Shown: one piece after another, positions 1 to 53,584 of the stretch
Numbering within the stretch: the first letter of the stretch is position 1
Layout of the letters: each line of letters begins with the position of its first letter
Assembly: GCA_043813605.1 (NCBI GenBank)
Contig: JBDRKX010000130.1
Coordinates: 1 to 53,584, forward strand
Direction of reading: 5' to 3'
Length of the DNA stretch: 53,584 nucleotides
DNA from: Elusimicrobiota bacterium
GTDB lineage: Bacteria; CG03; SLGR01; JBDRKX01
The notes under the pieces: model-generated
Told to the model about the DNA's origin: nothing
Database searches by the model: none
What the model saw: only the letters and a program-made list of their open reading frames with translations
Program-made: the position numbers and the translations under genes

Positions 1-246
1 AAAAGTTTTGTCGGGACATCCAAAAACGCGCTGCTGTCCCAATTATGGATTGCCTTAATAGCATACTTGCTATTGAGTTATTTGAAGTTCAAATCAAAAT
101 TCGGTTGGTCTATATATACTCTTTGTTCTATATTGCCGACCAACTTATTTACAAGAAGAAATCTTTGGGATTGGCTGAATGCTCCATTCCATGAAAAGAG
201 CAATTCTCCAATGGATTTATTGCAACAGAGTTTTAGCTTTGGCTAA
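1..246 (+). mobile_element. IS4-family transposase, C-terminal fragment (gene begins upstream of window)
   Basis: Frame 1 reads KSFVGTSKNALLSQLWIALIAYLLLSYLKF...FG* with the stop at 244-246. This matches the IS4-family C-terminal pattern IKxFxGTSxNAxxxQIWIALIxYLL. Not in the ORF track because it has no start in the window. Confidence 0.8.
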
Positions 247-247
247 T

Positions 248-260
248 TTGGACAGTAATA
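248..260 (+). repeat. Probable right terminal inverted repeat of the IS4 element
   Basis: TTGGACAGTAATA lies immediately after the transposase stop and resembles GGACAGnnnTG-type IS4 ends. The left end is not in the window. Confidence 0.5.
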
Positions 261-337
261 TGTTTTACATGTGTAATTAAGTTTCTCAGCGGATAAAAGT
301 CAAATATGTTCATATTTAGAGCGGAAGCTGGTGGAAT

Positions 338-366
338 TTGATTAGCTTGCAATAAAGAGGTATAAT
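338..366 (+). promoter_or_regulatory. Sigma70-type promoter for the radical SAM gene
   Basis: TTGATT (338-343), 17 bp spacer, TATAAT (361-366). Confidence 0.55.
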
Positions 367-459
367 AATTTTTAAAACAGGTGCTGTTAACGCGGTGATA
401 TTTGTGTTAGAGAACAGCTTTTACCGACGGCGGTATTAAAATAAGATTAAGCGGTAAAT

Positions 460-1293
460 ATGTCAAGAGAAAAAGTGAATTTCGTATGGGATGTACATTA
501 CATATGTAATTTCAGGTGTCCGTTTTGCTGGCATGACGGGAAATGGGAAGAACTGGATGGGCAGAACAAATATGTTCCGCTGGACAAGATGGTGGCTGTG
601 TGGAAAGGTATATATGAAAAATACGGGGAATGCCACATTATGGTAACCGGCGGCGAGCCGGGATTATACCCTAATCTGGTAGAACTTCTGCAGCAACTCT
701 CTGAAATACATACGATAAAAGTGACAAGCCAGCTTTCATGTGACATGTACACATTTGCCAGAAAACTGAATCCAGAAAGAGTTGTTCTGGATATGAATTT
801 TCACCCGCTAGAATCAAGACTGGAGCCGTTTTTGAAGAAAGTCCTGTATTTAAAGAACAGGGGTTTTTCCGGAGGAGTCTGCTACCTGGCCTACCCGCCG
901 CAGATGGATAAGATAGATTATTACAAGGAGAAATTCGAAAGTAAAGGAATAAATTTCGCATTGGCTGCTTTTTGGGGAACATGGAACGGGAAACAGTATC
1001 CGGAGTCCTATTCTGAAGAAGAGAGAAAGATGATGGCGCCGTTTCTCGGTGATATTGCCCGTATAAAATATCACCTTGAGGGACAGAAGACCAAGGGGAA
1101 ACTGTGCCGCGCAGGGTACTGCTATGCGTCAATAAAAGCCGATGGAAACGTAACCCGGTGCGGCCCTTTGAGTCATCAGCCGGTCGGGAATATATTTGAC
1201 GCAGATTTTAAACTGTTTGATGAGCCGATGCCGTGTGAGGCCGAAGTGTGTCCTTGCGATGAATATATCTGGCTGGTTGAAGAAGAAAAATAA
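460..1293 (+). CDS. Radical SAM protein with C-terminal SPASM/twitch-like domain
   Basis: CxxxCxxC (CNFRCPFC), TGGEP motif, C-terminal CRAG...DGNVTRC...VGNI...CEAEVCPC. Confidence 0.85.
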   Translation: MSREKVNFVWDVHYICNFRCPFCWHDGKWEELDGQNKYVPLDKMVAVWKGIYEKYGECHIMVTGGEPGLYPNLVELLQQLSEIHTIKVTSQLSCDMYTFARKLNPERVVLDMNFHPLESRLEPFLKKVLYLKNRGFSGGVCYLAYPPQMDKIDYYKEKFESKGINFALAAFWGTWNGKQYPESYSEEERKMMAPFLGDIARIKYHLEGQKTKGKLCRAGYCYASIKADGNVTRCGPLSHQPVGNIFDADFKLFDEPMPCEAEVCPCDEYIWLVEEEK

Positions 1294-1348
1294 TTTCAAG
1301 AGAAAATTTTAAGAGAAAAGCAGGCAAAAACTTTAAAGGACAGCTGTG

Positions 1349-1507
1349 CCATCTGCTGATCCATTTGCGGACAGTGTTCCTGCTGGCTTTAAAATGCCGC
1401 ATAGCGGGCTTTATGCCGTGCTTCTCGGCATATGTTACCATCTGATACCTCAAAGTCCTATTGTCTTTACTTTTTCTCATAATATCGTAATAATTGTAGT
1501 GGCACAT
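1349..1507 (-). pseudogene. Truncated transposase N-terminus (HTH, IS481-like)
   Basis: LRYQMVTYAEKHGIKPAMRHFKASRNTVRKWISRW is a transposase-type HTH with a strong RBS (AAGGAGGT) upstream. There is no DDE/integrase core, and the resemblance ends near 1349. Confidence 0.65.
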
Positions 1508-1907
1508 AATTGAATACCTCCTTAGACAGAGAGTATTTTAACTTATGTGCCATTTTTTAAAATTCCCCTTTAAGTATCTTTATCAATTTCATCTGTTGTT
1601 CTATCGACAGTTCTCCCCATATTTGATCTTCGCTGCAGTTCCTGGTTTTTATGGATGCAAACTTCCCGAGATACCAGTTTGACATGATTACATGTAAAGA
1701 TTCGTCAGAATAATCATATCCGCAAAATGATGGGGCTGGTTCCTTTTGCGTTTTAGCAGGTCTTTTTCGGTAAATTCTTTTGCATCTATTTAACTGCCTT
1801 TCCAGTTCTTCCCGATTCTTTCTGCCGATACATAACAGCTTTGTTAATCTATACTTCTTTTCAAGGGGGGTACGATGTCTCTTCCTATTCCCAGATTACC
1901 CCTGACA
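1349..1907 (-). mobile_element. Left part of an IS481-like element remnant
   Basis: The minus strand begins TGTCAGGGGTAATCTGGG at 1907 (IS481 ends start with TGT), upstream of the HTH fragment. No partner end was found. Confidence 0.4.
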
Positions 1908-1913
1908 TTATAT

Positions 1914-1942
1914 TTGACACTTCATATTAAAAAGCATAAAAT
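1914..1942 (+). promoter_or_regulatory. Sigma70-type promoter of hisS-aspS
   Basis: TTGACA (1914-1919), 17 bp spacer, TAAAAT (1937-1942). Confidence 0.7.
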
Positions 1943-1980
1943 CTATTGAAATCAAAGAATATTATGCATTAACTCAAACG

Positions 1981-3399
1981 ATGAAAAAATTCAAAACAAT
2001 AAAGGGAATAAATGACATAGTATATCCGGAATCCGCCGCCTGGGATAAGATGATAACTATGGCCGAAGGGATATATAAATCCTATGGCTATAGGAAACTG
2101 TTTCTTCCTGTACTTGAATATACGGAACTTTTTTCCCGCGGCATAGGGACAGATACAGATATAGTGTCAAAAGAGATGTACACTTTTCTTTATGATGACA
2201 TGGACACTGCTCACTTAGATAATCCTTATAATGTCATAGACACATCTACCTCGGCTTATCCCTTTAATGACAGGAAAGGCAGAAGTTTGTCGTTGAGGCC
2301 TGAGGGCACAGCGGGGACGGTCCGGGCTATGATAGAAAATAACCTGCTCCAGACGAGCGGTCGCGAAAAGATCTTTTATTTCGGCCCGATGTTCAGGTAC
2401 GAGCGGCCGCAGAAAGGCAGGTACCGCCAGTTTTATCAATCGGGCTGTGAATTTTACGGGTCAAAAGATATATCCGCCGATGTGGAAGTGGCGGAAATCG
2501 CGGTCAAGGTTTTTCAGGAATGCTATAGGGGAGAAGAAGATCTTTTGCTGGAAATAAATACTGTGGGCTGCGAAGATTGCCGCAGGGAATACCGGGAAAA
2601 AATAAGGGAATTCCTGAAAGGCAAGGAAAAGGATCTCTGTGAAGACTGCCGCCGCCGGCTCGATACAAACACGCTAAGAATACTGGACTGTAAGAATGTG
2701 AAGTGCCGGCAGCTGATAGGGCTTGATAACGGGATAGAAACGGGTTTTGAAACCGGCGAATTCATATTGCACAGGAATAATCTATGTAAGAACTGTGAGG
2801 ATTCGTTCAATGAATATAAGGAATTACTTGAAAAAAACTTCGAGGGAACAGGTGTAAGAGTAGAGCCCAGCAGATGGATCGTGAGGGGGCTGGATTATTA
2901 TACGGGTCCGGTCTTTGAGCTTCGTCTGGAAAACAGTCTGACTGTAATTGCAGGGGGCAGGTACGACAACCTGGTAAAAGAACTCGGCGGCCCGGATACG
3001 CCGGCTTGCGGGTGGGCGCTTGGTATGGAAAGACTGTATATGCTCTCCAAATGGAGCTGGAATAACAGTGTTACACAGAGCGGTATTAATATTCCTAGAG
3101 TATATATGGCATTTATTGAAGGCGGTCAGCGGAAAGAATTTCGTGAGATCGCGTCAGAGCTGAGAAAAAAGGGCTATTCAATCGAAGAAGATCTTGAGAA
3201 AAGGGATCTTGGGAAAAAATTAAAGATGGCGGATAAAAGAGGCGCCCGGTGGGTAGTATTTATGGGTGAAGAAGAAACAAAAAAAAACAGCGTCACGTTA
3301 AAAGATCTAAAAAAAGGAAATCAGGAAGAAGTGGATATAAACAATGCTGCAAAAACTATTGATGACAGGATAAAAAATGAAGATAAAGCCAACGAATAA
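1981..3399 (+). CDS. hisS: Histidine--tRNA ligase
   Basis: KEMYTF, LRPEGTA, FRYERPQKGRYRQF, VRGLDYY, GGRYD and GMERL motifs. Confidence 0.97.
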   Translation: MKKFKTIKGINDIVYPESAAWDKMITMAEGIYKSYGYRKLFLPVLEYTELFSRGIGTDTDIVSKEMYTFLYDDMDTAHLDNPYNVIDTSTSAYPFNDRKGRSLSLRPEGTAGTVRAMIENNLLQTSGREKIFYFGPMFRYERPQKGRYRQFYQSGCEFYGSKDISADVEVAEIAVKVFQECYRGEEDLLLEINTVGCEDCRREYREKIREFLKGKEKDLCEDCRRRLDTNTLRILDCKNVKCRQLIGLDNGIETGFETGEFILHRNNLCKNCEDSFNEYKELLEKNFEGTGVRVEPSRWIVRGLDYYTGPVFELRLENSLTVIAGGRYDNLVKELGGPDTPACGWALGMERLYMLSKWSWNNSVTQSGINIPRVYMAFIEGGQRKEFREIASELRKKGYSIEEDLEKRDLGKKLKMADKRGARWVVFMGEEETKKNSVTLKDLKKGNQEEVDINNAAKTIDDRIKNEDKANE

Positions 3400-5156
3400 T
3401 TGCAATGAACTAAGAAAAGAAGCTGTCGGCAGAGAAGTGTCGCTGGCAGGCTGGGTTGCCAGCTGGCGGGACCACGGGGGTGTTATATTTATAGATCTCA
3501 GGGATATTTATGGGAAAACGCAGATCGTCTTCGGCAGGGAAAAGAGCGGTCTTTCAGAAGAGAAAGAACTTATTGAGCGGGCAGGGAAGATCAGGAATGA
3601 GTATGTGATCGCGGTAAAAGGTGTAGTATCCGCCAGGCCCGAAGGGTCTGAAAATGACAAGATAGAGACAGGGGGGATAGAAGTGGTAGTACAGGAACTG
3701 GAGATACTCAATGTTTGTGCTGAACTCCCGTTCGATTTTAAGAAGATGGGAGAAGTGGGAGAAGAAACCAGGCTGAAATACAGGTACCTTGAGATGCGCG
3801 GCGGCAGGCTCAAGGACAATCTTATAGCGAAACACAGGTTTTTCCAGGCAACAAGGAAATTTTTTTCAGATAAAGGATTTTACGAAATAGAGACCCCTTT
3901 TCTTACCCGCTCAACGCCGGAAGGCGCCAGGGATTATATTGTGCCGTCAAGAGTGAACCCGGGTAAGTTCTATGCTCTTCCCCCAGTCTCCGCAACTGTT
4001 TAAACAGATGCTCATGGTCGGCGGGTTTATGAGGTATTTCCAGATAGTAAAATGTTTCAGGGACGAAGATCTCAGGCAGGACAGGCAGCCGGAATTCACA
4101 CAGCTTGACCTGGAAATGTCATTTATAGATGAAAACGACATCAAGGATATACTCGAACAGTATATATTCAATTTATTTAAAGAACTGAAAGGGATAGAGG
4201 TAGACATGCCTTTTAAGAGACTGAGTTATCATGATGCTATGATGAAATACGGTACGGATAAGCCGGATCTCAGGATACCGACAGAGATCGTTGATATAAC
4301 AGATATTGCAAAAGGCTGCGGTTTCAAGGTCTTCAGCAGCGCACCTGTGGTAAGGGGCGTAAAAATATCGGCGGCCAAAGATGTCTCATTGACAGTTATA
4401 GAGAAGGTTACAAAAGAGGTCGGGTCTTTCGGCGCAAGGGGGCTGGCATGGATGCGTCATAAATCCGGTGGATTGCAGTCGCAGATCACAAAATTCTTCA
4501 GTGAAGAGGAACTTGCCGCGATCAGCAGCAGGTTCTCTACTGTCGAAGAAGATGTGCTGTTTTTTATTGCTGACAGAAAGAATGTTGTAGAAGCCAGCCT
4601 GGGCTATCTGAGGACCAGGTTTACAGAACCGCCGGAAGACGAGTATAAACTGCTGTGGATAGAAGACTATCCTCTTTTCGAAGAGGATCCGGAAACCGGG
4701 AAGCTGTCGTCTATGCATCATCCTTTTACTACCCCGTATAGTGAAGATATATCTCTGCTTGAGGGGAGCATTGAGGATATGAAAAAAGTCAGGAGCCAGG
4801 CGTATGATATGGTGCTGAACGGTTCGGAGATCGGCGGGGGGAGTATACGTATACATTCCATAGAAACTCAGAAAAAAGTTTTCAAAGCCCTTGAAATAGA
4901 CGAGCATGAAGCTGAAGAGAAATTCGGATTTCTGCTCAAGGCTCTTTCATACGGTGCGCCGCCGCATGGCGGTTTCGCGTTCGGTGTTGACAGGCTGATG
5001 ACCTCAATACTCAATTTGAATTCAATAAGAGATGTAATACCTTTTCCCAAGACACAAAAAGCATATTCCCCTCTCACTGAAGCCCCGTCATATGTGGATA
5101 AAAAACAACTGGATGAACTCTTTATCAAGGTTGACATGCCGGCGGATAAAGAGTAG
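3377..5156 (+). CDS. aspS: Aspartate--tRNA ligase, split by a one-base frameshift at 3980-3984 (ORFs 3377-4003 and 3972-5156)
   Basis: RDHGG.IFIDLRD, TPEGARDY, FYALP|QSPQLFKQ, FRDEDLR.DRQPEF, GGGSIRIH, GAPPHGG, FPKT. A C5 run sits where C4 restores the frame. Confidence 0.93.
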
Positions 5157-5176
5157 ATTTAAATGAGGAGTATATT

Positions 5177-5869
5177 ATGCGATATGTAAAATTAGTGATA
5201 GTATTGAGCATAACGGGACTTATGCTTATTACCGGATGTGCCAAGAGGACAAAAATACCGGATATCGATGTTTCGCGACTTGACGCGGAACAGTCGCTGA
5301 TGAGGGCTCAGGCTGAGATAGACGATGCCCGGAAAGCCGGCGCAGACGTATCCGAACCGGTTGAGATGCTCGATTCGGCAAAAGGCTATATGATAAACAA
5401 GAAGTTCAGCAAAGCTAAGAGCGAAGCGGATAATGCAACGCGCCTGGCCAGGCGGCTCAAAGAAGAAGCTCTTGCCGGTACAAGGACCAGGGAGGACGCT
5501 GAGGCGGCAATCCGACGCGCTTCCGAAAAGATCGAAACCGCCCGTGTTCTTGGCGGAGATGTGACAGAGCCTGAAAGTATCCTTGCGGCATCGAACACAA
5601 AATTTGATGAAGAGGATTACAGCACTTCTATAGAACTTGCCGATAAGGCATATGATATGGCAGTGAAGATAATCGATTATCTGAAAATGGATAAATATAT
5701 TGTCGGTAATTGGAGTATAGACCGGGATTGCCTTTGGAATATTGCCGGGAAGAAGGCGATATACAATGATTCGTGGAAATGGAAGAGAATATATCTGGCT
5801 AACAGAGAAAAGATAAGGAATCCGGACCTGATATATCCCAAACAGGTATTGAAGATACCAAGGAATTGA
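5177..5869 (+). CDS. Lipoprotein with helical repeats and C-terminal LysM domain
   Basis: Lipobox LITG-C, two Ala-rich helical repeats (GADVSEP / GGDVTEP), LysM DCLWNIA...IRNPDLIYPKQVLKIP. Confidence 0.8.
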   Translation: MRYVKLVIVLSITGLMLITGCAKRTKIPDIDVSRLDAEQSLMRAQAEIDDARKAGADVSEPVEMLDSAKGYMINKKFSKAKSEADNATRLARRLKEEALAGTRTREDAEAAIRRASEKIETARVLGGDVTEPESILAASNTKFDEEDYSTSIELADKAYDMAVKIIDYLKMDKYIVGNWSIDRDCLWNIAGKKAIYNDSWKWKRIYLANREKIRNPDLIYPKQVLKIPRN

Positions 5870-5900
5870 GAGGGAAACCTTCCTTAGCCGGTAAACCGGC

Positions 5901-5929
5901 TTGAAAGACCATGCAAATTGTGTTATATT
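5901..5929 (+). promoter_or_regulatory. Sigma70-type promoter of the phoH operon
   Basis: TTGAAA, 17 bp spacer, TATATT with extended TG. Preceded by the hairpin AGCCGG-TAAA-CCGGCT (5886-5901). Confidence 0.5.
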
Positions 5930-5989
5930 GATTTTGTGATAAAATACAATGATCCAATATCTTTTTATCAGGGATAGCGTAAACCATAC

Positions 5990-6904
5990 GTGAACGAAAA
6001 TAACCAATCATACAAACAGAAAATAGATTTTCAAAATCAGGAAGAAGCCCTGGCGGCTTTCGGCGAGTATGATGAAAACCTGAAAGAACTCGAAAAAAAG
6101 AATAATGTAGTTATTCATGCCCGCGGCCAGTCCGCAACGGTTTTTGGCAGAAAAGAAGAAGTAGAGGATGCAATAAGGGAACTGAGCAGGCTGAAAAAAA
6201 GACAGGGAACAAGAAACACCCGGCCAACAGCTAAGGCGTTGTTGAGTACTCCGACAGGAAAATCTATCACCCCCCAGGGCGCGAACCAAAAAGCATATCT
6301 GAAAGCAATGCGCACAAAAGACCTTGTAGTGTCTATCGGGCCTGCCGGAACAGGCAAGACGTTTCTTGCGTGCGCAGAGGCGGTCAACTGCCTGGAAAGG
6401 GGAGAAGTGGAAAGAGTTGTCCTGACAAGGCCCGTTGTAGAAGCCGGCGAAAAACTGGGATTTCTTCCGGGGGATCTTTATGAAAAGATAAACCCGTACC
6501 TGAAGCCTCTTTACGATGCTTTTTATGCGCTCATAGGACCCGTTAAATTTCAGAAATACCGCAAAGACGAAGTGATAGAGATAGTCCCTCTGGCATATAT
6601 GCGCGGCAGGACGCTGGATGATGCCCTTGTAATACTTGATGAGGCTCAAAATACGTCTACCGGACAGATGCAGATGTTTCTGACAAGACTCGGCTTTAAT
6701 TCCAAGGCGATCATAACCGGCGATATAACACAGGTTGACCTGGAAAAAGGTCAAACAAGCGGTCTAATAGAGATCCAGGAAGTCCTTAAGGAGATAGAAG
6801 AAGTAGAGTTTATTTATTTTACAAAAGCCGATGTCTTACGGCATAAACTGGTTAAAAGGATAATAGATGCCTATTACAAGTTCAAAAGAGATAAAAGAAA
6901 ATAA
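5990..6904 (+). CDS. phoH: PhoH-family ATPase (YbeZ)
   Basis: GPAGTGKT, RPVVEAGEKLGFLPG, PLAYMRGRT, DEAQN, GDITQVD. Confidence 0.95.
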   Translation: MNENNQSYKQKIDFQNQEEALAAFGEYDENLKELEKKNNVVIHARGQSATVFGRKEEVEDAIRELSRLKKRQGTRNTRPTAKALLSTPTGKSITPQGANQKAYLKAMRTKDLVVSIGPAGTGKTFLACAEAVNCLERGEVERVVLTRPVVEAGEKLGFLPGDLYEKINPYLKPLYDAFYALIGPVKFQKYRKDEVIEIVPLAYMRGRTLDDALVILDEAQNTSTGQMQMFLTRLGFNSKAIITGDITQVDLEKGQTSGLIEIQEVLKEIEEVEFIYFTKADVLRHKLVKRIIDAYYKFKRDKRK

Positions 6905-8276
6905 GAAAAACCGTTTTTTAAACCTTGTAAACGTATTGCTTATTGTTCTAATACTCGGTGCAGTAATAACATATTCAGGAGCAAATATAGGGACTCTTGT
7001 CGGGTTTATGCTGATTATTGCAGGGATGTTCTTTATGGAATTTATGTTTTTTATAAAATACCATCCCCACACTTTTGATGATCCCTCCAAGGTAATACTG
7101 ATAAAGATAGTGATCATTATTATGCTTCTAATGGTATTTCTGATAAAGGCGTCTGACGGGCTATCCGGATATCTTTTCCCTATCGGAGCGGCCGCGATAC
7201 TGCTTACAATATTGACTTCATCCTTTAGCGCGGCGATAAATGTGTTTGTTATAGCAGTTATAGCCGGTATGATGGAGGGGTTTTCGATGGGGCATTTTCT
7301 TGTAGCTGTTTTCGGGGGCATGGCAGGAGTGTATTCTGCTCAGGAAATACGAAATCGAAAGGACCTGAATAAGTGCGGACTGGTGATCCTGGCGGCCAAT
7401 ATTCTTACAATTGTAGCCGTGGGGCTTGTTGAAAAAAACGGTATCCTGCAGATGGGAGTAAACATTGTGGCCGGCGCGGGCAACGCTCTTATATCTGTGA
7501 TAATAGCAAGTGGAATGCTGCCTATATTCGAAGGGATGTTCGGCATTACTACTAATATAAGGCTGCTGGAAATAGGGGACTTTAATAATCCTCTGCTGAA
7601 AAGGCTCATGCTCGAGGCGCCCGGTACATACCATCATTCTCTTATGGTCGGTAATCTGGCGGAAAATGCCTGCGAACGCATCGGAGCTAATTCACTGCTG
7701 GCAAGGATAGGGGCTTATTATCATGATGCAGGTAAACTCAAGAATCCCCATTACTTCATTGAAAATCAGATGCATGCCGGCGATAAACATAAGAACCTGA
7801 AACCGAATATAAGTACTCTGATACTTAAAAGACATATTAAAGACGGATTGGCCCTTGCGGAAGAATATAAGCTTGATAAAGTGCTTAAGGATATAATAGA
7901 ACAGCATCACGGGAATACTCTAATAGAATATTTTTATAAAAAGGTACTTGAAGAAAATAAGGAAAATAATGATGTCGATGAAAAAGAGTTCAGGTATCCC
8001 GGGCCCAGGCCGGAAACCAAGGAGACCGGCGTGCTTATGCTCGCAGACTCTGTCGAGGCGGCATGCAGGACGCTTGCGGAACCTACTTTTTCAAGAATAT
8101 CCAACCTGGTCAGGAAGATCATCACAAACAAATTCATTGATCTGCAGTTGAATAATTGCGATTTAACATTGGCAAACCTCGAAGAGATACAGAAAAGTTT
8201 TACCAACACGCTCGCCAGTATCTACCATTCAAGGATAGAATATCCAGAAGACACAGAAGAAAACTCAATTGAGTAG
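6867..8276 (+). CDS. 7TM-HD (HDIG) phosphohydrolase, PgpH-like
   Basis: Multiple TM helices followed by APGTYHHS...YYHDAGK...YFIENQ...QHHG...YPGPRP...MLADSVEAA. Canonical position between phoH and ybeY. Confidence 0.88.
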   Translation: MPITSSKEIKENKKNRFLNLVNVLLIVLILGAVITYSGANIGTLVGFMLIIAGMFFMEFMFFIKYHPHTFDDPSKVILIKIVIIIMLLMVFLIKASDGLSGYLFPIGAAAILLTILTSSFSAAINVFVIAVIAGMMEGFSMGHFLVAVFGGMAGVYSAQEIRNRKDLNKCGLVILAANILTIVAVGLVEKNGILQMGVNIVAGAGNALISVIIASGMLPIFEGMFGITTNIRLLEIGDFNNPLLKRLMLEAPGTYHHSLMVGNLAENACERIGANSLLARIGAYYHDAGKLKNPHYFIENQMHAGDKHKNLKPNISTLILKRHIKDGLALAEEYKLDKVLKDIIEQHHGNTLIEYFYKKVLEENKENNDVDEKEFRYPGPRPETKETGVLMLADSVEAACRTLAEPTFSRISNLVRKIITNKFIDLQLNNCDLTLANLEEIQKSFTNTLASIYHSRIEYPEDTEENSIE

Positions 8277-8721
8277 AAGGTCAGAAATAAATTATATAGA
8301 TAACAGCGAGTACCTGGATCCGGGGAAAGTCAGTAAGATATCACATGAAGTCATATGTTCTCACTGGAAGTTCCCGGGAAAAGCGCCTGCTGAGTTTAAA
8401 CTTGATATAAATGTCGTTTCCGCTGAAGAGATAACCGTTATTAACAGGGAATACCTCGGCCGCGATAAGCCTACGGATGTGATCGTGTTTTCTTTTATGG
8501 AGGGAGAAAAAACGCCCATAGAGAAAATCCCTCTTATTGGTCAGATCATAATATCCCGCGATGCAGTCCGCAGTCAGGCTGTTGAATACGGAAACTCTGA
8601 GTCCGATGAGATGCTGCTTTTGCTTATTCACGGTCTTCTGCATGTTGCAGGATGGCCGGAGGGAGAAGAAATAAAGGAATGCCAGGAGAAGATAAAAAAC
8701 CGGGTTCAAGCTCACATATAG
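8269..8721 (+). CDS. ybeY: rRNA maturation factor YbeY (variant metal motif)
   Basis: INREYLGRDKPTDVIVF, GQIIIS, IHGLLH, plus operon context. Confidence 0.88.
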   Translation: MSRRSEINYIDNSEYLDPGKVSKISHEVICSHWKFPGKAPAEFKLDINVVSAEEITVINREYLGRDKPTDVIVFSFMEGEKTPIEKIPLIGQIIISRDAVRSQAVEYGNSESDEMLLLLIHGLLHVAGWPEGEEIKECQEKIKNRVQAHI

Positions 8722-9410
8722 TAGCAAGTTTTGATTATGCGCTGAAAGGGCTTGTCTATGCCATAAAAACAGAAAGGAACATGAGAATTCATGTTATTAT
8801 CGGTATTCTGGTGCTGATGGCCGCAATGTTCCTTAACCTTACGCGCATGGAGTTGATAGCCGTAATATTTGCCATCGCCCTTGTATTCATAACAGAACTG
8901 CTTAACACGGCGGCTGAACTTATGGTGAATCTTATAACAGAGCAGCATCATCCGCAGGCCAAAATAATCAAGGATATGACAGCGGGGACAGTGCTGTTCT
9001 CATCTATTTGTGCCGCTGTTGTCGGGTATATCATTTTTATGAAAGCCGATATTCTGGATGTATTCGAAAAATCGTTTGTGCTCAGAAAAATATCGGTATT
9101 TCCGCCTTACTTTTCAGCGGCGGTCGTATTCCTCGTGCTTTTTTCCACACTGCTTATAAAAGGCCTTAAGCAGAAAGTCCCGTCGTTTGAAGGAGGTATG
9201 CCCAGTATACATACGGCAATAGCTTTTTCGCTGGCAATACTGATATACTTCCTGTCTTCCAGTTTTTATGCATTGCTATTATCGGTATTTCTGGCTCTGA
9301 TGGTGGCTCAATCCCGGCTGGAGAGCAGGATACACAGTTTATGGGAAGTCGTTGTCGGCGCACTGCTTGGAGTTGCCGTTACAGTGCTTGTGTTTCAGGT
9401 GATAATGTAA
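8652..9410 (+). CDS. dgkA: Diacylglycerol/undecaprenol kinase fused to PAP2 phosphatase (start may be 8679)
   Basis: SFDYALKG...ERNMRIH...ELLNTAAE...KD (DgkA), followed by GGMPSIH...SRL...IH (PAP2). Confidence 0.85.
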   Translation: MAGGRRNKGMPGEDKKPGSSSHIVASFDYALKGLVYAIKTERNMRIHVIIGILVLMAAMFLNLTRMELIAVIFAIALVFITELLNTAAELMVNLITEQHHPQAKIIKDMTAGTVLFSSICAAVVGYIIFMKADILDVFEKSFVLRKISVFPPYFSAAVVFLVLFSTLLIKGLKQKVPSFEGGMPSIHTAIAFSLAILIYFLSSSFYALLLSVFLALMVAQSRLESRIHSLWEVVVGALLGVAVTVLVFQVIM

Positions 9411-10403
9411 ATGATATACGTCGTACTGATCGTGCTGCTTGTTTTTTCGGCTTTTTTCTCTTCTCTGGAAACGGGGCTCCTTGCCTTGGGCGAAGTCAGG
9501 ATAAGCAAGTGGTCGGAAAATAAGATAAAACCCCTGAAAATATGGATAAAAGAACCTGCAGGGGTGATAACCGGCATACTGATAGGCAATAATTTTGTGA
9601 ATATAGTATTTTCAAGTATTTTCACAGTACTTCTGGCAGATCATGTGAGAAGGACAGGGTCTTCCGTTTCCTGGATAGAGATCGTTTCGATAATCTGTTC
9701 ATCAGCTATCATACTGGTCTTTGGTGAGATAGTGCCAAAGATCTTTGCCATTACTCATCCGGATAGAGTCGTGGCGGCATTATACGGGCCTTTTGTTAAA
9801 TTTTATTCAGTTTCAAAAGTGTTGATCAGATTATTGAACAATATCTCTTTTTCTCTCACAAGGGTTATGAAGTCTAAGAAAGAAAAAAATGTATCCAGAA
9901 AAGAAGTGCAGGTTGCGCTGGGAGAACTTGTTTCTGAAGGTATGCTCGAAAGGGATTCGTCAAGGATGCTGGAGCGTGTACTTTTTCTCAGTAAAAAGAC
10001 AGCCGGCGAGGTTATGGTGTCCAGAGATGACATCTTTTCCGTCGATCTCGAATGGGACTACAGCAGGATAGTGAAAAAATTGATTGAATCTCCTTATTCA
10101 AGGATACCGGCCTATAGTGAAGATATAGATGAACTGAAGGGTATTATATATTTAAAAGATGTTATAGGTGCGCTTGTGCGGAACCACCGCGTTGATTTCA
10201 GGGAGATAATGCGCCAGCCGCATGTGACTTACCCCGGAAGGAACTGCCATCATCTCTTCCACAAGATGAGAAGCAGCAGAATGCATTGTTCGGTAGTAAA
10301 ATCGCGCGGCAGGGTTATGGGTATAATAACCATAGAGGACATAATAGAAGAAGTTGTAGGGGAAATATATGATGAGTATGATAATAGGATTGATACTGTA
10401 TAG
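9411..10403 (+). CDS. CNNM (DUF21)-CBS domain protein, hemolysin/CorB family, lacking the C-terminal CorC domain
   Basis: FSAFFSSLET, ILIGNN, FGEIVPK, YSRIP, TIEDIIEEVVGEIYDEYD. Confidence 0.88.
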   Translation: MIYVVLIVLLVFSAFFSSLETGLLALGEVRISKWSENKIKPLKIWIKEPAGVITGILIGNNFVNIVFSSIFTVLLADHVRRTGSSVSWIEIVSIICSSAIILVFGEIVPKIFAITHPDRVVAALYGPFVKFYSVSKVLIRLLNNISFSLTRVMKSKKEKNVSRKEVQVALGELVSEGMLERDSSRMLERVLFLSKKTAGEVMVSRDDIFSVDLEWDYSRIVKKLIESPYSRIPAYSEDIDELKGIIYLKDVIGALVRNHRVDFREIMRQPHVTYPGRNCHHLFHKMRSSRMHCSVVKSRGRVMGIITIEDIIEEVVGEIYDEYDNRIDTV

Positions 10404-11640
10404 ACTGCTTGTTATTGTTTTTCTGCTGCTGTTGACCGTGTTTTTTACAGCATCGGAAACATCGCTTACCGTATTGAGGCGCTCGCAGATAAAGAGGCTT
10501 ATTAAAGATAAGGGACTTGCACAGCTCAATACCTGGCTGAAGGACCCGAACAGGCTCCTTACTACCATGCTTATAGGTACCGCTGTTTGTGTGGTGGGTA
10601 TCTCGGTTATGGGCGCGACTATTGCGCTTGATATAAGCAGAAAGTTCAATGTGCCGGAGCTAATTGCCATAGGCGTGAGTACGGCATTGGTAATAATAAT
10701 AGTGCTTGTTTTCGGGGAAATAGTGCCCAAGGCTTTTGCAAGAAGAAATGCTGAAAAGGTTTCTGCGAGTATTATCGGCCCTCTCAGAGCCGTAAACCTT
10801 GTGTTCACGCCTCTTGTCATGGTCTTCACTTTTATAACAGATGCCATACTCAGGATTTTTGGCGGAAAACCCCTGAAGGAACAGCCGCTGTTTAATTTTG
10901 AGGAACTCAAAGGATTAATAGAAATGGGAGTTCGGGAAGGTGTAATAGCTAAAACGGAGAAAAAGATGCTGTCACAGATAATGGAATTCGAGGATACAGT
11001 CGTGCGGGAGATAATGGTTCCTCGTATAGACGTTAAAGCCCTTAATATCAGACAGGATAAAAAAGAACTTCTCAGTAAGGCTATCGAGTTCAGGCATTCC
11101 CGTATCCCGGTATACCGGGACAGCATAGATGATATTATGGGAATACTTTACGTAAAGGATCTTCTGCCTGCGCTTATGAATGAAAAAGATATCAATATTG
11201 AAAAAATACTCCGGAAACCATATTTCGTACCTGAGACCAAAAGGATAAATGATCTGCTGCGCGAATTCAGGCAGGGCAGGGAACATATAGCGGTGGTTGT
11301 GGATGAATACGGCGATTCGACAGGTCTTGTTACGATCGAGGATGTTGTAGAAGAGATAACAGGTGAGATACTTGACGAATACGACGTTAAGAAAAATACG
11401 ATCGTCAAAATAGAAGAGGGAAAATGGCAGATAAACGCCGCCGAAGATCTCGACAAGATAAACGATGAGCTTGAACTTGAATTTCCGGAAGATGAATATG
11501 ATTCGCTCGGGGGGCTCATAGTAGGGGAATTCGGCAGAGTACCGAAGATCGGCGAGGTGCTTGATTATAAGGGATATAAACTGGTAATTCACAAAGCTAC
11601 TCCGAACAGAGTGGTGAAAGTACGTCTTGAAAAACGTTAA
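10369..11640 (+). CDS. CNNM-CBS-CorC protein, hemolysin/CorB family (start may be 10378)
   Basis: FFTASET, FGEIVPK, VREIMVPR, HSRIPVY, VVDEYG, TIEDVVEEITGEI, CorC tail YDSLGG. Confidence 0.92.
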   Translation: MMSMIIGLILYRLLVIVFLLLLTVFFTASETSLTVLRRSQIKRLIKDKGLAQLNTWLKDPNRLLTTMLIGTAVCVVGISVMGATIALDISRKFNVPELIAIGVSTALVIIIVLVFGEIVPKAFARRNAEKVSASIIGPLRAVNLVFTPLVMVFTFITDAILRIFGGKPLKEQPLFNFEELKGLIEMGVREGVIAKTEKKMLSQIMEFEDTVVREIMVPRIDVKALNIRQDKKELLSKAIEFRHSRIPVYRDSIDDIMGILYVKDLLPALMNEKDINIEKILRKPYFVPETKRINDLLREFRQGREHIAVVVDEYGDSTGLVTIEDVVEEITGEILDEYDVKKNTIVKIEEGKWQINAAEDLDKINDELELEFPEDEYDSLGGLIVGEFGRVPKIGEVLDYKGYKLVIHKATPNRVVKVRLEKR

Positions 11641-11744
11641 ACATACTTTTTCCGCATGAAATGATACTTTAAAGCAGTATTCCTGCCAGCTAAAACGCTG
11701 CCGGAAATGGCAATATCACAGGTGAACCCGCCGTATCTGTCTCA

Positions 11745-11773
11745 TTGATATAAAACATAGGATATGATATATT
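11745..11773 (+). promoter_or_regulatory. Sigma70-type promoter immediately upstream of mgtE
   Basis: TTGATA, 17 bp spacer, TATATT with extended TG. It ends 7 nt before the ATG. Confidence 0.5.
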
Positions 11774-11780
11774 AAATGCT

Positions 11781-13142
11781 ATGAAAAACACTTCTGACCA
11801 GATTCTGCATATCAAAAACATCATCAAGGAAATGAAGATGAACGAACTTCCGCCGATGATGGAAAGTTTCCCCGCAGTGGATATAGTCGATTTATGGAAA
11901 GAGTTTTCTTCCGATGAACGGTTGATCCTGTTTAAAATACTTGATTTCGAAAAAAAACTGGAAGTATTTGAAAGACTGCCTTTTAAACAGCAAAAAGAAG
12001 TTATCGACTATGTGACTTCAAAACGGCTTGCGCCTATTCTCAATGAAATGGCGTCTGATGAAAGGGCTGATCTTTTTGAGCATCTTCCTGAAGAAGAAGT
12101 AGAGAAGCTCTTCTCCCTTATGAAGGAGAAAGAGGTCGAAGATGTAAAAGACCTGATGGAGTACGGGAAAACGACTGCCGGCGGTGTGATGGCAACGGAA
12201 TTCGTAGCTTTAAAGCCGGAGATGACTGCAAAAGAAGCCCTGATCAAATTACAGGAATCTGTTAAATCTAAGGAAGTAAGGAACATATACGCGCTTTACC
12301 ATGTCGATGAAGAGGGCAGGGTGATCGGCGGCCTGTCGCTTCAAAGACTCATATCTGCCCGGCCCGATGACAGGATCGCGGATATTGCCGGGGATGTGGA
12401 AAAATACATGGTTAACGCTAATATGGACCAGGAGGAAGTAGCGCGGATATTTACGCATTATGATCTTCTTTCCGCTCCCGTCATTGATGACGGCAATCAT
12501 CTGCTCGGTATAATAACAATAGATGATATTGTCGATGTTATCCATCAGGAGGCTACTGAGGATATGGCCAAGATGGCCGGAACCGAGAGCGAAGAACTGC
12601 TGAGTAAATCGGTATTTAAGATATTCAGGATACGCTGGCCCTGGCTTTTTGCTTCATGGCTGGGCGGACTTGTTACGATGACTATTATCGGAGCTTTTGA
12701 AAGTACTCTTATGTCGGCTGTCGCTATAGCTTCGTTTATGCCTGTCATAATGGGAATGGGTGGGAATGTCGGCGTGCAGTCTTCTACAATAGTAGTGAGG
12801 GGTCTTGCTCTGGGCAAGGTAGATTATAAAAAAATAGGTTATACGGTTTTCAAACAGATGCAGGTCGGTCTGATACTGGGCCTGAGCTATGGAATCCTGC
12901 TGGGTATTGTTGCGCGGTTCAAATATGCATCTGAAGCGAATATGGGTATGATCGGGTTCGTAGCCGGCGCCGGCATATGCCTGTCAATGACAATAGCCGC
13001 TACACTGGGTGCCTTTTTGCCGATATTATTCAAAAAACTCAATATCGACCCCGCCGTGGCGACCGGGCCTATGGTGACTACAGCTACTGACGTTATCAGC
13101 CTAAGTGTCTATTTCCTGCTTGCAACGGCAGTCCTGGTCTAA
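11781..13142 (+). CDS. mgtE: Magnesium transporter MgtE
   Basis: N domain, CBS pair (TAGGVM, GIITIDD), RWPWL, GMGGNVGVQ, DPAVATGPMVTTATD. Confidence 0.95.
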   Translation: MKNTSDQILHIKNIIKEMKMNELPPMMESFPAVDIVDLWKEFSSDERLILFKILDFEKKLEVFERLPFKQQKEVIDYVTSKRLAPILNEMASDERADLFEHLPEEEVEKLFSLMKEKEVEDVKDLMEYGKTTAGGVMATEFVALKPEMTAKEALIKLQESVKSKEVRNIYALYHVDEEGRVIGGLSLQRLISARPDDRIADIAGDVEKYMVNANMDQEEVARIFTHYDLLSAPVIDDGNHLLGIITIDDIVDVIHQEATEDMAKMAGTESEELLSKSVFKIFRIRWPWLFASWLGGLVTMTIIGAFESTLMSAVAIASFMPVIMGMGGNVGVQSSTIVVRGLALGKVDYKKIGYTVFKQMQVGLILGLSYGILLGIVARFKYASEANMGMIGFVAGAGICLSMTIAATLGAFLPILFKKLNIDPAVATGPMVTTATDVISLSVYFLLATAVLV

Positions 13143-13936
13143 TGTACACAATTAAAACAGAAGGGATCGTTATCAGAAGCTATGATTACGGTGAAGGCCA
13201 CCGTATTGTCGTGATTTTTAGTGAAGATAAAGGGAAACTCCGCGCAGTGGCCAGGGGCTCAAGGAAGACCAAATCAAAATTCGGCGCGTCACTTGAACCG
13301 CTTTCCGAAAACCAGTTTATGCTTCATCGCAAACCGAATGCAGAACTATATACTGTAACAGGCTGCAACGTGCTTAATCCTCATGCGCGCATAAGGGGCA
13401 ATATGTCCAGCTTTGCATACGCGTCTCTTGTGTCTGAAGGTGTCGACCTCTTGTGTGTTGATGAAGATCCGGATCAAGTGATCTACAGGTTTTTCAGTGA
13501 AGTGCTGGATGATATCGAGAGTTGCGAACCGGCCTCATCAGCATGGCTGTTCTTTTTCAGGTTGCTGAAGTGCGCCGGATACAGATTGGATCTTTTTAAA
13601 TGCTGTCAGTGCGGGAATAAAGAGCTTGACGAAATGGTGTTCTCTTCTCCTTCCGGAGGGATACTTTGTGCCGATTGCAGATCTGATGCGAAAGACAGGA
13701 TATCAGTATCAGAAGAAACACTTAAATCTGTAAGGATGCTTTCACCGCATTACCCTCTTGCGGCTGCGGCCGAGAAGCAGATTAGCCTTATTGTGGAAAA
13801 ATTTATAAAATACCAGTTTGAAAAGGAGCTGAGATCACTGGGATTTCTAGAGCTTTTTAGGACAACCGGGATAGCTCGGAAAGTAAAAGAAAGAGGTAAT
13901 ACCCCGCCTGAACTTATAGCTCTTGGACAGGAGTAG
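13142..13936 (+). CDS. recO: DNA repair protein RecO
   Basis: [22 protein letters not shown], Zn finger CCQCG...CADC, located before glyQ. Confidence 0.92.
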
Positions 13937-13937
13937 T

Positions 13938-14807
13938 ATGTTTTTTCAAGACCTGATAGCCAGATTAAATTCTTTTTGGGGAGAGCACGGCTGTATTATA
14001 ACACAGCCTTACGATATAGAAAAAGGCGCAGGGACTTTCAATCCTGCTACTTTTCTTTATTGTCTTAAGCGGCGGCCTGTTTCTGTCGCATATGTTGAGC
14101 CGTCACGGCGTCCTGCGGACGGGAGATACGGAGATAATCCTAACCGGCTGCAGCATTATTATCAATACCAGGTCATCATTAAACCGGCCCCCGATGATGT
14201 ACAGAACCTTTACCGGGCCAGTTTGAGAAGTCTGAGTATTGATCTTAAGAAACATGATCTGCGGCTTGTTAAAGATGACTGGAAATCTCCCACCCTCGGG
14301 GCGTGGGGTCTCGGATGGGAGGTGTGGCTCGACGGGATGGAGATCACGCAGTTCACTTATTTCCAGCAGATAGGCGGTATTGACCTGGACGAGATCCCGG
14401 TTGAACTCACGTACGGACTTGAAAGAATAGCCATGTTCCTGCAGGGTGTCGATAATGTGTACGATATTAAATGGAACCAGGATTTTACATACGGTGATAT
14501 ACATCTTGAAGACGAGAAACAGTTCTCGGCATACAACTTCGAAGAGGTTGATTCGGATTTTCAGAAGATGCTTTTTAAAAAATACGAAGAAAGATGTTAT
14601 GCCCTGCTCGAAAAAAAACTGGTACGGCCGGCGTATGATTTTGTTATGAAAGCGTCCCATAGTTTTAACCTGCTGGATGCCAGGGGGGCGATCAGTGTTA
14701 CCGAAAGGAACCGGTATATAGAAAGGGTCAGGAAAATGGCCGGAAGTGTTGCCGTGGAGTTTATAGGGCAGGAAGCAGGCATGTCCGACGAAGGGGGAAA
14801 ACAATGA
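13938..14807 (+). CDS. glyQ: Glycine--tRNA ligase alpha subunit
   Basis: [51 protein letters not shown] at 13938 with AGGAG upstream. Confidence 0.97.
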
Positions 14808-16897
14808 AGACCGCGCCGTTTTTGATAGAGGTCGGCTGCGAGGACCTTCCGCCCGAGATGATATGCACAATAGAAGAACAGGCCGCCGATAACTTATCAA
14901 AGATTCTCCGGAACAGAAGAATCAGTTGTAAAGGATTGAAAGCACTTGTGTCACACAGGAGGATAGCAGTAAAAATAGATGAAACGGCATCGCATCAGGA
15001 AACTGTTATAGAAAAAGTAAAAGGCCCGCCTGTCGCTGTCGCTTTCAAAGATGGTAAACCGACTCCTGCAGGGCTCGGTTTTGCAAAGAAACTTGGTGCA
15101 AATTTTTCGGACCTTCAGATAGAAGAGACTCCCAGGGGAAAATACTATTATTGTCAAAAGAATTCCCCCGGCAAGCCGTTAAAGGAATTGATTGAAGATA
15201 TAACAATTGAATTTCTTTCAAGTTTCAGTTTTTCCATTACAATGAGGTGGCCAGGGGGGGGTCTCTGTTTTCCGCGTCCGATAAGATGGATCCTGGTAAA
15301 ATACGGGAAGAGCAGTTTTGATTTCAGTCTGGGAGCGCTGAAAAGTTCGAAAACGTCCAGGGGGCATCGTGTTTTTTCCAATAAATGCCTGGCCATTGAA
15401 GATATCAAAGACTATGAGAAGGTTTTGAAACAGAATTATGTTCTTGTAGATGCTTCCGAACGAAAGAAATATCTGAAAAAAGCGATAGACAGGCCGCTCA
15501 GCCATTCGGCGGGAAGTGCGATAAAGGACGAATTCCTGCTTGAGGAAGTAAGCAGTTCGCTGGAGTTCCCTACGGGTATAAAGGGGGAATTCCCGGCAAA
15601 ATACCTGGATATGCCGAGAGAAGTAATAGAGGCCTGCCTTATGTATCACCAGAAATACTTTCCTGTAGAGAGTGATGATGGCGACCTGATGAATTGTTTC
15701 GTCGGGGTAAGAGATGGCATATCGGAACATATTGATCCGATAAGGAGGGGTTATGAGAGGGTTTTGATAGCCAGGCTTGAAGATGCGGAATTTTTCCTTA
15801 AACAGGACAGGCAGCATCCGCTCGAATATTATTCCAAACAGCTTGCAGGTATAGAATTTACGCGCGGACTGGGCACACTGGCGGATAAGACCATGAGGTG
15901 CAAAGCTCTTGCTTCCTTCGTAGCGAAGATACTCAAGAAAGATAATAACTATATCAGTACTGTCCGGCGCATAGCGGATCTGGGAAAAGCAGATCTGGTT
16001 ACGCATATGGTGGGCGAGTTCCCGGAACTGGAGGGTAAAATAGGCAGGATATATGCCGCTATGGACGGTGAGAGTAAAAAGGTCAGCGAAGGAATATATC
16101 AGCATTATATGCCGAGGACATTTGAAGATAAGGTGCCCGGATCAGGCGAGGCTGCGATCGTCGGGGTAGCCGACAGGGTAGATACGTTGGTCGGCAATTA
16201 CGGCGCGGGAGTAGAAGCAACCGGGTCGCAGGACCCCTTTGGGATGAGACGGGCATGCAGGGGGCTCATAAGGATCATGGTGGAGAAGAAGTGGGATCTT
16301 GATCTGAAAAATATTGTATTTCAATGCCGCAGGGAATACGGTTCAAAGACAAAGATAGATTTTACCGATGAGACCATGGTAAAACTGGAGGAATTTCTGG
16401 GACTGCAGATAAAAAATTATCTTGAAGAGAGTTTTCCGCATGATATCGCCAGGTGTGTCATGGCGTCGGGCAGGCTTAATCCCTATACGTTGTCAGCAAG
16501 AGCCTCCGCTGTAGAGAAAATAAAAAAAAGCAAGGGTTTCGATTCTCTGATAACGGCGTTTCGGCGGATCAATAACATAATAAAACAGGCGGAAGAGAAT
16601 GGCGTCGACATTCCTCCGACATATGAGGAGGCTATGCTGGAGGAAGGATCAGAGCAGGATCTGAATTCTATTTTTTCCCGTGTCAAAAAAGATGCATATA
16701 GAAAAATCTCTGCTCATGAGTATGCTGCAGTACTAAAACTCCTGGCTTCAATGCGCGCGGCTGTTGATATGTTCTTTAATGATGTGCTGGTTATGGATCC
16801 CGACAAGGGAATTATGAAAAACAGGTTAGCCATGCTCAGAGCCATAGTCGAACTGTTTGCTCCAGTGGGGGATATATCAAAACTGGAGACAAAATAG
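14804..16897 (+). CDS. glyS: Glycine--tRNA ligase beta subunit
   Basis: [62 protein letters not shown] tail. Confidence 0.95.
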
Positions 16898-16898
16898 T

Positions 16899-17171
16899 GT
16901 GCTCGAAGTAGCGGTAAAAGTCCAGCCGTCATCGTCAAAAAAGCGAATAACAGTGACAGGGGAAGGGATTGTTAAAGTATATCTCTGCTCAGCGCCTGAA
17001 AATAATAAGGCGAACAAAGAACTCATTAAATATCTTGCTGGAGAACTGGGAGTGACGAAATCCAATATCAGTATAACCAGGGGTTTGAAAAACAGGGCTA
17101 AAACGCTGCAAATTGCGGGTATAAGCGCCGAAGATTTTAAAAAAATGCTTTTTAGGCACACAGGTTTTTAG
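16899..17171 (+). CDS. DUF167/YggU family protein
   Basis: VKVQPSS...APENNKANKELIKYLA...ITRGLKNRAK. GTG start at 16899 with GGAG upstream. Confidence 0.85.
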   Translation: MLEVAVKVQPSSSKKRITVTGEGIVKVYLCSAPENNKANKELIKYLAGELGVTKSNISITRGLKNRAKTLQIAGISAEDFKKMLFRHTGF

Positions 17172-17297
17172 GTTTTCGGATGGCCGGTTGATTTGACAAA
17201 AGCCCTATAAATTAAGAAAATGTAAAACTTATTAAGGTATACATACATTCGGGTAACAATTGAAGTAACGGAAAAATCTATAGAATAGGAGTAAATT

Positions 17298-20033
17298 ATG
17301 GCAAAAGCAGTGAACAAGTATGTTTATTTTTTCAGTAAAGAGAAAACAGACGGTAATACTACGATGAAGGAGCTTCTTGGCGGCAAAGGGGCTAACCTGG
17401 CTGAAATGACAAATATAGGTATGCCTGTGCCTCCTGGATTCACGATAAGCACCAAAACTTGTGAGCACTTCTATAAATCCGGTAAAAAATGGCCGGCCGG
17501 TCTTGATAAGCAGGTCGATACCGCTATCAGGCATCTGGAAAAAGTAACAGGCAAGACATTCGGTGTTGGCAGTAATCCCCTGCTGGTATCGGTGCGATCC
17601 GGTGCTGCTGTCTCTATGCCTGGCATGATGGATACTGTCCTTAACCTGGGTTTGAATGAAAAGACACTTGAAGCCCTGATTAAGAAGACAGGAAACTCCA
17701 GGCTGGGTTGGGATTCGTACAGAAGGTTCATACAGATGTTCGGTGATGTGGTGATGGATGTCCCTCACCACGATTTTGAACATGCTCTGGAGAAGGTAAA
17801 AAAGAGTGTAAAAGCAAAATCTGATACCGATCTTACTGCCGATGACCTCAAGAAGGTAGTAGCCGAATATATGAAGGTCTACAAGAAAGCTACAAAACAG
17901 AATTTCCCTACAGAAGCCCGCCAGCAGTTGAGAAAGGCAGTAGATGCGGTTTTCGGTTCGTGGAATAATGCAAGGGCGATAAAATACAGGAAGATTAACA
18001 ATATCAGGGGGCTTATAGGAACAGCAGTTAATATACAGACAATGGTTTTCGGAAATATGGGGGATACCTCCGGTACCGGAGTATGCTTTACCAGAAATCC
18101 CTCTACCGGCGAGAATAAATTCTATGGCGAGTATCTTATGAATGCGCAGGGAGAGGATGTTGTTGCCGGTATAAGGACCCCTTTGCCCATAAACACGCTG
18201 GCTAAAAAGATGCCTCAGGCATATAAAGAGCTGCTTGCTATAAGGAAAAAACTTGAGAAACACTATACGGATATGCAGGACTTGGAATTTACAATAGAAG
18301 AGAAGAAACTGTATATACTTCAGACCAGGACAGGAAAGCGTACTGCCCAGGCCGGTGTGAAAATGGCAGTGGATATGGTCGCGGAAAGGCTTATAAATAA
18401 GAAAACTGCAGTTTTAAGAGTAAAGCCGGAAGATCTTGACCAGTTACTGCATCCCACATTCGATCCGAAATCGGAAAAGGCGGTTAAGATAGTGGCTTCA
18501 GGGCTTCCGGCGTCACCCGGTGCTGCAACAGGACAGGTGGTCTTTTCGGCTGATGAAGCGGAAAAATGGGCGAAAGACGGGAAAAGCGTCATACTCTGCC
18601 GTATAGAAACCAGCCCGGAAGATATCGGCGGCATGGATGCTGCCCAGGGCATTCTGACTGCGCGCGGCGGTATGACATCTCATGCGGCTGTTGTGGCAAG
18701 GGGGATGGGTAAATGCTGTGTGGCCGGAGCTGGCGACATATCAATGGATTATAAGAAGAAGCGGTTTAAGGTAAAAGATACTGTAATTAAAGAAGGCGAT
18801 TGGATAAGTCTTAACGGGTCTCTGGGTAATGTGTACCCGGGAAAGATAAAGACGGTCGAACCTACGCTGTCAGGTGATTTCGGTACACTCATGAAATATG
18901 CGGACGAGTTCAGAACACTGGGCGTCAGGACAAATGCGGATACTCCTAAAGATACAGCAGTTGCCGTCAAATTCGGCGCTGAAGGCATCGGCTTGACAAG
19001 GACAGAGCATATGTTTTTTGAAGGTAACCGCATAATAAGTTTCAGAAAGCTCATACTTGTTGCCGATACGGTAAAACTGCTCAAGGAGCAGCTTGCGGCG
19101 GCCTTAAATGTGTCAGAAAGAACCAAGATCAAGGCTGAGCTGCAGAAACCGCTCAAACAGTATAATCAGGCATTAAGTGAACTGCTTCCCCTTCAGAGAA
19201 AAGATTTTGAAGGTATATTCAAAGTATTAAAGGGTATGCCGTGTACGATAAGGCTGCTTGATCCGCCGTTGCATGAATTTCTGCCGCAGGATGCAAAAGG
19301 GCAGAAAGAGATGTCCGATATCATGGGAGTCAGTACTGCTGTCATCAAATCCAAGGTCGAACAGCTCCATGAGTTCAATCCCATGCTGGGCCATCGCGGC
19401 TGCCGTCTCGGACTGACTTATCCGGAAGTCTCTGCAATGCAGGTGCGTGCAATAATGGAAGCCGCGATCAACGTTAAAAAGAAGGGCATTCCGGTGCAGC
19501 CTGAGATAATGATACCGCTTGTAGGTACTGTGAGAGAACTCAGGGAAGCAAGGAAACAGGCAGAGGAAGTAATAACTCAGGTATTGAAAGAAAAGAAGGT
19601 AAAGAGGGGTTATGTCTCTTATATGATAGGAACCATGATAGAAGTTCCAAGGGCCGCTGTAACTTCGGATGAAGTGGCTGAGGAAGCCGAATTTTTCTCT
19701 TTCGGGACAAATGATCTGACCCAGATGGGCTGTGGATTTTCACGAGACGATGCCGGCAAGTTCCTCGGTGATTATGTTAAGATGGGCATTTATGATAGTG
19801 ACCCGTTCCAGGTACTTGACCAGGGTGGAATAGGCAAACTTCTTGAGATATCGTGTAAGCTAGGAAGGCATACTCGAAAGGATATAAAACTTGGCATATG
19901 CGGGGAACATGGCGGAGAGCCGGCTTCTGTGAAATTCTGTCACAGGATAGGATTGAACTATGTCTCATGCTCGCCGTACAGGGTGCCGATAGCCAGGCTT
20001 GCCGCGGCACAGGCATCACTCGAAAAAAAATAA
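17298..20033 (+). CDS. ppdK: Pyruvate, phosphate dikinase
   Basis: GGKGANLAEM, VSVRSGA..SMPGMMDT, GGMTSHAAVVARG (phospho-His), EFNPMLGHRGCR, FSFGTNDLTQ, GICGEHGG. Confidence 0.98.
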   Translation: MAKAVNKYVYFFSKEKTDGNTTMKELLGGKGANLAEMTNIGMPVPPGFTISTKTCEHFYKSGKKWPAGLDKQVDTAIRHLEKVTGKTFGVGSNPLLVSVRSGAAVSMPGMMDTVLNLGLNEKTLEALIKKTGNSRLGWDSYRRFIQMFGDVVMDVPHHDFEHALEKVKKSVKAKSDTDLTADDLKKVVAEYMKVYKKATKQNFPTEARQQLRKAVDAVFGSWNNARAIKYRKINNIRGLIGTAVNIQTMVFGNMGDTSGTGVCFTRNPSTGENKFYGEYLMNAQGEDVVAGIRTPLPINTLAKKMPQAYKELLAIRKKLEKHYTDMQDLEFTIEEKKLYILQTRTGKRTAQAGVKMAVDMVAERLINKKTAVLRVKPEDLDQLLHPTFDPKSEKAVKIVASGLPASPGAATGQVVFSADEAEKWAKDGKSVILCRIETSPEDIGGMDAAQGILTARGGMTSHAAVVARGMGKCCVAGAGDISMDYKKKRFKVKDTVIKEGDWISLNGSLGNVYPGKIKTVEPTLSGDFGTLMKYADEFRTLGVRTNADTPKDTAVAVKFGAEGIGLTRTEHMFFEGNRIISFRKLILVADTVKLLKEQLAAALNVSERTKIKAELQKPLKQYNQALSELLPLQRKDFEGIFKVLKGMPCTIRLLDPPLHEFLPQDAKGQKEMSDIMGVSTAVIKSKVEQLHEFNPMLGHRGCRLGLTYPEVSAMQVRAIMEAAINVKKKGIPVQPEIMIPLVGTVRELREARKQAEEVITQVLKEKKVKRGYVSYMIGTMIEVPRAAVTSDEVAEEAEFFSFGTNDLTQMGCGFSRDDAGKFLGDYVKMGIYDSDPFQVLDQGGIGKLLEISCKLGRHTRKDIKLGICGEHGGEPASVKFCHRIGLNYVSCSPYRVPIARLAAAQASLEKK

Positions 20034-20056
20034 AAAGAAACAATTCTTAAAAAGTT

Positions 20057-20098
20057 CCGCCCCTTATATTGATTTAATATAAAGGGCGGGCTTTTTTT
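20057..20098 (+). terminator. Rho-independent terminator after ppdK
   Basis: Stem CCGCCCcTTATATT...AATATAAaGGGCGG followed by a T7 run. Confidence 0.85.
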
Positions 20099-20187
20099 AT
20101 CCTTAAGGGTAGGGTAGTTATCGGGGCCGCTCTCTATTCAAATCAAATAAATATAATGTTTTTGCTGATTAATAAGCAGAAAATGTA

Positions 20188-20823
20188 TCAGGTGGACTTG
20201 ATGATACTGTTCTTATCGCACAGGGCGGCTAATGAACATTTTGAACAGATCGGAGTGGGTGCTTTACAGACTGCGCGCCCGTGTTCAATCAGGATATAAG
20301 TAAGGTTGATCCATTTTTCTTTTGGATATATTTTCATCAGGTCCTGTTCGATCTTTTCGGGGACTTTCTGCCGGGATAGTCCGATCCTGTAAGAAAGCCG
20401 TTTAACATGTGTGTCGACTGCTATGCCTTCAGTGATTCCATATGCGTTACCCAGCACTACATTGGCAGTCTTTCTTGCAACTCCGGGTATTGATATCAAG
20501 TCGTCTATTGTCCTGGGAACTTTTCCTTTGAATTCACTTGAGATCTTTTTTGCGGCTGCAAGGATGTTTTTTGATTTATTGTTGAAAAATCCGGCAGGTT
20601 TTATGAATGAGATAAGTTTATCCTGCGGCATATCCAGATAATCCGCAATTGAGGGATGCTTTTCAAATAGTAAAGCTGTGACTTCGTTTACGCGCTTATC
20701 GGTACACTGTGCAGACAGGATAGTCGCAACAAGCATCTGCCATGGAGTCCTAAATCTTAAGGCTGTTTTTGCGCGGGGATACTCATTGCAGAGCATATCG
20801 TAGATGCGGTTACTTTTATTCAT
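20188..20823 (-). CDS. nth: Endonuclease III
   Basis: ATILSAQCTD, HhH IPGVARKTANVV, AVDTHV, Fe-S motif C-x6-C-x2-C-x5-C. Confidence 0.96.
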   Translation of the reverse strand: MNKSNRIYDMLCNEYPRAKTALRFRTPWQMLVATILSAQCTDKRVNEVTALLFEKHPSIADYLDMPQDKLISFIKPAGFFNNKSKNILAAAKKISSEFKGKVPRTIDDLISIPGVARKTANVVLGNAYGITEGIAVDTHVKRLSYRIGLSRQKVPEKIEQDLMKIYPKEKWINLTYILIEHGRAVCKAPTPICSKCSLAALCDKNSIIKST

Positions 20824-20827
20824 TTAT

Positions 20828-22687
20828 TTATTCAAGCCTGCTCCGTTTTCCCAAAAGGATAATATCGCGAAGATTATTCACATTATGTGCTTTCATCCAC
20901 TGTTCTTCAAATTTACGGTTCTGGACTATCTGCGCGATAGCGGAAAGTGCCTTTAGATGAAAATTCCGTTCATCAGCGGTACCGACGAGAATGAACACGG
21001 CTTTAACGTATTTTTCTTCGTTAGAAAAAAGGATGCCTTCTTTACATCTTGCAACAAGGATATCAAACTCATTTTCTCCCTCCAGTATTATATGCGGAAT
21101 AGCAAGAAAAGAGCTCAGTACTGTACTGGTATCCTTTTCGCGCTCCAGTAGCGCTTTATATATATCTTCCGGCTGTTCTCCTATATCGCTGGCAATGCGC
21201 TCAGAAGCTGTCATAAGAAATTCTTCAAGAACCATCCTTTTTTCAATATCCATTATATGGCATTCTTCTATTATCCTGTCAAACCTGTCTTTTGTTATCT
21301 CGTCCCGTTCATATATTATGTCTTTTAATTCCGATTCAAGTATGTTCCGGGCGAGTTTTCTGTCCATTATACGCTCAACCAGGTGTATCAGGGCATACTC
21401 CCTGTCCACTCTTTTACGGCCATAGAACCAGTAAACGGCAAAACAGACCGCCAGAAGCAGAAGAGTTGTGAGAATGGATATGATGCCCAGATGATATAGC
21501 AGGAAACTGCAGCCTGCGATACCCATAATCTGTATCCATGGATAAAGCGGAGATTTGAACGTGGGCCTGTAGTTAGCTATTTTGCTTTCCCGCATGCTTA
21601 TTAAAGACAGGTTTGCCAGTATGAAAAGCAATATTTTAAGTGTAGATGCAACCTTAACCAGGCTCTCAAGGCTTAAAAAAAGTACAACGATCGTCATGAA
21701 AAGTCCGGTGGTAATTATCGAATAATGAGGTGTCCTGAATCTTTTGTTGATACGGGAAAAAAATCCGGGCAGGAGGTCATCTCTGCTGATTGCCATAGGG
21801 TCCCGGGATGCAGTCATTATGCCGGCATTAGCGGTGGAAATAAATGCAAGTATGGCGGCAAATGAGAGTGCGACCAGGCCGAAGAACCCCATCGAAATAT
21901 ATGCGCCTTCTGAAATGGGAGTTTTCGTATTAGCGAGTACTGACGGCTCAAGGATGCCAACTGTTACAAATATAGTTAGTGCGTATAAAAGACTTACAAT
22001 GAGAAATGAGAGAAACATGCCAAGGGGAATATTCCTTCCCGGATTTTTTATCTCTTCCGCAATACATGCAACTTTGGTCAGTCCCCCGAAAGAAACGAAT
22101 ACCAGTCCGGCTGTAAGAAATATCGATTTCGCGCCATATGGTATAAAAGGTGAATATCGATGTACATCTATATGGGGCAGTCCCTTGAGTATATACAGGA
22201 CAATAAGGGCCAGCAATCCGAGTACCATGAATACCTGGAGCCTGCCAGCCGATTTAACACTCACAAGGTTTATGCCCGTAAATAGGATACAGAGAAAAAC
22301 GGCGATGAGCTTTATGTGAAAAGCAGATATGTCCGGGAAAAGCAGTATTGAAAAATAGCTCATGCCGGTTAAAGCAAAAGCACTTTTGAAGCTGAGCGAA
22401 AACCAGGAGGATATCCCGCCGAGTGTGCCTATTGCCGGGCCGAAACTCCTGTCTATAAAAAAGTATACACCGCCGGCCTTGGGCATAGCTGTAACCAGTT
22501 CTGCTGTACTCAATACTGCCGGTATTACCAGGATCGAAGCCAGGATATATGCCAGTATCACCGCCGGACCCGAGCATGCAAATGCCAGGCCGGGTAATAT
22601 AAAAATACCTGAACTTATCATTGCTCCCGCAGCAAGACAGAAGACATCAATAAGATTAAGTTCTTTTTTTAAGCGTGTTTCCTGCAT
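20828..22687 (-). CDS. APC-family amino acid permease fused to a C-terminal PTS EIIA (Fru/Ntr-type) domain
   Basis: GAMISSGIF, AELVTAMPKAGG, AEEIKNP.RNIP, about 12 TM helices. C-terminus has ERE..ST....LAIPH and HLKALSAIA. Confidence 0.88.
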   Translation of the reverse strand: MQETRLKKELNLIDVFCLAAGAMISSGIFILPGLAFACSGPAVILAYILASILVIPAVLSTAELVTAMPKAGGVYFFIDRSFGPAIGTLGGISSWFSLSFKSAFALTGMSYFSILLFPDISAFHIKLIAVFLCILFTGINLVSVKSAGRLQVFMVLGLLALIVLYILKGLPHIDVHRYSPFIPYGAKSIFLTAGLVFVSFGGLTKVACIAEEIKNPGRNIPLGMFLSFLIVSLLYALTIFVTVGILEPSVLANTKTPISEGAYISMGFFGLVALSFAAILAFISTANAGIMTASRDPMAISRDDLLPGFFSRINKRFRTPHYSIITTGLFMTIVVLFLSLESLVKVASTLKILLFILANLSLISMRESKIANYRPTFKSPLYPWIQIMGIAGCSFLLYHLGIISILTTLLLLAVCFAVYWFYGRKRVDREYALIHLVERIMDRKLARNILESELKDIIYERDEITKDRFDRIIEECHIMDIEKRMVLEEFLMTASERIASDIGEQPEDIYKALLEREKDTSTVLSSFLAIPHIILEGENEFDILVARCKEGILFSNEEKYVKAVFILVGTADERNFHLKALSAIAQIVQNRKFEEQWMKAHNVNNLRDIILLGKRSRLE

Positions 22688-22786
22688 TAATATTTCACCC
22701 TTAATAATAAGATATTAATACAAAATGACGAATTTTTCTATTGTTATGTGAAATAGAGTTATTGGCCGGTGATAATAGAAAATCTG

Positions 22787-23299
22787 TCAGCGGTCAAAAA
22801 ACGGATTTTTACCTGTTGCCGAGAGCGGTATCCCGAGCGCCATGACGATACCGTCACCCATAAGATCATGCTTTATAACAGTAAATCCTACGGTATACAT
22901 AAGACGGTTATCAGCATGAAAACAGGCTGCAGTTGCTACAGCTGAGCCTACGGCAATACCGAGGTCGCCGGAATTATAGGCGCAGGTGATGTTCTTTTTG
23001 CGTGCTTCTTCACAGGTGGCGGCACCGCAGAACCCGCAGTCCAGATCAAGCGGGCTGTTTTTTGTCGCAATTACAAGCAGGCAGCCGGATTTTCTGACAG
23101 ATTCCGCATCTCTTGAAAAAGTCTGGGGCCGTGATGTCTCTTTACCGGTGCTGATCATAATGTCGGCAAGCCCGTCGAGTTCTTCTTTTTCAAAGATCTT
23201 CATGACCAGATTGTCTTTTCCCCGGGCTTTAGGGGCCGTTCTTGCTGCCAGTGACATGAAACCTGCAATGCTTTTTAATGAGTCGTCAAGTTTTTCCAT
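22787..23299 (-). CDS. DUF2148 ferredoxin-like domain protein
   Basis: AARTAPKARG, CGFCG..TC, DLGIAVGSA, DNRLMYTVG, KNPFFDR. Confidence 0.8.
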   Translation of the reverse strand: MEKLDDSLKSIAGFMSLAARTAPKARGKDNLVMKIFEKEELDGLADIMISTGKETSRPQTFSRDAESVRKSGCLLVIATKNSPLDLDCGFCGAATCEEARKKNITCAYNSGDLGIAVGSAVATAACFHADNRLMYTVGFTVIKHDLMGDGIVMALGIPLSATGKNPFFDR

Positions 23300-23310
23300 C
23301 TTATCCTCCG

Positions 23311-25494
23311 TCAGAAATATTCCTGCGGCTCCGTTCCTTTGATAAAAGGCTGGAGCACGGCATTTTCAGAAAGGGCAGTAGCCAGTTTACCCGTATCCGG
23401 ATCAAAATTGACAAACACAATATTGTCCGGTACCGGGAAATCCAGTTCAGGCGTATGTTCGAGCGCCTTCTGCATGAATCGTGTCCATATAGGCGCAGCA
23501 ACAACCCCGCCTGCTTTTTTTTTGCCCAGGGTCCTGTGGTCGTCGTATCCGACCCATACGGACACAACGAGGTTCGGCACGTATCCTGTGAACCATGCAT
23601 CAGAGAAATCGTTTGTAGTCCCTGTTTTGCCTGCATGGGGCCTTTTGAGGCGTTTTGTATACCAGCCGGTACCGTATTTGCATACCTGCTGCATGAGGTT
23701 TACCATCATATAGTTTGTCTGGGGTGACAGTACCTGTTTTTCCTGAGGGGCATTCTCCCTGATTGTATTCCCGGCATAATCTTCTATCCTGATTATTGTA
23801 TAAGGTGTTGTTCTTATGCCCTGGTTTGCAAATACACAGTATGCTGAAGCAAGTTCAAGCGGTGCAAGGTCGCCGGAACCAAGTGCCAGTGAAAGTGTCT
23901 GCGGAAGCGGACTGTGTATTCCCATCTTGCGGGCATAATAAAGTGCAGTCATCGGCCTTATCCTGTCTATAAGGTCGATAGTAGCAAGGTTTATGGAATT
24001 TACAATTCCATTGCGTAAAGTAATCTCTCCGCGGAATTTATTATAGTAGTTCTGCGGTGCCCATATTTTTTCTTTGATTTTTTCCAGATTCTCCGCTTTA
24101 GCCAGTATCTCTTTGAATTCTGCTGTCTGGATGGTCATGGTACTCTGGTTAGATTCGCTTATCTCTTCTTTCAGTTCGCTCAACTCGGAAAAATCAATAT
24201 TGAGCTGCTGCAGGTTCGTAGTGTCAGCCAGGAGTTTCCAGTTGAATCCGTCATTATAATACACCCTGGGTTCGTCATGCAGTATGGTGGCCGGAGTAAG
24301 TCCCAGATCGATCGCAGCCGTATAGATAAACGGTTTAAAGGCTGAACCGGGCTGACGCCTTGCCTGTACAACCCTGTTGAACTCACTTTCAGCAAAGTCT
24401 CGGCCGCCTACCATGGCGCGTATCTGTCCTGTTCTGGGGTCGATCGCCACAAGTGCGCCCTGGATATCAGTATAGACAGCTGTAGAGAGCACTATGCCTT
24501 CAGTGCTGTCAAGCCGCTGTTCCTTCATTATCTCTTCTTTGACTTCGCGCTGCTTTATCTCATCGAACATCTCGAGTGATGTGACCATGGTCTCTTCGGC
24601 TATTTTCTGCATCTTAAGATCAAGAGTGGTGTATATCTGCAGGCCGCCCTTGTAGAGCTTGTTCATCCCGAATTCCGGCAGAAGGTTTTTCCGGATATGT
24701 TCAACGAAGTAAGAACCGGGTTTAACTTCTTTTTTATATGTTTTTATTGGAAGCGGGACACAGTTGGCTTCTGTTTCTTCGTTAGGATCTATGAATCCGA
24801 CTACGGACATCCTTCGTAGTACTATAGCGCGTCTTCTGTATGCCAGATGTATGTTGTTCTCCGGAGAATACGCGCTTGGAGCTCTCGGGAGACCTGCCAG
24901 CATGGCACATTCGGAAAGGTTGAGGTCTCTGACCTTCTTGTTGAAATATACTTTGCTGGCAGATTCTACGCCGTATGCCCCTTCGCCGAAATATATCTGG
25001 TTGAGGTATAGCTGAAGTATCTCTTCCTTGGAGAATTCCCGCTCTATATGCATAGCCAGCAGAAGTTCTTTTATCTTCCTTTTAATGCTCTTCTCAGGGG
25101 TCAGAAACATGACTTTAGCGAGTTGTTGTGTTATGGTGCTGCCCCCTTGTACTACATGGCCGGCCTTAAAATTCATTATAAATGCGCGGATGACACCCAT
25201 TATATCCATTCCCCAGTGATTGAAGAAATTTGTGTCTTCTATGGCGAGCACGGCGTTCTGAAGGTCTACCGGTATCTCGCGCAGAGGAACAAGAGTCCTT
25301 CTTTCCATGAAGAGTTCATCTATGAGGATGCCATTGATGTCGAATATCTTGGTAACAAGGTTCGGGCGGTATTGTATCAGTGATGCCGTTGAAGGCAGGT
25401 TACGTGAAAAAGAAAGCAGCATCAGCCATATGCCGATGACGGATATGAAAATAAAAAGGACAAATCCCGGTATAATTAATCTGATTTTTTTCAT
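23311..25494 (-). CDS. Class A penicillin-binding protein (PBP1A family)
   Basis: Glycosyltransferase motifs EDTNFFNH, GGSTITQQL, RKIKE. Transpeptidase motifs SAFK, SIN, KTG. Confidence 0.95.
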   Translation of the reverse strand: MKKIRLIIPGFVLFIFISVIGIWLMLLSFSRNLPSTASLIQYRPNLVTKIFDINGILIDELFMERRTLVPLREIPVDLQNAVLAIEDTNFFNHWGMDIMGVIRAFIMNFKAGHVVQGGSTITQQLAKVMFLTPEKSIKRKIKELLLAMHIEREFSKEEILQLYLNQIYFGEGAYGVESASKVYFNKKVRDLNLSECAMLAGLPRAPSAYSPENNIHLAYRRRAIVLRRMSVVGFIDPNEETEANCVPLPIKTYKKEVKPGSYFVEHIRKNLLPEFGMNKLYKGGLQIYTTLDLKMQKIAEETMVTSLEMFDEIKQREVKEEIMKEQRLDSTEGIVLSTAVYTDIQGALVAIDPRTGQIRAMVGGRDFAESEFNRVVQARRQPGSAFKPFIYTAAIDLGLTPATILHDEPRVYYNDGFNWKLLADTTNLQQLNIDFSELSELKEEISESNQSTMTIQTAEFKEILAKAENLEKIKEKIWAPQNYYNKFRGEITLRNGIVNSINLATIDLIDRIRPMTALYYARKMGIHSPLPQTLSLALGSGDLAPLELASAYCVFANQGIRTTPYTIIRIEDYAGNTIRENAPQEKQVLSPQTNYMMVNLMQQVCKYGTGWYTKRLKRPHAGKTGTTNDFSDAWFTGYVPNLVVSVWVGYDDHRTLGKKKAGGVVAAPIWTRFMQKALEHTPELDFPVPDNIVFVNFDPDTGKLATALSENAVLQPFIKGTEPQEYF

Positions 25495-25784
25495 TGTGGA
25501 TTAATTATACAAAAAAAACTGCGTTATCAAAAGGCAGCGGCTATTTTGTATATGTGTCAAAAAAATATAATAATCCTAAAGAACCGTATTTGTATGATAA
25601 ACAGGACAATTATTATAGTATCGGTACTATTATCAGCTGTCTTTAACAGCGGCGACTATACTGTTAATTAGTTACATAAACTATTGACCTGTTCATGTTT
25701 TTGTAAACCTGCCGGTATCATCTTTTTTGGTAAAACTTTCTTGTCTTGATAATATGAACTATTTTTATTAAACTTACATACATT

Positions 25785-26981
25785 ATGAGTCAGAAAAACA
25801 TAGAAAAAGACTGGGAAGAAATAGCAAGGGGCTCTGAAGAGATAATAGGGGCCGGGGAACTCAGAAAAAAGCTTGTCGGGGGTAAAAAACTGAGGGTTAA
25901 GTTCGGGGCTGATCCGACAGCGCCAGATCTCCATCTCGGGCATACCGTGGTCATGGAAAAACTCCGTGTTTTCCAGAAACAGGGGCACAAAATACTCTTT
26001 CTTATAGGCGATTTTACGGCATTGATAGGCGATCCTTCCGGAAGAACCAGCGAAAGGCCGGTGCTTACGAAAGAAGAGATAGAAGAGAGCGTAAAAGGAT
26101 ATGAAGAACAGATATTCAAGGTGCTGGGCCGGGATAATATAGAGATTGTCAGGAATTCCGAATGGCTGGAACCTTTAGGAGCCGAGGGTATAATCCGGCT
26201 GGCAACCCACTACACAGTCGCCCGGATGCTCGAGAGGAATGATTTTGAAAAGCGGTACAAAGAAGGCAACCCCATCTCGATAACAGAGTTTCTCTATCCG
26301 CTGCTCCAGGGGTATGATTCCGTTCATCTTAAATCTGATATAGAGATCGGCGGTACCGACCAGAAATTCAACCTCCTGATGGGAAGAGATCTGCAGAAGG
26401 ATTGGGGCCAGGAACCGCAGGCGATACTCACTATGCCGCTTCTTGAAGGTACCGACGGCGTGAAGAAGATGTCAAAGAGCTACGGAAACCATATAGGTAT
26501 AGACGAAGATCCCGAGCAGATATTCGGCAAGATAATGTCTATATCGGATGATATGATGTACAGGTATTATGAACTGCTTACAATGGAGGATGTCGGCGAG
26601 ATCCGTGCAATGCATCCTATGGAAGCAAAGAAAAAACTCGGGGAAGTTATTATTAAAAAATATTACAGTGAGCAAACCGCAAAATATGAAAGAAAAAGAT
26701 TTGAAGATAAGTTTTCCAAAGATAAACCTATGATAACGGCTGTTCATCAGCTAAAAGCGAATATGAAACTGAAAGATATTATTAAATGGGAAGGAAGTTT
26801 GCATTTTGACGAAAAACTATCGGGGAATGCTATAAAAACGCTCATTAAGAGCGGTTCCGTGAAAGTTGATGGTGAAAAGATAACCGATATTTCCTGTGAA
26901 TTGAAGGTCGGAAAAGGTTCCGTTAAAATAGAATACGGAAAAAAGAAGCATACATTTACTGTAAAAAATGTCGAAAAATAA
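25785..26981 (+). CDS. tyrS: Tyrosine--tRNA ligase
   Basis: GADPTAPDLHLGH, YPLLQGYD, GGTDQKFN, KMSKS, S4-like tail. Confidence 0.97.
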   Translation: MSQKNIEKDWEEIARGSEEIIGAGELRKKLVGGKKLRVKFGADPTAPDLHLGHTVVMEKLRVFQKQGHKILFLIGDFTALIGDPSGRTSERPVLTKEEIEESVKGYEEQIFKVLGRDNIEIVRNSEWLEPLGAEGIIRLATHYTVARMLERNDFEKRYKEGNPISITEFLYPLLQGYDSVHLKSDIEIGGTDQKFNLLMGRDLQKDWGQEPQAILTMPLLEGTDGVKKMSKSYGNHIGIDEDPEQIFGKIMSISDDMMYRYYELLTMEDVGEIRAMHPMEAKKKLGEVIIKKYYSEQTAKYERKRFEDKFSKDKPMITAVHQLKANMKLKDIIKWEGSLHFDEKLSGNAIKTLIKSGSVKVDGEKITDISCELKVGKGSVKIEYGKKKHTFTVKNVEK

Positions 26982-27198
26982 AGAGACTAAAACCCAGTCG
27001 GCCCCGGCTAAGTTAACCGAAAAAGATAAGTTACCGTCAATACTTATCGGTACAGGGATAGGGCTGCTTATTGTCGGGTTCTTCGTCCTTTCCAGGGCTA
27101 ACCGCATGGCGGATAACTGGGCGGGTTTTGCCGCGCCGTTTCTGCTCGTCTCCGGCTGGATAATTATAGCGGTCGGATTATGGAAAGGGGAGAAATGA
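26968..27198 (+). CDS. Small two-TM membrane protein
   Basis: Two hydrophobic helices. Overlaps both neighbours in an operon-like arrangement. Confidence 0.7.
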   Translation: MSKNKETKTQSAPAKLTEKDKLPSILIGTGIGLLIVGFFVLSRANRMADNWAGFAAPFLLVSGWIIIAVGLWKGEK

Positions 27199-27677
27199 AG
27201 GATAAGAAAAAAGATATACTCTGGGCTCCCTGGAGGATAGGTTATGTTACAGCCCCTGAAGCGGAAGGCTGTATATTCTGCAATAAAGCAGAGAGCAGTG
27301 AAGACGAGAAGAATTTTATCCTTTACAGAGGGGAGAATGTGTTCGCCCTTTTGAACATATATCCCTATAATAACGGACATATGATGATAGCCCCCTATGC
27401 TCATACCGGGAACCTGATAGATATTGAACCCGGCATACTCCATGAGATGCAGGACACCATACAGAAGTTTGTCGGTAAAATAACAGATGAGATGCAGCCG
27501 CAGGGTTTTAATATAGGGATGAACCTCGGCCGTACAGCCGGCGCCGGCATAGAAGACCACCTGCATATACATATAGTGCCAAGATGGAACGGTGATACCA
27601 ATTTCATGCCCGTGATAAGTGATCAGAAAGTGGTATCAGAGTCACTTGAATCCGCCTACAGCAGGCTGAAACTATAA
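27195..27677 (+). CDS. HIT-family nucleotide hydrolase (Ap4A phosphorylase-like)
   Basis: LWAPWR, CIFC, LNIYPYNNGH, GFNIGMN.G..AGAG, HLHIH triad. ATGA overlap at 27195. Confidence 0.92.
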   Translation: MKDKKKDILWAPWRIGYVTAPEAEGCIFCNKAESSEDEKNFILYRGENVFALLNIYPYNNGHMMIAPYAHTGNLIDIEPGILHEMQDTIQKFVGKITDEMQPQGFNIGMNLGRTAGAGIEDHLHIHIVPRWNGDTNFMPVISDQKVVSESLESAYSRLKL

Positions 27678-27723
27678 ACTCGGGTTTAAATCAAATCTAA
27701 AAAATAAGGTTAAATAGGAGTTT

Positions 27724-28062
27724 ATGCATATAGATTCGTATGGTTTCGGTATGGTGGTCATCGATGGAAAGAAGTATTCCAGTGATGTCCTGATAATAGG
27801 GGAAAGGGTGATCAGCTGGTGGAGGAAAGAGGGGCATCTTCTTCAGGTAAGAGACCTGAAAGAAGTATGGGAGTACTGTCCTGAGGTGCTAATTATCGGT
27901 AAAGGAGTTCCCGGCGCAATGGAGCTGGCCGGTGAAGTGGCATCCGAATGCGCAAAATGTAATATAGAACTCATCGCTCTGAAAACCGAAGAAGCAGTTA
28001 AGAGTTACAACAGTATAAAAGATACAAAAAAGACTGCTTGCGGGCTCCATCTTACTTGTTGA
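27724..28062 (+). CDS. Mth938-like (DUF498) protein
   Basis: IDSYGFG..VIDGK.Y..D, WWRKEGH, T.EAV..YN, terminal HLTC. Confidence 0.88.
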   Translation: MHIDSYGFGMVVIDGKKYSSDVLIIGERVISWWRKEGHLLQVRDLKEVWEYCPEVLIIGKGVPGAMELAGEVASECAKCNIELIALKTEEAVKSYNSIKDTKKTACGLHLTC

Positions 28063-28087
28063 CTTATATATGCATATTTGGTAAATT
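28059..28087 (+). promoter_or_regulatory. Sigma70-type promoter of fba
   Basis: TTGACT, 17 bp spacer, TAAATT with extended TG. Confidence 0.5.
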
Positions 28088-28139
28088 GGCGTAATAATTA
28101 AAATTATTAAGTAAAGGATACCAGAAAGGAAGTGAGATC

Positions 28140-29135
28140 ATGACAATCAGTTACAAAGACCTTGGGCTCGTCAACACACGGGAGATGTTCGCTAAAGCAG
28201 TAGACGGAGGCTATGCGATCCCTGCGTATAATTTTAACAACATGGAGCAATTACAGGCAATCATATCTGCCTGTGTAGAAACAAATTCTCCGGTAATTCT
28301 TCAAGTGTCTTCGGGCGCACGCAAGTATGCGAACCAGACACTGCTGCGCTATATGGCTGAGGGAGCGGTCGAATATGCAAAGGAAATGGGCGGCAATATA
28401 CCGATAGCGCTGCATCTTGATCACGGGGATACTTTTGAACTGTGTAAAAGCTGTATAGATCTGGGTTTTTCTTCAGTGATGATAGACGGTTCCCATCACC
28501 CGTATGAAAAAAATATCGAACTGACAAAACAGGTAGTCGAATATGCCCATCAGCACGATATTACCGTAGAAGGAGAGCTTGGAGTCCTTGCCGGTATAGA
28601 AGATGATGTAGTGGCTGCAAAATCAACATATACACAGCCTGAGGAAGTAATAGATTTTACGGGAAAGACCGGGGTGGATTCGCTGGCTATCTCTATAGGC
28701 ACGTCACACGGTGCAAATAAGTTCAAACCCGAGCAGTGCACAAAGAATGCAGACGGCGTATTTATACCGCCGGAACTCAGGTTCGATATACTTGAGGAAA
28801 TAGAAAAACAGCTCCCCGGGTTCCCTATAGTCCTGCACGGTTCATCGTCGGTGCCTATGGATATTGTCGCGACTATTAATGCCAATGGCGGAAATATCAA
28901 GGATGCGGTAGGTATACCCGAAGAACAGCTCCGGAAAGCTGCGGCTTCAGCTGTATGTAAGATAAATATTGATTCGGACGGCCGGCTTGCCATGACAGCG
29001 GCAATAAGGAAGGTCTTTGCCGAAAAACCTGCCGAGTTTGATCCCCGGAAGTATCTCGGTCCGGCAAGGGAAGCATTAAAAGAACTGTATAAACATAAGA
29101 TAGTGAATGTCCTGGGATCTAATGATAAAGCCTGA
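28140..29135 (+). CDS. fba: Class II fructose-1,6-bisphosphate aldolase
   Basis: PAYNFNN, LHLDHG, SSVMIDGS, EGELG, GTSHG, VLHGSS, KINID, FDPRKY. Confidence 0.96.
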   Translation: MTISYKDLGLVNTREMFAKAVDGGYAIPAYNFNNMEQLQAIISACVETNSPVILQVSSGARKYANQTLLRYMAEGAVEYAKEMGGNIPIALHLDHGDTFELCKSCIDLGFSSVMIDGSHHPYEKNIELTKQVVEYAHQHDITVEGELGVLAGIEDDVVAAKSTYTQPEEVIDFTGKTGVDSLAISIGTSHGANKFKPEQCTKNADGVFIPPELRFDILEEIEKQLPGFPIVLHGSSSVPMDIVATINANGGNIKDAVGIPEEQLRKAAASAVCKINIDSDGRLAMTAAIRKVFAEKPAEFDPRKYLGPAREALKELYKHKIVNVLGSNDKA

Positions 29136-29184
29136 GATGTCCGTACCGCGGGGTACCGGGCGCGGATAGGCTGTCAGTAACTGA

Positions 29185-30675
29185 ATGGACAGTATAAGAG
29201 CTTATTCATCATTATACAGGCTGATCGGTTCAGATAAACAGGGCAATGATTTCTTTAAGGAAGTTGCCCGTACACTTGTCGAGAGTATTCCGAAAACAGA
29301 ATGGAATATAATCCCGCTTGTAGAATCAACAGCACAGCTTGAGTTCCCGCCAGAGATGAAGGTTCTTGAGAATATATGTGAAAAATCCCGCGAAGTCTTT
29401 GAAAACGGAAAAAGAGTTCTCTTGAAGAAGGATTTGCCGTCGGGGTATAAATGGGGTTTTATCTCTCCCCTGGTCAATATGCGGCAGAAAAAAGGTGTTG
29501 TGGTCTGCCTCGGCAAAGGGAAGAAAGAGGCGATTGCAGATACGGTCAGTGATGATATAGCTTTTGTAATACAGCAGTATCAGCTTAGACAGAAGCTGAT
29601 ACGGGATACGATGATGATGAACACTGTTGTAATGGCGTCCCAGAGTACGGCATCATCAACGGAGGTGTTCCCTATTATTAAAATACTGCGTTCTTACCTC
29701 AAGAAATACCTGGCGGCGGAAGCAGTCCGTATAATGCTGTGGGATAGGACAGGGTCGTTTTATTACGGTGATGACGGTTCAAGGATTGACATAGAGGTTC
29801 CCGAAGGGGAAAGTATAACACAGGAAGTGAGATCAACGGGCCGTCCTCTGATGCTTCAGAATGCGTATGAATATGAGACTTTTAATGCTCAAATAGACGC
29901 TATTACAGATAATGACAAGGTGCTGAATATGATCGCAGCGCCTATAGCGGTCGCGAGCGGGATTACGGGTGTTCTTATTGCAGTGAACAACGATAAGAAC
30001 AGAGTATTTGTCGGCAGCGAACTGGTCTGGGTTAAAAGCGTCTGCGGGGAAATAGGGGCGACAATCGAAAAGATCAAATTGTACGGAGATATTAATAAAC
30101 TTTTCCTTTCATCGGTGGAAGCGCTGGCAGCTGCAATTGAAGGAAAGGATCCGTATACACACGGGCACTCGCGCAGGGTTACCATGTTTTCAATGGTAAT
30201 AGGAAAAAAGCTGGGGCTCGACAAAAAAGACATAGAAGATATAAGGCTGTCTGCATTGCTTCATGATGTCGGGAAAATAGCGGTAACGGAATCTATACTT
30301 ATGAAAGAGTCCAAGCTGACAGATGATGAGTGGTATGTTATGAAGCAGCATCCTGCAAAAGGGGTTGCTATGCTGGAACCTGTAAAAGAATTTAAACGGC
30401 TTCTTCCGGGGATACGGCATCATCATGAGCGATATGACGGCACGGGATACCCGGATGGAAAGGCGGGAGAGGATATACCCCTCATAGCAAGAATAATAGC
30501 TGTAGCAGATGCTTTTGATGCTATGACATCCAAGCGTATTTACAGGGATGCAATGGCAGAAGAAAAAGCGCTAAAGGAGATAGAGCGTTGCCGCGGGAAA
30601 CAGTTTGATCCGGAGATAGCGGATATTTTTATTGATGTTTACAGAGAAAAATTCTATGCCGGGGACACAGCATGA
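29185..30675 (+). CDS. GAF-domain HD-GYP cyclic dinucleotide phosphodiesterase
   Basis: GAF-like segment, then KDPYTHGHS, LHDVGK, HHERYDGTGYP, ADAFDAMTS.R.YR, QFDP. Confidence 0.92.
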   Translation: MDSIRAYSSLYRLIGSDKQGNDFFKEVARTLVESIPKTEWNIIPLVESTAQLEFPPEMKVLENICEKSREVFENGKRVLLKKDLPSGYKWGFISPLVNMRQKKGVVVCLGKGKKEAIADTVSDDIAFVIQQYQLRQKLIRDTMMMNTVVMASQSTASSTEVFPIIKILRSYLKKYLAAEAVRIMLWDRTGSFYYGDDGSRIDIEVPEGESITQEVRSTGRPLMLQNAYEYETFNAQIDAITDNDKVLNMIAAPIAVASGITGVLIAVNNDKNRVFVGSELVWVKSVCGEIGATIEKIKLYGDINKLFLSSVEALAAAIEGKDPYTHGHSRRVTMFSMVIGKKLGLDKKDIEDIRLSALLHDVGKIAVTESILMKESKLTDDEWYVMKQHPAKGVAMLEPVKEFKRLLPGIRHHHERYDGTGYPDGKAGEDIPLIARIIAVADAFDAMTSKRIYRDAMAEEKALKEIERCRGKQFDPEIADIFIDVYREKFYAGDTA

Positions 30676-31022
30676 AGATACTTATTTGCGATGACGAATA
30701 CGCTACAAGACTGATAACAAAATCTTTCCTTGATATGCATTCCTATGATACGGTAGAAGCAGCGAATGGATTTGAGGCATTTGAAGTGATAAAAAGAGAG
30801 GCACCGGATCTCCTGATAATAGATTATTCTATGCCGGGCAAAACAGGACTTGAGGTAATAAGGGAATTGGACGGAAGATTGCCGTCAATAGTACTGACCT
30901 CAGAAGGATTCACGGAATTAACCGAAAAAGAGCTTAAAGAACAAGCGTCGGCTTATATAATAAAACCTGTGACCGAAGAAAAACTCATAGAAACTGTTAA
31001 AAGAGTGATGGGGGGGGATTGA
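30672..31022 (+). CDS. Single-domain response regulator (receiver 1)
   Basis: ICDDE, DLLIIDYSMP, LTS, IKP. No output domain. Confidence 0.9.
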   Translation: MKILICDDEYATRLITKSFLDMHSYDTVEAANGFEAFEVIKREAPDLLIIDYSMPGKTGLEVIRELDGRLPSIVLTSEGFTELTEKELKEQASAYIIKPVTEEKLIETVKRVMGGD

Positions 31023-31396
31023 TGGATAAAATAAAAATACTGATATGTGATGATGAGTATGCTACGCGGCTGGTAACAAAAGCATACCTGGAGGAATTTA
31101 ACATAGAGGTTCTTGAAGCTGCAAGCGGAGAGGAAGCGGAATCTATTATTGAAAGAGAGATGCCGGATCTCCTGATAATAGATTATTCAATGCCGGATAA
31201 GACAGGACTTGAAGTAATCCGGGAACTTGAGACGGTGCCGCCTGTAATAGTTGTATTGACTGCCGAGGGATTCAGCAGTGATATTGAAGCCGAACTGAAG
31301 AAGAACGCTGCAGGTTATCTTGTTAAGCCTCTGACTCAGGAAGTGCTGATAAAAACGGTAGAAAAAGCCCTGGGAAGAAGTCTCGATGGGAGATGA
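31022..31396 (+). CDS. Single-domain response regulator (receiver 2, paralog of receiver 1)
   Basis: ICDDE, DLLIIDYSMP, LTA, VKP. TGATG overlap with the previous gene. Confidence 0.9.
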   Translation: MDKIKILICDDEYATRLVTKAYLEEFNIEVLEAASGEEAESIIEREMPDLLIIDYSMPDKTGLEVIRELETVPPVIVVLTAEGFSSDIEAELKKNAAGYLVKPLTQEVLIKTVEKALGRSLDGR

Positions 31397-31784
31397 CAGG
31401 TTAAAGATACTTGTAGTAGATGACGAGATGTATGTGCGGCTGATAGTCAAGGCATATCTTTCGCCCTATAAAGTGGAAATAATAGAAGCTGTTGACGGGA
31501 AAGAAGGGCTGGATATTTTGAGAGAAGATTATGCAGAAATTGATCTTGTCATCCTGGATAATACTATGCCGATGATGACAGGGCAGGAAGTGCTCGACGA
31601 GATGAACAATGATGAAAACCTCGGTAAGATCCCTGTTATAGTATATACCGCGGGAGGCATAGGGCGGGATCTGGAGGCGCATTTAAAAGTGTCATCTTCA
31701 GCATTTCTTGAAAAATCAAACCTGGGAGACGACCTTATTCCAACAATAAAGGGGATACTGGGCGACCGTCTAGAAAATAATTGA
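31386..31784 (+). CDS. Single-domain response regulator (receiver 3)
   Basis: VVDDE, DLVILDNTMP, YTA, LEK. Confidence 0.9.
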   Translation: MGDDRLKILVVDDEMYVRLIVKAYLSPYKVEIIEAVDGKEGLDILREDYAEIDLVILDNTMPMMTGQEVLDEMNNDENLGKIPVIVYTAGGIGRDLEAHLKVSSSAFLEKSNLGDDLIPTIKGILGDRLENN

Positions 31785-33898
31785 AGATAAAACTTCTTTA
31801 TAAATTCATTATCGTGCTGGTACTGATATCTGTAGTCCCTCTTTCGATAGTCGGGTTTAAGATGGTCAATATTAATAAGGTTACACTGGAAGAAGCAATT
31901 CTTTATAAACACACAAATACCGCAGAGTTTCTTGCAGGCGGTATAGACAGTTTTGTAATGGCCTTAAGGGAAAAACTGCTTTTTCTTATTTCTGCGCAGT
32001 CCATTCAGACACTTGATAATAGAACAAAGGAGACTTTGATAAAATCACTTTTATCATCATCTGACTATTTTATTTCAGTTTCGGTGCTGAATGCCGAGGG
32101 CCAGGAGATATTAAAAGCATATAATCAGGATTATGTCGAAGAAGCGAAGATAAGGGACCTGGCGGGAAGCGAACTTTTTAAGAAGGCGGCGGGCGGTGCC
32201 GCCGTAGGCGATGTCTATGAAAATTTTTCCGAACCGAGAATAGATGTTATATATCCGGTACATAATGAATACGTCTATGTATCATGTACTCTGGCCAAGC
32301 TCTGGAAAGATATAAGGGATACCAGTATAGGTAAGAAAGCAGATGTATTTCTTGTTGACAGTTCGGGTAAAATACTGTGTCATACTGACCCTGCTATGGA
32401 AGGTGAAATTTCTGCAATACCGCCGGTCAGGGCAGTACTGGAAAGGGCAAGTCTGGGCAGCATGGAATATGGAGGTGAAGAAAATAGGATGGTAGGTGCT
32501 TATGCACCCGTAGAAAGCATGGGGTGGGGCATGGTTACACAGCAGCCTTATGGATTCGCTTATGAATCTGCAATAGAAATGAGAAATAATGCGAATAGAT
32601 GGATAATAATTGCCATTGTATTGGCTGTAATAGTCTCTTATATTCTGGCCATGGGTCTGACCGGGCCCATATTCAAACTTATAAAAGGAGCAAGTAAAGT
32701 CGCTGATGGAGATTTTGATAGTACTGTGATTGTAAATACCGGCGATGAATTAGAGATGCTTTCAGATACTTTTAATAGTATGGTTATTTCACTTAAGAAC
32801 TACGATGAGATGCAGATCGACAGGATAATTGCAGAAAAGACCAAAACAGAGTCTATCGTTTTTTCGATCGAAGACGGCATAGTATTAACAGATTTCAACG
32901 GAAAAATAATGCTGGTGAACGATCGGGCAAGGGAACTCCTTGATATCGAAAAAAATCCGGCTGAAGATGATGATATATTCGATTATATAAAGGGAAAGGA
33001 ACTTGTGGAGGTGTTTAAGGATGTCAGGGAAGCGGAAATAGAGCTCTTCAGCGGAGAAAAGAGGAAGGTAATAAAAGCCATAACAAAAGATGTTATGACG
33101 ACAAAAGGAAAAAATATCGGCAAGATGCGTATAATCAGGGATATTACACTGGAGAAAGAGATTGAAGAAGTCAGAGATACATTTATTAATTCGATAACTC
33201 ACGATCTGCGTAATCCTATATCAAGTATGATAGGTACTCTCGATATAATAACAAACGGCATGCTGGGGCCGGTTAACGAGAAACAGCTTGAGTTCCTTAA
33301 TAATGTGAAGCGGTCTTCGAAGCGGCTTGAAAGACTGGCAAATGATATACTGGATGCGGCAAAAGTGGATGCCGGCAGACTGGAGCTGGAACTGGAAGAG
33401 ACGGATTTTAGGGAAGTAGTGGAAGAGGTGGTTATGTTTATGCAGTGGGAAGCCACTGAGAGAAACCAGGATCTGAAAAGCGAGTTCAGCGGGGAATTCG
33501 GACGAATATTTATTGACAGGGATATGCTGTACAGGATATTGATCAACCTCGTTGGGAATGCGATGAAATTTGTTCCGCGCGGTGGATCTGTGACAATAAA
33601 AGCAGTTGGGAAAGAAGAGTTTATAGAAGTTGCCATAATAGATACGGGCAGTGGAATTCCTCCTGAATATATTGATAGGATATTTGATAAATATCAGCAG
33701 GTAGAGGGTGAAATGAAAAGGCGCGGCACGGGACTCGGCCTTTTTATATGCAAGGAAGTGGTCCGTGCGCATTTGGGGGAAATCTGGGCTGAATCCGAGG
33801 AGGATAAAGGAACAAGTATTATATTCAGGATCCCGTGGGAATTGAAGAAAACAAAAGATGGCGGGATATTTGTGGGCGAAAAACCGGAAAACACATGA
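31781..33898 (+). CDS. Sensor histidine kinase 1 (TM-Cache-like-TM-HAMP-PAS-HisKA-HATPase)
   Basis: FLVDSSG.I..H (Cache-like), HAMP GP..KL...DELE.L..FN, THDLRNP, NLVGNAMKF, DTGSGI, GTGLGL. Confidence 0.92.
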   Translation: MKIKLLYKFIIVLVLISVVPLSIVGFKMVNINKVTLEEAILYKHTNTAEFLAGGIDSFVMALREKLLFLISAQSIQTLDNRTKETLIKSLLSSSDYFISVSVLNAEGQEILKAYNQDYVEEAKIRDLAGSELFKKAAGGAAVGDVYENFSEPRIDVIYPVHNEYVYVSCTLAKLWKDIRDTSIGKKADVFLVDSSGKILCHTDPAMEGEISAIPPVRAVLERASLGSMEYGGEENRMVGAYAPVESMGWGMVTQQPYGFAYESAIEMRNNANRWIIIAIVLAVIVSYILAMGLTGPIFKLIKGASKVADGDFDSTVIVNTGDELEMLSDTFNSMVISLKNYDEMQIDRIIAEKTKTESIVFSIEDGIVLTDFNGKIMLVNDRARELLDIEKNPAEDDDIFDYIKGKELVEVFKDVREAEIELFSGEKRKVIKAITKDVMTTKGKNIGKMRIIRDITLEKEIEEVRDTFINSITHDLRNPISSMIGTLDIITNGMLGPVNEKQLEFLNNVKRSSKRLERLANDILDAAKVDAGRLELELEETDFREVVEEVVMFMQWEATERNQDLKSEFSGEFGRIFIDRDMLYRILINLVGNAMKFVPRGGSVTIKAVGKEEFIEVAIIDTGSGIPPEYIDRIFDKYQQVEGEMKRRGTGLGLFICKEVVRAHLGEIWAESEEDKGTSIIFRIPWELKKTKDGGIFVGEKPENT

Positions 33899-35181
33899 TG
33901 AAAAAGCAATATTCAGGATATAAAAGTTGTTTCATTATACTGTTAATAATAGTCTTTTTTGCCCCGGTGCGGCTATCAGCAGGATTGGTAGAAGTGGAAG
34001 TCAGGGAAGGAGATACACTTCACTCTTTTGCCAGGAAATACCTGAAAGATGCTGCCGACTGGCCTAAAATATACGAATTGAATAATTCCACGATAAAGAA
34101 TCCTAACATAATATACCCCGGCCAGATAGTCTTAGTACCCATAGAAATGCTAAAGGAAAAAGTAGGCGATCTCACGGGTCTTGAAAAAAGCGTAAAGATC
34201 AAAAAAATCAAAAAAGATTGGCGGCCTGGTGAATTCGGAGAAAGGCTTTTCCCTGAAGAAGGTATTCAGACCGGAGAAAAAGCTTTTGCAAGAGTAGATT
34301 TTCTTGCCGGGGGCAGCCTTAAAGTGTACGAGCATTCACTTGTTTTTCTTAAACATGCGGCTAAAAAGAACGCTGTGGCTTCTCTTCTGGGCGGTGGGAT
34401 AAACGCAGAAAAAATAAAAGTAGTAACACCTGCGGGAGAGGTAAATCCGCAGACAGAAGAGTCTGAATATGATGTGGCTGTCGAAGAGGATAATAAAACA
34501 AAGGTAAGTGTGCACAGCGGTGAAGTTAAGGTAAAACCCCAAATTACCGGTGTTGCGCAATGGTCAAAAGAAGTAGAAGAAAAAGCGGTAATTATCAAAA
34601 AGGGATATAGGACAATAGTAAAACCGGAAAAGGAACCTGAAGCACCAAAACTTCTTCCTGAATCCGGAGAAAAGGCACTGCAAAATATCGGTATGGCTGC
34701 TGCAGGTAAAGAAATCAAGTTCCTGCTACAGGTCTCTAAGTCTGATAATTTTAAGATAATACTGAAACACGAAGAAGCCTACGATCTGAGCCCGGAGTAT
34801 ATAGAAAAGGAACTTTCACCTGGCAGATACTATTGGAGAGCAGCTGTAATGGATAATGATGGTTTTAGTGGCGCTTTTTCAAAACCGAGGAGTTTTGTAA
34901 TAAAAACGTCGGATCCCTTTGTAGAACTATATGAGTTTGAAGAGTCTGGGCATAATAGGTCGCTTTTAAAAGTTAACGGTTACGCAATGAACGTCTGGGA
35001 CATCTCTATTAATAACAATCCTGCAACAATGACAGAGTCAGGAGAGCTGGAAGCACTTATATTGCTGCCCAACAGGATATCGATGGTTGCAGGGTGCAAG
35101 GAAGGTGTCATAATCAAGAAATACCATAAAAAATATGATGAAGTATGGGTGCCGGCAGGAGATGTTTTCTTAAGAAGATAA
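33895..35181 (+). CDS. Exported LysM-FecR domain protein 1
   Basis: Signal-peptide-like N-terminus, LysM VREGDTLH...IKNPNIIYPGQ, FecR-like IQTG..A...F..GG.L....S...TPAG...T.VSV..GEV.V, beta-rich tail with YYWRA. Confidence 0.8.
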   Translation: MMKKQYSGYKSCFIILLIIVFFAPVRLSAGLVEVEVREGDTLHSFARKYLKDAADWPKIYELNNSTIKNPNIIYPGQIVLVPIEMLKEKVGDLTGLEKSVKIKKIKKDWRPGEFGERLFPEEGIQTGEKAFARVDFLAGGSLKVYEHSLVFLKHAAKKNAVASLLGGGINAEKIKVVTPAGEVNPQTEESEYDVAVEEDNKTKVSVHSGEVKVKPQITGVAQWSKEVEEKAVIIKKGYRTIVKPEKEPEAPKLLPESGEKALQNIGMAAAGKEIKFLLQVSKSDNFKIILKHEEAYDLSPEYIEKELSPGRYYWRAAVMDNDGFSGAFSKPRSFVIKTSDPFVELYEFEESGHNRSLLKVNGYAMNVWDISINNNPATMTESGELEALILLPNRISMVAGCKEGVIIKKYHKKYDEVWVPAGDVFLRR

Positions 35182-35219
35182 AGCAGATACGATGTTATTA
35201 ATACGCCAGGAGGTCTTTA

Positions 35220-35678
35220 ATGGATAATAAGAGTGGTACTGATAAAGAGCGCAGGAGCAGATTAGTCCGGATAGTGCCCGGGGAGATAAAAAAACTGCAG
35301 TTCAAGTTTTTTAGGCTGATAGCGCTAAGTCTGGTGATTTCTATTCTGCTGGGCGCATTGGGTTTTTATGGGGTAAAACATCTGGTATTAAGTACAGCTG
35401 AACTGGGGCCTTATGCAGAATCCAGGCTCAAGGAGGTCGATATCTGGATGAACTGGCTTTTCTTGGCTGTTATATGTATTTCAGTAATGATCGGAGGATT
35501 GCTCAGTTTACGGCTTTCAAGCAGAATAGCCGGTCCGATATACCGGATTAAAATAATTCTCAGGGAAGTACTTAATACGGGAAAACCCGTGGAGATCAGA
35601 ATACGTCCAAAGGATGAATTCCAGGAACTCGTAGAACTGCTGAACAAGATCATAATGAAAATGGATAAAAATGAATAG
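35220..35678 (+). CDS. Small membrane protein with two TM helices and a stand-alone HAMP domain
   Basis: SSRIAGPIYRI...IRIRPKDEFQELVELLN. Strong RBS AGGAGG. Confidence 0.75.
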   Translation: MDNKSGTDKERRSRLVRIVPGEIKKLQFKFFRLIALSLVISILLGALGFYGVKHLVLSTAELGPYAESRLKEVDIWMNWLFLAVICISVMIGGLLSLRLSSRIAGPIYRIKIILREVLNTGKPVEIRIRPKDEFQELVELLNKIIMKMDKNE

Positions 35679-36651
35679 ACTTGTATTTATTATCGTGTTA
35701 TTGTTTTTTGCGGCTCTAGCCGCTAACCTGCAGGCAGAAGATCTAGTGGAGGTGAAATACGGAGAGTATTCATTTCACATAAATCCATTCAGGATGGAAC
35801 AGATTGAAAAATCAGAAGAAGAAATTCATTCTGTTTATGTTAATTCGGGAATATACGATTTTTCGGACAGAAAGTATGCTTTTGGGAAACTGAATGAACT
35901 TAGGAAAAATGATATTCGTACGCGTTTGAAGGTTATGGTCCTTCCGATAAACGAGCTTGTAGTTTATATATCATTTCCTGACGGCGGTAATATGCTGGTT
36001 TTGATGGGTGAGAAAATTATAGCACGGGATATCGTCTCTACTATTGAAAAATTACTTATTAAAAAGGATGAAGCGCATGTGATGAAACTAATGGGCTGGA
36101 AGCCAAGGGTCGACTGGCTTGTAATACCTTCGGCGCGCAATGTCGATCTCACTGCAATAAAAATGCTAGTCGCAGAGTTTAATGTTAAGGAAATAATAAC
36201 TCCCTCCGGGATGGATTGCACATTCTTTTACAATAGGAGACATGCCTGGACAACTATAGAAAAGGGTGCTCAAAAAAAGCTCGTAGCCGATATGGAAATT
36301 GATCTGCTGCAGGCTGAATCACCTGTGAAGATGGTCTCTTACGGTACTCCGGATTTCAATAAACACAGCTTAATGCTTAAACTCTCGTATATTGATTTTA
36401 GTTTTCTTTTTGTACCGGATATAACCGAATCCGAACAAAAGAGCATAGTAGAAAAATACGGAGAAAGACTAAGGAGTACTATTCTTTTTTCGAGCGGAGA
36501 TTATGACAGCATAAATAGCGGATTTATGGAAGCTGTGGATCCGGGATTTGTCGTTCCTGAAGGTTTTAAGTTCAGGTTTTCTACAGGGGGCTATCTCCTG
36601 AAGGTACTGGAAGATATGCCTATAGATTATGATGTGATAGATGCAAGATAA
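35671..36651 (+). CDS. Exported ComEC/Rec2-like metallo-beta-lactamase-fold protein, metal ligands absent
   Basis: Signal peptide. FPDGGNMLV, VDWLVIP, NKHSLMLKLSY..FSFLFVPD and LRSTIL follow the ComEC MBL motif order. Confidence 0.6.
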   Translation: MNRLVFIIVLLFFAALAANLQAEDLVEVKYGEYSFHINPFRMEQIEKSEEEIHSVYVNSGIYDFSDRKYAFGKLNELRKNDIRTRLKVMVLPINELVVYISFPDGGNMLVLMGEKIIARDIVSTIEKLLIKKDEAHVMKLMGWKPRVDWLVIPSARNVDLTAIKMLVAEFNVKEIITPSGMDCTFFYNRRHAWTTIEKGAQKKLVADMEIDLLQAESPVKMVSYGTPDFNKHSLMLKLSYIDFSFLFVPDITESEQKSIVEKYGERLRSTILFSSGDYDSINSGFMEAVDPGFVVPEGFKFRFSTGGYLLKVLEDMPIDYDVIDAR

Positions 36652-36693
36652 TGCGAATAGTATAAGCAGGTCTTGTAAACAGAAGATTAGATC

Positions 36694-38763
36694 ATGAAGC
36701 TACTTTATAAATTTATACTGGTGATGGTTTTCATCGCCGTAATACCCATGTCGTTCGTGGGTATGAAGATGATAAATATAAATAAGTTTGCGCTGGAAGA
36801 GTCTATACGTCATAATCATATAACCACGGCAAAGTTTCTGGCCCGCGGAATAGACGATTTTGTCGCGGCGCTCAGAGAAAAACTGCTGTTCCTTATATCT
36901 TCCCAATCGGTTAATGCGCTGGATTTTAAGGGGAAACAGGCTCTTATCCAGGCACTGCTTTCATCAACTGATTATTTTATAGCTGTATCAATGGTAAATA
37001 ACTCGGGAGAAGAATTTGTAAAGACATATCATCCGGATTATCTGAAAGAAGCCGAGATCAAGGGAATTGCGGATACCGAACTTTTTCAAAAAGCAAGGTC
37101 TGGCCCGGCAGTCAGCGGGATATATAGAAAGAATTCTCAGCCCAGAATGGATATTATATATCCTTTAGGCACGGAATTCGTATATATAACAATAACGCTT
37201 GATAAGATATGGCAGGAGATAAAAAGCGCTGAAATCGGAAAAGAGGCGATAGCTTTTCTTGTTGATAAAAATGGCCTGCTGCTTGCTCATCCGGATCCAT
37301 CGAAAGAAGGCAAAAAACTTAATATCCCCCCCGTAGAAGCCGTATTGACAAGAGCGAGTTTGGGGAGTATGGAGTATGATACAGCCGACGGCCGTATGAT
37401 AGGGGCTTATTCTCCGGTGGAAAGTATGGGTTGGGGAGTAGTTACTCAGCAGCCGTACGAATATGCGTATGAATCGGCTATTGAGATGAAGAAAAATGCT
37501 CTCAAGTGGGTTGTCCTTTCGGTTCTTTTCGCCGTATTGATAGCATATTTGTTTGCCAGGGGACTGTCCGGTCCTATTATGAAACTTGTTAAGGGGGCCC
37601 AGCTTGTCGCTGCGGGTGATTTCAGCAATACGATAGAGGTTAAGACACGCGATGAACTCAATGTGCTCTCAAAGACATTCAATAACATGGTAGCCTCGCT
37701 TAAAAAATATAATGAGATGCAGATAGATAAGATAATAGCTGAGAGGACAAAAACTGAATCAATAATATTCTCTATTGACGACGGAATAGTCCTTACCGAC
37801 TTCGAAGGAAAGATCATGCTGGTTAATAAAAGGGCAGAGGAATTGCTTGATATGGGAAAAGAGCCGGTGGAAGGGGCTTCTATATTCGATTATATAGAAG
37901 GAGAAGAGCTTCAAAGAGTCTTTTCTGAGATCAGCGAATCTGAAATAGATCTTTCTACGGGAGGAGAGAGAAAGATCATAAGGGCTATAACTGAGGATGT
38001 AAGAACGGCCGGCGGAAAAGAAATAGGGAAAATGCGTGTGATAAGGGATATAACGCTTCAAAAAGAGATAGAAGAGATAAAGGAAAGATTCCTGCAATCC
38101 ATAACTCATGATCTTAAGAACCCGCTGGCAGCCATAATAGGCATGTCGGATCTCTTAAAGCGGATGCGTGGAGAAGAGATAAAAGAAAAAGAGGAAAAAT
38201 ATTTTGAAGTTTTGAAACAAGAAGCGGAACGCCTTATGGGTATGATCAATGATATACTCAGTCTTGCCAAACTCGAGGCCGGGAAAATGGAGATCGTAAG
38301 AACAAAATTCGATGTTTCTCAGGTAATAACGGAGATAAAGTACGCGTTTACTGCACAGGCAGAAAATTCAGGTATTAAAATAGAGACGGTACTTCAGGAA
38401 CAACCTATGGTAATAAATGCGGATAAAAACCTCATAAAGCGTGTTGTAATCAACCTGCTCGGGAATTCACTTAAATATACTTCCAGAGGAGGCGCAGTTA
38501 CGATGAAGGTCGAAAAGGAGGTGTCCGGAGTCTCGATATATATCATTGATAACGGAGAAGGTATGCCCCGGGATATGTGTGAAAAGATATTTGACAGATT
38601 CCAGCAGATCAGAGGTCAGTCTAAAGGAGGGACGGGTATCGGGCTCAATGTCTCCAAAGAGATCATTGAGGCACATGGAGGAAAGATATGGGCGGAATCG
38701 GAGCTGGGCAAAGGATCGGTATTTATATTTACACTTCCGGATGAGAGTCTTATTGACAATTAG
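36694..38763 (+). CDS. Sensor histidine kinase 2 (paralog of kinase 1)
   Basis: Same architecture as kinase 1. THDLKNP, NLLGNSLKY, DNGEGM, GTGIGL. Confidence 0.92.
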   Translation: MKLLYKFILVMVFIAVIPMSFVGMKMININKFALEESIRHNHITTAKFLARGIDDFVAALREKLLFLISSQSVNALDFKGKQALIQALLSSTDYFIAVSMVNNSGEEFVKTYHPDYLKEAEIKGIADTELFQKARSGPAVSGIYRKNSQPRMDIIYPLGTEFVYITITLDKIWQEIKSAEIGKEAIAFLVDKNGLLLAHPDPSKEGKKLNIPPVEAVLTRASLGSMEYDTADGRMIGAYSPVESMGWGVVTQQPYEYAYESAIEMKKNALKWVVLSVLFAVLIAYLFARGLSGPIMKLVKGAQLVAAGDFSNTIEVKTRDELNVLSKTFNNMVASLKKYNEMQIDKIIAERTKTESIIFSIDDGIVLTDFEGKIMLVNKRAEELLDMGKEPVEGASIFDYIEGEELQRVFSEISESEIDLSTGGERKIIRAITEDVRTAGGKEIGKMRVIRDITLQKEIEEIKERFLQSITHDLKNPLAAIIGMSDLLKRMRGEEIKEKEEKYFEVLKQEAERLMGMINDILSLAKLEAGKMEIVRTKFDVSQVITEIKYAFTAQAENSGIKIETVLQEQPMVINADKNLIKRVVINLLGNSLKYTSRGGAVTMKVEKEVSGVSIYIIDNGEGMPRDMCEKIFDRFQQIRGQSKGGTGIGLNVSKEIIEAHGGKIWAESELGKGSVFIFTLPDESLIDN

Positions 38764-38783
38764 ATAGCCGTGGAGAATGTATT

Positions 38784-40376
38784 GTGTCAGTTGTTCCTGT
38801 GAAAAAAAATAAAATATTTCATGACCGTCCGCTGGTTATACTCAGATGGCTGATAATAGCTTTCCTTATCGCTTATTCCGTATTCTGTTGCGGAGGCTGT
38901 CCAGGGCGGGTTCCGGCTGTTTTGTTTTTGATGCTCATTATTTCCAACCTGATTCTCGGATTTAAAGGAAGGCAGATAACAGCAAAGAGCCGGCTGCTCA
39001 AAATCATATTTCTTCTGGATATTTCATCTATCTCTATTATTATGTACCTGAGCGGTCAGCAGATAGATCTTTTTCTCCTTTATGCTGTAGTTATTCTGAA
39101 TTCCGCTGTATATTTCAATTTCAATAATATTTTATTCACTCTGATACTCGTATTCGCGGCTTTCTTGACAGTGTATGGTGTCTCAGATAAGTTTTCAATA
39201 ACAGAATTCTCTACATTGATGCGGTTGCCTTTTTTCTTTATGATTGCGGGTTTTGCAGCATATATGTCCGGGGAATCAAAAAGATTTAAAAATGAAAAAG
39301 AGAAGATAGAGATGCTGTATAATGCCCTGACCGGCGCTCTGGACAGCGGTATCATCGGTGTCGATATTAATATGGAGATACTTTTTTCTAACGGATTTGC
39401 CGAAAATCTGCTGGGGATCAACCGCTTGAAGCAGTCCGGGCAGAATCTGGCCGAGCTGAATGAATTTGAAGGACTTGTCAGTATTTTCAGTAAGACCATG
39501 GATACCGGAAAGAATCAAGTCAGAAAAGAAGCAATAGTAAAAAGCCTTGATTCAGGGAAAGAGATGCTTATAGGATGTACAACTTCGCTTATTAGGGATA
39601 AGACGGGAAAGATCTCCGGCGCCATAGCTATTTTCAGGGATATATCAGAAATTACCAGAGAACGGGAGGAAAAAGAACAACTTAAGAAAAGAGCGTTGAT
39701 AGGGGAATCTGCGGCGGGGATAGCGCATGAGATCAAAAATACATTTTCGGTAATATCCGGGATGGCGCAGAATATGGACTCTTATTTCAGTGAAAAACCG
39801 GAAAAAGTCAGAGAATACTGCCGGATAATGAAAGAGGAAGTAGATAAAGCCCTGGGTATAATAAACGATATAAGGGATATTACAAAAGCCAGCAATGTTG
39901 ATTTCAGTAAAATAAAGATAGGGCAATTCATCGGCACTATTGTAGACCATTACCATTTTAATCTGATAGGCAGTTCTGTACTGCTTGATTGCAGAATCGA
40001 TTTAGACGAAGAGTATGTAATTTATGGAGCGGCAGGGATGATAGAGCAGGTTGTAGTCAATCTTGTCAGGAATGCCGAAGAAGCAGTTGATAAGGAAACG
40101 GGAAAAATATCAGTTAAGGTCTTTGAAGAACAGGGCATGGCATGTATCAGTGTCTCCGATAACGGGCACGGTATACCCGAAGAAATTGAGGAAAACATAT
40201 TTAAACCATTTTTTACTACAAAGACAAAAGGCACCGGTCTTGGATTGTCAATATGCAGCCGGATCATTGAACTTCATGGGGGGAAACTCGATGTTTCAAG
40301 CAGTAAGAGCGGGACGCAGTTCACAATAAGGTTGCCTAAATCCCGGGAAGTTAATAGTATATCAGATAGCACATAG
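38784..40376 (+). CDS. Multi-TM PAS sensor histidine kinase 3 (PilS/NtrB-like)
   Basis: About 5 TM helices, PAS, AAGIAHEIKN, NLVRNA, DNGHGI, PFFTTK..GTGLGL. Confidence 0.9.
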   Translation: MSVVPVKKNKIFHDRPLVILRWLIIAFLIAYSVFCCGGCPGRVPAVLFLMLIISNLILGFKGRQITAKSRLLKIIFLLDISSISIIMYLSGQQIDLFLLYAVVILNSAVYFNFNNILFTLILVFAAFLTVYGVSDKFSITEFSTLMRLPFFFMIAGFAAYMSGESKRFKNEKEKIEMLYNALTGALDSGIIGVDINMEILFSNGFAENLLGINRLKQSGQNLAELNEFEGLVSIFSKTMDTGKNQVRKEAIVKSLDSGKEMLIGCTTSLIRDKTGKISGAIAIFRDISEITREREEKEQLKKRALIGESAAGIAHEIKNTFSVISGMAQNMDSYFSEKPEKVREYCRIMKEEVDKALGIINDIRDITKASNVDFSKIKIGQFIGTIVDHYHFNLIGSSVLLDCRIDLDEEYVIYGAAGMIEQVVVNLVRNAEEAVDKETGKISVKVFEEQGMACISVSDNGHGIPEEIEENIFKPFFTTKTKGTGLGLSICSRIIELHGGKLDVSSSKSGTQFTIRLPKSREVNSISDST

Positions 40377-40415
40377 AAAATGACATGTGAAAATGATATA
40401 GGAGAGATAGGCAAT

Positions 40416-41636
40416 ATGAATAGGCAGATTCCATTGCTATTGACGATTATTTTGTTCTTGCCCGTTTTGCTGAATGCAAAACTTGTCGAAGTTGAAGTGA
40501 GAACCGGCGATACGCTTCATGGTTTCGCTTCAAAATACCTGAAAAACCCGTCTGAATGGCCGAAGATATATGATATAAATAAAAAAGAAATAAAAAATCC
40601 CAATAAGATATACCCGGGCCAGATAATAAATATCCCGATAGAGATGCTTAAGGATAAGGTGGGAGACCTTACGGGCATATTAAACAGCGTGAAGGTGAAG
40701 AAAAGAGAAAAACGCGACTGGAATAAAGGTAAAAAAAACGAAACGCTGTTTCCTGAAGACGGCATATTAACAGGGGATAAATCGTTTGCAAGGATAGATT
40801 TTCTTGTCGGAAGCAACCTGAAAATAAATGAAAATTCACTTATTTACCTTAAGCCGACTAAAGCTAAAACAGCGGTGGCCTCTCTTCTTGAGGGGGGGCT
40901 CAATGTCAATAAAGCCAAGATAATAACACCTGCTGCAGAGATACTGCCCAGGGGAAATTCCCAGTACGATGTAGATATAGACAAAGAGAAGAACACAAAA
41001 GTGAGTGTAAGGCTTGGAGAAGTGGATGTGAAAGCTCAGGGTGAAACCGTGACAGTTATTCAGGGATTCAGGACAATGGTGGAGTTCAGTAAAGCGCCTC
41101 AATCGCCGGTAGCTCTGCCTCTTGCAGGAGAAGAGGCGCTTGAATTTAAAGAAGATATCCTTTCCAATAAAGAACTTATTTTTTACCTCGAAGTATCCGG
41201 GGACGAGGAGTTTAATATATTGGCTAAAAAAGAAGAAACTTCTGATCTGGGTCTCGATCATATAAAAGAAGGGCTCAAACCCGGGCAGTATTACTGGAGA
41301 GCGGCGATTATAGACAAACATGGATTCAGGGGCGATTTTTCCCGCGCCCGCGCTTTTGTGGTGCAGATAAGGACCAGTGCAGTCGTAGAACTGACGGGAT
41401 TCGAGATTGTAAACAAAGATGAAGGGATAATGAGAATAGCAGGTTATGCGACGAATGCCAGCAGAGTCGTTGTAAACGGATATCCCACAGTGATCGATCA
41501 GAGTGGTAACTTTAAGACCACTATCGTACTTTCGAAAGGACAGCACACGATAACTGTGACGGCTATAAGCAGTGAGGGTATAATAATAAGAAAATATCAC
41601 CGTTCCGAAGACGGTATGTGGCTTCCTGCCGAATAG
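40416..41636 (+). CDS. Exported LysM-FecR domain protein 2 (paralog)
   Basis: Signal peptide, LysM VRTGDTLH...IKNPNKIYPGQ, FecR-like core, YYWRA, Ig-like tail. ATG at 40416 with GGAGAG upstream. Confidence 0.8.
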   Translation: MNRQIPLLLTIILFLPVLLNAKLVEVEVRTGDTLHGFASKYLKNPSEWPKIYDINKKEIKNPNKIYPGQIINIPIEMLKDKVGDLTGILNSVKVKKREKRDWNKGKKNETLFPEDGILTGDKSFARIDFLVGSNLKINENSLIYLKPTKAKTAVASLLEGGLNVNKAKIITPAAEILPRGNSQYDVDIDKEKNTKVSVRLGEVDVKAQGETVTVIQGFRTMVEFSKAPQSPVALPLAGEEALEFKEDILSNKELIFYLEVSGDEEFNILAKKEETSDLGLDHIKEGLKPGQYYWRAAIIDKHGFRGDFSRARAFVVQIRTSAVVELTGFEIVNKDEGIMRIAGYATNASRVVVNGYPTVIDQSGNFKTTIVLSKGQHTITVTAISSEGIIIRKYHRSEDGMWLPAE

Positions 41637-41654
41637 TCTGTCAGGCGGGACAGG

Positions 41655-42428
41655 TCAGGCAAAGAGCAGTAACTGATGCTGTTTATTCACTTCTCCGCAA
41701 ATAACCGAATTAATACCCTGCCCGTATTTAAGTATACCGTCAGCAAGGTTCAGAGCTTCGTTTATTTGGGGGTCTGTAACTTTATTAAGAATAACCACAG
41801 TCCTGGTGGCCGGCGGGCGGTTCTTGAGAAGCCCGTGCGGATGTTTTAGAAGTGATATGATATCGGATGGCTGGATCACCGATTCAAGCGGTTTTCCCGT
41901 TATGCGCGCTACGTTCTGCGGTCTGTGTACATTCTTAATATTGAGTTTTTTACCTAGTATATCGAAACCTATGACTACAATAAAAAGAGTGGTTGCATAA
42001 GGTACGGGCGGTTCATATTTATGGGGAGCTTTGAGTGATTTTTTCTCAGCGCCGTCAGCCTCGATTATCATATAATCAAATGTTACTTCTCTGTTGATTT
42101 CAGCGACTTGTTCAATAGACAGTCCTTTTATCCTGTTGCCGCGTACCAGTCTTTGTGCTACGATAACCGGTTCGTTCAGTATGGAAGTTTCTATTTTTTC
42201 GACCAGTTCATTAGTCAGTTTTCCGGAAAATCTGATGAGATCAAAATTTAGTTTTTCCATATGCGTGGTAGTTGATAGAATGACACGTTTCTCGCAGTTG
42301 GACAGTTCCTTACCTAATCTTATGAGAGTAGATGTTTTTCCACCACCGCCGACAATTGATATTATGTCCTTATGCTGATGGAGTTTAAGCGCATGCAGCA
42401 GGTGATCGTAGTACCTTTTTTTTAACAT
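41655..42428 (-). CDS. yqeC: Selenium cofactor biosynthesis protein YqeC
   Basis: VGGGGKTS, STTTH, IEADGA...LKAP...EP, located in the selD/yqeB locus. Confidence 0.9.
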   Translation of the reverse strand: MLKKRYYDHLLHALKLHQHKDIISIVGGGGKTSTLIRLGKELSNCEKRVILSTTTHMEKLNFDLIRFSGKLTNELVEKIETSILNEPVIVAQRLVRGNRIKGLSIEQVAEINREVTFDYMIIEADGAEKKSLKAPHKYEPPVPYATTLFIVVIGFDILGKKLNIKNVHRPQNVARITGKPLESVIQPSDIISLLKHPHGLLKNRPPATRTVVILNKVTDPQINEALNLADGILKYGQGINSVICGEVNKQHQLLLFA

Positions 42429-45211
42429 ATCTGCAGTTCCTCAAGCTCTTTAAGCAGTTTTTCCGGTGTAAACGGCCAGCTTCTCATCCAGACACCTGTT
42501 GCATCATGTATAGCTGAAGCAAGGGCGGGAGCTGCTCCGTTGGTAACCACTTCTCCGATTGATTTAGCGCCAAACGGCCCGAGCGGGTCTTCTGTGTAAA
42601 CCAGTTCTGCCTGAAAATCATCAGGCAATTCCCATATCATGGGCACTTTATAGTCCGTGAAACTGGCATTAAGGCATCTGCCTCGATCATCAAATTTCAG
42701 ATCCTCATAAAGAGAATGACCGATGCTTTTCATAACCCCGCCGTATATCTGGCCGGCTGCAAGTAAGGGGTTGACAGGTGTTCCGCAATCGTGAAGTGCG
42801 TAATATTTGTTTATATGCACGCGGCCGGTTTTTTTGTTTACTGAAACCTCCACAAAGTGCGCGCCGTAGGGAATAGGTGCTTCTTTGGTTGTGAATGAGC
42901 CGGTGGAGATCATCTGGCCGGAACCGGTTCCGCTCTGTGTCTTATGCGCAAGATCACTGTATTTAAGGCTATTTTTAGAATAGCGTACAATACCGGGATG
43001 ATCCAGGCGGAGCCCGCTGATATCAGCACCTGTAATATCAGCAGCAGCTTTCAGGATGAGCTGTTTCATGTTAACGGCTGCCCTGTAGACTGACATGCCG
43101 CTGAAATATGTGCCGCTGGATGCATATGATCCGACATCAAAAGGTGTTGTGTCGGTATCAGCCGCCGTTACAGAAACACTGTCAAGGTCAATGCATAGTA
43201 TCTCAGCGGCGATTTTGGCTACTACAGTATCCAGTCCTGTTCCAAGATCGGTCCCGCCGAACAAAACCATAAAAGTGCCATCGCCAAGCATTTTTATAGC
43301 TGCATTTGCAGAATCTATACCAGGCAGGCCTGAGCCCTGCTGGACTATCGCAGCGCCTTTACCGATCAGTATGTTATCTGAAGCGGATTTATTTTTTTTT
43401 GGCCATTCTATCATTTTGCTCCCTTTTTCGAGCGCCTTATGAATACCTGACGATGATACTTCCTGAGGTATTCCTTCCTGTCCTTCACCAAGGCATCTGA
43501 GTATTTCAAGCCGATAACCTTTTTCGACTGCATTTTTTTTCAGAAAATCAATATGATCCATATTCAGCTCTGATGCCAGTTCCGCCATTATGGTCTGAAG
43601 GGCATAAGTACCCTGGGGCGCCCCGTAGCCCTGGTATGCTCCGGAAGGAGTATTGTTGGTGTAATATACCTTGACGTCATAAGACATGTTGGGACATTTG
43701 AAAATCGGCAGAGATTTTGAGCAGGAGTTCATGGGCACTGTCAGGCAGTGCGGACCGTATGCTCCTGCTGCAGCCTGGAGCCGTAGATCGACAGCTGTCA
43801 ATGTGCCGTCTTTTTTTGCTCCCGCTTTAACCTTTATCTTCATCGGATATCTCGGCCTTGTCAGGAATTCTTCCTGTCTGCTGAATCTTATGTAAGCCGG
43901 CTTACCTGTTGCCCATGATATCCATGCCGGTATCTCTTCAAGCACCATGTCCTGTTTTGACCCAAAACCTCCGCCTATCTTTTCCTTGATGACCCGGATT
44001 TTGTTTTCGGGTATCTCTAGAATGCCGGCAAGTATGCGTCTTATATGGTATGGCACCTGTGTCGGGGTGTGAACTATGAGTCTGCCGTTTTTTATCTCTG
44101 TAAACGCTGCGTGGGGCTCAACAGGAGTACACTGGACCCGGCTTGTGGTATATTCTCTTTCTATCACGGTGTCTGCTTCTTTAAACCCTTTTTCGATATC
44201 GCCTATGCTTCCCGAATTTGAAGCTGCGATATTTTTTTTAAGGTCGGCGCCTATATCGAATTGATGAAAACAGTCGGCTTTCGTGTGTACTTGAGGTGCG
44301 TTTTCAGCCGAAGCGGATTCAATATCCGGCACGGCATCAAGGACTTCGTATTCGACTTCAATAAGGGAAAGGGCCCTGTATGCTGTTTTCTCATCTTCTG
44401 CAGCGATTACAGCTACGCGGTCCCCGACGAATCTGACAGTATCGTCAATGAGTCTCCTGTCATATGGCGAGGGTTCTGGAAATCCTTGTCCGGCAGTGTT
44501 GTATCGTTTTGCCGGTACATTCATGTGAGTCAGTACCAGTTCGACGCCCTTGAGAGCTTCTGCCCTGGAAGTATCTATTCGTCTTATTTTTGCATGGGCG
44601 TGGGGGCTCCTGAGTATTTTAAGTATAAGCGAGTCGGGTGTGACATGATCTTCAACATATGCTGCTTCGGCTCTGACAAGCTGTTCGCTGTCGCTCTTCG
44701 GGGCGTATTTGCCGATGATCCTTAGATCTTTCCTGAAGCTGGCGGTATTACTCTTTTTCACTTTTGTAAGCGAAGCTACGGCATCGAATATCTGCTGGTA
44801 GCCGGTACACCGGCAGAGGCTGCCCGAAAGTGCGTCCTTCACTTCATATTCTGTGGGTGATTGAGTGCGGTTTAACAGTTCTTTTACTGCCAGTATCTGG
44901 GAGGGTGTACAGTAACCGCACTGCACAATTCCCGATTCGATGAATGCTTTCTGCACCGGATCCAGTTCCCTGTCCCTTGCAAGACCTTCAACTGTAAGTA
45001 TCTCTTTCCCATCGACTTGCGGCGTCTTTAAAAGGCATGAATTAACAAGTTTGCCGTCAAGCAGGATAGCGCATGATCCGCAGCTGCCTTCACCTGAACA
45101 TCCGTCCCTCACCGATCTTATCCCGTTCCTTTTCAGGAGGCTGAAGAGGGTCTCGTCTTCTGAAGTCTGGAATGTTCTTGACGAGCCGTTTAGCGTAAAC
45201 TTAATCTCCAT
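42422..45211 (-). CDS. xdhD: Molybdopterin hydroxylase with fused 2x[2Fe-2S] domain (XdhD/YgfN-type)
   Basis: GCSGEGSCGSC, QCGYC, CRCTGY, RSPHAHA, GGGFGSKQ, AYQGYGAPQ, DLGTG, GAKSIGE. ATG start at 45211. Confidence 0.85.
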   Translation of the reverse strand: MEIKFTLNGSSRTFQTSEDETLFSLLKRNGIRSVRDGCSGEGSCGSCAILLDGKLVNSCLLKTPQVDGKEILTVEGLARDRELDPVQKAFIESGIVQCGYCTPSQILAVKELLNRTQSPTEYEVKDALSGSLCRCTGYQQIFDAVASLTKVKKSNTASFRKDLRIIGKYAPKSDSEQLVRAEAAYVEDHVTPDSLILKILRSPHAHAKIRRIDTSRAEALKGVELVLTHMNVPAKRYNTAGQGFPEPSPYDRRLIDDTVRFVGDRVAVIAAEDEKTAYRALSLIEVEYEVLDAVPDIESASAENAPQVHTKADCFHQFDIGADLKKNIAASNSGSIGDIEKGFKEADTVIEREYTTSRVQCTPVEPHAAFTEIKNGRLIVHTPTQVPYHIRRILAGILEIPENKIRVIKEKIGGGFGSKQDMVLEEIPAWISWATGKPAYIRFSRQEEFLTRPRYPMKIKVKAGAKKDGTLTAVDLRLQAAAGAYGPHCLTVPMNSCSKSLPIFKCPNMSYDVKVYYTNNTPSGAYQGYGAPQGTYALQTIMAELASELNMDHIDFLKKNAVEKGYRLEILRCLGEGQEGIPQEVSSSGIHKALEKGSKMIEWPKKNKSASDNILIGKGAAIVQQGSGLPGIDSANAAIKMLGDGTFMVLFGGTDLGTGLDTVVAKIAAEILCIDLDSVSVTAADTDTTPFDVGSYASSGTYFSGMSVYRAAVNMKQLILKAAADITGADISGLRLDHPGIVRYSKNSLKYSDLAHKTQSGTGSGQMISTGSFTTKEAPIPYGAHFVEVSVNKKTGRVHINKYYALHDCGTPVNPLLAAGQIYGGVMKSIGHSLYEDLKFDDRGRCLNASFTDYKVPMIWELPDDFQAELVYTEDPLGPFGAKSIGEVVTNGAAPALASAIHDATGVWMRSWPFTPEKLLKELEELQIC

Positions 45212-45989
45212 CGTTATCCCCTGTAATAAAATTTTCAAGAAAAACGTTTACCAGGTGTCTTCTGTAATCTGCGGATGCCCTGATGTCGTTAATGGGATCG
45301 ATCTCGGCCTGAGCGGTTTTCTTTATTTCATTAATATCTATTTCTTCGGGCCTGCGGCCTTCAATTATAGAAGAAGTTCCGGTAAGCAGCATCACTTTCT
45401 CCGCAATGCATCCTATGGCAATTTTTACATTAGTGTATCTGGAATCATCAAATACCGCGCCCGCGGCAGCTTTAATAATGGGTACATCTGTTTTTGTCCT
45501 CGAGAACCGGCTTTGAGAGATCGTTCTTTTGTTATCGGGAATAGTGACACTGAGTATCAGCCCGTCAGGTTTCTTTATCCACTCCGAGATACTTGTGTGT
45601 TTCTTCCCTGTTTCTGTCATATATTCAAGACCGGCATCCATGGCGATAAGAGTTGCAATCATATCGGAACTCGACCTGTTGGCCCCTATATTACCGCCTA
45701 TAGTTGCACAGTTCCGGATATTCCTGCTGGCTACATGCGCCGCGGATTCTCGTAATGCCGGCGGCATAGATGAATTTATCCTGATCTCTTCCAGTGTCGC
45801 CATGCTTCCGATGTTTTCTCCTGTGATTTTATCAAGATGCAGGCGGTCCAGGCTGATAAGGGCGGATATGTTCAGCGAAGATGAATAGCCGGAATTTAAT
45901 TGTGTCCCTCCGGCCAGGAAATACGAGTCAGGATTCAGTTTTCTAAGATCAAGCGCTTCTTCCGGCCTCGAGGGTCTTAAGAACTTCAT
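45201..45989 (-). CDS. ygfM: FAD-binding subunit of a molybdopterin oxidoreductase (YgfM-type)
   Basis: FLAGGT, IRNCATIGGN, DIRASADYR, located directly upstream of xdhD. Confidence 0.8.
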   Translation of the reverse strand: MKFLRPSRPEEALDLRKLNPDSYFLAGGTQLNSGYSSSLNISALISLDRLHLDKITGENIGSMATLEEIRINSSMPPALRESAAHVASRNIRNCATIGGNIGANRSSSDMIATLIAMDAGLEYMTETGKKHTSISEWIKKPDGLILSVTIPDNKRTISQSRFSRTKTDVPIIKAAAGAVFDDSRYTNVKIAIGCIAEKVMLLTGTSSIIEGRRPEEIDINEIKKTAQAEIDPINDIRASADYRRHLVNVFLENFITGDNDGD

Positions 45990-47005
45990 GCGATTCTAAT
46001 CATCTTTTCGCCCGGTTGCCGCGCGGTGACTTCTCCTATGCGGATAGCAATACCGGAATTACTGACAGTTTCAGCCTTAGCCGGCGGGACTGCCATAAGC
46101 ACGCCGCCTGAAGTCTGAGCGTCAAAAATAATGTCTGCAGATACATCAGGATTCATATCCACATAAGAGAAGTGTTCTTCTTTGTTCTTCTTTGATCCGC
46201 CAGGAAAAGCGCCCAGCTCCAGAAGTTCGAATACGCCGTCGAAGACCGGGAGGGTTTCCATGTATATGCGCATGTTTATACCAGACGCCCGGCACATCTC
46301 AAGGGCATGCCCGATAAGCCCGAAACCGGTAATATCTGTTGCAGCTTTTATCCCGTGTTCTGTCATAAGGTCTCGTGCTGATTTATTCAGGGCTGTCATC
46401 GATTTTATGGCCTGTTCGCGGGAACTGTCCGGGCATATGTTTTTCTTGATGGCAGTCGTGATTATACCTGTTCCCAGCGGTTTTGTCAGAAATAGTACAT
46501 CATTTTCTCTGGCGGCGCTGTTTGTTATAAGGCTGTCATCATCAGCTATGCCTGTGGCTGCTATACCGAATTTTAACTCGGTATCTTTTATCGTATGTCC
46601 TCCGAGAAGAGTACATTCAGCAGTTTCAAGAACCTCAGCCGATCCATCGAGTATTTCACTGTAAACCTGCTCGGGATATTTGTCGGAGGGAAAACAGCAT
46701 AGGTTTAATGCTGTGATCGGTTCGGCTCCCATGACATAGATATCCGACAGCGCGTTTGCTGTGGCAATACGTCCGAAATCGTATGGCTCATCTACTATAG
46801 GCGGAAAGAAATCTGTAGACTGTACTAAAAGTGAGCCGTCTTTTAAACGGTAAACACCGGCATCATCAAAGTTCTCGATACCGATAACAGTAGATGCAGA
46901 GCGGTAGAACTTGCGGCCGTGAAGGATCTTTTCAAGCGTTTTTTGACTTACTTTTGCAGCACATCCGGCACATGATACCCCGTGGGTCAATTTGTAATTA
47001 TCCAT
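45986..47005 (-). CDS. selD: Selenide, water dikinase (selenophosphate synthetase), Cys form
   Basis: GCAAK, DDAGVY, DFFPPIVD, NALSDIY.MG, GGHT, LTKPLGTG, TDITGFGL.GH, DAQTSGG. ATG at 47005. Confidence 0.96.
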   Translation of the reverse strand: MDNYKLTHGVSCAGCAAKVSQKTLEKILHGRKFYRSASTVIGIENFDDAGVYRLKDGSLLVQSTDFFPPIVDEPYDFGRIATANALSDIYVMGAEPITALNLCCFPSDKYPEQVYSEILDGSAEVLETAECTLLGGHTIKDTELKFGIAATGIADDDSLITNSAARENDVLFLTKPLGTGIITTAIKKNICPDSSREQAIKSMTALNKSARDLMTEHGIKAATDITGFGLIGHALEMCRASGINMRIYMETLPVFDGVFELLELGAFPGGSKKNKEEHFSYVDMNPDVSADIIFDAQTSGGVLMAVPPAKAETVSNSGIAIRIGEVTARQPGEKMIRIA

Positions 47006-47810
47006 GGCTTTTTTCTTTTCCTGTATGCATCCAATAAAGTATTGCTTCAAGTACGCCGCCTGCGATACATCTGGCTTTGTCGGAAACGGTATATACGCTG
47101 TCGCGGTTTCCTCTCGGATCTATATCTCCGATCTTCATGTTTTTTGTTACAGGCAGAGTATCTGATATCAGGCCGCGTATTACACCACTTATAGCAGCGT
47201 GAAAGCTTTTCCTGTTTACCGTGCCGAGAAGGTCTCCCTTTTCTACGGTATCTCCTATTTTTACAGCAGGTTCAAATATGCCGTTGTCGGGTGCGCGGAT
47301 CAATCTTTCCTGACTATGGCCGCAGATAATACCCGGTATTCCCGTGTATTGTTCGGCTGTGCCTTTCCAGATAACCTTTCCCAGATTATGGCCGCGGTTT
47401 GTCTCAATAATACAATCAATATCTTCCGGTGCCTTAAAACCGGGTCCTAAACCTATTGTCAGCGGGGCATCCTGTTTTTTTGTTGTTCTATTGTCTATCG
47501 CTTTTAAAGTGGCATCTATTATGACTGCAGGGTTCAGGGCATTTATAATCGTATTGTTTTCAGAAGTAAAAACAGATACTGAAGAAGGGGAAAAATCGGA
47601 TATATTATGTGCCAGTATTCCTGTGACGCCGTCAATAGTTATTTCGCCTTCTTTGATAGCACTTGAAAATGAAACAGTCCGCCTGATACACATGGGCTGA
47701 GGAAGGTCTACAACTGAAGTATTGAAACCCGACCTGAAAAGTTTGAAAGCTATGCCGCTGCCCAGATCTCCGCCGCCTTTTATGAGTACTTTGATATCAG
47801 CGAAATTCAT
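46998..47810 (-). CDS. yqeB: Selenium-dependent molybdenum hydroxylase system protein YqeB
   Basis: KGGGDLGSG, IRRTVSF, IGLGPGF, ETNRGH.LG, KIGDIDPR, SDKAR.IAGGVLEA. Confidence 0.92.
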   Translation of the reverse strand: MNFADIKVLIKGGGDLGSGIAFKLFRSGFNTSVVDLPQPMCIRRTVSFSSAIKEGEITIDGVTGILAHNISDFSPSSVSVFTSENNTIINALNPAVIIDATLKAIDNRTTKKQDAPLTIGLGPGFKAPEDIDCIIETNRGHNLGKVIWKGTAEQYTGIPGIICGHSQERLIRAPDNGIFEPAVKIGDTVEKGDLLGTVNRKSFHAAISGVIRGLISDTLPVTKNMKIGDIDPRGNRDSVYTVSDKARCIAGGVLEAILYWMHTGKEKSHG

Positions 47811-47858
47811 TGAATGTAAACTTTAAAGAGTTTCTGCCGTACTGGTATCCTTCCGGAT

Positions 47859-48218
47859 TCACTTGTTTGTATCAATATCCAGCAGCTTGTAAAGGGGACA
47901 GAATCCTATCAGAGAACTTAATGTACTTATAAGTCCTATAATCGCAAAAACAGCCCTGGGAAGGTTATCAGTCTTAAGAGCCAGTCCCATGAAAAGAGCG
48001 CCTATAAAAAGACGGGTATCTCTGTCCAGTTTGCTGAGATTTGAAATCTGCTTTAGATTGACAGGCTGTTTAGCTTTGGAGACAAAATGGTCCGGGTCGC
48101 TGGCAAAATCCTGTTTACATAATTCTGAGCAGAAGTAATACGTACGGCCGTTATGATCGGCCGTTACCGCATCCTGAGCTTCAGTAACTTCTGTTCCGCA
48201 GACTAAATCATAAGCCAT
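47859..48218 (-). CDS. YHS (TRASH) domain fused to a DUF2892 (YgaP-like) membrane domain
   Basis: DLVCG...TYYFCS..C...F..DP, then DR..R...two TM helices...GFCPLY.LL. RBS GGAGG. Confidence 0.8.
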   Translation of the reverse strand: MAYDLVCGTEVTEAQDAVTADHNGRTYYFCSELCKQDFASDPDHFVSKAKQPVNLKQISNLSKLDRDTRLFIGALFMGLALKTDNLPRAVFAIIGLISTLSSLIGFCPLYKLLDIDTNK

Positions 48219-48239
48219 TTACATGCCTCCATTATCCTT

Positions 48240-48301
48240 ATTATAATACCACCGCGACAGTGTTGTCAAATTTGACTGCCGGTATCCATTTTTTATAGCA
48301 T
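48240..48301. promoter_or_regulatory. Back-to-back divergent sigma70 promoters of the Se/Mo locus
   Basis: Minus strand: TTGACA (48269-48264), 18 bp, TATAAT (48245-48240). Plus strand: TTGACT (48272-48277), 18 bp, TAGCAT (48296-48301). Confidence 0.55.
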
Positions 48302-48307
48302 TTAAAT

Positions 48308-48907
48308 ATGGAAAACATTAAAAAATCAAAGTTGTCAGCAGTTATACTTGCAGCGGGTAAATCTTCCAGGATGAAGTTCCCCAAACCGCTGCTTGAAATA
48401 AAAGGAAAGAATATCACTAAGATGATCCTTGATAAGATATCAGCCGCCGGGATAAAGCAGGTGTATACGGTCCTGGGAGCAGAGGCCGAACGCATAAGCG
48501 GACAATTGAAGCTTGAGGGGATCAATACTATAATAAACAAAGAATGGGAGCATGGGCAGATAAGCTCGCTCAAAACTGCTATAAATGAAGTGGGGGACAC
48601 TGCCGCCGCGATGATGGTGTTTCTTATCGATCATCCGCAGGTAGAAATTTCTACAATAAGAAAGCTTATTAAGGAGTTTGAAGCCGGAGATTACGATATA
48701 GTAATACCTGAGTATATGGGTTCAGGAGGTCATCCTGTAATTTTCCGGGACAGTGTATTCTCTGATCTGATGGATGCTCCTGCAGAAGCGGGAGCAAGAG
48801 CTGTAGTTAAAAGCGGGAAACATACACTAAAAAGAGTTTGTGTGGAAGATGTTTTTGTGAAGCAGGATTTAGATACGCCGGAGGATCTCGCACTGATAGA
48901 TGTCTGA
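48308..48907 (+). CDS. mocA: Molybdenum cofactor cytidylyltransferase-like NTP transferase
   Basis: ILAAGKSSRM..PK.LL, GQISSL, DHP, GHPV, DLDTPED. Confidence 0.85.
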   Translation: MENIKKSKLSAVILAAGKSSRMKFPKPLLEIKGKNITKMILDKISAAGIKQVYTVLGAEAERISGQLKLEGINTIINKEWEHGQISSLKTAINEVGDTAAAMMVFLIDHPQVEISTIRKLIKEFEAGDYDIVIPEYMGSGGHPVIFRDSVFSDLMDAPAEAGARAVVKSGKHTLKRVCVEDVFVKQDLDTPEDLALIDV

Positions 48908-49700
48908 AAAAACAGTAGAAAAAAGAGTAGCTGAACTTGTGTCAGGTGATATGGATTTTGCTGTGGCTACCATAATATCGGCGAGCAAGGGTTCACCGAG
49001 AAAAAGCGGTACAAAGATGATAATTTTTCCGGATAGGAGAACAGAGTTTACGATCGGCGGCGGTAAATTCGAAGAATATACAATAAACCAGGCATTGGAA
49101 GCTTTATGCAGAGGGGAGAACAGAATATTCAAATCAGAGTTCAGGGAAGAGAAAGACGGTATGATTTGCGGTGGAGATGCGGAGGTGTTTATAGAAATCA
49201 ACAGATCCGTGGTAAAGATCATTATCTTCGGCGGGGGGCATATAGGACTGGCACTTGCCGGATTCTGCGATGTTCTCGGGTTATCGTATACTGTCATAGA
49301 TGACAGGAAAGAGTATGCCTCAGAGGAAAGATTTCCCCGTGCAGAAACAGTTAAAGTGCTCCCTTATGATGATGCTGCCGGGAAGTTACACATTACTGAA
49401 AACACATATTGCGTGATAGTAACACAGGGCCATAGCGGGGACGAAGCTGTATTGCGTGGCCTCATTCAGACCCCCGCGCCTTATATGGGTATGATAGGCT
49501 CGGTAAAAAAGACTGCTCATATACTCGGGAAAATAGCTCCGGGTATTAAAGATGCTGATCGCGACAGGATATACGCTCCGGTCGGACTCGATCTTGGCGG
49601 CCGGTCTCCGGCAGAGATAGCAGCAGCTGTTATTGCGGAGATATTGAAAGTGAGATACGGCAGTACGGGGAGATCCTTGAGAGAAAGACTTAATGATTAA
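48900..49700 (+). CDS. XdhC/CoxI family molybdoenzyme maturation factor
   Basis: GSPRK.G.KM, TIGGG, GMICGG, FGGGHIG, DDR, YMGMIGS..K, PVGL.LG..SP.EIA. Confidence 0.92.
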   Translation: MSEKTVEKRVAELVSGDMDFAVATIISASKGSPRKSGTKMIIFPDRRTEFTIGGGKFEEYTINQALEALCRGENRIFKSEFREEKDGMICGGDAEVFIEINRSVVKIIIFGGGHIGLALAGFCDVLGLSYTVIDDRKEYASEERFPRAETVKVLPYDDAAGKLHITENTYCVIVTQGHSGDEAVLRGLIQTPAPYMGMIGSVKKTAHILGKIAPGIKDADRDRIYAPVGLDLGGRSPAEIAAAVIAEILKVRYGSTGRSLRERLND

Positions 49701-52032
49701 GAAAGAGAAAATACTGGAGAGACCTGTCACCGGATTCTCCGGGATCAATAAATCGCCGCCCCGGCTGGATGCTGAGGATAAGGCAAGCGGCAGGGCGGTT
49801 TATGGCGATGACCTGGAGATGCCCGGTATGCTGTTTTCCCGCCAGGTATATTCAATCTACCCGCATGCCAGGCTGGTATCTATAGATACCTCGTCGGCTC
49901 TCAGGTGTCCGGGAGTGGTCACCGCGGTTACTTATAGAGACATACCAGGTGAACATTCCTATGGAAATGTAATAAAAGACCAGCGCCCTCTTGCAGACGA
50001 TAAAGTAAGGTTTATGGGTGATGTGGTATGTGTTGTAGCTGCGGAGTCCGAGCGTGCGGCAAGAAATGCTGCGGCACGGATCAAAGTCGAATATGAGCAG
50101 TTGCCGGGAGTTTTTGATCCGAGAGATGCAATGAAGAAGGATGCGCCTCTGCTTTATGAAGAAAAGGGAACAAATATCCAGATGCCGATACGTATCAGAA
50201 AAGGTGATACAGAAAAAGGATTTGCTGACTCTGATGTGATCATAGAAGGAAAATTCTCCACCCCTTTTGTAGAGCATTCATATTTAGAGCCTGAAAGTGC
50301 AATAGCGTTTATTGATAAAGGCGGGATTATGCGGTTGAGAGGGTCGTTCCAAAATCCTTTTACTGCCCGCCGGGCAATAGCGTCATTCCTTGGAATAGAG
50401 CTGAACAGGGTCAGGATACAGAAAACGGTTTTAGGAGGCACATTCGGAGGTAAAGATGAACAGATGTCTGCAATAGGATGCAGATTGGCCTTGCTTGCAT
50501 TGAAGACGGGCAGGCCTGTTAAAGCGACTTATTCAAGGGAAGATTCTTTTATTGAGAGCCATAAAAGGAATCCTTTCTACATGAAGTACCGGCTGGGTGC
50601 GACAACAGGCGGTATTATTACTGCTGTAGAATACGATATTGTAGCTGATTCAGGAGCGTATTGCTCCATGAGTCCGTTCGTTGTAAACAGGGGGATGGTA
50701 CAGGGCGCGGGTCCGTATAAAATACCTAATGTGAAAGCGGATGCAGTAAGTGTCTATACTAACAATCCTTATACGGGTGCGATGAGGGGATTCGGGTCGC
50801 CCCAGTCTCATTTTGCCATGGAGAGTATGATGGATATGCTTGCAGAAAAACTTGACATGGATCCGCTGGAGATAAGGCTTAAAAATATAATACACCGGGG
50901 AGATATAACTGCAACCGGGCACAAGATAACCCATGATGTCGGCCTTGAAGAAGCCCTTAGAACAGCTGCTGAAGCGATAGGCTGGAAGAAAAAAAGAGAA
51001 GACTATGCCGGTCAAGATAAAGAATCCCACCCGAAAGGTGTGGGGATAGCCTGTTGTCTGAGAGGTGTCTCCCTGGGAGCTGAAGGCGCTGACGCATCAA
51101 CAGCCTCGGTTGTTGTGCAGGCAGACGGCAGCGTTATAGTTTCAACGGGAATAACAGATCACGGACAGGGTTCACAGACTGTCCTTTCTCAGATAGTGGC
51201 GGAAGTTCTTTGTATATCTCTTGACAGGATCATATACATCGAACCCGATACTTCTCTTATTCCTGACGGGGGGCCTACAGTAGCCTCGCGGGGTACGATT
51301 ATGGGCGGCAATGCCGCTAAAAATGCAGCTGAAAAAATAGTTCACAGAATGAAAAGGGTGGCTGCTGAGATGCTTAAGACAGACTCTGAGCAGGTAACTG
51401 TCCGCGAGGGATTGTTCCTGGATTCACGCAACAGTGAAACCTGTGTCACTTTTGATGAGGTGGTTGCTGAATGCTCTCGGCAGGCGGTGCCCCTATTTGA
51501 ATATGGATGGTACTCGGCTCCCAAGATACACTGGGATGAAGAAAAAGGTTATGGCGCGCCTTATTTTACATATGTTTATTCCGTCAATGCCTGTGAAGTA
51601 ACAGTGGATACTGAAACAGGAAAAGTCAGTGTGGAAAACTTTGTGTCAGCACATGATATGGGGAGAGCCATTAATCCGATGCAGTGTTACGGCCAGATGT
51701 TCGGCGGTGCTGCCATGGGAATAGGATTTGCGCTTCTGGAAGAACTGGAGGTGTATGAAGGTAAAATAAAATCACTGAATTTCGATACCTATACGCTGCC
51801 AACTGCATGTGACCTGCCTGAATTGCAGGGATATATAGTTGAAAGGCCGGATCCAGACGGTCCGTATGGCGCAAAATCACTTGGCGAACCCGCTACAGAA
51901 GTCTCGGCACCGGCTGTGATCAATGCCGTAGCGCATGCAACCGGGAAAAGGATTTTAGATCTGCCGGCTTCTCTTGAGCGTGTGCTGCTTGGAAAAAAAT
52001 TGAGTAAATACGGACCAAAAGATGCTCGCTGA
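49693..52032 (+). CDS. xdhA: Xanthine dehydrogenase-family molybdopterin-binding subunit
   Basis: YPHARL, EHSYLEPE, GGTFGGK, AMRGFGSPQ, DHGQG, TVASRGT, GAKSLGEP. Substrate not determinable from sequence. Confidence 0.9.
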   Translation: MIKKEKILERPVTGFSGINKSPPRLDAEDKASGRAVYGDDLEMPGMLFSRQVYSIYPHARLVSIDTSSALRCPGVVTAVTYRDIPGEHSYGNVIKDQRPLADDKVRFMGDVVCVVAAESERAARNAAARIKVEYEQLPGVFDPRDAMKKDAPLLYEEKGTNIQMPIRIRKGDTEKGFADSDVIIEGKFSTPFVEHSYLEPESAIAFIDKGGIMRLRGSFQNPFTARRAIASFLGIELNRVRIQKTVLGGTFGGKDEQMSAIGCRLALLALKTGRPVKATYSREDSFIESHKRNPFYMKYRLGATTGGIITAVEYDIVADSGAYCSMSPFVVNRGMVQGAGPYKIPNVKADAVSVYTNNPYTGAMRGFGSPQSHFAMESMMDMLAEKLDMDPLEIRLKNIIHRGDITATGHKITHDVGLEEALRTAAEAIGWKKKREDYAGQDKESHPKGVGIACCLRGVSLGAEGADASTASVVVQADGSVIVSTGITDHGQGSQTVLSQIVAEVLCISLDRIIYIEPDTSLIPDGGPTVASRGTIMGGNAAKNAAEKIVHRMKRVAAEMLKTDSEQVTVREGLFLDSRNSETCVTFDEVVAECSRQAVPLFEYGWYSAPKIHWDEEKGYGAPYFTYVYSVNACEVTVDTETGKVSVENFVSAHDMGRAINPMQCYGQMFGGAAMGIGFALLEELEVYEGKIKSLNFDTYTLPTACDLPELQGYIVERPDPDGPYGAKSLGEPATEVSAPAVINAVAHATGKRILDLPASLERVLLGKKLSKYGPKDAR

Positions 52033-52879
52033 ATTCAATGTAACAAGAGTAAAAGATATTGAAGAAGCCGTTGCCCTTATGGCAAAAGGCGGTCATAAAG
52101 TGGTAGCAGGCGGTACGGATATTATCCCTTCGTTAAGGAACATGGAAAATGCCGGTACAGACCTGGTGGATATCACGGCTATTCCGGGACTCGATAATAT
52201 CACTGAAGAGAAAAATACTGTATATATAGGTCCCTTGGTTACGTTTACTGACATATTGCGTTCCGATATCATCAGGAAAAGGTGTCCCCTGCTGCAGAAG
52301 GCGCTCGAAAACGCCGGCAGTGTGCAGATAAGGAACAGGGCGACTGTCGGTGGCAATATTTGTAATGCATCTCCTGCAGCTGATTCAGTGCCGGCCCTGG
52401 TGGCGCTCGATGCTCGGCTGGAAATAACCGGTCCGAAAGGTTTTAGAGAGATCCCTGTTACATCATTTATTGCCGGTCCGAAAAGAACAAATATAGCTGA
52501 AGGGGAGATATTAACGCGTATAATTGTCCATTCAATGGAAAAAACAGAAGGATATTCTTTTCTTAAACTGGGTAGAAGAAAAGCGCTTGCCATATCAAGA
52601 ATGAATGTAGCTGTCGTAATCGCACTGGAAAACGGGAAGATAATTCGGGCAGCGATATCTCCCGGAAGTGTAATGCCTGCTCCTTGCCGGATAAAAAAAG
52701 CGGAGGACCTGCTTATAGATAAGGCCGTATCGGAAGAAATATTTGACGCAGCCGGAAGAGAAGTCGCCGGATTGATGCTGAAAAAAAGCGGTCGCAGATG
52801 GTCTTCTGAATACAAGATGCCGGTTATACAGGCAATGGTGAGAAGAGCTTTAATGGAGGCAGCCCGGATCGCAAAATGA
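52022..52879 (+). CDS. xdhB: Xanthine dehydrogenase-family FAD-binding subunit
   Basis: AGGTD, QIRNRATVGGNICNASPAAD, KLGRRKALAIS. Confidence 0.9.
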   Translation: MLAEFNVTRVKDIEEAVALMAKGGHKVVAGGTDIIPSLRNMENAGTDLVDITAIPGLDNITEEKNTVYIGPLVTFTDILRSDIIRKRCPLLQKALENAGSVQIRNRATVGGNICNASPAADSVPALVALDARLEITGPKGFREIPVTSFIAGPKRTNIAEGEILTRIIVHSMEKTEGYSFLKLGRRKALAISRMNVAVVIALENGKIIRAAISPGSVMPAPCRIKKAEDLLIDKAVSEEIFDAAGREVAGLMLKKSGRRWSSEYKMPVIQAMVRRALMEAARIAK

Positions 52880-53370
52880 AGAAAATGACTTTGAGACTTC
52901 ATATTAACGGGGAAAGTATTACCAGAGAATGCGAACCGGCGCTGACACTGCTCGATTTTATCAGGGATGTTGTGGGTTTAAAAGGCACAAAAAGAGGTTG
53001 TGAAATAGGGGAATGCGGTGCATGTACTGTTATTATGGACGGTGAAGCGGTAAATGCGTGTATGGTACTCGCTGCTCAGGCCGCAGATGCTCATATTACC
53101 ACTATTGAAGGCCTTTCGTCTTCCGGAAAACTTCATTCGATACAGCAGGCTTTTGTCGAAAAAGGCGCCATACAATGCGGGTTCTGCACTCCCGGCATGA
53201 TACTTTCCGCAAAGGCTTTACTGGACAGGGTTTCATCGCCGACAAGGGAAGAGATAAGAAGGGCACTAGCGGGTAACCTGTGCAGGTGTACCGGGTATGT
53301 CCAGATAATCGATGCTATAGAACATGCGGCAGATATGCTCAGAAGACAGGACCCTCCCACCGGTAAATAA
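52876..53370 (+). CDS. xdhC: Xanthine dehydrogenase-family 2x[2Fe-2S] subunit
   Basis: GTKRGCEIGECGACTV, QCGFCTPG, GNLCRCTGY. Confidence 0.93.
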   Translation: MKKMTLRLHINGESITRECEPALTLLDFIRDVVGLKGTKRGCEIGECGACTVIMDGEAVNACMVLAAQAADAHITTIEGLSSSGKLHSIQQAFVEKGAIQCGFCTPGMILSAKALLDRVSSPTREEIRRALAGNLCRCTGYVQIIDAIEHAADMLRRQDPPTGK

Positions 53371-53584
53371 TCCCATTTATTGCAATAAAAGATGGAATTC
53401 GACGAAAAATATGCCATATTCTACGTCGCAAAAAAGCTCGGCAATACTTAGGGCCTCTGGAAAAAAGCAAAAGGTATAGAATAATAGACGACAAAAAAGT
53501 ATAATATTGACATGTAGATAAGGAATAAGTGCAAGGAAAGCGCAAGGTACCCCCAAAAAACCTTGCATTTAGGAATCACAGGAG

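Follow-up and report, generated by a model that had tools for sequence, protein, structure and literature searches.

A candidate envelope-sensing locus of an Elusimicrobiota bacterium centred on a putative pair of sensor kinase and exported LysM-FecR protein

Comparative analysis of the gene cluster at positions 29185-41636 of the window (the whole stretch of 53,584 nucleotides from an uncultured Elusimicrobiota bacterium that was analysed) shows that the part conserved between genomes consists of a dCache-HAMP-PAS histidine kinase gene with, behind it, the gene of an exported LysM-FecR-Ig protein, termed here LF. As judged from gene neighbourhoods and phylogenetic trees, the kinase-LF pair is distributed group-wide in two versions, A and B, which are paralogous modules of old origin. 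We favour, with moderate confidence, an interpretation in which an old envelope sensor made of two parts has been expanded at this locus in a lineage-specific manner. What the analysis establishes is the pairing of the two genes, their co-duplication, the folds of the encoded proteins and the intact catalytic and phospho-acceptor motifs.

The first part of the proposed sensor would be the membrane histidine kinase with its periplasmic dCache domain, and the second part the exported LF, in which a putative peptidoglycan-binding LysM is joined to a domain of FecR/PupR fold and to a pair of Ig-like domains. Once exported, LF would be kept on the cell wall via LysM, and its FecR-fold and Ig part would touch the periplasmic sensor of the kinase and make kinase activity depend on a condition of the wall or envelope. 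The kinase would phosphorylate receiver-only proteins encoded just upstream, which in turn would act on proteins and not on DNA. The likeliest receiver target here may be the adjoining GAF-HD-GYP protein, and hence the c-di-GMP level.

Organization of the locus

The list of open reading frames (ORFs) contains eleven co-oriented members in this region, all on the + strand:

29185..30675, +, GAF-HD-GYP protein of 496 aa, predicted c-di-GMP phosphodiesterase (Pfam HD_5 144.8, HD 77, GAF 28.3 bits)
30672..31022, +, REC1, stand-alone receiver of the 'REC-up' type (Response_reg 77.6 bits; DD-D-T-K kept)
31019..31396, +, REC2, stand-alone receiver, duplicate of REC1 (Response_reg 81.7 bits)
31386..31784, +, REC3, stand-alone receiver of the 'REC-dn' type, overlapping the HK1 start by 4 bp (Response_reg 59.8 bits)
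31781..33898, +, HK1, dCache_1-HAMP-PAS-HisKA-HATPase_c histidine kinase (Pfam), type A, probable lineage-specific duplicate
33895..35181, +, LF1, exported LysM-FecR-Ig protein, partner of HK1 (LysM 34 bits; FecR 14.6 bits, below cut-off)
35220..35678, +, two-TM protein of 152 aa with a HAMP-like tail, probable add-on (TM 34-52 and 79-97; weak NCBIfam match)
35671..36651, +, exported MBL-fold protein of 326 aa without metal ligands, probable add-on (Atlas MBL clusters, 0.95)
36694..38763, +, HK2, dCache_1-HAMP-PAS-HisKA-HATPase_c histidine kinase (Pfam), type A, orthologous by tree to the kinases of loci L018, L019, L020 and L044
38784..40376, +, HK3, multi-TM PAS-HisKA-HATPase_c kinase with an unrelated sensor part (Pfam; about 5-6 hydrophobic segments)
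40380..41636, +, LF2, exported LysM-FecR-Ig-Ig protein, partner of HK2, likely start at 40416 (LysM 32, FecR 24.4, Glucodextran_B 24 bits)

The sequence-only reading had counted ten genes, a miscount, since its own list has eleven items. Its description of genes that mostly overlap or lie less than 45 bp apart agrees with the gaps between successive genes (-4, -4, -11, -4, -4, +38, -8, +42, +20 and +3 bp, taking the ATG at 33895 as the start of LF1), and genes 1-6 overlap one another by 4-11 bp. Pfam bore out its calls of GAF/HD-GYP, three receivers, Cache kinases and LysM. The proposed paralogy was likewise recovered, with identities of 53% over 685 aa between HK1 and HK2, 47% over 412 aa between LF1 and LF2, 60% between REC1 and REC2, and 37% between REC3 and REC1.

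Also in agreement with that reading, a Pfam scan of the 11 cluster proteins and 7 flanking ORFs revealed neither ECF sigma factors nor TonB-dependent receptors, and no DNA-binding domain either; Sigma70_r2/r4 and TonB-receptor domains were absent from the same proteins. The absence of a transcription factor had been named as a feature of the locus. None is encoded there, but receivers without further domains are the norm throughout this genome (105 Response_reg matches, of which 102 above cut-off), so that this absence is not special to the locus and the presence of receivers beside any kinase is unsurprising.

Conservation of the kinase-LF pair in related genomes

The HK1/HK2 kinases matched dCache_1 at 65.9 and 77.8 bits, and in HK1 two TM segments enclose a periplasmic domain, about 250 aa long. 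A PDB sequence search with the sensor domain returned no close solved relative (best match E 0.0024). HisKA and HATPase_c scored above their cut-offs in HK1, HK2 and HK3, and the H-box histidine (H472 in HK2) was invariant across 18 kinases. HK2 shares 58-59% identity with the kinases of L018 and L019.

Exactly three LF paralogues are encoded in this genome, all three adjoining a sensor kinase. There are equally three full-length kinases of the HK1/HK2 family, each directly upstream of an LF (with HK3 intervening between HK2 and LF2), and precisely these account for the strong dCache_1 matches genome-wide. The two CHASE2 proteins of the genome are located on contigs C93 and C114, away from any FecR match. 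The LF profile matched 25 of 26 genomes at E <= 1e-10, and a kinase adjoined LF at 21 of the 25 LF genes examined (type A 11/13, type B 10/12), a recurrence in related genomes that places the pairing beyond chance; in the four non-adjacent cases both kinase and LF were retained elsewhere in the genome. The same A/B split was displayed by the trees of kinase and LF (SH-aLRT 99 each), with matching sub-clades. The comparison supports kinase and LF as a conserved, co-duplicated pair. As regards conservation of the gene neighbourhood, the pair stood up, but the eleven-gene set is not one conserved system. The HK1-LF1 pair itself appears to be a later, lineage-specific expansion private to this genome and outside the core.

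A rival explanation, which we consider unlikely, is that LF is merely a co-expressed envelope protein (a wall-anchored structural protein or adhesin) that is produced together with the kinase or has its level controlled by it, while the kinase alone senses a small ligand via the dCache pocket. Direct binding of small ligands is normal for dCache domains. The mirror-tree test speaks for this explanation as well, and against the one favoured here: the distance matrix of LF correlated with that of the periplasmic part of the kinase at r 0.83 and with that of the cytoplasmic part at r 0.82, leaving no periplasm-specific signal of co-evolution. The partial correlation was 0.85 in clade A and 0.14 in clade B, and shared ancestry can suffice to account for the whole correlation of distances. 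Against a merely co-expressed LF stand the two co-duplications of the kinase-LF pair and the fact that the cluster encodes no transcription factor able to regulate LF.

FecR-type fold of the LF proteins

Both LF proteins start with a signal-peptide-like hydrophobic segment (residues 14-32 in LF1 and 13-31 in LF2), immediately followed by LysM. Their earlier designation as two LysM-FecR proteins held for LysM in both and for the FecR domain of LF2 (24.4 bits at a Pfam cut-off of 24), but the FecR match of LF1 stayed below the cut-off with 14.6 bits. No protein more than 50% identical to LF1 was found in databases. In the LF2 model (pLDDT 85.9), residues 124-280 superimposed on the periplasmic signalling domain of PupR (Z 15.8; 124 aligned residues at rmsd 2.2 A; Foldseek probability 1.00). 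The model also matched BDI_1681 (4m0n) with Z 14.3, and the best unrelated chain reached Z 8.2. According to the model, the LF domain is a true FecR/PupR-type fold. The nearest Atlas neighbours of LF2 outside the lineage were Pseudomonadota LysM+FecR clusters (feature score 0.93, TM by query 0.59-0.63).

The same Pfam match of LF2 and the structural resemblance to the periplasmic domains of the PupR and BDI_1681 anti-sigma factors could suggest that LF is a FecR-type anti-sigma factor of classical FecI-FecR-FecA iron-uptake signalling. We regard this as highly improbable. No cytoplasmic anti-sigma domain was matched in LF1 or LF2, and a single N-terminal hydrophobic segment followed by LysM leaves no space for one. 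Beyond the cluster and its flanks, the related loci scanned contained neither an ECF sigma factor nor a TonB-dependent receptor; the sole sigma factor among them, at L023, was a full sigma-70 with regions 1.2-4. Membership of LF in the FecI-FecR-FecA system is contradicted by its architecture. LF shares with the PupR/FecR regulators (6ovk; BDI_1681) the periplasmic fold, known there for a protein-binding role, but differs from them in having no anti-sigma domain, membrane anchor beyond the signal peptide, ECF sigma factor or TonB-dependent transducer.

The remainder of LF bears on the question of mere co-expression in both directions. Its Ig-like domains are similar to repeats of adhesins, with Z 7-8 to those of SiiE and ice adhesin, which speaks for an adhesin. 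The FecR fold, however, is a known periplasmic protein-binding module, and the 6ovk entry is titled as a complex. Many giant Ig-repeat proteins were also retrieved by the LF profile search, an abundance that can be read in favour of an adhesin.

Receivers and predicted c-di-GMP phosphodiesterase

According to Pfam, REC1-3 (116-132 aa) consist of a receiver domain alone, and the DD-D-T-K phospho-acceptor residues were kept in all ten type-A receivers examined. In the receiver tree, REC1 and REC2 fell into one clade with the upstream receivers of L018 and L019, and the clade of REC3 took in the kinase-adjacent upstream receivers of L018, L019 and L020 (SH-aLRT 99); L044 likewise has a REC3-like receiver directly upstream of its kinase (tblastn). 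The GAF-HD-GYP protein, a predicted c-di-GMP phosphodiesterase, carries intact motifs (HD at residue 360, HHE at 413 and GYP at 421), and in L018, L019 and L044 its orthologues immediately precede the receivers. Receiver-only proteins go along with the kinase-LF pair; the HD-GYP protein and the 'upstream' receiver are restricted to the taxonomic order of the bacterium studied here. At type-B loci, REC-REC proteins without output domain are encoded, and housekeeping genes separate HD-GYP from the kinase, so the link between the two may be plain synteny there.

In the RpfC/RpfG-type pathway a sensor kinase feeds a REC-HD-GYP phosphodiesterase. The occurrence of histidine kinase, receiver and intact HD-GYP in one cluster is similar and suggests, at the level of gene content, a phosphorylation-controlled c-di-GMP hydrolysis. 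In contrast to RpfG, the receivers are encoded here by separate genes, and their link to HD-GYP is a predicted one. The HD-GYP protein is not an RpfG-type response regulator, its N-terminal part being GAF and not a receiver.

Alternatively, the eleven genes could be chance neighbours, namely HD-GYP with one receiver, a receiver-kinase-LF group, the TM-HAMP/MBL pair and HK3, with receivers that serve as phosphate sinks or feed distant targets and no pathway from kinase to HD-GYP. This explanation appears improbable to us, though the genome of 2.8 Mb is rich in signalling genes (in addition to its many receivers, 13 GGDEF matches, representing c-di-GMP cyclase domains, and 8 HD-GYP-type tblastn matches). 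In the HD-GYP tree, type-A and type-B proteins are not sisters, so that the tree is incongruent with the kinase tree and indicates no co-duplication with the kinase. L020 comprises receiver, kinase and LF without HD-GYP, and in genus g13 (family f8) the kinase-LF pair stands alone at all five type-A loci, with no receiver or HD-GYP nearby. The TM-HAMP/MBL pair, furthermore, has a paralogous copy in another cluster, on C114. These observations are countered by the short overlaps among the first six genes and by the order HD-GYP, REC, REC, kinase, which is kept in four loci of four families (the present locus, L018, L019 and L044). All four HD-GYP-bearing loci have a receiver of the REC1/2 type, which L020 does not, so that upstream receiver and HD-GYP are co-present or co-absent in 5/5 loci, a small sample.

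Additional genes of the cluster

HK3, the two-TM/HAMP protein and the ligand-less MBL protein are probably later additions outside the core. An orthologue of HK3 in the same position was found only in L019 (41.5% identity). The 152-aa protein has two hydrophobic segments, no Pfam match and a weak match to the TM2-HAMP end of an NCBIfam kinase model (24.8 bits at a cut-off of 194), which leaves the earlier 'TM-HAMP' label plausible but not proven; on C114, a paralogue with 45% identity follows a receiver domain in one fused protein. The designation of the 326-aa protein as a ligand-less MBL protein was upheld. It has no Pfam match but falls into Lactamase_B/MBL-fold clusters of the Atlas, with TM by query of 0.58-0.64 to ComEC-type MBL domains (Atlas model, pLDDT 0.58), and neither HxH nor HxHxD[HD] occurs anywhere among its five histidines. 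Its sole relative found was a 37%-identical paralogue beside the C114 TM-HAMP paralogue. Both proteins were found in this genome only and are likely to be private additions.

Relation to known systems

To call the system undescribed, as the sequence-only reading had done, was too strong. COG4254 LysM-FecR proteins adjoining CHASE2 sensor kinases have been published, and the Burkholderia 'BiofilmReg' operon and the PA4035-type protein in Pseudomonas represent such a combination of LysM-FecR protein and CHASE2 histidine kinase (PMC5192318). As published, BiofilmReg resembles the present locus in encoding an exported LysM-FecR protein beside a membrane sensor histidine kinase with cytoplasmic PAS, in a tight operon that includes a response regulator, and its FecR protein is without an assigned function either. 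The differences from the BiofilmReg described there concern the sensor (dCache_1 here, CHASE2 there), the gene order (LF after the kinase, LysM-FecR before it), the regulators (receiver-only proteins here, CreB/OmpR-type DNA binders there), the DUF4136 lipoprotein, which is absent here while a GAF-HD-GYP enzyme is attached instead, and the two Ig-like domains that LF has in addition. What appears to be new here is the dCache-kinase version of the LysM-FecR/sensor-kinase pairing, with receiver-only proteins and HD-GYP.

FecR-domain proteins also appear in the literature on CHASE2 cyclases. In Campylobacterota, clusters around a CHASE2 adenylate cyclase are reported to encode a phosphodiesterase and a TPR protein as well as a FecR-domain protein (PMC9239204), and in Sinorhizobium meliloti the FecR-domain protein SMc02177 is a Clr target, in a paper that also treats the CHASE2 cyclases of that species (PMC5498481). 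As at the present locus, an exported FecR-domain protein is encoded together with a membrane receptor, in a cluster that also has a phosphodiesterase for a second messenger; the sensor there is CHASE2, the output a cyclase, the messenger cAMP, and LysM is unreported, whereas here a histidine kinase would feed receivers and the phosphodiesterase is of the HD-GYP type (c-di-GMP).

A parallel on the periplasmic side is provided by a Leptospirales-related dCache-like/HAMP class III cyclase (L041, L048-L067), whose TM1-sensor-TM2-HAMP is homologous to that of HK1 and HK2 (hhalign probability 98.6% over 320 columns). Among relatives of this receptor, an exported FecR-Ig protein is encoded directly after it in 20/20 loci of 19 genomes, and the FecR region of this partner aligned with the LF profile at an hhalign probability of 95.7%. 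The output is a nucleotide cyclase there and a histidine kinase here; in contrast to LF, the FecR-Ig partner has no LysM by Pfam, and at many of these loci a further Ig_J-like gene follows. A literature search found no publication describing this pairing. The survival of the sensor-plus-FecR pairing under a change of output to a cyclase points to the periplasmic side and is a further argument against a merely co-expressed LF.

A broader proposal can be put forward tentatively, as a possibility that we hold with some doubt. FecR-fold exported proteins might be obligate co-receptors for dCache- and CHASE2-type membrane receptors across phyla, in which the sensor-plus-FecR unit is conserved and the output exchangeable (histidine kinase, nucleotide cyclase and possibly Ser/Thr kinase). 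The LysM version in this Elusimicrobiota-labelled group would then report the state of the wall without a transcription factor, via receivers and c-di-GMP hydrolysis, and would have been repeatedly duplicated to broaden sensing.

Significance

Outside iron signalling, proteins with a FecR domain routinely carry the mistaken label of iron regulators, as exemplified for Leptospira. The data presented here suggest that periplasmic sensor and FecR protein form a functional unit, because the FecR-fold protein is kept beside a homologous sensor in two distant lineages with different outputs, was duplicated along with this sensor and folds like a domain known to bind proteins in the periplasm. The hypothesis is concrete and can be tested with purified periplasmic domains. 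The locus would also exemplify an envelope sensor that is encoded with no other partners than receivers and a predicted c-di-GMP phosphodiesterase.

Organization of the signalling locus

Eleven open reading frames (ORF listing of the window) run in the same direction through the locus, and their annotation is as follows.

29185-41636, + strand: the cluster of 11 co-oriented ORFs, comprising the next six entries
a protein with GAF and HD-GYP domains (Pfam)
REC1-REC3, three receiver-only proteins of 116, 125 and 132 aa (Pfam)
HK1 and HK2, kinases with dCache_1-HAMP-PAS-HisKA-HATPase_c architecture (Pfam)
HK3, a PAS-HisKA-HATPase_c kinase behind about 5-6 hydrophobic segments (Pfam and hydrophobicity)
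LF1 and LF2, LysM proteins (Pfam), partners of HK1 and HK2, respectively
a 152-aa 2-TM/HAMP protein and a 326-aa MBL-like protein
upstream flank: TyrRS, HIT, DUF498 and class II aldolase genes
downstream flank: YqeC and molybdenum hydroxylase genes

Neighbouring genes of the cluster overlap by 4-11 bp or are separated by gaps of 3-42 bp. The sequence-only reading had described a co-oriented run of ten genes; the run stands and the count does not, since its own list names 11 items. Its claim of paralogy holds, with 53% identity between HK1 and HK2, 47% between LF1 and LF2, 60% between REC1 and REC2, and 37% for REC3. As it had also stated, no DNA-binding regulator, ECF sigma factor or TonB-dependent receptor is annotated by Pfam in the cluster. 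The Pfam FecR model matches LF2 barely over the cut-off (24.4 vs 24 bits) and LF1 below it (14.6 bits). A survey of sequencing runs listed one DNA run with a 0.07 share of words and no RNA run. Rfam and tRNA scans of the window returned no match, and both promoter-like sites (40 vs 35.3 expected) and terminator-like sites (15 vs 11.4 expected) occur in the window at chance level.

A sensor kinase and a LysM-FecR-Ig protein as the conserved core

The named homologues are all labelled Elusimicrobiota or Elusimicrobia, bar one that is '[bacterium]' only. The genome of the window encodes three LF paralogues and three full-length kinases of the HK1/HK2 family, each kinase lying directly upstream of one LF gene, with HK3 wedged between HK2 and LF2; the strong dCache_1 matches in this genome are also three in number and are exactly the LF-paired kinases. 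Across a phylum-level comparison group of 26 species genomes, the LF profile matches 25 at E <= 1e-10, the sole miss being an 80%-complete genome. Outside the group, 6 of 15 sampled genomes match at E <= 1e-5; five of these matches are short LysM-only proteins and one (genome G038) is a LysM-FecR-Ig protein. The gene of the latter is at the end of a contig, and the 6.8 kb preceding it encode no sensor.

Two kinds of kinase-LF pair were distinguished, type A, to which the pairs of the window belong, and type B, found on contig C115 of the same genome, and 11 loci around type-A and 12 around type-B LF genes were fetched. Of the type-A LF genes, 13 in number with those of the window, 11 have a family kinase immediately upstream, as do 10 of the 12 type-B LF genes. 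In the four exceptions (G001, G013 and two genomes of genus g7), kinase and LF are both kept, unlinked. A stop codon interrupts the type-A LF gene of G013 (locus L021, contig C38), which has a Mutator-family transposase fragment beside it, and the block of aldolase, HD-GYP, REC, REC and kinase genes is intact on another contig (L044, C108); the partner gene seems to have decayed following a rearrangement.

The 19 kinases and the 19 neighbouring LF proteins give trees that each separate types A and B at SH-aLRT 99 and contain the same sub-clades; an early duplication in the group therefore copied the pair as a unit. The single discordant row is the upstream LF of locus L025, a type-B LF in tandem before a type-A kinase-LF pair. 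In this locus (G020:C15:1-5606) the type-A pair comes immediately after the type-B LF gene and the REC-REC gene that belongs to it, a layout consistent with module A having arisen from module B by tandem duplication. A further duplication of the pair, in the lineage of the window, gave HK1-LF1; no relative of LF1 in the databases exceeds 50% identity. The eleven genes do not form one conserved system: the conserved core is the kinase-LF pair, and the 2-TM/HAMP and MBL-like genes are absent from related loci.

A distance-correlation (mirror-tree) test gave r 0.83 for LF against the periplasmic part of the kinase and r 0.82 against the cytoplasmic part, and these equal correlations fail to help a model of kinase-LF contact. 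A full LF module was also seen at residues 656-1085 of P0134, a 1095-aa protein named YfhO family protein from an Elusimicrobia MAG, where it follows a match to the C-terminal 50 residues of YfhO; either a true fusion or a run-on gene call could explain this.

Fold and architecture of the LF proteins

The LF2 model, built on a 22-sequence alignment, has a mean pLDDT of 85.9. Its top Foldseek matches in the PDB are the periplasmic signalling domain of PupR, an anti-sigma regulator (6ovk, probability 1.00), followed by BDI_1681. Alignment of model residues 124-280 with PupR by VIA-align extends over 124 residues (Z 15.8, rmsd 2.2 A), and the putative anti-sigma factor BDI_1681 scores Z 14.3, the next, unrelated chains reaching Z <= 8.2. 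Residues 34-94 match a LysM domain, and residues 247-328 and 331-412 are Ig/FN3-like. An assignment of LF as a FecR anti-sigma factor was rejected, the remaining defining features being all missing. Beyond the lineage, the clusters closest to LF in the protein-cluster resource Atlas come from Pseudomonadota (LysM+FecR(+Ig_J) families) and Acidobacteriota (FecR-Ig families), and the LF architecture is therefore widespread. The kinase sensor, compared with PDB sequences, gave weak matches to dCache chemoreceptors alone (best E 0.0024).

Receivers and HD-GYP enzymes accompanying the pair

Among type-A loci of the window's taxonomic order, the arrangement aldolase / HD-GYP, REC, REC, kinase, (HK3), LF / YqeC recurs in L018, L019 and L044, and L020 has aldolase / REC, kinase, LF, without HD-GYP. 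According to the receiver tree, the gene immediately preceding the kinase encodes a REC3-type receiver in each of the five loci (the window, L018, L019, L020 and L044), and REC1/2-type receivers are present together with HD-GYP in four and absent from the HD-GYP-less L020. REC1 and REC2 are a duplicate pair, matching the duplication of HK1/HK2 and LF1/LF2. The DD-D-T-K residues are intact in all ten type-A receivers, as are the HD and GYP motifs of the GAF-HD-GYP protein of the window. The five type-A pairs of genus g13 (family f8) are flanked by MutL-MnmG on one side and a LysM-M23 peptidase gene on the other, and neither receiver nor HD-GYP genes occur near them.

In type-B loci, a REC-REC protein without output domain is encoded downstream of LF in 12 of 12 cases. 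Among the 11 proteins examined (loci L028-L038), 5 have Asn instead of the phospho-acceptor Asp in the N-terminal receiver. The second acidic residue of this domain is often missing, and the C-terminal receiver retains the acidic pocket, the phospho-acceptor Asp and the Lys; the N-terminal domain seems to be on its way to becoming a pseudo-receiver. The type-B kinase has a GAF-HD-GYP gene a few kb upstream of it, with NadE and methylase genes in between and, in genomes of the window's order, two ABC ATPase genes as well; the whole stretch adjoins V-ATPase genes.

In the HD-GYP tree (427 columns kept; row G000_C47 being a whole frame of 32,335 codons), the type-A and type-B enzymes are not sisters, giving no support for co-duplication with kinase-LF. 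The link of HD-GYP to the pair therefore rests on tight packing and co-presence (five loci), not on co-duplication. The frame included in the tree is uninterrupted on contig C47 of the window's genome (C47:18114-115118, minus strand) and contains an HD-GYP-type tblastn match at C47:24831-25352; it is closed at both ends, and this giant gene therefore carries an HD-GYP-like module.

The 2.84-Mb genome of the window yields 13 GGDEF matches and 105 Response_reg matches (102 over the cut-off), many of the latter in frames of 120-150 aa. Receiver-only proteins dominate the signalling of this genome, and with 105 receiver-domain matches, receiver-only outputs and receiver-kinase adjacency are therefore commonplace in it, a point that does not favour the mechanism proposed below. 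Small PilZ-domain genes were seen in two contexts, adjoining LF in G001 (L017, G001:C6) and upstream of MutL-MnmG-kinase-LF in family f8 (L022, L024), a weak hint at a c-di-GMP connection.

Two add-on genes

The 152-aa protein has two membrane segments and a weak match to the TM2-HAMP end of a kinase model. The 326-aa protein has no Pfam match and is grouped by Atlas with metallo-beta-lactamase-fold clusters (feature score 0.95; TM by query 0.58-0.64); because the HxH motif is absent from it, 'ligand-less MBL', as the protein had been named at first sight, is a fair label. A word-based search with this protein returned itself alone. Both genes are missing from all related loci examined, and their sole relatives are an adjacent paralogous pair on contig C114 of the same genome (~11970-14830; L040:5970-8834, minus strand). 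In this copy, a receiver domain precedes the 2-TM/HAMP part within a single 316-aa protein, and the MBL-like partner, of 393 aa, ends in a TPR region. The C114 pair is surrounded by other receiver genes and adjoins Wza-like, Wzc-like (GNVR) and Wzy_C polysaccharide export genes.

The same pairing with a cyclase output

A search of genome contigs with LF2 reached one distant locus, L041 of a Leptospirales MAG, via a shared Ig-domain motif; among metagenome contigs it returned one 1.5-kb fragment, from which nothing further was obtained. In L041, the gene of a FecR-Ig protein overlaps that of a membrane receptor with HAMP and class III cyclase domains. The LF profile matches the FecR region of the L041 protein with 95.7% probability, and the kinase profile matches TM1-sensor-TM2-HAMP of the cyclase receptor with 98.6% over 320 columns, an alignment that shows a common module type and not a special subfamily. 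Of 31 related genomes, 28 contain the FecR-Ig family, and all 20 loci that were fetched (19 genomes) have its gene immediately after that of the cyclase receptor. L041 and L048-L067, from Leptospirales-related genomes, share a conserved run of sensor-HAMP class III cyclase, FecR-Ig (~700 aa) and often an Ig_J-like protein. In excerpts of two Leptospira papers, FecR-domain genes are treated as iron regulators. That sensor and FecR partner stay together while the output changes argues for cooperation on the periplasmic side.

Proposed mechanism and relation to known systems

Most likely, LF would be exported and bound to peptidoglycan through LysM, its FecR-Ig part contacting the dCache sensor and thereby modulating the kinase. 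The kinase would in turn phosphorylate the adjacent receiver-only proteins, which may act post-translationally, the best candidate target being the adjoining HD-GYP enzyme. The kinase-LF pairing, co-duplication, folds and intact motifs were observed; we infer wall binding, LF-kinase contact, the partners of phosphotransfer and the step from receiver to HD-GYP.

LysM-FecR proteins have been described beside other sensors. According to an excerpt of PMC5192318, the Burkholderia 'BiofilmReg' operon encodes a LysM-FecR protein (COG4254; PA4035-type) together with a CHASE2-PAS histidine kinase, a CreB-type regulator and a DUF4136 protein, and insertion in the regulator gene abolished biofilm formation. 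In Campylobacterota, clusters of CHASE2 cyclases with a FecR-domain protein, a phosphodiesterase and a TPR protein are reported in part of PMC9239204. Unlike CHASE2-type LysM-FecR systems, the locus has a dCache sensor, receiver-only outputs, an attached HD-GYP and extra Ig domains; beyond these differences, it has a duplication of its own and two added genes. A literature search of article texts found no paper on a dCache-type sensor with a FecR-fold protein or on the window locus.

The observation made in the sequence-only reading, a co-oriented set of signalling genes without transcription factor, is confirmed and its interpretation partly supported. The locus is of an already known kind that is mechanistically unexplored, and its value lies in exemplifying a general pairing of a sensor with a FecR-fold protein, more than in the single cluster.
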